In this document: positions 1 to 64,000 of the stretch, one piece after another
How the letters are laid out: each line of letters opens with the position of its first letter
How positions within the stretch are numbered: position 1 is the first letter of the stretch
From: Scyliorhinus canicula
Taxonomy: Eukaryota
Reading direction: 5' to 3'
NCBI RefSeq assembly: GCF_902713615.1
Contig: NC_052160.1
Location: 137,496,737 to 137,560,736 of the forward strand
Length of the DNA stretch: 64,000 nucleotides
Program-made: the position numbers and the translations under genes
Notes under the pieces: model-generated
The model's database searches: none
Told to the model about the DNA's origin: nothing
What the model saw: the letters and a program-made list of their open reading frames with translations, nothing else

Positions 1-580
1 TCGGCATGTCCACATTAACCTTTACCAACTTTTACAGATGCACTATAGAAAGCATCCTATCGGGCTGCATCACAGCCTGGTATGCCAACTGCTTGGCACA
101 GGACCGCAAGGAACTTCAGAGAGTCGTGAATACCGCCCAGTCCATCACACAAACCTGCCTCCCATCCATGGACTCCATCTACACCTCCCGCTGCCTGGGG
201 AAGACGGGCAGCATAATCAAAGATCCCTCCCACCTGGCTTACTCACTTTTCCAACGGGCAGGAGATACAGAAGTCTGAGAACATGCACGAACAGACTCAA
301 AAACAGCTTCTTCCCCAACGTTACCAGACTCCTAAATGACCCTCTTAAGGACTGACCTCATTAACACTACACCCTGTATGCTTCATCCGATGCCAGTGCT
401 TATGTAGTTACAATGTATATCTTATGTTGCCGTATTATGTATTTTCTTGTATTTTCTTGAATTTTGTTTAATTCCCTTTTCTTCCCATGTACTGAATGAT
501 CTGTTGAGCTGCTTGCAGAAAAATACTTTTCACTGTACCTCGGTACACGTGACAATAAACAAATCCAATCCAATCCAATC
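1..580 (+). mobile_element. 3' end of a Rex1/Babar-type LINE (frameshifted)
   Basis: ORFs FYRCTIESILSGCITAWY...LQRVV...DPSH and GRRYRSLRT.TNRLKNSFFP; AATAAA followed by a (CCAAT)n tail. Confidence 0.8.
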
Positions 581-1089
581 AGCCATGATCTGTGTATGCA
601 TGTGTGCGCCAGCTCCTAATTCCTATGTTCCTTTTGGGAGATAGGGCGAGTTGACTGTTTTTGAATGTGGTGGGTTGCTTTACTTCGAATGTTGTTGATT
701 GTTTTGAAATGTTGTGGATTGTCTCAACTGCAATTCGCCACATCAGTCAAAACAGGAGCAGATCAGATCATCCCTGTCCTCCATACTCAAGGGGAGTCCA
801 AGTCAACTTTACGTAACCCGTCCCCATAATCCAACTCTCTAAACCTTTTAAAGTAATTCCAGTGAAGTTACGCTGTGCCTCTTAACAGTCTGGAGGGACT
901 TGGAAGGAATAGAACTTCTTGTTGACAATCCTTAAGATGTAACCAGTTCTTGGAGCATGTATAACTTTGCTACAGAGAGAGTTTGAGACAGAGACCATTG
1001 CGTGTTTAGACTAAAGTACAGAAATGTAAGGACCAATGAGGAGGGAGCAGGGAGGTTTGGATCACTCCAGCAAAGAGTTAACTTAGACA

Positions 1090-1280
1090 CAATGAAATGA
1101 AATGAAATGAAAATCACTTATTGTCACGAGTAGGCTTCAAATGAAGTTACTGTGAAAAGCCCCTAGTCGCCACATTCCGGCACCTGTTCGGGGAGACTGT
1201 TACGGGAATCGAACCGTGCTGCTGGCCTGCCTTGGTCTGCTTTCAAAGCCAGCGATTTAGCCCGGTGCTAAACAGCCCCT
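1090..1280 (-). mobile_element. tRNA-derived SINE family B (GGGGCTG.TTTAGC... head)
   Basis: Further copies at ~13690-13850 (-), 26812-26990 (+), 35420-35595 (-), 51424-51615 (+), 58997-59180 (+). Confidence 0.8.
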
Positions 1281-2546
1281 GGGCCAATTAGCTTCCAACT
1301 GTGCAGTAAACTTAACTGGTTATTGAAAAAAACTTGATCACCCATGACACACGACTTTATAATCGTGAACATCAGAAGGCCTCCACACCATCTAATTGAG
1401 AATTTTGATAAGATAGAGAAAAGCAGAATAAACTGTGGCACCATTTTAAGATTATCACCCAAGGCACATGAGGAGAGGTTATGAGGACTCTTATTGTAAC
1501 ACAGAAATTTGTTACCATGTTGCCCCGACCAAAAGCAATGGTGGCACCATTTTATTTTTTCATTTAAAAGACCACAAGGAAACAGCAATGGGCCGGGACT
1601 AATCAGATAGGTCTTTCAGAGAGCCACCACAAAGAGGTCAAATGTTCATCTTCTATACTGTAAGCAAACAAATCCTGAGGTCACTCAGAGTTGAATTGCT
1701 CCATGAGGAAGAAAAATTGCAAGGTGCTTATACTTCTGGCTCCACATCATAACTATCTTTTTCCTTTTTAAGAAACATGCTTGAAGCAATAAAGTGGTGT
1801 GCGTGTGCACGTGTGTATGTAATTTAAAAAAAAAAATGCTTCAAACTGTATCGGGAGCAATGTTACTGGGCGATAACGTGTCTTCGGATTCAATGTTCAA
1901 TTGTCATTGGATCAGTGGTGGCACATCCTAACCAATGGTCAGATTGTTTTTCGAAAAATCCTTCCATCAAACCTTTCTTAAAACTGTTTTTAAAAATCTC
2001 ACGTTGGCAACTGTTCTGAAATTAAACCAAAAAAATGGAAATGGACTGGAATAATCCTCACGAGGACCACGGGGGAAAACCGCTGATTGACCGCCCCATG
2101 GATTTGCGAGAATACGCGTTCCCATGGTGAGCAGGCGGAGGGTGAACGAGGTGGGGCCCGTTAGTGGGAAATTTAAATGTAGTTCCCAATAGTCCTGGGC
2201 TGTGCCATTTGTTTTGTGCCCCAGTCGCAGATTTATTTTTAGTTTAAAATAAACCAGTTTGGCCTTTCACTCCGCATCTCCTGGAATGATAACAGGATCT
2301 ACTGGCTGTCTGTCAGTGAAAAGACAGGGCAAGGTTTTGGATGTAACCCTTAATCAGGAGTCAAGGCTTCACCCTAAATGTTGACCTGCAGGCCCGCTGC
2401 AAATTGCCAATGCTCCCTGGATTTATTTCAAAAGGAATCTTGGGATGTTTTTAGTTTCTTTTTACTCTGAAGTCGGAAATAATTTGCCCACCCACCTTTA
2501 CCCGCTCACTCACCCAGTGTAGGGTTGTGGAAATCTCAGCAGCTCC

Positions 2547-2850
2547 GGGCAGGATGGTGGCACAGTGCTTAGCCTCACAGCCCCAGGCATTGGGTTTGAT
2601 TCTGGCCTTGGGCGACTGTCTGTGTGGAGTTTGCACTTTCTCCCTGTATCTGCGTGGATTTCCTCCGGGTGCTCCGGTTTCCTCCCGCAGTCCAAATATG
2701 CCCAGGCCATGATAAATTGTCCCTTAGTGTCCGGGGATGTGCAGGTTAGATTACGGGGTCACGGGTATAGGGTGGAGTGGATCGGTACAGATTCGATGGG
2801 CCGAATGGCCTCCCTTTGCATTGTAGGGATTCTATTCTACGATTCTATAA
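2547..2850 (+). mobile_element. HE1-type V-SINE
   Basis: tRNA-like head, V-domain GTGGAGTTTGCAC...CCGGTTTCCTCCC, CR1-type tail. Confidence 0.75.
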
Positions 2851-2996
2851 TCAGTGGCTGAACAAAGAGGCATCGGGGTGGCGTTAGGGTCAGACTGGAG
2901 GGGGGGGGGGTGCCTCAGGGTCATTCCCCACCGACAGGAGGATTCCCCAGTGGGGCTGAGACGCAGGGATGATCCTGCCTCTTGATTATTGTTAAA

Positions 2997-3278
2997 GGGC
3001 ACAAGATGGTTAGTACTGTTGTTTCACTGCGTCAGAATCCCAGGTTCGATTCCCGGCTTGGGTCACTGTCTGTGCGGAGTCTGCACGTTCTCCCCATGTC
3101 TGCATGAGTTTCCTCCGGGTGCTCCGCTTTCCTCCCACAAGTCCCAAAAGACGTGCTTGTTAGGTAATTTGGACATTCTGAATTCTGAACAGGCACCGGA
3201 ATGTGGCGACTAGGGGATTTTCACAGTAACTTCATTGCAGTGTTGATGTACGTCTACTTGTGACAATAAAGATTATTT
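2997..3278 (+). mobile_element. V-SINE with alternative tail (GAATGTGGCGACTAGGGG...)
   Basis: V-domain followed by the tail shared with SINE family B. Confidence 0.75.
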
Positions 3279-3435
3279 TTAAAAATAGGGTCCAGAGTGT
3301 GTATTCTTCTGAGGACAAGAGCATCCGATGTAAAATACTCACATGTATATATTGCAAAAGAAATGTTTTGTGTATTCTCTTACCTACAAATGGGAATCAT
3401 GAATTTCAGTCAGGATTGGTTGTTGTGATGTTGGC

Positions 3436-3700
3436 GGTTAGGGTTGGCGTTAGNNNNNNNNNNNNNNNNNNNNNNNNNNNNNNNNNNNNNNNNNNNNNNN
3501 NNNNNNNNNNNNNNNNNNNNNNNNNNNNNNNNNNNNNNNNNNNNNNNNNNNNNNNNNNNNNNNNNNNNNNNNNNNNNNNNNNNNNNNNNNNNNNNNNNNN
3601 NNNNNGGATTAGTGTTAGGGTTAGCGTTAGGGTTAGGGTTAGCGTTAGGGTTAGCGTTAGGGTTAGGGTTAGGGTTAGGGTTAGGGTTAGGGGTAGGGTT
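3436..3700 (+). repeat. Interstitial telomeric array (TTAGGG)n with TTAGCG/TTAGTG variants
   Basis: 15 hexamers at 3609-3698 (three TTAGCG, one TTAGTG, one GTAGGG); same motif left of the gap. Confidence 0.95.
3454..3605. other. Assembly gap (152 N)
   Basis: N run inside the telomeric array. Confidence 1.
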
Positions 3701-4175
3701 TTGAGTTCTGAAATTGGTACATCTGGAAAAACCTGAACCAAACTCATTACTTACTGACAAGGTCAACATACACATCTATGGATTGGTTCTCCGACTGCTC
3801 GGAGTCCTGACTTGATTATTCTTTGAGAGCTCACCAAGGTTTGACTAAAGTATGTGACTTCCCATCCCAGCTTGAAGATGCTATTTTAAAAGTTCTGTTT
3901 GACTCCTGAAGTCAATGTAGTATACATTTGTAGAAGAAAAGCAGAAATTACAGCATAACTTTATTGAACTGAAAATTAAAATTATCGGTCTCAACTCTTG
4001 TTCCTTCGAGGTTTTCCTTACATCTGTTGAAATATCAAAACCATTTCTGTTCGCCACAAGGATAACCATAATGACATGAACAAAATTGCAAATTACTTCA
4101 TTCTTTAGCTCCGCTGAGAATAAAAAGAACACTTTGTTCCTCATTAACATTGGGAACATTTATAGTTCAAATTGA

Positions 4176-4492
4176 GGGCAGTGCGGTGACAAAGTAGTTA
4201 GCACTGCTGCCTCACCGCGCCAGGGACCCGGGTTCGATTCTCCCCTTGGGTGGTTGTCTGTGTAGAGTTTGTACTTCCCCGTGTTCATGTGGGTTTCCTC
4301 CGGGTGCTCCGGTTTCCTGCAACAGTCCAAAGATGTGCTGGTTAGGTGGATTGGCCATGCTAAATTGCCCCTTAGGGTGGGGTTGCAGGAATAGGATTGA
4401 GTATTGGGCCTAGGTAGGTCTTTCAAAGGGTCAGTGCAGACTCGATGCACCGAATGACCTCCTCTGCACTCAGAATTCTATGATTCTATGAA
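4176..4492 (+). mobile_element. HE1-type V-SINE
   Basis: Head, V-domain and CR1 tail. Confidence 0.8.
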
Positions 4493-4573
4493 CTGTAAAT
4501 CCAAAAATTGAGATCTGTCCAAATATTTAAAATCGAGAATAGGTTTTATTATAGTGCGTGAATATTAGCTGAA

Positions 4574-4823
4574 TGTGAGGTTGTTGCTGTTATAAGCTGC
4601 GCGGATCCAATTGGCTGCGGACAATTGGTTACCCCATGTTCCTTGAGGAACGTGAGGGGGGTGATCATTAGCAGTGCAGCTGTACAAATAGAGCTGGCCA
4701 GTGTGCTATCGGCTACAGCGGGAACCAGTAGTGAACCGCTGATACTGAGTACATATTGTTCTAAATAAAGTTACTTTCTGTTTCACTCTACAAACGCATG
4801 CTGGATCCTTCATGGCCCTCACA
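4574..4823 (+). mobile_element. Short solo-LTR-like element
   Basis: TGTGAGG...CCTCACA termini, AATAAA near 4764; no clear TSD. Confidence 0.55.
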
Positions 4824-5485
4824 AATGTTATATTTTAAGGGGAGCTCGCCTTTGCCGACTTTCAATGTTTTTAATGGTTTAAAAAATACTCCTGGAGGTA
4901 ATAAAAACTCAGCAATGCTCTTCCGACAGCATCTTCTAAACCTGTGAGTTCCACCATCTAAAAGAACAAGGGCAACAGACCTGCCTGCATGCCACACCGT
5001 GCAAGCTCCTCGCAGTCACTCATTAGCATGGCCTGAATGCACAGTGCTGTTCCTTCACTGTCGCTGGGTGAATAATCTTGAAATGACCCCTAACTGCCCA
5101 ACATGGACAACAGGGTTCAAGAAAGTGATTAACCACCATCCTCTCAGGGGTAATTAGGGATGGACAACAAATATTGGCCTTGTCAATCACACCCAGATTC
5201 CAAGAACAAATAAAATATGTTTTTTTAGGTTTTAATATCTACAACCTTAAAAATCCCTAAGCCAGGTTTCTGTCTCGGCTGTAGCGGGGTCCACCGAGGG
5301 GGATGCAGCCGGCATTCCAGCATTCCATGGAGTTTCGGCGGGAGTGACTAATCCTCGGGACAGACAGGTTGGGTAAATTCCACCCAGCGCTGAAAGGTAC
5401 TGTGATTGTATAAAAATTGTACTTAGATGAGTTTTGCTGTCGCACTAATGCATAACCTTTTTAATTCTGAATTAAGAAAGAACTT

Positions 5486-5676
5486 GGGCTGGATTCTCCG
5501 CTGTCATTATTCTCCGCTGCGCTGGCAACGCACCCGCGTCCGGGAATTTCCCGAAGGCATGGGGCTGCCCACAATGGAAAAATCCCATTGGCCAGCTGGT
5601 GGGACAGAGAATTCCCGTTGCCGGCCAAAGCGCGCCACACCAGGAAACCGGTGCGGCCGGACGGAGAATCTCGCCC
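5486..5676. mobile_element. Harbinger-type MITE, TSD CTT
   Basis: TIRs GGGCTGGATTCTCC / GGAGAATCTCGCCC. Confidence 0.75.
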
Positions 5677-7399
5677 CTTGTGTTTCTGTGATGTTTGTCT
5701 GTATCATTATTCATCCTCTTCTATCTAACACCAAGGGAACCACTCACTCTAACTCCAAAATGTATGAACAATGCAATGATTGGAGCATCCCATCTGTAAG
5801 AAAACACTTCTTGATTGCTCAACCGTTGGCCACTCCCTCTCTGGGTAACGGGGAAAAGGACTAACCTATAGGAATGACATGAGAACAAGTGGAAAATATC
5901 GAGAGTGGTAGTTTCAACACATCAGTCTTGGTTCAGTATGCAGCACTCTCTCCTCTGAATTATTAAGTTTGTGAATTCAGGTCACAATCCAGAAACCTGA
6001 GGCCTTAATCAAGGCTGGCAGTATCGAGGGTGGCAGTAGATGCCATCCTCTGGTGAAATAAAACCCTGTTGCCTGCCTTCTAAGGTGGACATTGAAAAAT
6101 GCCACCACACTTTTCAAAGAAGGCAATGAAATATTCCTCTTATCTCTTGCTTATGGATAAGGCACACAGTCCGGTTAAAGAGATGTATAAAGCACTCTTT
6201 ATTTCTTTTAGAATTCATTTGGTACATTTGCACAAAATTAAATTGACAAACTTTCTGTTAGTACATTGTAAGTCCTTGAGACACTGAGGAGTGACATCAA
6301 AAAAACTTCAAGATAAAAGTGACTCCAGATTTACAAGTTAAAAGTCATTTCAACAAAAGGCCTCTTTAAAAGTAATTTTCGCGAATGCTTCAAGGATTCT
6401 CCGACGGCTAAAATTCTTCTCTCCAATCAGTCACAGGGATCACATTCTTAAGGGAATCCTTATCTGGGTTTAGCCCCTTACTAACTTTCATTGGTTCTAA
6501 TTCTCAGCTGAGACTCCCCTTGATCCATTCAGGAAAGTGTCAGCCACTCAACAGGTGATTGATTAATTAGACAGTAATCAATTACTCCAAATTAATTATC
6601 CTTCCCACAGTTCTTGTCCCACGTTCAAACTCCCTACGTCACGTCTGGTCTGGGATACGAGATTGTTTCAAATTAGTTGAATGTACCCTCATATTGCTTT
6701 TCTACAGTACATCTTTTGCAACATTTGAGACAGTCATGGACAGGATTCAAAAGTTAAACCAATTTTATAACTTAATCATATTTCCAAGGTTCATTTTATT
6801 TTCCAGTATATTTTAACTAATATTTCAAAGGACTCTATAATTGTTGAAGCCAACAAGCATTGTTTTCTCCCTGAATCAATACTTAAAAATGTTGATTCTG
6901 GTCATTTATTTCATAGTTATTCCTGGGAGCTTGTTATGTATGAAAACAGCAGCCAAGTTCCCGACATTACTTCATTGGCTGTGAGGTAATTCGGGACTTT
7001 CTGAAATGGTGAAAGCCGTTTTATTTCTATCAAAATGTAATGTCAACGGCATGTTTGGTTTTGATTTTTTTTGCTGAGAAGGATGCCGAACTGACTTTTT
7101 AACTGACTATTACATTGCTTTGCCAATTACAATATCTATAAAAAGATTACAGATGGCTTCAGAGAAAAAAACGTGTGTCACAAGGCTGAACGACCAACTT
7201 CCCATTCTGAGGTACCAAAAGGGTCAAAAGTTAAAGCTGAGTTGCAAAATCGCAGTTGTAAAACATTTTTATTTCTGTTCATCTGGTTTAACTGAACGAC
7301 GAATGAGTATGTGCAGATATTTGCAGACAGACATGTCTCAGAGATGTGTCGTGTGCTGTGCAAATTTATACTGGAAATGGATTGATTGATTTATTGCCA

Positions 7400-7975
7400 C
7401 ATGTACCACTGGAAATTGCTTTGCATTCACAAAACTTTCCATCAACCAATTCCCTTTGTTTCCTGTCACATAGCCAACTCCAACCTGCCACGTTCCTCTG
7501 TATCCCATGAGATCTCACTTTTCTGGCCAGTATGCCATGAGAGGCCTTGTCAAATGAAATCCATATTGACAGCATCCACTGTACTAACTTCATCAATCCT
7601 CCTTGTTACTTCCTCAAAACATTCTATCAAGTTAGAAGACATGATTTTCCCCTAAAAAAAAACACTATCCCTGACTATCCCTGATCAATCCATCCCTTTC
7701 TAAGTGACTCTCAAAATTGTTTCCAATGATTTTCCCACCGCTGAAGTCAAACTGATTGGCCTATAGTTTTCAGACCTATCCATCCATCGTACTCTTTTTA
7801 AATAAGGGTACAATATTTGCAGACCTCCAATCCTCTGGGACCTTGCCTGTGTGTCGTGATGATTGGAAAACGATCCTCAGAGAATTCTTTATTTCATTTG
7901 GTTTCCTTCAACAGCCTGGGATACAATCCATCTGGCCCTGGTGATTTATTCACCTTCAAGGATGCCAGTCCCTAA
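7400..7975 (-). mobile_element. CR1 RT fragment
   Basis: SFDKASHGIL.RKVRSHGI...WL.DRKQR. Confidence 0.75.
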
Positions 7976-8825
7976 ATCAATCATTGAATCCCCAACCATC
8001 TGGAGGTTACCACTGACCAGAAACGTAACTGGACCAGTTATGTACATCCTGTGGCTACAAGAGCAGATCAAAAGGCTGGGAATTCTATGGTGAGTAACTC
8101 TCCTCCGAACTTCCCAAATCATGTCCACCATCTACAAGGACATGTCAGGAGTGTGACGGAATAATCTCCACTGACCTGACAGCTCCAACAAGACTTAAGA
8201 AGTTCGACGCCATTCAGGAAAAACAACCTCCTTGATAAGCATTTCATGCACCACCTTAAATATTCCCTCCCCCCACCACCACACACAGTGCTAGCAGTGT
8301 GAATCAACTACAAAATTAAAAAGGAATGAAGAAATAAGAACTTGCATTGATATAGCGCCCTATCATGAACTAAGGTCATGCATAATTGCAAAACAATTAA
8401 AGAACTACATTCGCAATACAATCTCCATTGTAATTTACAAAATGTAGCCTCTAGTTTTCACACAGCAAGGACACATACTCAGCAATGTGGCAATGAGCAA
8501 ATTATTTGTTTTCAGTGACAATGGCGACAATATTGTCCTGGATACCAAGAGAATTCCTCTTCCCTTCTTCAAATAATGTTTTGTGTCCCTTCACATCAAC
8601 CGAGAGGGCAGACAGTGTGCCAGTTCAACTTGCCATCTGAATGATGATAGCCCTAACCTTACAGCTTCACTAAGGAACGAGTGATTCACTAGATTAAGTG
8701 GCAATTGAATCTTGGACTCAGAAGTGTGAGTACAATTTATTAACCACAAATGCCACTTTATGCGAGTGACCTTTCACTCCTGCTCGTTTGGACTATTAGA
8801 CTTTTCCCCTCATTTCATGACTCAT

Positions 8826-9160
8826 ACAACAGTACAGCACAGAACAGGCCCTTCGGCCCTCGATGTTGTGCCGAGCAATGATCACCCTACTCAAACCCAC
8901 GTATCCACCCTATACCCTTAACCCAACAACCCCCCCCCCTAACCTTACTTTTTAGGACACTACGGGAAATTTAGCCTGGCCAATCCACCTAACCCGCACA
9001 TCTTTGGACTGTGGGAGGAAACCGGAGCACCCGGAGGAAACCCACGCACACACGGGGAGGACGTGCAGACTCCGCACAGACAGTGACCCAGCAGGGAACC
9101 GAACCTGGGACCCTGGAGCTGTGAAGCATTTATGCTAACCACCATGCTACCGTGCTGCCC
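8826..9160 (-). mobile_element. HE1-type V-SINE
   Basis: Near-identical to 37228-37570. Confidence 0.85.
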
Positions 9161-9361
9161 CGGAAATCACATTGTAATTTCCCTTTTACTTATCTTCCTA
9201 ACCAGTTTAAATCTTTTCCCATTGGTCTTTGACATTTTTCTCAGTGACTTGGGTGATTCTCTGGTTTATATGACAGCCATTCCACAGTCATCCCTATTTT
9301 CAAAAGCCATCCCAAGAAATTGAAATCCGCCTTGCTACACCAGACATGTATTGACAATTCT

Positions 9362-9900
9362 AGGCCGGGATTCGCTAATCCCGCGGTCAAGTTCTGACAC
9401 CGGTGTGAAAAGCAGCGCGAGCCACTCCCACATCAACGGGCCTCAAGTGGCAGGTATTCACCCCTTCCTAGGGGGCTAGTATGGCGCCAGAGTGGTGTCC
9501 GCAGCTCCGACGCCTGAAAGCCAGTGCGCCACGGCCGGTGCGAGTCGGCGCATGTGCGTGGGTTCCCGCCACGGAACTTAGGCCCGCCACGGAACTAGCC
9601 TGCCCGCCAATTGGCAGGCCCCGATCATGGGCCAGGCCACGGTGGAGACCCCCCCCCCCCCCGGGATCGGATCCCCCCGTACCCCCACCACGACTGCCCC
9701 CGCAGCCAGAACTCCGAGGTCCTGCGGGTGGGACCATACGTAACCCACGCTGGCCGGACTCGACGTCGAGGCCCGGAGAATCGCCGGGGTGTGCCATTTT
9801 CAATGGCCCCTGCCCAGCGCGGCGACGATCCCGCGGGCGTCCGAGAATCGGCGGGACTGGTAGATTCTGCTGGCAGTCCATCTCCCCCTGCCGGAAAAAA
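9362..9900. mobile_element. GC-rich Harbinger-type MITE (right end degraded)
   Basis: Starts GGCCGGGATTC; internal blocks shared with the 22848 and 36598 copies. Confidence 0.6.
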
Positions 9901-12369
9901 AAGCAGCAGGGTGGTCAGTAAATCCCAACCATTTAGTCCAATCAGTTGTACCCAACTCTGATTCAGGAAGGATCGTGGATTAGAATCATCGAATGGGTTA
10001 CAGCGCCGGAGACCCATTGGTAACTGAGGAATTGCTGCACCGTTGCAGGTGCAATCTACCAAATAAGGCGTCAAATCGAGGCCCAATGTTCCCTCTCGGA
10101 TGAACGTATGAAGATCAAGGTAGTTCTTCCTGCTGTCCTCGCTGCTGTAGTATTCTGTGGAATGTTTTCTATTTTTAAAATGCATTTGCAGACTAGTTGC
10201 GCATTCTTCTTGCAAGCGAACACAGTCGAGTAATTCAGCGCGAAAATAATGCAGAATTACCAAAGGTAGTGGCAAAGTTTCACCACCGTCCTCAAGGACC
10301 ACAGGCTGCTCTCCCCCTTGAGTCAGAAAGAAAGAGAGAGGGAGAGAGAGCTGACTGGTGGTGATTTTACCTGAGGGTCACCATACCTCAGGCGAGGGAC
10401 AAGGTTGAGGAGGCACAGGATTTCCGGTGTAGGAATTGAACCCGTCCTGTTGACATCGCTTGACGTCACGAACCAGCTGTCCTGCCAACTGAACGAACCA
10501 ACATCCCCAAAGATAGCAGCACAGCCAATGTGAGGGGGGGGGGGGGGGGGGGGGAGGGGGACCAATCCCAAACTTTGTGAGACAAATGTGCCCTCCTGAG
10601 GCATGGTCAAGGAATTGCACTTGTGATTGACGTGGGGAGAATTAGCAGCTTGGTGGAGGTACATGAAGGGCCCAATCGGCCGGCCCCATCACAACCGAAA
10701 GGCAGTGCAGAAAACGGCATCATCAGGGCGTTCCCCACCGAGGCCCAATATCTACCTGAATGGCCGTTCGATAGCGTGGCATCTCTCGGCGCTCCGAGCG
10801 CCAGAAAACACCCGGCTAAAGGCTCTCGCTTCGGGACTCCGTTCCCATTTGGGTAGATCGTGCCGTAAATTTCTATTGCGCCCTTCCTCCGGCACCAAGA
10901 ACTAAAGAGAGACTTGTACGTATGTACCACCTTACACAATAGGTCGTACCAAAGTGCGTCACAGCGAAACAAGACATTTTCCATCCCCTATTAGGGTGGA
11001 CATGGCCTTGGCTCATCATCCTGCCTGAAAGACTGCACACGCAACAGTGCAGCATTCCCTCAGCATTGCACTAGGGTCAGCTACCGTGCCCAGGACCTGG
11101 GATGAGAACTGAATCCACAAGTCTCAGATACAGACAGAGTTACACAAAAAAACCATCAAGTCACCCAAGCAGCCAAGGTAATCAAAGCAATACCTTGAAC
11201 GTAGGAGAAGGACTTCCCCCATCAGTCCACCCACCTTCCCCCCACAGACCTATTTCAACTTCTAGTTCACTTGAGAACGAACCTCTTCAAAATTCAACTA
11301 CAGGACTTCTCACAATTTACTGAGGATCCTCCACTTTATAAGATCTTCACTTCAGATAAGGCATTTGATTTTGTCTAAGAAACTACAGGCCCACCATGAA
11401 AGGGAGTGAGATTATTAAAACTTACAACCATATTATTTTTACCTTCATCTGTATCCAATCGATGTATATGTCAAGCTGATGAATACAACACTGCGTTAAA
11501 TAATGTCCTTTATATTTAAACTCACAAAAAGCTTGCTGTTGGAAATTATTTAATCAGAATTGCCATGAGAGCAAGAAAACACACCCCTCTTACGCAAACA
11601 TAATGAACATGGGCGTGATTCTCAGTCTCTGAGACTAAGCATTGACGGCAACGCAGAATCTGTGAACTTTCACAGAAAAACCAGTGCTGCACCTGGACCA
11701 TTTCTGCCACTGTTAGGGGCAGCACCGACACCACAGTACTCCAGCTGTGGCCTCACCAAAGTTCTCTATACAACTCCAACATGACCTCCCTGCTTTTGTA
11801 ATCTGTGCCTCAATTGATAAAGCCAAGTGTACCGTGTGCCTTTTTCACCACCCTATGCCCTTCTGCCTGCAGAGATCTATGGACAAACAAATCCCTGTGT
11901 TCCTCGGAACTTCTCAGTGTCAGGCCATTCATTGAGTACTTCCTTGTCACATTACTCCTTCCAAAGTGTATCACCTCACACTTTCTGATTAAATTCCATC
12001 AGCCACTTTTCTGCCATTTGACCATCCCGTCTTGTATCTTCCTGTCACCCAAGACACTCAACCTCACTGTTAAACACCTGGCCAATCTTTGTGTCATCTG
12101 GAAACTTACTGATCCTATCTCCACCCCCCCTCCCAACATAATAATCTATGTTGTTTATATATATAAGGCAAACAATAGGGGACCCAGCACAGATCCCTGT
12201 GGTATGCCACTGGCTTCCAGTCACTAAACGAGCCATCTCTAATCACCCTCTGTCTCCTACAATTAAGTCAATTTTACCAAGTTTATCAAGTTACCCCATA
12301 TCCCATGTGCATTTGACTTCTTTATAAGTCTCCCATGTGGGACTTTGTCAAAGGCTTTCCTGAAATCCA

Positions 12370-13283
12370 TGTTGGAGCCATCTGGGATGGCCACTTACAG
12401 AGGATCCTGGGAAATATGGCCACCTGCAAAGGACCATGAGAAATATGGTCAACCCAGGACTCAGACGCTCAGAGCTTATGTATATTGGCAACTCAGATAA
12501 CTAGACACAATCGAAAGCCCCAGCTACTTTGCATTCTAATGGCCCATTTTCCCCAGAACAAAAGACCTGTACTCAGGTATCAGATACAGAAACAGACTCA
12601 TCGGCACCACTCCCTTTGCTCAGGGAGCCCAAATAGCCAAGGTCAATGACCGCTCAGGACACGCCCCCATCAAGGCACCCGCCCCTTTATTGGCCAAAAT
12701 CGAAGGCAGTAATCGAAGCTTGTAGAATTATTGGGTCCAAAGCTAAGGACCGCCCAAAAGAGCGCGAAAGCCCAGAAGGATAAAGAGAGACACAGCCATG
12801 TGTTCGGTCTCTCTTGGCCCCGGCGCTCGGTCTCTCTTGGCCCCGATCTACGTCTAAAATCAAGTGCAGCATCACAGCCAGAAGACAAGTTCAAGACCAA
12901 CAATCCCTACCAGATGGATGAGCCCAGCAGAAACGAAGTCACTTCTCCAGCCCCAGTCACGCAAGATCCGAACAAAGACCTTGTTCCTCTGCATAAAGCC
13001 GGGTGCCTGAAGTTAAGTACAGGTTGTTGTAGTGTTAGGTGTAATTTAGCTTGAAGTATTTTATGTTGCATGTCGAAGTAATTCTTGTGTGTAAATAAAC
13101 TACGATTGAACTTGAACTAACTAACTGGTTGTTTGGTCTTTGATCAATATCCGGTAAAGCCTTGTGGTGGTATCATTTGGTACCTGGCGACTCTGAAAAG
13201 CAATATCATCATTAATAACGGTCATATCAGTATCCAGTTAAAAAGAGCAACATTGTTGGCGTCTCCAGTGCAGATTGGCAACA
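12370..13283 (+). mobile_element. LTR-like element (~0.9 kb) inserted in a CR1
   Basis: TGTTGG...GCAACA termini, TATA-like and AATAAA; same 5' start (GCCATCTGGGATGGCCA) as the 25795-26672 element. Confidence 0.75.
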
Positions 13284-14109
13284 ATATAAACTACATCCAC
13301 TGCACTACCCTCATCTATACACCTGGTCACGTGCTCAAACAATTCAATCAAATTTATTAGGCAAGACCTGCCTCTGACGAAGCCGTGCTGACTATTCCTG
13401 TTCACATCTTGCCTCTCCAAGTGGAGATAGAATTTCTTCCAATAGTTTCACGACTGCTGCCGTGAGACTCACTGGTCTGTAGTTCCCTGGCTAATCTCTG
13501 CAAAGTTTCTGAAATAGTTGGACCACATTAGCAGTTCTCCAGTCCTCTGGCACCTTCGCAGAGGCCAGAGAGGAATTAGAAATTTGGGTCAGAGCCCCTG
13601 CAATCTCTTCCCTCGCTTCCCCTCAGCATCCTGGGTCACAATTCATCTGGACCTGGAGATTTGTCCACTTTTAAGACTGCCAACGCTTAATAATAATAAT
13701 CTTTTATAGTCACAAGTAGGCTTCCATGAAGTAACTGTAAAAAGCCCCTAGTCGCCACATTCCGGAGCCTGTGCGGGGAGGCTGGTACGGGAATTGAACC
13801 CTCGCTGCTGGCCTTGTTCTGCATTACACGCCAGCTGTTTCGCCCACTGTGCTACACATCCAATACCTTGTCACTCCCTATGGCAATTTTCTCAAGAACC
13901 TCACAGTCTGTCTCCCAGAGATCTACAGCTGCCTCCTCATTCTCTCGGGTGAACACCCTATCAATGTTCTCCGGCTCCACCCACAGATTCCCCCCCTTGG
14001 GCCCTACTTTTTCCTTTGTTATCCTCTTCCCATTGATATACTTATAGAATATCTTGGGAGTGTCCCTCCTTTTATCAGCCAGAGCTTTCTCATGTACCCT
14101 CTTTGGTCT

Positions 14110-25569: not shown

Positions 25570-27240
25570 ACTGTTGCAGCGCAGAAGGAGGGGCATGTGG
25601 GCAATGATGTCTGCACCGGCTCATCAAACGAGTATAACAGCTTAGTGACATTCTTCGAGCTTTTCCCTGTACCTCTGACAGATTGTTTCTGTTTGAGAAA
25701 TCATCTGTTGCCCTCCTCAATAACTTGATTGAATCTGCCTCTACCACACTTCCAGGCAGAACCACCCACTGTGTGAAAAAGTCTTTTCTCGCATTGTTGC
25801 TCTGTTTACTTGCTATAAATATAGCAATCAATATGGTCGCCTTTCTTAATCCTAATTATGTGTATACTTTCAGAGTCGGCAGGTATCTCTCAACACCGCC
25901 ACAAGGTTCAAACCCGAATACTGATCAAAGAGCCAATACACCCGTTAGTTAGTTCAAAGTCAATACTATTTATTTACACACACAGTAAGATCTACTTATG
26001 CACAATAATACTACGAACTAAACAATCTCTAACGCTAACGCCTATACTTAACTTCGGGTGCCCACTCAGTCAGAGGAACAATGGCCGTTGTTCGGATCTG
26101 AGGCTGTTGGGTTCGAAGAGGTAACAGGAGAACAGCTAAGGTCATCCGTCTGGTAGCGAGCGCCGGCCTTGAACTTACTGCTTCTGGTGATGCTGGTGGA
26201 TGGGTCTCTCCGCTTAAGAGTCGAATAAAAGAGGGCGAATCTCTCGTGGGGGTTCCTTCTTATACTTGGAGGGGTTCACGCGCTTTCAGGTGGGCCTTAA
26301 ACTTGGTCCCAATTAATTGGACAGCTTCTCGATCACTTTTATCGATCTTGACCAATAAAGGGGCGGGTGCCCTGATGGCTGGGCGTGTCCTAGGTGGCCG
26401 TTGGCCTGGCTTTGTTTGTGTCTTTTGGTTGGGGTACTGGAACCGGGATGTCTGTGACAGTATCAGCTACCTGAGTGTTAGTCCTTCGTTCCTCGGAGAT
26501 GGGCCATCAATATGCTAATCGACCCAGAGTTTCAATTCCGTCTGGTGACTGCTTCCCAAATATACATTCAGGCTCTGTGCCTGCTTGTTATTTAGCATTG
26601 TCCACCTTTCCCTAGAGTCTCTGCGAGCGTCCATTTTGTGTTCTGAAATGGCCATCCCAGATGGCTGCAACATCACATTTGATTCTTTTGCAAAACACTT
26701 TAAATCTGTGCCCTCTCATTCTTGATCCTTCTCCCAGTGAGAACGGTGACTCCTTATCGACACTGTCATGTCCCCTTGTGATTTTGAACATCTCAATTAA
26801 ATCTCCTGTCAGGGGCTGCTTTAGCACACTGGGCTAAATCGCTGGCTTTTAAAACAGACCAAGGCAGGCCAGCAGCACGGGTTCAATTCCCGAACCAGCC
26901 TCCCCGAACAGGCGCCGGAATGTGGCGACTAGGGGCTTTTCACAGTAACTTCATTTGAAGCCTACTTGTGACAATAAGCGATTTTCATTCTTAGCCTCCT
27001 TCTCTCCAAGGAGAACAGTCCCAACCTCTCCAATCTATCCTCATAACTGAAGTTTCTCATCCCTGGAACCATTCTTGTAAACCTCTTCTGCGCTCTCTCC
27101 AATGTGTTCACATCCTTCCTATAGAGTGGCTCCCAGAACTGTACACTCCAGCTGAGATCTAACTAGTGTCTTGTATAAGTTCAATGTAACCTCCTTGTAC
27201 TCTATGCCCCTATTAATAGAACCCAGAATACAATATCCTT
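25570..27240 (-). mobile_element. CR1 3' fragment split by an LTR-like element and a SINE
   Basis: GDLIEMFKI..G.D.VD...RMRGHRFK on either side of 25795-26672. Confidence 0.7.
25795..26672 (-). mobile_element. LTR-like element (878 bp) inserted in a CR1 3' fragment
   Basis: TGTTGC...GCAACA termini; TATAAG and AATAAA on the minus strand. Confidence 0.75.
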
Positions 27241-28253
27241 TCCCTTTTCAGCAGCTACTTTTTAAGATCCTCCTCCTTCAGGCACCCTGCCCTGCTGACC
27301 ATACACTTCCATTGGACTGACCCACGCTTATGCTTCAGGTTGCAGAATGGTTGACCAGGGAACTGACCATTTTTACTGCCTGCCATCACAGGTGTTTGAA
27401 GAATTTACAGGCTGATAATCAATCTGTTTGGCCACATTCGGGACTTTGCTGTTGTAAAGGCACTTCCTGTTTTTTTTCCTGTTTATTCCCTGTCTATTGG
27501 CTTGGGGGATCAATTGGGAAGCAGAGTAGGTAATCACGCCAGAAAGTTGAGTGCTCGCTTTGATAGGAGACATGTCGAGGGCAAGGTGCCACCATGCTAG
27601 CTACTGTTCTGGTGTACAGTTATCCTTATTCATAAACTCTTTTGCGTTTCTAATAAAGTCTGTGAAAGTGGATCACTTACACCCCTTATGCCAAGTTATG
27701 CCCCCACCAACCCCCCTCAGGCCCCATATGCCTTCTATGCCAAGATCTGGCCTTCCACCAGCTCCTTATGCCTCATCATGCCCCCATGCCAAGCTCTGCC
27801 CTGAGGGTCAGAGGGGTTGGCTGCAGGGGCACAGCTTTGCAAGGGGGTAGCATCAGGGGCCATAGATGGAGGATGGAAGCGTGAGATGGCATTGATGGAG
27901 CATGGGGCAATGTTTGGTAAGGCGAGGAGGGTGTGGGGTGGGGGGGAGGGGGTACTGGAGTGCCTCTGTGATTTTCTTTCAATGGGACAAAGTCCCACGG
28001 TAGTAAAGTGGGCCTTTTGGACAGCCCGCCTCTGCACCCAAAGCCCCTGGGGCTGCCTCCAAACCTCTTTCTAGGTTGGCAAGCCTGAATCCAGCCCGTC
28101 GCAATGAAGATGCCACCTCGGCTGAAAATATCTCCAAAGGCAGGTAGGACGAGCAGGAATTTTCCCAACTCCCCATACTCACCCTGAGGATGAAAATCCA
28201 GGGCTTAATGTGTCCCTCAGAAGCATCATTGGAACGATCAAATTGGGAGACTC

Positions 28254-28806
28254 GGGCTGAATTCTCCGTTCTGGGGACTGAGCCCCCACACTGGCATGAA
28301 AACGGTGGCGTTTCACGGCGAACAAATCATTGTGAAACGGCCACCGATTCTCCGTTCCGGGGGGAGGGGGGGGTTTAGCGGCCGGGCAGCGTGCAGCACC
28401 CAGCTCCAGCTGCCAATACGCCCCGGAGAATTGCTGGGTCCGTGGTCGCGCATGAGCACGGCGGCAGCCTTCAGCGGTCGTGCTGTGCTTCATTGCGGAG
28501 GCCACTCGCGGACCCGGCCTGCAAAACAGTACCCCCCCTTCAGCCGGCTCGCACGCCCCGGACCGCCCCACCTCACCCCGAATATGTCCACCCCTGCCCG
28601 CGGATCAACCCTCCCCCGACTGTGCTGGCGGGAACTCGGCCAGTCGGGGGCGGATCATCGGGGGCGGGGCGGGCCTCAGAATGGCCCCTCTTTGGATGGG
28701 GTGGAGCATCGCAGAAGCGGTGCCGCCCCCGGTTCTGTCGGGAAGTTGGATTCCCTGGCGGGTCGCCGGACACAATTTCTGCATCGGGGACCGGAGAATC
28801 CAGCCC
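28254..28806. mobile_element. GC-rich Harbinger-type MITE 130 bp upstream of gene A IgV exon
   Basis: TIRs GGGCTGAATTCTCC / GGAGAATCCAGCCC. Confidence 0.75.
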
Positions 28807-28935
28807 TTGGTTTACAAGCCTCAATGCACATTTTTAAATTCTAAGTATTCAAAATGCACTCTATTCTATTAAACTGTTATATTGATTTATGTTTTACCAC
28901 ACTTAAACCACGCGTTATACTTTCACAATGAACAG

Positions 28936-29268
28936 TTGCCTGCGCCGCATCAAATGGACCGGACGTTGTAAATGGATCAGTGGGACAATCAGTCCATATC
29001 AAGTGTAAATATGACAAATATTACCGCAATTATCGAACGTACTGGTGCAAAGATGAGCCCCAGGAAAACTGCGCTATTGTAGTCCGAACCCACGGCCCTA
29101 GCAAGAGAGTTTCAGATGGCAGAACCACCATTGCAGCCAATGATGAAGCAGGAGAAATCACCGTCACAATGGAACACTTAACCAAGAACGACTCGGGTGT
29201 GTACGGGTGTGGAATTGAAAGATATTTGTGGGACCTGCTACTTCCTGTAGAACTTAAAATCAATGAAG
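28936..29268 (+). CDS. Gene A IgV exon (IKC...TYWCKDEPQENC...DSGVYGCG...ELKINE)
   Basis: AACAG|TT acceptor and AAG|GTAGGA donor identical in style to gene B; open frame; four Cys including C-x7-C; NGS and NDS sequons. Confidence 0.93.
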
Positions 29269-30490
29269 GTAGGATCTGAATGTTTATGCCACTTTGTGCA
29301 TTTTTGATCTGTGCAGCTTTATGTCACTTTTTGGTTATGTTTTGCAAAATTTCCAAAGCTTTTTTCCAATGGTAAGTTAGAATTCTAACCAGCTGAATAG
29401 TAAACAAAAACAAATTTAGCTGGATTTGACCGAGTGCCGCCAGTCACTACATCACTCACTAAAATGTCGGGGGGTGGGGGAGTCCACCCATCCAGCACAA
29501 GACAGCTGACTGGCCATTAATAGATTGAGGGATGACAACTCCATCCCTGAATTTCTCCCTCAGAGAGATGTTGGCCGCACGTACCTCAGGTCATGCAGGA
29601 GGAGGTTGGAACTGGTGAAAGTTTGGGGGGTCCTGCAGGCACCCGCAAGAGGAATGGGAGGGTGGGGGGGTGGTATCTGAGAGGCCATGGGAGGAAGAGA
29701 AACCTGTGGGGAGGGCGGGTCGAAAGACCTTGGGGCCGCTCTGATGAGGGACGTCCCTTGCTCACCTTGTCCATTCAGACAAACCCGCTGGCCACCCAGC
29801 CTCGATCTTTCCACTACCACTAGTTAAATTTCAATCACGTCAGGGTAAGATATTAAGTGCACATCAATTGCCTCAGTTGACCCACAAACATTGACACTAC
29901 CTTACCAATGGTAAAATTGCATTGGGGGCAGGGGCAGTGTTATAACATGCCTTTAATGGACAGCAGCATGACATCAATAGGAGGGAAGTGTGTCATAGAA
30001 TCTAGTCTTAGGCTTGAATTTTCCTGCCCCGTCACAGCAGATTCCATGGCAGTTATGGTGAGCCAGCCAAACGTTCACTGTCTTTTTGGGGGGGGGGGGG
30101 GGGGAATCCCAGAGAAAGGCCATAAAGTAGTTTCATTTTTGACTCTGAGCAGAACACAGAACAACTCTGATGTCGTCAAGCTTTCTGCCATTGTGTAAAT
30201 ATTCTCTTGTGCCTAGTCTCAATAAATTAACCCACAGTGTGTTTATACAATCCCTCATGAGCGATTGGTGCCTATATCATTATAACAACACAGTAGACAG
30301 GTAGGTGGCACACACTCCACCCATTGCAGCCCACCCCCACCTTCAGGTGTGCATTAAATTCAACCCAAATTGTATAATTTTAGCGCTTATTGTATCACAA
30401 ATTGTTAAGAAGTCTATGATGTTTTAATCAGATGTATAATGCAATTTGGCACCGTAATCTAATAACAATTAGTTATATAATTTTGAACAG

Positions 30491-30539
30491 GTCCCAAAGG
30501 ACCTCTTGCAATCGCCCCATCAGACGATGAAATCCGCAG
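30491..30539 (+). CDS. Gene A stalk exon (GPKGPLAIAPSDDEIRR)
   Basis: TTTTGAACAG| acceptor, CAG|GTAAGT donor; phase 1 to 2 as in gene B exon 3. Confidence 0.8.
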
Positions 30540-31265
30540 GTAAGTGTCATGCCTATTTAAAAGGGTCCATTCTGAATATTTGTTCCCACGCTGCACAATT
30601 GTGATCACACCAGAGAACGAACACTGAGGAGATTAATGAGGATATTGTCAGGCTGAAGAATATTCAGTCATGAGGAAGGATTGGGTAGGCTAGGGAGGCT
30701 CCCCTCGAAACAGAGATCTAATTGAGACAAATAAAATTATGAAGAACCCAGGCAGGGTGGGTGCACAACATCCTTTTCCCTTAGCAGAGAGGGCAATAAC
30801 TATGGGGCATAGATTTAAATTAATCGGCAGAATTTTAAAAGGGGAGTTGAGGAAGGGTTGTGAGGATTGAACTCACTGCCTGGTATGATGGTGGAGGCAG
30901 AAATTCTCATTACATTAAAAAACAATACTTGCATTTGCCCTAACTTACTGGGCGTACGACCAATAGCCGGACGGTGACATTAGGCTGAGAATGCTCATTT
31001 TGGGGAGCAGGGTATTCCGGCCCAGCCACTGAGATCATCCGGTCTCGCCGAAGGTCAATGAACTTGTGGCTGGGCCATGGAATCTCCTGCAGCAAGTCTC
31101 ACCATGATATGGCCAGAAAATCCCGGCCAAGGTAGCAGTTCTGTCCTGAAATGCTTAACTCAGTTGTTCATTCCACCACTGCTGTCTCGCCCGCTTCCTC
31201 AGTTTCTGTTTTTCCTTCTCACCTTTGCAAGCATTTTCATAGCAGAAGGAGGTTGTAAGAAGCTG

Positions 31266-31875
31266 GGGCTGGATTCTCCATTCGGAAGACTAAGTGTTGA
31301 CGTCAGCAGAGCATGTGTGAACTTTTATGACCGCAAAATTGGCGGGAAACCCTCACGGTACCGGTGAGGGATGAGCATCAGTGCCGAGTGGAACTCCCAA
31401 GGACTGTGGCGAAAATGGCTGGAGAATGGCCGGGTCCCTGGCCGCGCATTCGCACGGCTGCCGACCTGCACCGGTCACACTGTACAACATGGCGCCAGCC
31501 GAGCGCTAACCCAACCCATCAACTGCGACCGCACAGCCCACCCGCTGGCCACCCACCACCAGTCCCCCCAGCCCACGCAGAAACCCCTTGGCCAGCGGCA
31601 CAGATCCCGGCCGAGTGTGGCGGCGCTGGACACGGTCCGCAGCCGGCACGCGGGGTTCCCGCACGCTCCAGATCACATGTGGCCCGCGCCGTCGGGAACT
31701 CGGCCCATCGGGGGTGGGAGCAGGGCGGGTGGGCTGACCGGTGACGTTCTGATGATGTTGAAATGGCGCAGTGCGCGTCAGAATGGCGGACCGGCGTCAA
31801 ACCACACCTGCCCCGATTCTGCCGTCGGAATCCATTCTCCGCCCGATCGCTGATCACGATTTCGGCGCTGGGCTA
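31266..31875. mobile_element. GC-rich Harbinger-type MITE (right TIR lost)
   Basis: Starts GGGCTGGATTCTCC; similar internal blocks. Confidence 0.6.
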
Positions 31876-32195
31876 TGATGTTCTGCTGTCATAACATTAC
31901 CATATTTAATGAGGAAAGAAAACTGGACATTTGCCACCTCACCGCCCGAGGTTCAGGCTAGTGCTTGGATGTGACACAACTTCCAACTCAATACTTTCTA
32001 TGCGCTTAGGTATTGGATAGACTGTCACAGGTAAAATGTCTGCAGTTCAGCAATTTGCCAGATGCCCCAGGAGTACAGAAGCAGAAAGATTCACAATGTC
32101 CCACCGTAAGTGTAACCAGATAATTCATGCATCCAAGTCGAGTCACTGGATTCAAGAAATAATTTTGATGAAACCATTTTGTCTTCTCTACCTAG

Positions 32196-32272
32196 GCAGA
32201 AGAATTATCTGCGCTATTTTATCTGGAGCATTTTATGTTGGGCGTTTTAGCCAAACTAAAAATATAAAGATG
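32196..32272 (+). CDS. Gene A TM-position exon, reads QKNYLRYFIWSILCWAF* in phase 2
   Basis: CCTAG| acceptor and G|GTAAGT donor match the gene B TM exon; 24 nt shorter and stop-containing. Confidence 0.65.
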
Positions 32273-32567
32273 GTAAGTCGTTGATTTTAACCTGTGCATT
32301 TATGTGCAAAATATTTGGAAGAATTGTTTGTAATCTGCCCATTATACATACTTCAGACAGGATGACAGGATAAGAACAACATGGCCCAGGTTTTACAGCC
32401 TCTGTCACATGATAGGATATGATGGGATCTGTCAAAATAAGCGGCCATTTAAATGGGCTGCCACTTCTGTGGGGGGTAAAACTCAGGTAAAAACAGGTAA
32501 ACATCCATTCATTTTATCATAGATTGGGATCATTTTTATTTTTATTGACCAGTCAAGTAGCTTTCAG

Positions 32568-32917
32568 GGGCAGCACGGTAGCATAGTGGTTAGCACAATT
32601 GTTTCACAGCTCCTGGGTCCCAGGTTCGATTCCGGCTTGGGTCACTGTTTGTGCAGAGTCTGCACATCCTCCCCGTGTCTGCGTGGGTTACCTCCTGGTG
32701 CTCCGGTTTCCTCCCACAGTCCAAAGATGTGCAGGTTAGGTGGATTGGCCATGATAAATTGCCCTTAGTGTCCAAAATTGCCCTTAGTGTTGGGTGGGGT
32801 TACGGGGGTTATGGGGATAGGGTGGAGGTGTTGACCTTGGGTAGGGCGCTCTTTCCAAGAGCTGGTGCAGACTCAATGGGCTGAATGGCCTCCTTCTGCA
32901 CTGTAAATTCTATGATA
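32568..32917 (+). mobile_element. HE1-type V-SINE, full length
   Basis: Head, V-domain, CR1 tail; 3' part also at 19130-19350 and 20390-20582. Confidence 0.85.
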
Positions 32918-32931
32918 AAAATAGATACAGT

Positions 32932-33597
32932 CGTGGTGAAATGCCTATGGGCCATTTCATAGTTGGATGGTGTGCGACCTCCAACCAGAAGGTGGTGGTA
33001 CAGACACACCATGCGGTCTCTAGACCAAGGTTATAAGACCTGTGTGGTGAATATGATTCACACCGGATTATAATCTGTATATACATGTGCCTATATTGTA
33101 TGTGCAGTTGCACTACCTGACCACCAGGGGGAGTAGCTCTGGGAATGCTTGAGAATTGTACTGGGCTTCTCCCTTGGTTCCGCCCAGGACTCCTCTCCCT
33201 GGAGCTGCTGTATAAAGATCAGTGCCACATGGTCAGCCAGCCAGTTCACCGAATGTTCAATGGCTAACCAGCTGGCTCTGTTGTGAGTATATTAAAACCG
33301 CTATTCTAATCCTACAAGCACTTGTCCGTAGAATTGTTGGTTCCAACAACCTGTGACTCGGATATAAAGGAAGACACATCCGGCCATCTTCAGAAGAAGA
33401 TCGAGAGGATAATAAGACGTACATGTGCATGGTCAGTGCTAGGTGCAAGTTCCAGAGGAGTAGTTAGCAGACTCCATGATAACGTGCTCTGTATCAGATT
33501 GCTATCTTACCACACAAGACTCAATAAAGATCCTGGTTTGGACAATTCAAAGTGTTTGGTGAGTTCCTTCGTGAAGTACAAATGACCAAACACAACA
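32932..33597 (+). mobile_element. Solo LTR (outer), 5-bp TSD ACAGT, contains a nested LTR
   Basis: ACAGT at 32927-32931 and 33598-33602; GATATAAAGG and AATAAA at 33523. Confidence 0.8.
33043..33348 (+). mobile_element. Solo LTR (inner), 306 bp, 5-bp TSD ACCTG
   Basis: TGTGG...CAACA; ACCTG at 33038-33042 and 33349-33353. Confidence 0.85.
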
Positions 33598-34711
33598 ACA
33601 GTCAGCATTTATTTATTGAATTTTCCAAATATGCTGCACTTTATATTCAGAATATTAAGTGCATTGATATTTTACCAAAGTAGAATAATTACTACAAAAC
33701 ATACATTTAAAAAGAATTCTGACTTGAAGAAGAACCGAGTGGGTGTGCCAACAGACAGCTGGTTAAAAGGGTTAATTCTGACCATGTGTCGTGAAAATGA
33801 GGACAACCCCCAAATCTTCCTCTTTTAACTTTAACATGTTTTACTGTGTGTGGCACCACCCGCTGGAACAGTCGGCGGCAATTTTAATACCCAAAGGCCC
33901 CATTATCCGCTGCTTTAAATGGGGTTTCTGAATTTAACTGTGCGTGCGCACGTTGCCTGGGTTTTGCAAAAACATGCCAAGGAGACGGAGGCAAGAAGGC
34001 TGTGAGGTGGCTGAACAAGTGACAGGCGAGAAATCCTTTGAAAACTAAGATCTCACACCTGTTTCCTTGCCTAAGTGAAAGGCTTTGACAGGCCGACCGG
34101 CCCTGAGACTGTGCTCACACTGTGGCCAGTGGGCAGTGGGTGTGGTCCTGGGTCAGTCAGTGCTTCCCCCAGAGTGTGCGGCCTCCTCTGAGGAATCTTC
34201 ATCCTCTTCCTGCAGCACATCCCATGGGAGGCTCCAAGGTTGTCTGGGAGATGAAAGACATGGATTAGAGCTGCCAAATAGGGTGTTGAACCATCAATGT
34301 GTAAATCATATTTGAGTGGCTGCTGATATCAGGCCAATGGGGTGATTTTGTGCCCACACTCGCCGTCTGCGGGATCGGCGACACAGGCAGAAAATCCCAG
34401 GAGAATCGGGAAATGTGATTATCGCCGGACAGATCCGGTTTCCCGATTCGTGGCCACAAAGGCTGTGAACCTCGTTTTAATAGATTTAAATTAATTCAGA
34501 TATTCTTAACGGGTCCCCGCCACATGATCCTCCCTCACTGAACATTCATATCCCCCCTACAGTGAGATTCCTAACAGGTTTGGCCGGACATAAGGCAGTC
34601 AAAAGGTTCCTTCCGGGGTTATAGGGGTAATGTAAGCCCCTTGGGGGGGGGGGGGGGGGAGCGGCGTGGAGAGGGGGGGGGGGGGTGACATTCCTGGGCA
34701 GTGCCTTGGCA

Positions 34712-35046
34712 CTTCATAGAATCGGAGAATTTACAGTGCAGGAGAAGGCCATTCGGCCCATTGAGTTTGCACTGGCCCTTGGAAAAGGCACCCTATATAA
34801 GCCCATGCCTCCATCCTATCCCCGTAACCCAGTAACCCCACCTAACCTTTTGGACACTAAAAGGCAATTTAGTGTAGCTAATCCCCCTAACCTGCACATC
34901 TTTAGACAGTGCAAGGAAACCGGAGCACCCGAAGGAAACACATGCAGACACGGGGAGAACGTGCAGACTCCCCACAGACATTGACCCGAGGCCAGAATTG
35001 TACCCGGGACCTGGAGCTGTGAGGCAGCAGTGACACTATGCCACCC
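34712..35046 (-). mobile_element. HE1-type V-SINE
   Basis: Head, V-domain, tail. Confidence 0.8.
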
Positions 35047-36494
35047 CTTAGCGCAGGTTGGCACGGCCATATTTTGGACTGCCAAGTTGCCATTGCCAAG
35101 TTTCCACTGCCAAGTCAGCAAAGTGCCTGCAGTGCCGGCCTTAGTGGGAGTCCCATTGGAGGTGTTCATTGATGTGTGGTGTGGGGGGGAGAGCAAACAC
35201 TGGGGGTGGAGGGGGCAGAGGGCCAGCTTTACTCCACCCTGTTGGAGTGGGGGGTGCAATGCCAGCAATGAATGTTGGGCGGGTGAGGGGTTGCATTGCC
35301 AGTGAGGAATGGCGGGAATAGGGATCCCCGAAAGCTCCATAATGACATCTGCGAGTGTTTAAGCTGCAACGCTGATCAGGGTGCTGTTTGCAGATGCCGC
35401 TCCGACCTCTGTGAATAAAATGAAATTAAACTCGCTTATTGTCACAAGTAGGCGCCAAATGAAGTTTCTGTGAAAAGCCCCTAGTCGCCACATTCCGGCG
35501 TTCGGGGAGGCTGGTACGGGAATTGAACCCACGCTGCTGGCCTGCCTTGGCCTGCTTTAAAAGCCAGCTATGTAGCCCTGTGCTAAACCAGCCCCTGTGG
35601 AGCCGATTGCTAACTCTGTCAGGTCCCACCTCTACACCAAGCTTCTTCCCCCCCCCCCCCCCCCACCCCCTTCGGCAAGTAACAAAACCTCACTGGGGGT
35701 GGGCCCCTTGCACCCTAAAGCATCACCTCCAGGGAAGTCGCAGTGAGGATTAACTAACATTGCCTTGTAATGGGAGCCTATAGCTCCAGATTCTGACTCT
35801 GCCTCAGCTCCTGCACCATTCCTTCAAATCACAATCTCTCAGGGCCCTTCCATATAGTTGAGTTGAAATAGTCGGATTGAGGTCATCGTCAGGTCAGTCC
35901 GGAAGTCAGATGACAGTGTCATAGCTGTTTTGAGAATCTGCTGACAAAGAGGTTTCTGAAATTTGCTGACGCACAACAGAGTTCTCCCAGTACCAGCAGG
36001 TTAAAAAGTTAAAATCCAGTCCAATATCTCTGACAAAGTGCTCAGTCGTCTTACCTTAGAGTCAGATTTATGCATCAAAGCTGGAGGCTACTCAACCCAT
36101 AATCAACAATGTCTCCATATTGCTCTGTGACTGACAGCGACAGGCACTTAAAAGTAAGGTCCCCTGAAATCTCCCTAACAGTGCACATAACCCAGTTTCA
36201 GAAGACCAGTGCCTGCGTAGGATTGCTTAATATGATACTGAGAGAAGGAAGAAAAGGTTCTTATTGCCAGCATGTCAGTTTCCTTCTCAATAAGCACACA
36301 AAACAAAATAACTTCAATTTCCAATTTGTGTTACATTTAAAACTGATCCTTTCTTTGAACACGCGTACTTAGTTCAATATTTTCAGTTTTCCATTTAATT
36401 GACTGTGTTGTAACAAAAGCACAGATTTACTCTGAACTTAAAGGTTGCATATTGTGTTGTGATATTTGAAATATCGTTTGTTTTTCATTTCCAG

Positions 36495-36597
36495 GGTAAT
36501 AGGATCTGTAACTTTGCAGGACCAGCACCTTCAGAGCATTGGAGAATTTCAGTGAACCAAACAGCAAAACTATCGTCACCTTGCCCTTATTCACCAT
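36495..36597 (+). other. Possible terminal exon of gene A, interrupted by a MITE at 36598
   Basis: Strong acceptor TTTTTCATTTCCAG|. Phase 0 reads GNRICNFAGPAPSEHW...; phase 1 reads G*. Confidence 0.35.
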
Positions 36598-37154
36598 GGG
36601 CTGGATTCTCCGACCCCCCGCCGGGTCAGAGAATCGCCAGGAGCCGGCGTGAATTCCAACCCGCCGTCTCCCGAAGTCTCCGACACCAGAGATTCGGCGG
36701 GGGCGGGAATCGCGCTGCGCCTATCGGTGGCCCCCCCCCCCCCCCCCCCGGCGATTCTCCGGCCCGAAGTCCAGTCCGCTGCTGTAATGCCGGTCCCACC
36801 GGCGTGAATCAAAACACCTCCCTTACCGGCTGGACTGGAGGCGCGGGTGGGCTCTGGGGTCCTGGGGGGGGGGGGGGGGGGGCACGGGGCGATCTGGCCC
36901 CAGGGGGTGCCCCCACGGTGGCCTGGCCCGCCGGCCGTGGGCCTGTGCTGTGGGGGCACTCTTTTCCTTCCGCGTTGCATGCCAACCGGCGGGGCGCCAA
37001 CCACTCCGCCGCGGGCCTACCCCTCAAGGTTAGGGCTTGATCCTTAAAGGTGCGGAGAAATCCACACCTTTGGGGCGGCCCGACGCCGGAGTGGTTCACG
37101 CCACTCCATCCCACCGGGACCCCCCGCCCCGCTGGGTAGGGGAGAATCCAGCCC
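36598..37154. mobile_element. GC-rich Harbinger-type MITE, TSD CAT
   Basis: Perfect 14-bp TIRs GGGCTGGATTCTCC / GGAGAATCCAGCCC; near reverse-complement relative of the 22848 copy. Confidence 0.8.
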
Positions 37155-37227
37155 ATGTATGGTCTGGACTGACTGAGAAATGTAGTGAAATAGCACTGCT
37201 ATGTCCTTTCAAATTCATTCATTCTCT

Positions 37228-37570
37228 TTAGAATTTAGAACAGTACAGCACAGAACAGGCCCTTCGGCCCTCAATGTTGTGCCGAGCAATGATCACCCTA
37301 CTCAAACTCACATATCCACCATATACCCGTAACCCAACAACTCCCCCTTAACCTTACTTTTTAGGACACTACGGGCAATTTAGCATGGCCAATCCACCTA
37401 ACCCGCACATCTTTGGACTGTGGGAGGAAACCGGAGCACCCGGAGGAAACCCACGCACACACGGGGAGGACGTGCAGACTCCGCACAGTCAGTGACCCAG
37501 CCGGGAACCGAACCTGGGACCCTGGAGCTGTGAAGCATTGATGCTAACCACTATGCTACCGTGCTGCCCC
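37228..37570 (-). mobile_element. HE1-type V-SINE
   Basis: Head, V-domain, tail. Confidence 0.85.
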
Positions 37571-38283
37571 GTGCTTTGAGGGTCACAATGACCCATTGTA
37601 GGGTAAATGTTGCAACAGGTACAATTTGAAACAAACAGTAAGGTTAGCTCAGCCCACAATGACAAAGAAGGTTGAATAGTTCGAACAATGTCAGAAACCT
37701 AGAATGTGGGAAAGATCTATGAATCTACAGAGCTTTAAAGGCAGGCTTCTCACTACAGCTTATTGAAGGCGGAAACCCGTGGGTAAGTGATAGGTCATTG
37801 CGGCAATAATTGGACGGCAGTCCCACATTTCTGTCCCCATTACTGATGATGTAAAGTTTCACTCCGACCACGATTTCTAGACCGATGAGGCCACAACACT
37901 GATAGCTGTGATTAGCTTCTCCACAATGATTGTTTGCAGATGAACAGTGGATAAATTTGTCAAAGCATCATTTCATCAGCCCGTAGTGTTGACAACTAAA
38001 TTGCCTTTTGTCCATTCAGTACGTTGGTACTTTCAATGTGTATGATGGACTGGAAATTTTTCAGGGGTCCTGACCTCCAGCGGTAACTTTGCAGCGTTTG
38101 CCTCCAATATCCCATGAAGGTCACGGTGGAAACTCGGGAGAATACTCATGACTACCTCAATCAGTGAAAGTAATCATCAGAGAATTATGTACTTGCACAA
38201 TATGGGCACGTTGATGCACACTCCAAGGTGGCTGAGACTCTCTACCAGATATGCAGAGTCAGGAGTTAGCTTCATAAACATTG

Positions 38284-38485
38284 GAGCCGGTTTAGCTCAG
38301 TTGGCTGGACAGCTGGTTTGTGATGCAGAGTGAGCTCAACCGTGTGGGTTCAATTCCTGTACCGGCTGGGGTTATTCATGAAGGCTCAACCTCGACTGAG
38401 GTGTGGTGATCCTTAGGTTAAATCGCCACCAGCCAGCTCTCCCCCTGCCTATGGTCGTCTGGGAATATGGTGACTACTTTACTTA
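38284..38485 (+). mobile_element. tRNA-derived SINE family C
   Basis: A/B-box head plus CTGAGGTGTGGTGATCC core; related minus copy at ~10300-10505. Confidence 0.6.
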
Positions 38486-38781
38486 CTCATATATATGAAC
38501 TGATCCACTCTTTGTGCTCCATAGCTGTTGAGACTGTAACATTGTCCTCAAAATCAATTGTATTATTCTCCCTTCTATTTACTCACTTTCTATTGTAAAG
38601 CTAATTGTTTTTCAATAGACTAATGTCTGATTACTACTTGTAAAACAAAAGTGTTTTAACTTATTTGTAGATAGATTTGATTTTAGCTTATTTCCATTTC
38701 TTCACTGCCTTTTTCTCCAATATAACCATCGCAGGTGGAGAAGTTATCTAGTTTTGTTAGCACAGCCATCAATGCCACATG

Positions 38782-39572
38782 TGTGGCCGAACGGCCACCT
38801 AAGATGGCGCCCTGCATAGGATGCTGGGAGAATTGGCCAAATTTAAGGACAAGCAGGCTGCAGTTTAAATAAACATTGAGGGGCAAGCTGCAGTCTAGAC
38901 ATCGCAATACACAGGAATAAGGATCCCCAGGCCATCCCAGGAACAATAGAGCTATCTTGTCCATCACAATTGTTTACCAGACACAGTGGCAACTGAACTC
39001 CTTATTTGGAAGGGCCTACCTACCCCCAACACTTGCAAGCATGGCCACTGAATGCCCACCCCAAAATCGATGTGGCAGCCCCTGATTGGACTTGATCGAT
39101 CAGGGTGATCGAACCCTGATCAACTGATTGGCAACGACCCAGGAACCACCCAAAAGGGCACGAAATCCAAGCAGATTAAAAGGTGCTGCACCACTTTAGA
39201 ATCTCTCTCCGCAATAGCGCGCAACAGCAACGAAACAAAGGTGATCTTCATCGGCCACCACGAAGAGGACCATCACAGCACCAAACAGAAGGAAGACCAG
39301 AGCCAGAGCATCAGGCCAGACCCAGACCGAACAGCGAGCACTACAGGAGTCAGCACACAGATAAAGGCCTTTAGCTGTGTGGGTACTTGCTCGCCACTCT
39401 AAAGTTAAGTTAAGGTCTAGTATGAACTTTAGTATTTTGTAAAATAACTTGTGTTGGGTGGTGTGATTGATTAACTGTAACAGTGCGTGAGTGTGACTAA
39501 ACACTATTTGATTAAACAAAGCCAATCATTTGTCCACCGCATACAGGTTAAAGACACACTGTGGTAGCAACA
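38782..39572 (+). mobile_element. Solo LTR, 791 bp, 4-bp TSD CATG
   Basis: TGTGG...GCAACA; CATG at 38778-38781 and 39573-39576; TTAAAAGG TATA-like. Confidence 0.8.
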
Positions 39573-39909
39573 CATGATTACCAGGATACACAATAGAAAT
39601 CATGAAAAACAATGTTACTGCTCTTGTCCATTTCATTTGGAACTGTTCCTCTGGCAAGTCTCCACTGGCACGGTCCAATAATGGACAGTCCAGAATCTCA
39701 AAATGACCTTCATTTTCACGGTCTTTGATTAAATTCATGCTCAGTTCAAGGTTAGAGTTCATAAGGTAGTGGATCATAGTATTGTTTATGCTGAGGACTA
39801 TCAGGTCAGGTTCAGCATCACCAAATTAAAAATCTGCTCTTCCTCAACAAGATTCCTGGGGATAATGTTTCTACCTTGAATGTTTTCTGTGACCTGGCTG
39901 CAAATTGAG

Positions 39910-40345
39910 TTCAAAACTTCGCAAGACTGTCATAGGATGAGATTATATTTATTGGAGTTTAGAAGAGTGAGAGGGGATCTCACAGAAACTGACAAACTTC
40001 GAACAGGATTAGACAGGGTAGATTCAGAAAGATTGTTCCCGATGGCGGGGGAGTCCAGAACTAGGGGGTCATAGTTTGAGGATAAAGGGTAAACCTTTTA
40101 GGACTGAGGGGAGGAGAAATTTCTTCACCCAGAGAGTGGGGAATCTGTGGAATTCACTGCCACAGAAAGTTGTAGAGGCCAAAACGTTGTGTAATTTCAA
40201 GAAGGAATTGGATATAGCTCTTGGGGCTAAAGAGATCAAGGGATATGGAGGGAAGGCGGGATTAGGTTATTGAACTTGATGATCAGAATGAATGGCAGGG
40301 CAGATTCGAAGGGCTGAATGGCCTCCTCCTGCTTCTATTTTCTAT
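39910..40345 (+). mobile_element. CR1 3' end
   Basis: LEFRRVRGDL.E...SRTRG...NFFTQRV.NLWNSLP. Confidence 0.8.
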
Positions 40346-40384
40346 GCATGTTGCAACCTAGTGACCAATAATATGTATCTTGAC

Positions 40385-40600
40385 GTTGATTGAGGGATCA
40401 ATATTATTCAGGACACCAGGAATAACTCCCCTGTTCTCCCTTGGATGAAGTGACGATGATGTCCATCTCAGAGGACAGAGTGGGGCCTCTGTTGTTCGCA
40501 TCCAACAAAAGCAGCACGTCGCACAGTGCTACATTGGAGATCAACAGCCTTGATCTCTGGAGCGGGACCAGAGCCTTCTGACGCCGATGTGAGAAACGCC
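40385..40600 (-). mobile_element. Old DeuSINE (SacSINE1/AmnSINE1-like) relic
   Basis: Deu-domain-like core from recalled consensus; similar relics near 6020-6150, 8540-8640, 10030-10140, 11000-11100 and 63860-64000. Confidence 0.55.
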
Positions 40601-41132
40601 AGGACATGCATTTTGTTTTCTGTAAACTCCAATCGAGGCTGCCAGAGTATCGAAGTTGCGCTTGGTCAGAATTTGGATAAATTGTCCCAAGAAGGAAAAT
40701 GGCGAGGAGCAAATGAACTGCGAGGCAAAGCACATCTTATAGAATGCACTGTACAGAATTTAAATGATTTGATAGAGATTGCAAAAGCTGTGCAGTTTCA
40801 ACACTGCTTGCAGCAGTCATTCTGATTCTAACAATTAAACAGTTGATCCAATTCTTCAAAGAACACTAAGAAAGAGAACAATTAGGCTGTTATATAGCAC
40901 CCAGAATGTTGTACCATGAATGCATTGGTACTTATTTATTCAAACGAGACATGTTGTAAGGTCTGAGGGTGTCACAACTGAAAACTCCTTTCTATTCTGA
41001 GCGATGGTCGTGGCTATGATATCACAAGTGCTAAAAGGGAAGGATATGACTGATTAGAGTTTTCAGTGCAGAAGTGGGAGCGCTGAAGTCAAGACCTGTG
41101 TGTGGAAAGGGGAGATGCAAAACATTGAAACA

Positions 41133-41172
41133 ATGGGTTTTACCCTTCTCCTGTCCGTTGCTTGCCTATCAG
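41133..41172 (+). CDS. Gene B exon 1, signal peptide MGFTLLLSVACLS (in-frame upstream ATG at 41115 would add MQNIET)
   Basis: Hydrophobic leader ending in phase-1 donor CAG|GTAAGA, matching the phase of the IgV exon. Confidence 0.85.
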
Positions 41173-44100
41173 GTAAGAACATATTGATCTGCTTTGGGTT
41201 TTTGAAAGCAATGTGTAGTTACGTCAGTCTGACCAGAAGTGAAAACCTTGTGACATCGGGCCAGCTGCTAAGAAATGTCTTTCTGCTTTTCAAAAACGTA
41301 ATTATTTCTCAAGATCAGGAATCAATTATCTTTGGAGAAAAGGAGGAAAAAATGTGTCTCCTATTTCACACAATAAATAATACAATGGCACCCCATTTTA
41401 ACAAACTCAAACCTCCTGCTTTAATGATCTGTTGCTTTAGTCGTGATTGGTGTGAAGCTAGATGTTCAAACATGGATGAGGTGAATTTTATGAGCAGACA
41501 GATTATTATGCTATCTGTCTGCTAATGAAGTTTTACACTTTGAGCTGATCAAGTGTCTTTAAATGACTTAACCATTCTCATTCGCCATAAAAATATTAGT
41601 TCATAAATCACTTGGGAAGTATCAACTAAATCTGAGTCAAAGTTTGACGTGGAGACTGACTTAATCTCAATGTATCTGCAAAATGGGTGAGAATTTGAAG
41701 TTGGAATAAGATATTGCGACCATTTGAAATCATTCCCTGTAACACTGACAAACGTCAAAGCAGAGCAGGGGAAGTTTATAAAAATTCCAAAACATTTCTA
41801 AAATTTTTATATTTTATAACCAATTTTAAAATCCGAGGTTTTAGCCACCGCCGTCGAATGAGCTTGCCCATGCGACGTGGTGGCAAAGTCTGACCTGGTG
41901 AGGAATCTCTGCCTTTGGAGATTCGTACAGACGTGTCACCCTATGTATAAACTGAACAATGTCGTTTTAGAATCATGTTGATTAAAAGGGGAATTTCATG
42001 TGTTAAATAGGCAGAAAACCGTCACGTGACTTTTCATCAATAGGTCTGACTGATTTATTTTAATGACTGTTTTTAAACAATGAAACGTTTGCGCAATTGA
42101 TACTATGTCATAATTGTTCATAAGTTGCACCCTTGGAATATACTCAGCACCATTCACAAATGGAGGACACCATTTTGACTCCACTCCAGCCTTCAATATG
42201 CCTGGGGTGCGATTCCCCCACCTCTCAAACCCCTCCCTTTCCGGCGTGGCGTTCCAAGACCTCCGCTAGAAATGGAATTCTTACAATTACGTAAACTATA
42301 AGCCCCCTCCCCCACCACCACCACCACCACCACCACTCCCCGCACGGGAAGTCTCGCACTACCATGTTTCTCGTTTGGCTGCCCACTCACATAAACCAGC
42401 TGGGAAGCCCCGTGGGTCAGGAAACATGGGATGAAATTGTGGCCTTTGAAGAATGGCACACACATGCATTGTGTCCTCACAATACTTTCTCTATTGTTCC
42501 CGGCTCTTCTGCTGTCATCTGAATGCAAGTGGGATCGATTCTACTCCGGTGAAGGACACAAAACATTGCAGAGGCACTTTAAATAAAGCCGGGACAGAGG
42601 CCACAACATCTCCGAGAGAGATTCCCCAAGACGTTAGGAGAGTAGTAGACTTGACTTGACTTGAAAATGAATTCAAAAATATTGAATAACTAATTGTTGC
42701 TTGGTGGGAAAGGCGGTGTGTTCTTTCTAGGGGTTTTCATTTTTTCAACATTATTGAGAAAATAAGGACAGGATTTTCCATCCTTTTCCACCGGCGGGAT
42801 CTTCTGGTCTCTCTGAAGGCGGCCCACACGGCGGGTACCCCGGTGGCATAGCCAGCGAGTAACTCAAATGGCCATTGACCAGGGGGACTGGAAAATCCTG
42901 CCAGTGGCCAATGGTGAGCCATGTTGACTGCTGGAAAACCCGCTGTTGGTGCGTCGGAAAATCCCAGCCCAGGATAAAGAGCCTGGGTCACCGCAGAGAA
43001 AAAATTACCCCACAAATTTCATCCAGTGTCAATTGTAAAGGTAACATAGGTTGTAGTGAGTGTCGGGCATGATCGAGACAGTGCCTATCACTGCCAACAG
43101 CAACATTCTCTCCCAAGGCAATGTGTCCAGCTTAGAGGCATTAATTGGTCAAAAGCAGTTCTAATGGGCGGACATGTCATTTCATAGAAGCAACTGCTCC
43201 ACTCGGAACTCGGCCATGACAGGAGGCTCCCAGGGCGGTAGCGTAAAGCTTTAGGGATGCCCTCGCTGAAGAGGGCTAACATCCCCCCCTGAGTCACGGG
43301 AGACCCTGGCTTGTGACCGACCAAAATGGAGGAGGTTCGTTCGAGGAAACACTGAACACCTTCGAGAGACGTGGTCAGGAATGTGAAGAGGCAAAGTCAA
43401 AGTGTGGAGGGAATGCACAAACCTCCAGAGAACCCATCTACCTGACCCTTGTAGCAGCACCTGTTTCACTTTTAGCAAAGTCTTCAAATCACGGACTGGA
43501 CTTACCCACCATCACAGAACCCATGGAACCAGATTGGAAGCAAATCATCCTCAATGAGTGCTTGAGAAGGGGGAGATATTACACCATTCTCTGGTGTTCC
43601 TGCAAGCTCCTCAGATTGCACTCTCTCATAGCCCTGTGACTGCACTTTCACCAGCATTATTACAGGGTGCTGCATCAACATCTTGAACTGCAACAACTTG
43701 CTGACAAAGTCTGACCCGAACGTGGATGTAAGCCTTAACCATGCAGACAGCCTCATTTCTTGTTTGTCAAACCCAATAAGAGGAAATCAGAAAATGATTA
43801 ACAAGGAACAAACTGTTCTGCAAAACACCAGTTCCTGTTATTTGTACAATTTTCCAGACCACATCTGGCAAAGTCGTCCAGGTGTACCTCCCAACAAAAA
43901 CTGTAAAAATGCACCATTCATCCGCTGCCTCATTTGTTTCTCACTCTTGGATCTCTTCCCTCACGGAGCCAATTGAATTATTCTGGATCTATCTCTGCAC
44001 CCTCGCTTCCACCAAGCTCTGATTCCAGTGTGTCAGTTCCATTCCCTTCTTCCCAGCCCTATTGTTCTACAATACTGAAGTCTTATATCCTGCTGCAACA

Positions 44101-47026
44101 TACCTTCTGACTTATCGCTCAGCCTGATAAAGTGCCACATAACAGTTTTAATGCCTATGGACTAAAGGGACAGCGGCAGCATGGAAACAAAGGTGGCTGA
44201 GTGAGAGGGGACAGTGCAGGTGTGAACAGTTATTTTATAAATTGGAAGGAGGTATATCACAGGGTTCCTCAGTGGCTGATATTAGGACCTACTTTCCTTG
44301 ATCTAAATTGATGACTCAGATTTGGCTGTGGCAGCACAGTCCCAAAATTTGCAGATGACCCAATGCTTGGGAGTACTGTAAACCTCGAGGAAGACTTCAA
44401 TAATAGAGTTAGTATGGTGGAACGGTCAGACACTTGGCAGCTGAAATTCGATGCAGAAAAGTTGGGAAGTGATTCATTTTGAAGGAAGAACAAAGAAGTA
44501 TAAAGGATACAGTTTGAAAGGGGGTACAGGAGCAGAGAGCCTGGGGGTAAGTGTGCACAAATCATTGATTGTGACAGGGAAGGTTGAGATAGATGTTGAC
44601 AGGCCCTATGGGATCCTGATCTTTTTAATTACAGGCATTACACACCAAAGCAAGGAAGCTATGGTGAAACTTTAGAAAATACTGGTTTGGCCTCAACCCA
44701 TGTCCAAATCCAGGCAAAACATTTTGGGAAGGATACGGAGGCAGTGGAGAGAATGTAGAAAACACTTCCCAGAATGGTTCCAGACATTAGTGATTTCAGT
44801 CACATGGATGAATTGGAGAAGCTGAGGCTGTTGTGCTTAGAGAAGATTGAGAAGAGTTTTTCAAGAACATGAGGGGGCTTAAACAGGGCAGAAATAGAGA
44901 AATTGTACCCAATGGTGCAAGGGTTGATGAATGGCGTGGTGTCAAACCTTTTTACGCAGCCAGCGAGCGGTTCGGATCTGCAATGCCCCGTCTGACAGCC
45001 TCGTGGAGGCTGATTCAATCATAGTTTTGGAGAAGAAATTGGATAATTACCTGAAAGGAAAATAATTGCGGGACCATGAGGTAATTGTGGAGGTGTGGGA
45101 CCAGCTGAGTAACTCCTGCAGGGAGCTGGAACAGTCATGATGTCCTGAATGGCCTCCTTCAGTGCTGTAATCATTCTATTATTCTGTGAAGATTCTATAA
45201 AGCCTCACCCTCAAAGTCCAATGTTACAATCGCGCTAAAGATTTGGAGCAACGTTACTTTGGGACCGTTAGATTTGCTGCTCCCGGCTGTGATTTTCAAA
45301 CTTAAACTGGAGAAAGAGCGGGATCAACATGATGAAAACTAACCATCCTCACAAATCCGTGCCTCATTTCAGGGCTTGCACGATACACCGAATGATACCC
45401 TCCATGCCCTTGCGGTCTTCCTTGCCCTTGCAGTCTTCCTCAGACACATTTACTCTGACTCTCATGAACGTTCCGCCTTCAACCCACCCTGGAGCCAAAC
45501 TCTACCTTCTCACCCTGTTACCCTTACCTTGTGCCATTCTTGAAAGTTATGGGTGCACTGCTCTACCGTCTAGCCTCTCACTTCCACCCAAACTTATGTC
45601 CCCGGTTTCGGTCTCACCCATGTATCTCAGACCAGTTCTTTCATGTGCCAGTATTGGGCATGTTTGCAACTCCAGACCCATTAGAACTTCAACTGGTCCA
45701 GATTGCCACTTTGGATCCCAGGACAAAATCTACCCGCGACATTCCAGCTTGGACCCAACCGCCAGCCCCTCTGAAATCCATGTGCAATTTGGGACATGAC
45801 AGTAGTCCTCGCCCCATCCCTGCCTGGCACCTTCTGCCCGCCACAAATCCCCTTCCTCAAACCAGTACATTTTTGTCCCTTGCTGCGCATTTGTCATTAA
45901 AAAACCTGACAGAAATAAAACTCGGTAAACTGGGAGCAAACAGGTGGATACAACGGGAAATGCTGAAGCAAGTGGGCGGTCAGTGAATAAAAACCGATGA
46001 GACGAGCAGAGAGCTGCAGGATTGAGGACAATGAGGGAGGCAGTCAGAGAGAGTGAAGGAATGAAAAGCCATCAAAGGACTAGAGAAGGTTCCAGAAAGG
46101 AACATGAGTGGAACACTGAAGGGAGAAGGGAACCTCAATTCTAATGTTCTTATATTTCTCTGAAGTGTAGCACTGTTGCATTTTAAAACATTATTATGTT
46201 TGCTACTTACAGTTACATACGCTTCAATAACTGGGCCAAGTAGAACGGTTGCGACAGAGAGAGAATCAGTCCAATTCAAATGCAATTTCGACACATACTA
46301 TCAAGGTCATCAGAAGTACTGGTGTAAAGGTTATTACCGCAGGAGCTGTACTATTTTAGTACAAACCCAAGGCAAGGAAATGAAAAGCCAAGATGGCAGA
46401 GTAAAGATTAAGGCTGACAATAAGAAAGGAGAACTTACAGTAGAAATGGAGCAATTAAACCAAAGCGATAATGGCTGGTACTGGTGCGGAATAGAAATAA
46501 ATCATGCTCTGGATCTATTAAGTCCCACAGAACTTAAAGTAAATCAAGGTAGGACTCAAATTTATGTTCATTTGTGTTTATATATTTAATGACATGGTTA
46601 TATTATATAATTTATATAATTTGATGCAGGCTTTATTACATATTTTGCAAAATCTCCAAGATCCTGATTTCTCAGTCAAATGTTAAAATGTGCGGAGTTT
46701 GCACCTTTTCCCTGGGCGGCATTCTCTCATGCCGCACCGTATGGGAGAATCGCCGTTCGCGCCATTTTTCCCTGCGGCGCTGGTCCGACGCCGGCAGGCC
46801 ATTCTCCGAGGAGCAGAGAATCTACGCCATTTGCGCCGGCATGTTAGGCGCGGCGCTGGTCGCGGGCCGCTATCCACGGCCAGGCCGCCAATTCTCCGGC
46901 CTTGATGGGCCGAGCTGCCACGCGGAACTGGCAGAGGCCCGCTGGCACCGTTCACACCTGCTCGCAGCCGGCGGGAACTCTGCGCATAGGGTCGAGGGGC
47001 GACCTGTTGGACGGGGAAAGCGCTCC

Positions 47027-47077
<51 letters not shown>

Positions 47078-50000
47078 CGGCTCCAATGGGGTCTGGCCTG
47101 CGATCGGGGCCTACCGATCGGCGGACCGGCCTCTCCAGCCCCAGTCCTATTTTATTACTCAGCCGGCCCCTGAACCCCCACGCCAAGTCGTGTCGGGGTC
47201 GACGCGATGAGGAAGTCGCGCGGGATGGCGTGGCCCAACTGCACATGCGTAGGTTGGCGCGTCACCCATTTGGTGCCAGGAAGGGAGGCTGGAGCGGCGT
47301 GAACTGCTCCAGCGCTGTGCTGCCCCCGCTGTGGGAGCCAGAATCGGTAGTGCCCGTGTGCGTTTCGTGCCATCATGAAACGCGACGGCGTTCACGACGG
47401 CGCGAACACTTCCTCCGTTTCGGAGAATCCTGCCCCCTGTGTCTACATGGGTTTCCTCCGAGTGCTACAGTTTCCTCCCACAAGTCCCAAAAGACGTGCT
47501 GTTAGGTGAATTGGACATTCTGAATTCTCCCTCTTGTGTACCCGAACAGGCGCCGGAATGTGGCAACTAGGGGATTTTCACAGTAACTTCATTGCAGTGT
47601 TAATGTAAGCCTACTTGTGACACTGATAAAGATTATTATTATTATTATAATTAGAGCAATATTGTAAAGCCATGTTTTGATCATTCTATCTAATCCAGAA
47701 TTTCAATCAGTGATCACTGCAAATGCATCTTGATCTGTAACATAGGACAGTAAATAATGGAATAATATTTTTATACATCATTTTGTACAGCTCCAAAATC
47801 ACTTACAAAGAACAAGGAAAGACTAAGGTAAATACCAACGTATTTGAACTGGTGACATCGAGCATTTTAAAAATATATCTGCACAAGTGTCATAATGAGA
47901 AATGTCACAGTGCCACATGCAAGATTTTTCTCTCTGGAATCAGGGTCGAGGCCAACATTTATAGCCCATTCCTAATTGCCCTTCAAAAGGTGGTGGTGAA
48001 CCGCTGCAATCCATGTGGTGTAGGTACACCCACTGTGCTGTTAGGGAAGGAGTTCCAGGATTTTGACCCAGCGACAATGAAGGGACGGCCAATATATTTC
48101 CAAGTCAGGATGGTGAGTGGCTTAGAGAGGAACTTCCCGGAGATGGGGTTCCCAGGTATCTGCTGCCCTTGTCCTTCTAGATGGTTGTGGTGATGGGTTT
48201 GATAAGTGCTGTCTACAGAGCCTTTGTGAGTTGCTGCAGTGCATCCTGTAGATGTTATGCACTGCTGCCACTGTGCACCAGTGAATGCTTAAGGTGGTGC
48301 ATGGGCTGCCAGTCAAGTGCGTTGCTTTGTCCTGGATGGTGTTGAGCTTCTTGAGTGTTGTTGGAGTTGCACTCATCCAGGCAAGTGGAGAGTGTTTCAT
48401 CACACTCCTGACTTGTGCCTTGTAGATGCTGGACAGGCTATGGGGCGTTACGCTCCGCAGAATTCCTAACCTCTGACCTGTGCTTGAAGTTACAATATTT
48501 AACTGGCTGGGCCATTTCAGTTCCTGGTCAGAGGTAACCCCCAGGATGTTGACAGTGCAGGATGGCCAACATAATGCCATTGGACGTCAAGAGGTGATGG
48601 TTCTTTTGTTGCTCTGCCGTAGGTCAGGTCATCGTTTCACCTAGATGGAGAATGTTGATGATGTAGAGAACGATTGTCATTTTCAGCATCAGCACCAGCT
48701 GAAATTTGTCTTGAATTTCCTGGGCATTCCCCCCATTCTGCCAGTGTAACATCAGCAGAGGTTAACGGAAAAGCTTTGCTTTCCCGATCTTCTTGATGGA
48801 GCAACAGCACTAAGGAAACTTATCCCCTTAGAATCTGAAGACAACTTCCTACTTCACCAATTCCTCCAGCAACTATTGGTGGCCTGACTTAAATGAATTG
48901 CGCTGAATAATGGGTGATATTGTGGACTGGGCTAAGACTACTCAAACCCAAACCTTTTGAGTACTGGTATTAATTTATTCCTTCAAGGGATGTGAATGTT
49001 GCTCACTCGCACAGCATTTATTGCCCATTCCTAATTACCCTTGAGAAGGTGGTGGGTGAGCCACCATCATGAACGGTTGCAGTCCGTGTGGTGTAGGCAC
49101 ACCCACAGTGCTGCTAGGGAGGGATTTCCAGGATTTTGACCCAGCAACAGTGAGACATTTTCAAGTCCGGATAGTGAATGACTTAGAGGAGAACTTCCAG
49201 GTGACAGTTTCCCCATGCGCCTGCAGTTCTTGCCCTTCTAGGTGGTAGAGGTCACAGGTTTGGAAGGTGCTGTCAAAGGAGCCTTAGTGAGTTCCTCCGG
49301 TGCATCGATGGTGGAGGAGGTGAATGTTTAAGGTGGTGAATGGAGTGCCAATCAAGCGGGCTGCTTCATCCTGGATGTATCAAGTTCCTCAATAATTGTG
49401 GAATTGTGCCTTGGAGATGGTGGACAGACTTTGGGAAGTCAGGAGGTGAGTTCTTCACCTCAGCATTCCCACCCTCTGGCCAAGTCTTGCAACCACAGTA
49501 TTCATATGATTGGACCAGTTTAGTTTCTGTCTGTTGATAATGTTTAAGGTTGATAGCATACAAGGAGAAGAGCTCATATTTCAATTAGATTGAGTTGGAT
49601 TCAAGAACAGCTTCAGAAATGGAAATATATTTTTCTATCACACGACCTCACAGTCAGGGGCGGCACGTTGACGCAGTGGTTAGCACTGCTGCCTACGGTG
49701 CTGAGGACCCGGGTTCGATCCCGGCCCAGGATCACTGTCGGTGTGGAGTTTGCACATTCTCCCCGTGTCTGCGGAGGTTTCACCCCCACAACCCAAAGAC
49801 GTGCAGGTTAGGTAGATTGGCCACGCTAAATTGCCCTTAATCGGAAAAAAATAATTGGATACTCTAAAAAAAATTGAAAAATACAGCCTCACAGTCCTGC
49901 ACATTGTTTATGTACAACAATAATCCCCCCAGTAAATATACAAGATTGATTTATTTGCATTTTGTTTTCAATGCTGGTAAAGGTATCAGTTTAATTATGT

Positions 50001-53000
50001 ATGTGCCAAGTCAATGTAGCCAATTTCTTTCAGCCATCTGCCAACTGTACAGCTGTAATCTTAAAGGTTTATAGTACAAGTGAGGAGTTCTGCGCGCATT
50101 AAAAATTAAAATAATTAGTCAGAAAATGGTGGGCAGTGCCAACTAAATTCCGAGCATGTGCTCCCGGTAAGGAACGTTCCTTTCCAGGGTATGAATTGTA
50201 AATTTATCCCTAGCTCTCACAGAAACCCGGGAAATGGAAGTGATCGGCAAGGTGATTTTACCTATGATGGGCATCGCAAATTACTGTCTCTGCAACAACA
50301 TGAGCTTGCATTTGTATAGCACCACACACTCACTAAAATGTCCCAATGTGCTTCGCAAGAGCTTTATCAACTAAAAGTTGGCTTTGATATAAACAGATTA
50401 GGGCAGATTAAGCCGATATTAGGGTAGATGAGCAAAAAAGGTAGGTTTTAAGAAGCATCGTATAGGAAGAAAGAGAGGTAGAGAGCTGTCGAGAGTGAAT
50501 TTCAGAGCTTGGGGCCCAGGTGGCCCATAGCCTCCCTCGGATGGAGCCATTAAAATGAGGGATGATCGGAGGTCAGGGATATCTCAGAGGGTTGTAGGGT
50601 TTGAGGAGATTACTGAACAAGGATGAGTATTTTAAAGGGAACAAGAAAAATAACTGAAAAGGCAGAATTGAATTTTTTTAAAGCGCGAGTTAACTTAGTT
50701 TTGCTACAAGTTGATTCACGATTCACGTAGGGAAATGTAGCTTTTGTACCATTCTTTTAGTGCTGCATTTTGCACAGCAACCTCATTTCTAGAACTGAAA
50801 TAGCCAAATGGCTGAGGTTAGGAGCACAGGAATTGCTAAAAAAAAAAAAGAATGAGTGGGACCCACCCTCCTCTCATCCTTTTTTTTAAATTTAGAGTAC
50901 CCAATTCATTTTTTCCAATTTAAGGAGCAATTTAGCGTGGCCAATCCACCCACCCTGCACATCTTTGGGTTGTGGGGGCGAAACCCACACAAACATGGGG
51001 AGAATGTGCAAACTCCACATGGACAGTGACCCAGAGCCGGGATTGAACCTGGGACCTCAGTGCTGTGAGACTGCAGAGCTAACCACTGTGCCACCGCGCT
51101 GCCCGCCTCCTCCCATCCTGACAACCACACAATATAATGATAATGGGGTTACTGATTAATTATAATCAATCCATACCAATTAGATGACAACAGACATGGG
51201 CACTGTGTAAAGAAAACTCCGAGTGGTGTAATGTTTATCCCTCCTCATGGTTTGTAGCAGGTTTTGCATTATGTGTTCTGCGGTATTTTCCAAATTCTAA
51301 CCATTTACATGCTGAGGTGTCTCAGATTTGCCCCTACCATTTTTATTTTATGACCGTTTAATCCTTTAAGGTTTCCACATGCCATCATGGTAAGACACAT
51401 GATTTTATTACAATTGATGCCAAAATTAATTTTTGGTCTGGGGATGGCTTAGCACAGTGGGCTAAATAGCTGGCTTGTAATGCAGAACAAGGCCAGCAGC
51501 GCGGGTTCAATTCCCGTACCGGCCTCCCCGAACAGGCGGCGGAATGTGGCGACTAGGGGCTTTTCACAGTAACTTCATTGAACCCTACTTGTGACAATAA
51601 GTGATTATTATTATTAATTCATAATCAAAATTGTGCCAGGAATTCAGATTCCTTTCACTTTATCCAGTGGCAGTCTGGGCCCTAAATTCTGAAATTTTGT
51701 CCCTAACCCTTTCCATGTCTCTCCTGTTCTCCTCCTTTACGTTGCTCTGTTACACCTGTCCCTTTAGCTGAGTGGTTGGTTACCTGTCCTGGCAGCTCTG
51801 TATGCGACGCAGTGCCAAATTGTGTCTGCTCATAAGCCTGTGAAAAGCCTTAGAACGTGTCACTGACATTAAAATACAACATAAATGCAAATTATTGTTC
51901 TTGTGGCTGTCACGTTATACAAAAGATTACTGCTGCTTGTCCTGTTGTCTGAAAGGCTCAGAAAAGTAGGGTGAATTAAGAAGAGGATCAATTTTTTTTT
52001 TGAAAAGGACTGTGCTTTCTCTCTAGACGTTCCTCTGTTATCCACTGACGTTTGGCTGAACGATTAGAGTGGCCCTGCAGAGATTTTTATCCCTGATGGA
52101 TTTGGAAGAAATGAGACTTAGAATGTTAAAATTAGGAGACTGCGAAAACGGGGAGACTTGATAGTGGGAAGAGACAACAGTTGCCCTACCTTCTCTCGGG
52201 CAATTGGCGATGGTCACATCTTATTGGTCAACAACAAAAAGTTTGGCAGATATTGAAAACTGTTGCTGTATTGTGCGTGCTTCCACGTCTTGGTCCATGA
52301 GTGGCTGACTACATTGGTCCCCATACTCACATGATTTCTCGCTGTTTTTCGTTGACCGCCTAGCCTGTTCCTGACGCTCGGAATAATCTTTGGGATTTTG
52401 GCGGTGATGATCCTTGGGCTTGTGATCCTCGTCATCAGAAAAATAAGAAAGCACAAATATGACGGTAAGTTCTGAAACCAAAGCTATTTTCACACAGCAA
52501 AAACAAACCCGGCGTTCAAACAAACCAAAGAACCAAAAGGAAACACACCCATTGTGTGGGGCGACCTTGAGCGGATCGTGCCTGTTGAGGTCCTACCAAT
52601 TTCTGCATTTCAACTGCACCGATGTTTCGTCAGGGCTGGAACCTCCTTGTATCTTCAGTTCAACCTGACACAAGTCTCGGTAAAGCACTGAGCCAAAAGT
52701 GATGGTACTTCCTGTATCTCTTTGGAAGAATAGCAACTCTGTTGCAGTGTCCATTCAGCGCAACATAATAGTGACAGGATTGCCAGTAACATTGTGGCAA
52801 TTTGTACGTGGCACATAGCAATGTGGATTGTTTTTTTGCTGATGATTTTAAAATGCTTGGGAGTCATTTTCGCGACACAAAGGTGATTTTATTTCTTAAT
52901 TAAAAGGGTCACTTGTCTGTATTTTCTCTATCTTTTGTGTGCTGAGAGCCAAGTCCATGTTCCAGTATGGTACCAGATCAAGAAGTAGAACAATTATAAT

Positions 53001-56000
53001 TTCTCGAACAAAGATCGAAAGCAAGATGTATGAATGAGCTATCAAATATCAAATGATCCCTTTGTGAATAGAACTACCATTATTAAATAAGCTGATGGAT
53101 AATCACATGCAGAATTCCTAATATTTTCTCCACTTGTCACACAATTCAAAGTTAGATTCAGTTAAAATAATTGAATCAGGCAGATATTTTTCACTTGAAA
53201 TTAAAAATGAAATGAAAACCGCTTATTGTCGAACAATAGATTCTGTTCAGACAGCATCTTCTGTACCCTGATACCCTGAGATACTTCACACTCAATAAAT
53301 TACTTCTTAAGTGTTGCTGGAAAAAAGGGACTTGCTGTTGAAGCTTTTCATTTTGTACTCAGCAGGACAAATTCACAAGAGTACGAAATCTCAAAGTGAA
53401 CGAGAATTGATTCTGCTTGAGAAGAGGGTGTGGATTGGTTGGCAAGTAGATTCTTGCAAATCTGTCCATGATGAGTGCAAGGCAAAAAGTTTCTACAGCA
53501 TTTCTCCTTTTTCAGCAATATTCTGTGCTATCAAGTGACTACTTCTTATGTCTCATCATTATTGTTAAAAAAGGACAGGGAGGGTGCCCAACAAGGCCCT
53601 GCAGACACCCAATGGAACAAATGAGCAGATAATAGGACAATTTCCATATTATTAATACAAGTGAGCTCACCAGCACAAATCTCACCAGAAAAGTAATCTC
53701 TTGATGACACTCAATCTCAACGGCTCAGCCTTCTGTGCGTAATTACTTACTGCTCCAGGTGAAGATTTGGATGAGTGCAAAGTGCAATTGAAAGGAATGC
53801 CGTCAATTAAAAGGGAGGTAGAATACAAGACCAGGGATGTACTTCTGAGGCTCTATAAGGCTCTGGTCAGACCCCATTTAGAGTACTGTAAACAATTTTG
53901 GGCTCCGTATCTAAGGAAGGACGTGCTGGCCCTGGAAAGGGTCCAGTGGAGGTTCACAAGAATGATCCCTAGAATGAAGAAATTGTCGTATGAGGAACGG
54001 TTGAGGACTCTGGGTCTGTACTCGTTGGAGTTGAGAAGGATGAGGGGGGATCTTATTGAAACTTACAGGATACTGCCAGGCGTGGGTTACTCAGGTCCCA
54101 CATGGCGGGATCTGGAAGGTGTGTCTGCAGGGGACGTCCTGGAGGGGGTCGGCCCCCACGGTGGCCTGGCCCGCAATCGGGGTCCACCGATCGGCGGGCG
54201 GGCTGGTTCCATGGGGGCCTATGTTCCTTTGCGCCAGGCCCCTGTAGGGCTCTGCCATGTTGCCCGGGGGCTGGCGCAGAGAAGGAAGCCCCCGCACATG
54301 CGCAGACGCATGGCAGCTGTAGCAGGCATGCACAGAATTACGCCAGCCGTTCCGCGCATGCGTGGAATCACGCTGGCCATTCCTCGGCGGCTGGAGCTGT
54401 AGGGACCACTCTGGTGCCGACCTAGCCCCCGAGGAAGGGGCGCATTCCCCATTATCAGGGACCATTGACGCCGGAGTGGTTGGAGCCGTTTTTCACGCCG
54501 GCGCGTGGACATAGCCCCATTATTGGAGAAACCCGACCCATAGTTCTCGACGGGGCGTGATGCGAAGATCTAGCCAGCAGCCAATGGTGATGTGCCTCTG
54601 CCACCGGGAAGCAGACGATGGGTGGGGTGGGGTGGGGGGGGGGGGGGGGGGGGGGGGGGGTGGAAAATTGAGGAAGAGACAGCCAGAGACAAAGGAAAAC
54701 AACAGTAAGTGAAACTGTGCGTCAGCCTCACAAGAGATAGACAAGAAGGTCAATGAGTGGAAAGAAAATAAAATGACAGACAAGGAGCAGAAAGAATTAA
54801 GACTGCGGACCATATGTTCCTGCAGAAATTTGTTGTTGTGTGTGGCCACCTTTTTCACCATACAGAACCTTTACATTATTTTGCTACATTAACACAAGAC
54901 AAGGCCTGTGTAGTACTTACTGCAGCCACAGACACACACACACACACAACTTGAACAATGAACCGGGAAACATTTCAGCTCAGCACATGGGAGTATAACA
55001 AGTGATGTAGCTGTGTCACCCATTTTAGAAACCATCTACTTTCAATTTCCATTTATTCCAGTGGAGATAGAAATCAGTCAGTTTCTATAGTATCAAACCT
55101 ACCGCCCCAGCTGAAAAGTTTTAAATTTATCATCGGAGTGGGAGTGGGTAGGGGGAGCTGAGGTACAGTTACAGGAAAGCTTCTTGCACTTCAATTTTGT
55201 CCAAGAGAAATGTTACAAGTTATCAATCAGTTGATATAAACAGAATCAAAATGAGTAACTGCTTAATCTTAAAATGAATTGTATTCAAATTGAGTGAAAT
55301 TAATGAAAGTCAATTGAGCAGAATATATTCCGAGATTTAATACAACTGCCTGACCCCGGCTGAAAACATTTTATCTAACAATATGTAACTAATATAAACC
55401 CATGATTGAAATTTTCTCATTAATTCATTGTGAAAGTTTCAGCTACTTACAAAGGATAGACCACTGCTTTCTCAAAATTACCTCAATACACTCATTCATC
55501 CCAGTTTTTCATGTAATGTTGAATATCAAAAAGTGCAATTTAATTTTTAAAACACAGCATTTAACACACGCCACGAAAACAGTCGCATTTTGAACTTTCC
55601 TGCTGCTTTGTTTATTATCTTTATGTTTGCATTTTCTAGACAACAGAGAGAAGGAATCAACAATAGAAAATTCTGTTCCAAAGTCAAACTCTGTGGTAAG
55701 GCTGTAACCTTGTTGACCAAACTGGATGCTTCCATACATGTGGCATCTCCCAGCCTGTGGAGTTGGCATGATAGATATATGTGCTTCATCTGAAATTCCT
55801 TCGAGCCAGGACTCACAACAGCTTTCAACTGGTGAATCCTATGTCCTCCTGAAGATAGAATGGAAAGTATTATCTGGATAGCATGTTCATATCCTCTCAA
55901 CATGCCCCCTTGGCATTGAGAGGTCTGGGCGCTGAATCTCAGTGGCGGGGAAGAGTCGGAAAGCGTGCCCTCCACTTTGGGAAAATTTTCCGCTGTGCAA

Positions 56001-57626
56001 TTCCTCCCCGTTTTTCTGGTCCCCATCTGTTCCAGAAGCATCCAGGGCCCAATGAGAATTTGGGGCCCTAGGTTTTGTTGGTTGGAAACCTGCTTTGAAG
56101 CTAATACATGCAACCAGACCAATCACTGATCGCTCTTTACACATTGTAGCATCATAGAATCATAGAATTTACAGTGCAGAAGGAGGCCATTCGGCCCATC
56201 GCACCTGCACCAGCCCTTGGAAAGAGAACCCTAACCAAGCCCACACCTCCATCCTATCCCCGCAACCCAGCAACCCCACCCAACCCTTTAGGACACTAAG
56301 GGGCAATTTAGCATGGCCAGTCCACCTAACCTGCACATCTTTGGACTTGTGGGAGGGAACCGGAGCACCCGGAGGAAACCCACGCAGATACGAGGAGATC
56401 GTGCAGACTCCGCACAGACAGTGACCAGCGCCGGCCCTAGGGTTGCTGGCGCCCCGGGCAAGCTGAACTTCGGCGCCCTTGGGGGGGGGGGGGGGGGGGC
56501 TGGGGGGGCGGGGCCGAGGCCGAGGGGGGGCAGGGGCGGGGCCGTGGGGGGCGGGGCCGGGGGGCGGCGGACGGAGGGGGGGGCGGACGGAGGGGGGGGT
56601 CGGAGGGGGGGCGGAAGGAGCCGCCCTGGGGGAGGGCGGCCACTGCGCATGCGCTGGTTGGCACTGGCCCAACTGCGCATGCGCGGGACCCGAGTCTCTG
56701 GCGCCCCCTAGCACATGGCGCCCCGGGCGACTGCCCGAGTTGCCGGTACCTTGGGCCGACCCTGACAGTGACCCAAGCCGGGAATCAAACCTGGGACCCT
56801 GGAACTGGGAAGCAACAGTGCTAACCACTGTTCTACTGTGCCGCCCCCAATCCCCCAAACTCTGTTTAGTATCTCCAATGTAGAAACCACTACGTTGTGT
56901 GCAGCAAACACCCTGTACTAAATTAAATGCAAATAAATCTCCAAAGTACTTCAGTTAAAATCAATACCAATTAAAACTTCATTTGAAAAAAATACTAAAA
57001 CTTGAATTTGGATGGAATGATTCACTTGTACTTTTATTCCTCAAATTCAGTTCATCGCCCAGTTTTGCTCATGTTATGTTAATGTTCATCTTAAATGGAT
57101 TAAGATGGGACCCTGGAGCTGCGAAGCAACAGTGCTAATCACTGTGTGACCTTGCCATCATCAAGCTGGGCCTGTCAATAGTACACTTGTCCGTGATCCC
57201 TTGAGAGGGACAGTGATGCCAAAATATGGCGAAAGTATTTTCTATAACCCAAGTTACTGATTAACCTAAGCAGTTGTATTTAACATGAATTCACTGCCTA
57301 TTTATTTTGGAGCTTTGAGGTGAGTTTATTTTCTGAAGTAAAAGTTTACCTTAATTTTCGTTCTTGTAATTCGATGATGGATTGATCCGTTGCTTCATTC
57401 TCCTCAATCACATCCTCATATTCTTTATCTGCAGCTGTCCAGAGAGTTGGAAGAAGGAGTTACTTACGCCACTGTGACAATTCAGCCCAATAATCACCCT
57501 CAGGAGCACACTGCTGCTTGCGATAATGTGAAACCTTCCAACAGTCAGGAAGCAATCAAGCCCACAGTTATTGAGGCACCAGCTTCAGAGCCAACAGAAT
57601 ATTCCACAGTTGTGTTCAAAAAGTAA
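41133..57626 (+). CDS. Gene B: CD300/CMRF35-like (pIgR-family) inhibitory receptor, 6 coding exons, 253 aa; tail resembles CD300LF
   Basis: Exons 41133-41172, 46213-46548, 47791-47827, 52364-52464, 55640-55695, 57435-57626 all have GT/AG borders with matching phases (1,1,2,1,0) and total 762 nt of open frame. Product: leader, IgV, stalk, TM, ITIM/ITSM tail. Confidence 0.9.
42766..42970. mobile_element. Short MITE of the same TIR class
   Basis: GGACAGGATTTTCC ... GGAAAATCCCAGCCC. Confidence 0.6.
43090..43620 (+). mobile_element. RTE-clade LINE 3' fragment
   Basis: KQLLHSELGH.RRLPGR..K...ETLACDRPKWRRFVR (degraded). Confidence 0.7.
44140..45190 (+). mobile_element. Degraded CR1 RT/3' fragment
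   Basis: GP.LFL, KFADD-like and 3' tail motifs. Confidence 0.65.
46213..46548 (+). CDS. Gene B exon 2, IgV domain (FKC...KYWCKGYYRRSC...DNGWYWCG...ELKVNQ)
   Basis: Acceptor TTACAG|, donor AAG|GTAGGA. Canonical B/F-strand Cys, C-strand Trp, and the extra C-x7-C pair typical of CD300/pIgR/TREM; NQS sequon. Confidence 0.95.
46714..47435. mobile_element. GC-rich Harbinger-type MITE inserted in a V-SINE, TSD CCT
   Basis: Host V-domain rejoins as TTTTCCCTGTGTCT; contains a ~45-nt G run. Confidence 0.8.
47791..47827 (+). CDS. Gene B exon 3, short stalk (APKSLTKNKERLS)
   Basis: TTTTGTACAG| acceptor, AAG|GTAAAT donor; 37 nt, phase 1 to 2, bridges the IgV and TM exons. Confidence 0.8.
47930..49530 (-). 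mobile_element. Two overlapping fragments of a second CR1/L2-type LINE family
   Basis: IYKAQVRSVM.HSPLAWM...TLKKL.TIQDKA...HCSNS.RL.RQHL; duplicated segment at ~47970-48200 and ~49020-49270. Confidence 0.7.
52364..52464 (+). CDS. Gene B exon 4, transmembrane (LFLTLGIIFGILAVMILGLVILVI-RKIRKHKYD)
   Basis: CCTAG| acceptor, G|GTAAGT donor; 24 uncharged residues followed by a basic stop-transfer stretch. Confidence 0.92.
53790..54075 (+). mobile_element. CR1 RT C-terminal fragment
   Basis: LYKALVRPHLEYC.QFWAPYLRKD...LERVQ.RFTRMIP...SYEERL. Confidence 0.85.
54078..54540. mobile_element. Partial GC-rich MITE following a CR1 fragment
   Basis: Ends GGAGAAACCCGACCC; internal blocks shared with other copies. 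Confidence 0.55.
55640..55695 (+). CDS. Gene B exon 5, cytoplasmic spacer (DNREKESTIENSVPKSNSV)
   Basis: TTTTCTAG| acceptor, GTG|GTAAGG donor; phase 1 to 0 joins the TM exon to the last exon exactly. Confidence 0.8.
56152..56848 (-). mobile_element. HE1-type V-SINE split by a hAT MITE
   Basis: Halves rejoin at ACAGTGAC. Confidence 0.85.
56426..56764. mobile_element. hAT-type MITE, 339 bp, 8-bp TSD ACAGTGAC, nested in an HE1 SINE
   Basis: TIRs CAGCGCCGGCCC / GGGCCGACCCTG; TSD at 56418-56425 and 56765-56772. Confidence 0.85.
57435..57626 (+). CDS. Gene B exon 6, ITIM (VTYATV) plus ITSM-like (TEYSTV) tail ending VVFKK*
   Basis: TTTATCTGCAG| acceptor, phase 0, TAA at 57624-57626. Confidence 0.9.
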   Translation: MSRELEEGVTYATVTIQPNNHPQEHTAACDNVKPSNSQEAIKPTVIEAPASEPTEYSTVVFKK

Positions 57627-57771
57627 TATTCTTCCAACATGACGTCTGCAAGCTGCTTTCGACCCACTTTCTGAAGAACGATATTCCTGTAAATTGTAAA
57701 TTATTCCGTTAGGGCTTGAGTATAGTTTCTGACCTTGTCCAGCAAGTGCATATTGGAAATGTCTCGGGCAG

Positions 57772-58120
57772 AATCATAGAATCATAGAATTCACAATGCA
57801 AAAGGAGGCCATTCAGCCCATCGAGTCTGCACCGGCCCTTGGAAAGAGCATCCTACTTAAGCCTGCACCTCCACCCTATCCCTGTAACCCAGTAACCCCA
57901 CCTAACCTTTTGGACACTAAGGGGCAATTTAGCCTGGCCAATCCACCTAATCTGCACATCTTTGGACTGTGGGAGGAAACCGGAGCACCCGGAGGAAACC
58001 CACGCAGACACGGGGAGAACGTGCAGACTCCGCACAGACAGTGACGCAAGCCGGGAATCGAACCCAGGTCCCTGGCGCTGTGAACCAACAGTGCTAACCA
58101 CTGTGCTACCGTGCCGCCCC
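57772..58120 (-). mobile_element. HE1-type V-SINE in the gene B 3' region
   Basis: Head, V-domain, tail; partial copy also at 59915-60142. Confidence 0.85.
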
Positions 58121-61100
58121 AGGCAGAGTGCCTGCATTTTCCCAACATTTGCCAGTGGCATGAATCCTCAGAACTTTTTTCTCTAACGTTTCCTTTGAAA
58201 CTCATGGTTCCTCTCTACCTACCCTATTTCCTCAGGGGGTTATGGGGTGTCGGGCTGGGAGGGTGGAGGAGGGGAGGGAGGTTTTTGGATTGGTGTCTAA
58301 AGCTAGTAAACAGAACCTTAACATCCAAGCTGGACAGCTCAGGGGTGATGTCAGGAGCCACTGTTTTAAACATGGGGTAGTGTGGAAATCTGGGAACTCT
58401 CTCCCCCAAGAAGCTGTCGAGGATGAAAATTGGGATTGATAGATTTTTATTAAGCAAAGGTAGAATTATTTCCCGGCCCATGGGCAGCCAAAATGTTATT
58501 CTTTGAAATATTTAACAGTTTAGTGTAAAAAGCATTGTTGTGAAGTGACAATAATTGTGATTCATGGAGGTTCACAATGGTGTCGCTCCCTATAATGTTT
58601 TATTAATATATTAACGGAAACCAAGACAGGTACCTGCGGGGGGGATGCTCCGCCACATTTCTGCCTGACCCACCGGCGGGATTCTCCATTACGCCGGCCG
58701 GTCAATGGGGTTTCCCATTGTGGGGCAGCCCCACACCGTCGGGAAACCCCCGGGCTGCCGGCAAAATGGAGCAATCCGCCCATGGAGTTAAGATCGGGAT
58801 CATCCGTGATCTAACTGAATAGCAGGCTAGAGGGGATGAATGGCCTACTCACCTTCATCTGAGCCTATACCCTGCGACACTATAGTCAGCTTACCCGGAC
58901 AGCAGTGTTCCTTCTAAACTGTGTGGGATCATGGCCGCACGATAATATCAAGGGGACCGTGCAGTGGAACAAGCAGGCCGCACACAACATGGAATTAGGG
59001 GCTGGTTTAGCTCACTGGGCTAAATCGCTGGCTTTTAAAGCAGACCAAACAGGCCAGCAGCACGATTCCTGTACCAGCCTCCCCGGACAGGCGCCGGAAT
59101 GTGGCGACTAGGGGCTTTTCACTGTAACTTCATTGAAGCCTACTCGTGACAATAAGCGATTTTTATTTCATTTTCATTTTCATTCACATTGCTGGGCAGC
59201 CACCCACACTCTGGTAAAATGGCCGCCATTTTCTAAAACAAAAAGAAAGCGAGCACTCTGTTACATTAACGACGGACGAGCAGACCACAGATGGTAATGC
59301 ACAGTCCTGCATTTTTATGGACCTGCGCATGTACTGTGGCTGTGTCACTCATGCATGTGCAGCACCAGAACAACACGTGACAATACACACAACTGCAATT
59401 ACTTCCTGACTGTTCACAATGTGTAGCTAGAATAATACTTAGTTAACCTTTGAAATGTTTAACAATTCATTGTGAAGTGGCAGCAATTCTTTCTGTCATA
59501 ATTCATGAGGATCACAGCATTTTAAATGGTGTTGTTGGGTGGTGCATCGTCGCTTACCATCAGTGCAGCTACTGCTGATGTTTCTGTTTTTATTTGATCG
59601 CATGTTACAATTAGAGTCCTTCTCTAGGTTATGTTCTGTGCTAAAGGTGCTTAGAGTGCTGGGCATTATTGAAAGTTAATGGAGCTATGACCGACTGATG
59701 CTTAACCCATGCTGGAAAATCAATGGGTACAGCCCCTTGTTCTATTCAGTAAGGATGAGTAACTAAGTGTGGCGCTAATTCTACTCTTAGATGAATGCAA
59801 TTGGGAATGAGTGATGTTAACGCCATCTTTTGTCACTGGAATTGCGAATCTCTCCAAATATTAGAAAAAGACCATTGGGGGGATTCCTGGTAACTGCAGC
59901 TGAAACCCTATTTAATCATAGAATCACAGAATCATAGAATTTACAGTGCAGAAAAGGCCATTCGGCCCATCGAGTCTGCACCGGCCCTTGGAAGGAGCAC
60001 CCTACCCTCCCCAAGCCCACACCTCCACCCTATCCCAGTAACCCCACCCCACCTTTTTGGTCACTAAGGGCAATTTATCATGACCAATCCACCTAACCTG
60101 CACGTCTTTGGACTGTGGGAGGAAAGCGGAGCACCCGGAGCGCCTAATGTAAATTGAACATTCTTGCAACGCCCTAAGAATGCTCAGTCTCAACGCCCCT
60201 GCCATATCGGGGCCATTTCCATTCTGCAAAACTTTATTTTGGTCTTTCTAATGCTGATTTGTCCTGGAAATGTTTCTTCTTTGCATTGTAAGTTCCCTCC
60301 TGTGTGGGAGAAGCTGGATTCATTGAGATTTTGAGCGCAACAGGCATCTGTGAGAGAAAACCTTCAATGTTTATGCATCTGTCTTTTGGTTATCCTGGAT
60401 CATTACTACAAGGATGGTGAGATTATCAAACATGTAAATGATGGAGATGAGCAGGATGGATGTCTTTAAGGGGAAGCCGGATAGAAACATGATCAAAAAG
60501 GTAATGAAGAATATCCTGCTCGGGTGAGATGAAGGAAACAGTGTGTGAGGAAGCTCAGGTGGGCCGAAGTGGCCTTTTGCTGTGTTATGAATTCTGAGCA
60601 CTGCTAATAAGCTCAATGCCAGAGTCGAAAATCAGATTTGCACATGATATTTTTTTTAATGCTAAAGGATATCTTCCAGATCTGTTTTAAGGTGAAAACT
60701 TGACCTGAGTGCGACAACAAAGTCAAACTTTCTTGGGATTGAAAAACAATTTCTGCAAAATTCAACCTTGCACATGGTCCACACATCCCTGCAAGATTTA
60801 AGGGGGCGACACTGAAAGAAAAAACCAGTTCAGGATTGTCTTCGAGCAAGGTTCATGTTTAGCAACCGCCGAGGATGCTAATTGGCTTGAATTTTGCAAC
60901 GATGGAGAAGATGTCAGCATTCACCGTCATCACAAAACAAATTGTCAGCAACTTGGGAGTTCACAGAAACACATAATAACGTAGAAATCCAGAGGTTCTT
61001 GGCAGTGATTCTGTGCTTCTCCCTTCGGATGTGCTGAGATCCCTCCAGAGTACAATCCCTCCGCAAACGTTTATTTCATGGAACGCCCCATTCTTGCATC

Positions 61101-63627
61101 TTTAGCCTGGCTGTTGAAACGCTGAAGAAGTTACACCTTGTTGAATAGGTTGTAGTTGGGTTTTTAAACAGTGAATAAATTTGTAATTCCTACCAAACTC
61201 CATCACAAGCCCTGACAAAGTAATTTTAAATTTGTGGAATATCAAATTTCTTCATTCTGGTGAAAAGAATCCACGGACGAGATTCTTCGCCCTCCCCACA
61301 GCGTATTTCTCAGCCGAGGGAGATGGCCCGTCATTGGCCAGTGGCAGGATCTTTTGTTCCCAGCGCTGTCAATGGGATTTCCCATTGAGTCTATCCCATG
61401 CCACCGGGAAACCCTTCGCGGGGGTGCGGCATCGACGGGACGGGAATATCCCACCAGCGTGAACAGCCGGAAGATCTCAACTTACATAGTTTTAAGTTTT
61501 ATAATATTTGAGCTTCTATCTAAATCCAATCACAATCATTTATCTCGCTATCTAAAAATCAAAATTCGAAGTGAAGGGATTCAGTGTTTTTAATTTCCTG
61601 CTTTGCTGCGTGTGAGAATGCTTCACTATGATTGGCTGCTTACCCTCCTTGCTGATGTCAAGACTTGGAGATCCCCTTGACTTGTTACGATATTTACCTT
61701 GCCTTTGAGCAAGGGGAAATCCGCATCGCAGAGCTTGGGAGATCTTTGTGAGCAGTTTTCTTAGAGGCCAATGGTGAATGGCATTGTTTTGCTGCTGGTC
61801 ACGAAATCTAGCCCAGTGTCCATGACGTGAAGTCACAAATTGGTACCTTTGGAGCTTGTCAATATTTAAGAACCAACAACCAATAGGCTTCTAAGTAAAT
61901 GGATGATTAACTCACCACTAAGTAGAGTCAAGTAGAATGGTTCTTTTAATTTATATTATAGTCCAAGTCCACATTGTTAACAATCCTTTGCCCAGTTGAA
62001 CAATAACTACAGAACTGAACAGTTAACTGACATTACATCAAATCCTACATCTGACTGTAGTTATGAAAAAGCAACAAGTATAGTGTCAAATACACAATCA
62101 ACCAGAGGCTGAGAATGAGCTGGGTATTCATAATTTATTATCCAGGAATCCCGAGACCGACAAAGATTCTTCATCATTGAATCTGATCACTTCAGCAGAC
62201 TGAATAAACTGGAGGATGGTGTGTAATGTTAGAGAGATGATTTTTCTGCAGCGGGAGATAATGAATTGCATTATGAACGGTTTGAAAGTAATTGCTGATT
62301 TAGGGGCAGCACGGTGGTGCAGTGGTTAGCACTGTTGCCCCTCGCCGTCGAGGACCCGGGTTCGTACCCGGCCCCGGATCACTGTCTGTGTGGAATTTAC
62401 ACATTCTCCCCGTGGCTGCGTGGGTCTCACCCCCAACAACCCAATAATGTGCAGGATAGGTGGATTGCCCGCGCTAAATTGGAAAATAAAGAGAATTGGG
62501 TACTCTAAATTTAAAACAAAAACAAAGAAACTTTGTTCCCAGATACGTAAACAAAGCTAAAGTCTGCAACTGTGCAAATCCTTTTTGTTTTATCAATCTT
62601 GAAGCAGAACTGTACACGAATTTAAAGTGATATGTTTAGAAATGTCTTGTATAATAACTTCTGACTTTTGAAGTAGGATAACTAAATTCAACATACTTAG
62701 GAATCCATAAACAATGTAGCTGATGTATTTACTGTGGTACTAATGGGACACTAACCCACAATATTTTAATTTACATTTGTAGTTGAAGAATTGTTAATTC
62801 CCAGATCCCTGTTACTTTGTCACCTGTGTAGAATTACTTTATTGCATGTTGAAATTACTGTACTCTTCTTGCAAAATGGCATTAAAACTTCACAAATACT
62901 TGATTTGACTATGTAGTTTTAGTTTGATCATCCAAAAGTACCATTCAAACCCACAACTTCCACAATCTTGAAGAATAAGGGCAACAGATGTTTGGGAAAC
63001 CTTTGCAAGTTTCCCTTTAAGCAAGGGCGGCACAGTGGTTAGCATTGCTGCCTCACGGCGCCGAGGATCCGGTTTCGATCCCGGCCCTGGGTCACTGTCC
63101 ATGTGGAGTTTGCATATTCTCTCCGTGTCTGTGTGGGTCTCACCCCCACAACCCAAAGATGCGCAGGGTAGGTGGATTGGCCACGCTAAATTGCCCCTTA
63201 ATTGGGAAAAACAATGAATTGGGTACTTAAAATTTCTTTTTTTTTTAAGTTCCCCTTCAAGCCACACACCATCCTGACTTGGAACTACATCGACGTTCCT
63301 TCACTGTGACTGGGTCAAAATTCTGAAACTCCCTCCCTAACAGCACTGTGGCTGTACCTGCACCATATGGACTGCAGCGGTTCAAGAAGGCAGCTCACCA
63401 CCACCTTCTCATTCCACAGAAAGGAAAAAGGAAGGCTTGCATTTAAATAGCACCTTTCACAACCTCCGGGCTACCACAAATGCATTACAATTAAGTATTT
63501 TGAAGTGAAGTCACTTTGTCACATGGGAAATGCACAGCCACAAGCAGAAGTGAAATCAGGCCTGATCATTTGTTTTGAAAACAGAATACTCAACAAATTA
63601 GGCAGAATCTGTCGAGGGAGCATCAGT

Positions 63628-63819
63628 GGCTGGAATTCTCCGGCCGTTGCAATTCTATTTTCCCGACGGCAGTGTGCTCCCCGCTAGCCGGAATCCTGGC
63701 AGCGTGGAGCAGCTTCAATGGGAAATCCCATTGGCAGGCGTTGGGAATCGAGAATCCCGCTGCCAGCGAAGGGCGCGCTGCTGAGAATCATGCAGCTGCG
63801 GAACCGGAGGATCTAGCCC
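63628..63819. mobile_element. Short Harbinger-type MITE, TSD AGT
   Basis: GGCTGGAATTCTCC ... GGAGGATCTAGCCC; related to the 5486, ~58640 and ~61275 copies. Confidence 0.65.
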
Positions 63820-64000
63820 AGTGTTAACATTTCAGTTTGGTGACATTTATCGGGACCTTTCAATAAACTCATGACGTTGGTTGAGGGGTAAATCTTGGCC
63901 AGTGCATTGTTCTTCAGCTCGTACTGCATTGGGATCTTTGACAAGAAGGAAAACAGGACCTCGCTCCAACTGACCAATTCAAAAGGTTAACCCTGCAACA

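Follow-up and report, generated by a model that had tools for sequence, protein, structure and literature searches.

A six-exon receptor gene

The window analysed here is a 64,000-nucleotide stretch of Scyliorhinus canicula DNA. It contains a forward-strand gene whose six joined exons give a 762-nt open frame encoding 253 residues and closed by TAA (Table 1). Internal exon boundaries are all of the AG...GT type, the splice sites are canonical throughout, and the exon lengths (40/336/37/101/56/192 nt) are those of the annotated gene of the sawfish Pristis; on this evidence the six-exon, 253-residue model of the original prediction is right to the base. In an unbiased scan, no phase-compatible candidate outscored the two small exons, 3 and 5. 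The position of the start codon in exon 1 is common to the Carcharodon and Heptranchias orthologues. An extra in-frame ATG lies at 41115, 18 nt upstream of this start, and the orthologues begin at the ATG of the model. Exon 3 is kept in the orthologues, for example as APKSLTMDKERL in Carcharodon, while exon 4, which encodes the strongest hydrophobic stretch of the region, and exon 5 are 82% and 90% identical to Carcharodon, respectively. A second V exon was not found between 46.5 and 57.6 kb, so that the gene has one V exon only.

As read from its sequence, the product belongs to the type I membrane proteins and has a predicted signal peptide, one CD300-type V domain with two predicted disulfides, a stalk of 13 residues and a cytoplasmic tail of 91 residues. 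The V-set Ig domain is recognised by Pfam (E 3.7e-15) and carries, besides Cys37/Cys105, an additional pair, Cys51-x7-Cys59, together with a single NQS sequon; both Cys51-x7-Cys59 and KYWCKG are invariant across the orthologue alignment. The transmembrane segment, residues 139-162, comprises 24 residues with no charged residue among them. The C-x7-C IgV domain and the uncharged transmembrane segment that had been predicted are thus both present. The tail gave no Pfam match; PF27946 (C1orf162) matched two of the orthologues weakly. Only two tyrosines are found in the tail, Y201 (VTYATV) and Y246 (EPTEYSTV), the latter seven residues from the C-terminus. Their spacing of 45 residues is wider than in many tandem-SH2 docking pairs.

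Table 1. Positions in the window of the receptor gene, its motifs and the neighbouring elements
Feature	Coordinates	Strand	Basis or remark
Upstream tandem neighbour, short MDIR1-type receptor	28935..32253	+	V exon 28935-29270, stalk ~30490, TM exon 32185-32247
Conserved upstream block, putative promoter / 5'UTR	40725..41132	+	
Exon 1: initiator ATG, greater part of signal peptide (MGFTLLLSVACLS); donor in phase 1	41133..41172	+	ATG context A(-3)/G(+4); CAG/gtaaga donor
Exon 2: V-set Ig domain, Cys37-Cys105, Cys51-x7-Cys59, YWCKG, one NQS sequon	46213..46548	+	Pfam, PDB phmmer, AF2, Foldseek
Exon 3: short stalk (APKSLTKNKERL)	47791..47827	+	Best phase-compatible candidate; aligns to Pristis exon 3
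Exon 4: transmembrane helix without charges (LFLTLGIIFGILAVMILGLVILVI), followed by basic stop-transfer segment RKIRKHKYD	52364..52464	+	
Conserved non-coding element, intron 4	52665..53074	.	73% identity to Pristis intron 4 over 420 nt
Relic of exon 4b, an alternative exon of batoids that adds 24 cytoplasmic residues in rays	53680..53817	+	Splice sites lost
CR1-like LINE reverse-transcriptase C-terminal fragment, intron 4	53818..54402	+	ORF with ...LYKALVRPHLEYC...
Exon 5: cytoplasmic DNREKESTIENSVPKSNSV	55640..55695	+	Top-scoring candidate; aligns to Pristis exon 5
Exon 6, coding part: ITIM tail, Cys219, C-terminal EPTEYSTVVFKK	57435..57626	+	Stop TAA 57624-57626
ITIM VTYATV (V199-V204, Y201)	57459..57476	+	Fits (I/V/L/S)xYxx(L/V/I)
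C-terminal EPTEYSTV (E242-V249, Y246), ITSM-type TxYxxV	57588..57611	+	
Proximal 3'UTR, conserved with Pristis	57627..57765	+	blastn block 57411-57765, 72% identity

The V domain is nearest to CD300LF

When PDB entries were scored domain by domain with phmmer, CD300LF gave 69 bits, followed by CD300A (46), pIgR D1 (45), NKp44 (26), FCMR (23.5) and TREM2 (22). TREM proteins are not the closest relatives of this domain, TREM2 and TLT-1 scoring ~22 bits (E ~1e-3), far under the CD300s. Structural comparison gave the same picture. The AF2 model of the V domain has a pLDDT of 90; the top ten Foldseek matches in the PDB are all CD300lf/IREM-1, and those in Swiss-Prot are CLM-5, CLM-1, CLM-3 and CLM-7. 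In the fold search, pIgR D1 ranks below every CD300. FCAMR and pIgR D1 are significant relatives by both sequence and structure, placed behind the CD300s. These scores place the V domain in the CD300/pIgR group, as had been proposed, with CD300LF the nearest member. Identity to mammalian CD300s over the V domain is 33-37%.

A tree of V domains follows the species groups, the window sequence pairing with Carcharodon, the orectolobiforms grouping at 100/98 and the batoids at 95/97. A caecilian CLM-1 joins the shark group at 82/79 on a long branch. For mammalian CD300, pIgR D1, FCMR, FCAMR and TREM, which lay outside this tree, the ranked sequence and fold scores were used. Teleost matches are confined to the V domain.

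Putative signalling motifs of the cytoplasmic tail

The predicted ITIM, VTYATV, is present and the motif is kept as VTYA[TSA]V in all of the aligned orthologues (12/12 rows). At the other end of the tail, EPTEYSTV is identical at seven of eight residues to EPTEYSTI of human CLM-1 and stands at an equal distance from the C-terminus, with an alignment score that was reached by 4-9 of 5000 shuffles. EPxEYST[VI] is kept in all orthologues, within the conserved core EPxEYST[VI]xFKK. The description of the terminal motif as an ITSM (TxYxxV) holds for the window protein but not across the elasmobranchs, where I, L or M occupies position -2 in batoids, Chiloscyllium and Pristiophorus.

The human C-terminus cited in the original prediction matches the published sequence, in which residues 251-288 of human CLM-1 end ...QEPTYCNMGHLSSHLPGRGPEEPTEYSTIS, with the terminus quoted as ...EEPTEYSTIS (PMC7242328), and the proposed resemblance is therefore real. 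Moreover, the Pristis tail aligns collinearly with the human one through TY.N, and the caecilian CLM-1 tail (DGVTYSTV...STEYSTISYK; BLASTP E 3e-5) has the same two-motif layout as the shark protein. Beyond the orthologue group, EY[SA]T[IVL] occurs in only two of the ~150 best V-domain relatives. ITIM and ITSM motifs as such are short and prone to convergent origin.

Between the two motifs, the window protein has Cys219 (ACDNV) where most orthologues have Tyr (TYDNV/TYNNV). The TY[DN]NV of batoids, Carcharodon and Pristiophorus is of the YxN and not the YxxM type. A docking tyrosine for p85 (YxxM) or Grb2 (YxN) between the inhibitory motifs is absent from the window protein. According to PMC4415817, CLM-1 has two ITIMs and one ITSM, binds SHP-1 and carries p85/Grb2 sites.

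Orthologues, selective constraint and genomic context

Orthologues of 253 residues were found in at least 10 other elasmobranchs. The white shark (Carcharodon) protein, annotated as CMRF35-like molecule 1 (CLM-1, i.e. CD300LF), is 76% identical to the product, and full-length identity to elasmobranch CMRF35-like molecule 1 proteins of 252-279 residues, from Carcharodon, Cetorhinus, Heptranchias, Rhincodon, Pristis, Mobula, Narcine, Leucoraja and Amblyraja, is 58-76%. The full-length match to the 253/277-residue elasmobranch proteins is far beyond chance. All matches in the homologue searches came from other species, none of them being S. canicula's own protein. Public annotation already lists the equivalents of this gene in other sharks and rays, and the finding is therefore sound and not new; the novelty implied at first was overstated, since the orthologues carry the name CMRF35-like molecule 1 and, in the account cited by PMC3031540, the MDIR family has been known in skate since 2006.

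Comparison of the window gene with that of Pristis by the NG86 method gave omega values of 0.25 (whole gene), 0.30 (V domain) and 0.24 (tail), at a dS of 0.92. The dN/dS of 0.25 between shark and sawfish shows purifying selection on the gene. Gene order matches that at the Pristis locus collinearly, neighbouring genes included, and the genes found around this one, in the window as in Pristis, are all related Ig receptor genes. The tandem neighbour upstream is, by tblastn, 73% identical to Mustelus CMRF35-like molecule 2 (P0078) and 48% identical to skate MDIR. Large open reading frames elsewhere in 1-41 kb of the window are of low complexity or repeat-derived.

Non-coding conservation and signs of expression

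The putative promoter lies within a block (40725-41242) that is 72% identical to the Pristis locus over 529 nt. The element in intron 4 has stops in all frames and indels of non-3n length, and is more conserved than synonymous sites (pS 0.53). Further into the same intron, the relic of exon 4b retains 70% identity to the Pristis exon 4b region over 135 nt; its acceptor AG has become TG and the donor is absent. The annotated shark proteins retrieved, of 252-253 residues, are without the exon 4b insert. An origin of the batoid exon from the adjacent LINE was ruled out, as homology to the other LINE copies of the window begins only at ~53833, whereas the part of the relic that aligns to Pristis lies upstream of there.

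Expression was addressed by the share of sampled sequence words of the locus held by sequencing runs. Ten runs hold 0.72 of the words of 46150-46620, where the exonic share would be 0.69-0.71 and genomic DNA would give 1.0; no run is on record as RNA, and the argument for expression is thus an indirect one. For exon 2, many runs show exactly the exonic word share. RNA-like runs contain 0.55-0.98 of the words of 57380-58000, which suggests that the 3'UTR extends past 57765. AATAAA and ATTAAA do not occur from the stop codon to 59500, leaving out 57982-58025.

A probable CD300LF-like inhibitory receptor

The locus probably represents the elasmobranch counterpart of CD300LF (CLM-1), in the form of an intact gene that selection has maintained. 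The data above directly support the gene structure, its orthology across sharks and rays, purifying selection on it, and a resemblance to CD300LF in both V domain and tail motifs. The view that this is an ancient type of CD300LF-like checkpoint receptor is supported by the intact gene, the V domain nearest to CD300LF, the uncharged transmembrane segment, the invariant ITIM and the CD300LF-like C-terminus.

The gene might instead be an inhibitory, lineage-specific product of the MDIR/CD300-like expansion in cartilaginous fish, without a one-to-one relationship to CD300LF and with a tail that has converged on SH2-docking motifs. The tandem arrangement of the gene with related receptor genes fits such an origin, as do the low V-domain identity to mammalian CD300s, the weak, long-branched link to tetrapod CLM-1 in the tree and the restriction of teleost matches to the V domain. 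Moreover, skate MDIR was the best match (46%) in a search that admitted only proteins of 78-246 residues. Convergence would, however, have to account for a C-terminal octapeptide that agrees with the human one at all but one position and at the same distance from the end, for the collinear order of ITIM, TY.N and terminal motif in rays and human, for the same layout in the caecilian CLM-1, and for the rarity of EY[SA]T[IVL] among the other V-domain relatives. This explanation is therefore considered unlikely, though clearly the strongest of the alternatives.

An immunoglobulin-binding receptor of the pIgR/FCAMR/FCMR kind, that is, a primitive shark receptor for polymeric Ig or IgM, had been offered as a candidate reading. 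We know of no pIgR established in cartilaginous fish, yet these animals have polymeric IgM, and pIgR D1 and FCAMR are, as described above, significant relatives of the domain. Cartilaginous-fish J chain is also mentioned in the literature (PMC9321927). The protein nevertheless has a single V domain against two in teleost and five in tetrapod pIgR, and its CDR1 is two residues shorter than that of pIgR D1 and free of an Arg/His-rich stretch (DTYYQGHQ against PTSVNRHTR of human pIgR D1, with two one-residue gaps). The CD300s all stand above pIgR D1 by fold, CD300LF stands far above it by sequence, and the tail is of the CD300LF-like ITIM/ITSM signalling type. Antibody binding or transport thus finds no support in the sequence, and the candidate reading, which the single domain, the short CDR1 and the higher CD300 scores all disfavour, is very improbable. 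Least probable of all, and only slightly behind it, is a non-functional or unexpressed copy whose open frame was preserved by chance or by recent duplication. The replacement in this species of the Tyr of most orthologues by Cys219 could be taken as a sign of decay, but the open frame is clean, every splice site is intact, omega is low at a high dS, a single conserved orthologue is present in many species, the promoter block and the intronic element are conserved, and the exon-only word shares recur in many runs from several studies.

Taken as the CD300LF counterpart, the protein is best read, by analogy, as an ITIM/ITSM inhibitory receptor that would recruit SHP phosphatases. We infer the cell type, ligand, phosphorylation and phosphatase recruitment, the ligand and the signalling entirely from such analogy. 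CD300LF restrains the activation of myeloid or mast cells and has ceramide or phosphatidylserine as ligand. The V domain would engage a ligand, which on the CD300LF analogy only would most likely be a polar lipid in exposed form, phosphatidylserine or ceramide for instance. Phosphorylation of Y201 (VTYATV) and Y246 (TEYSTV) by Src-family kinases would follow, and both phosphotyrosines would dock the SH2 domains of SHP-1/SHP-2; these phosphatases may in turn damp activating signals, including those of the adjoining MDIR1-type receptors with charged transmembrane segments.

The chances are about even that the CD300LF V domain and tail (ITIM, TY.N, EPTEYST[IV]) have been kept as one 'anchor' inhibitory gene, amid a receptor cluster of fast turnover, since before the split of cartilaginous and bony vertebrates. 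If so, CD300LF would be among the most ancient inhibitory immune receptors that can still be recognised and followed as a one-to-one lineage, and an equally old and conserved ligand, for example an exposed membrane lipid, would be indicated. A CD300LF-type tail is recognisable from sharks to humans, and its ancestral role, whether in lipid sensing, dying-cell clearance or myeloid-cell restraint, is therefore testable in cartilaginous fish. The gene does not answer the question of a shark pIgR and adds no new kind of receptor; what it offers is a clean and verified gene model of the inhibitory partner within a shark paired-receptor cluster.

Comparison with known receptors

The human CD300LF tail has five tyrosines. 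Mammalian CD300LF (CLM-1, IREM-1, LMIR3) resembles the shark protein in having one V domain, of the CD300 type, that carries YWC[KR]G and an additional C-x7-C disulfide, in being its best sequence and fold match, in its uncharged transmembrane segment, and in a tail with an ITIM followed by C-terminal EPTEYST[IV] (PMC7242328). A second disulfide (C-x7-C, strands C to C') and YWC[KR] are listed as CD300 features in PMC3031540, and both sequence features are found in the shark protein. CD300LF is described as inhibitory via SHP-1 (PMC4415817). The shark protein differs in its length (253 against 290 residues) with a stalk of only 13 residues, in having one classical ITIM where the mammalian receptor has two, and in a tail with two tyrosines, whereas the quoted human fragment alone has three (PMC7242328). 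YxN/YxxM is missing in the window species (Cys219), although YxN is found in most elasmobranch orthologues, and V-domain identity to CD300LF is just 33-36%.

The elasmobranch CMRF35-like molecule 1 proteins (XP_041050571.1, Carcharodon; XP_067863717.1, Heptranchias; XP_048468159.1, Rhincodon; XP_051891006.1, Pristis) are orthologues of equal length with the six-exon layout and the motifs. They differ in the TYxNV tyrosine, present in most of them and replaced by Cys in the window species, and batoids have in addition a 277-residue isoform made by way of a 72-nt cassette exon, the splice sites of which are lost in the window. The MDIR family, as far as it is described in PMC3031540 (citing Cannon et al. 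2006), is a cartilaginous-fish multigene family with activating and inhibitory members related to CD300, TREM and pIgR. Skate MDIR (ABC86795.1) has a homologous V domain with 46% identity, and the upstream neighbour in the window is of the short MDIR type. The skate protein itself is, however, of 164 residues, with a short, tail-less C-terminus and an Arg in the transmembrane region (activating type), whereas the window gene encodes a transmembrane segment without charges, followed by a long ITIM tail, and belongs to a separate V-domain group.

Domain 1 of pIgR shares the V-domain subtype with the extra disulfide and scores 45 bits for D1 alone, with a TM of 0.75-0.85; pIgR is a multi-domain protein whose CDR1 is longer and Arg-rich and whose tail serves transcytosis, in contrast to the one domain and ITIM tail of the shark protein. 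CD300A (CMRF35-like molecule 8, IRp60) is likewise an inhibitory single-V CD300, with several ITIMs and a tail match at BLASTP E 0.008, but its V match is weaker (46 against 69 bits for CD300LF) and it is without a terminal EPTEYST. In a ferret protein that we regard as CD300A-like, the tail contains VEYSTV and YYSTVVF.

The gene encodes a CD300LF-like receptor of probable inhibitory type

Joining the six exons of the CD300LF-like receptor gene (see table) gave a 762-nt frame encoding 253 residues, identical to the protein of the original prediction. The small exons were sought by enumerating all AG...GT phase-compatible open exons. The protein has a V-set Ig domain with cysteines Cys37/Cys105 and Cys51-x7-Cys59, a 24-residue, uncharged transmembrane helix (residues 139-162), and a tail containing only two tyrosines, Y201 in the ITIM VTYATV and Y246 in EPTEYSTV, seven residues from the C-terminus. 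It also carries one NQS sequon.

Features of the receptor gene and its surroundings (window positions)
Feature	Position	Strand	Remarks
Exon 1, signal peptide	from ATG 41133	+	donor CAG/gtaaga
Exon 2, V-set Ig domain	46213-46548	+	336 nt, phase 1-1; Pfam PF07686, E 3.7e-15
Exon 3	47791-47827	+	37 nt; top candidate in exon enumeration
Exon 4, transmembrane	52364-52464	+	strongest hydrophobic open stretch between V-domain and terminal exons
Exon 5	55640-55695	+	56 nt; top candidate in exon enumeration
Exon 6, terminal	from 57435	+	TAA at 57624-57626
Intron 4 element	52665-53074		unique, 410 nt, non-coding
Exon 4b relic	53680-53817		both splice sites lost
CR1-like LINE fragment	53818-54402		abuts exon 4b relic
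CR1-like LINE, further degraded copies	~26989-27196, ~22133-22342
SINE-like repeat, ~170 nt	8988-9155, 15949-16117, 32573-32740, 34886-35008, 37397-37564, 56325-56421, others	both
Upstream short receptor gene	28935-32253		tandem, MDIR1-type
Conserved 3' blocks	61926-62140, 62523-62913		between this gene and next V-set receptor gene

An in-frame ATG lies at 41115-41117, 18 nt 5' of the conserved start at which the orthologues begin; if it is inside the 5'UTR, the signal peptide would gain MQNIET. A scan of 57627-59500, 3' of the stop and outside 57982-58025, turned up neither of the canonical signals AATAAA and ATTAAA.

Evidence for expression is indirect. Of the words sampled from region 46150-46620, ten runs each contain exactly 0.72; the exon accounts for 0.69-0.71 of the words possible there, against 1.0 expected from genomic DNA. 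The word shares for the last exon and UTR are 0.55-0.98. In skates, Logan contigs of ~1-1.3 kb encode a full 277-aa isoform.

Orthologues are found in many elasmobranchs

The first homologue search, confined to proteins of 78-246 aa, gave the skate modular domain immune-type receptor (MDIR) ABC86795.1 as best match. With the V domain as query, an exhaustive HMMER search then led to a 277-aa protein of the same layout, and searches with this protein and subsequently with a profile yielded a group of proteins, 252-279 aa in length, from elasmobranchs. Nearly all are named 'CMRF35-like molecule 1' (CLM-1) by NCBI, which is the systematic name of CD300LF; they come from Carcharodon, Cetorhinus, Heptranchias, Rhincodon, Pristis, Mobula, Narcine, Leucoraja and Amblyraja, and the Pristiophorus and Rhinoraja members bear different automatic names. 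The window protein aligns without gaps to the 253-aa forms, with identities of 76% (Carcharodon), 71% (Heptranchias), 67% (Rhincodon) and 58-63% (batoids), and the small exons 3 and 5 are conserved in the alignment.

When the annotated 253-aa isoform was mapped onto the Pristis pectinata (sawfish) locus, the exon lengths (40/336/37/101/56/192 nt) were identical to those of the window gene, with AG...GT at each boundary. The two loci are collinear through the upstream short-receptor gene, a promoter block, all exons, the proximal 3'UTR and downstream blocks. The two 3' blocks correspond to Pristis L001 31730-32473 at 68-70% identity. Between the two species, dN/dS (Nei-Gojobori) is 0.25 overall (dS 0.92), and 0.30 in the V domain, 0.18 in the stalk and transmembrane part and 0.24 in the tail. 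As judged from sequence comparison, the gene is functional and under purifying selection.

The V domain is most similar to that of CD300LF

The V domain was scored by sequence against solved structures, taking the best single-domain match per protein. Mouse and human CD300LF scored highest (69 bits, E 3e-18), followed by CD300A (46 bits), CD300C and pIgR D1 (45 bits each), NKp44 (26 bits), FCMR (23.5 bits) and TREM2 (22 bits). With an AlphaFold model of the domain (mean pLDDT 90.2), the top ten PDB Foldseek matches were all CD300lf/IREM-1, then pIgR D1; the structural order in Swiss-Prot was CLM-5, CLM-1 (mouse, human, rat), CLM-3, CLM-7, CLM-2, TMIGD3, CLM-8, then pIgR and FCAMR. Since the closest relatives by both sequence and fold are CD300 members, the domain does not group outside the CD300/pIgR/TREM clade, a placement that would have refuted the original prediction. 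In a V-domain tree, the window gene pairs with Carcharodon within an elasmobranch CLM-1 group (batoids 95/97, orectolobiforms 100/98), which is separated from the short MDIR1-type receptors, including the upstream neighbour, by a split supported at 82/79.

A role in immunoglobulin binding had been offered as an alternative. This is disfavoured because the protein has a single domain and a signalling tail, and its CDR1 is shorter and not Arg-rich, whereas that of pIgR D1 is longer and Arg-rich.

The tail shares its terminal motif with human CD300LF

The end that the original prediction gives for human CD300LF, ...EEPTEYSTISRP, matches the human CLM-1 sequence quoted from residue 251 in a paper on signalling-motif variants (YLTLGAEDQEPTYCNMGHLSSHLPGRGPEEPTEYSTIS, in which variant Y replaces reference S251; PMC7242328). 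Given this quoted sequence and the Swiss-Prot length of 290 residues, the terminal EPTEYST[VI] motif is real and stands at the same place in human CLM-1 and the shark protein. Local alignment of the shark tail with the human fragment returns EPTEYST[VI], a match equalled by 4-9 of 5000 shuffles, and with the Pristis tail the alignment continues collinearly through TY.N. A caecilian CLM-1 tail reads DGVTYSTV...STEYSTISYK (BLASTP of the non-Ig halves, E 3e-5), and a ferret protein, presumably CD300A-like, has VEYSTV and YYSTVVF. Beyond the orthologue group, EY[SA]T[IVL] occurs in only two of the ~150 best V-domain relatives.

Among orthologues the conserved terminal unit is EPxEYST[VI]xFKK. The ITSM signature, Thr at -2, occurs in several sharks, among them the window species (TEYSTV); in batoids, Chiloscyllium and Pristiophorus this Thr is replaced by I, L or M. 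A middle tyrosine, TY[DN]NV, is kept in batoids, Carcharodon and Pristiophorus; YxN is a Grb2-type site. The position is Ser in Heptranchias, Leu in Rhincodon and Cys219 in the window species, where the codon TGC (57519-57521) is one transition from TAC, most orthologues having Tyr.

CLM-1 is reported to have two ITIMs and one ITSM, to bind SHP-1 and to carry putative p85 and Grb2 sites, with ceramide and phosphatidylserine as reported ligands (PMC4415817). From the protein anatomy and CD300LF, ligand binding by the V domain would cluster the receptor, and phosphorylation of Y201 and Y246 would recruit SHP-1/SHP-2, which would oppose signals from activating receptors such as the neighbouring short receptors; skate and Mustelus relatives of the latter carry a transmembrane Arg. 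By analogy, a lipid ligand is one idea for the window receptor.

Cartilaginous-fish receptors of the CD300/TREM/pIgR-like kind were reported in 2006, as MDIRs of the clearnose skate (as cited in PMC3031540), and many elasmobranch genomes already carry CLM-1 annotations for orthologues of the window gene. Full-text literature searches yielded no publication dealing with shark CD300LF or with its tail. That the CD300LF-type tail is deeply conserved may be unremarked, a modest point.

Introns, repeats and the upstream neighbour

The intron 4 element is 73% identical to the same Pristis pectinata intron; stops interrupt all of its reading frames, and it shows non-3n indels. Because its conservation exceeds that of the gene's synonymous sites (pS 0.53), the element is a candidate for an intronic enhancer.

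Batoids possess an alternative exon, 4b, a 72-nt cassette 3' of the transmembrane exon (L001 24155-24226) that adds a 24-aa cytoplasmic insert (e.g. APTEHMDGCRVEFKGMQAIEGQVT) to give 277-aa isoforms. In the homologous stretch of the window, TG stands in place of the acceptor AG and no donor remains; the sole local splice pair would yield a 59-nt, frame-shifting exon. The adjoining CR1-like fragment encodes a reverse-transcriptase C-terminus (..LYKALVRPHLEYC..) in a 211-aa frame that is still open. The SINE-like repeat is shared with the sawfish locus at 74-84% identity, and its translations are recurring ...CGVCTFSPC... peptides.

The V domain of the upstream neighbour is 73% identical to Mustelus 'CMRF35-like molecule 2'. 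It has YGC in place of the conserved YWC, and where its relatives have a transmembrane Arg (IWSVLRW) it has Cys (IWSILCW), changes that may reflect decay or divergence.
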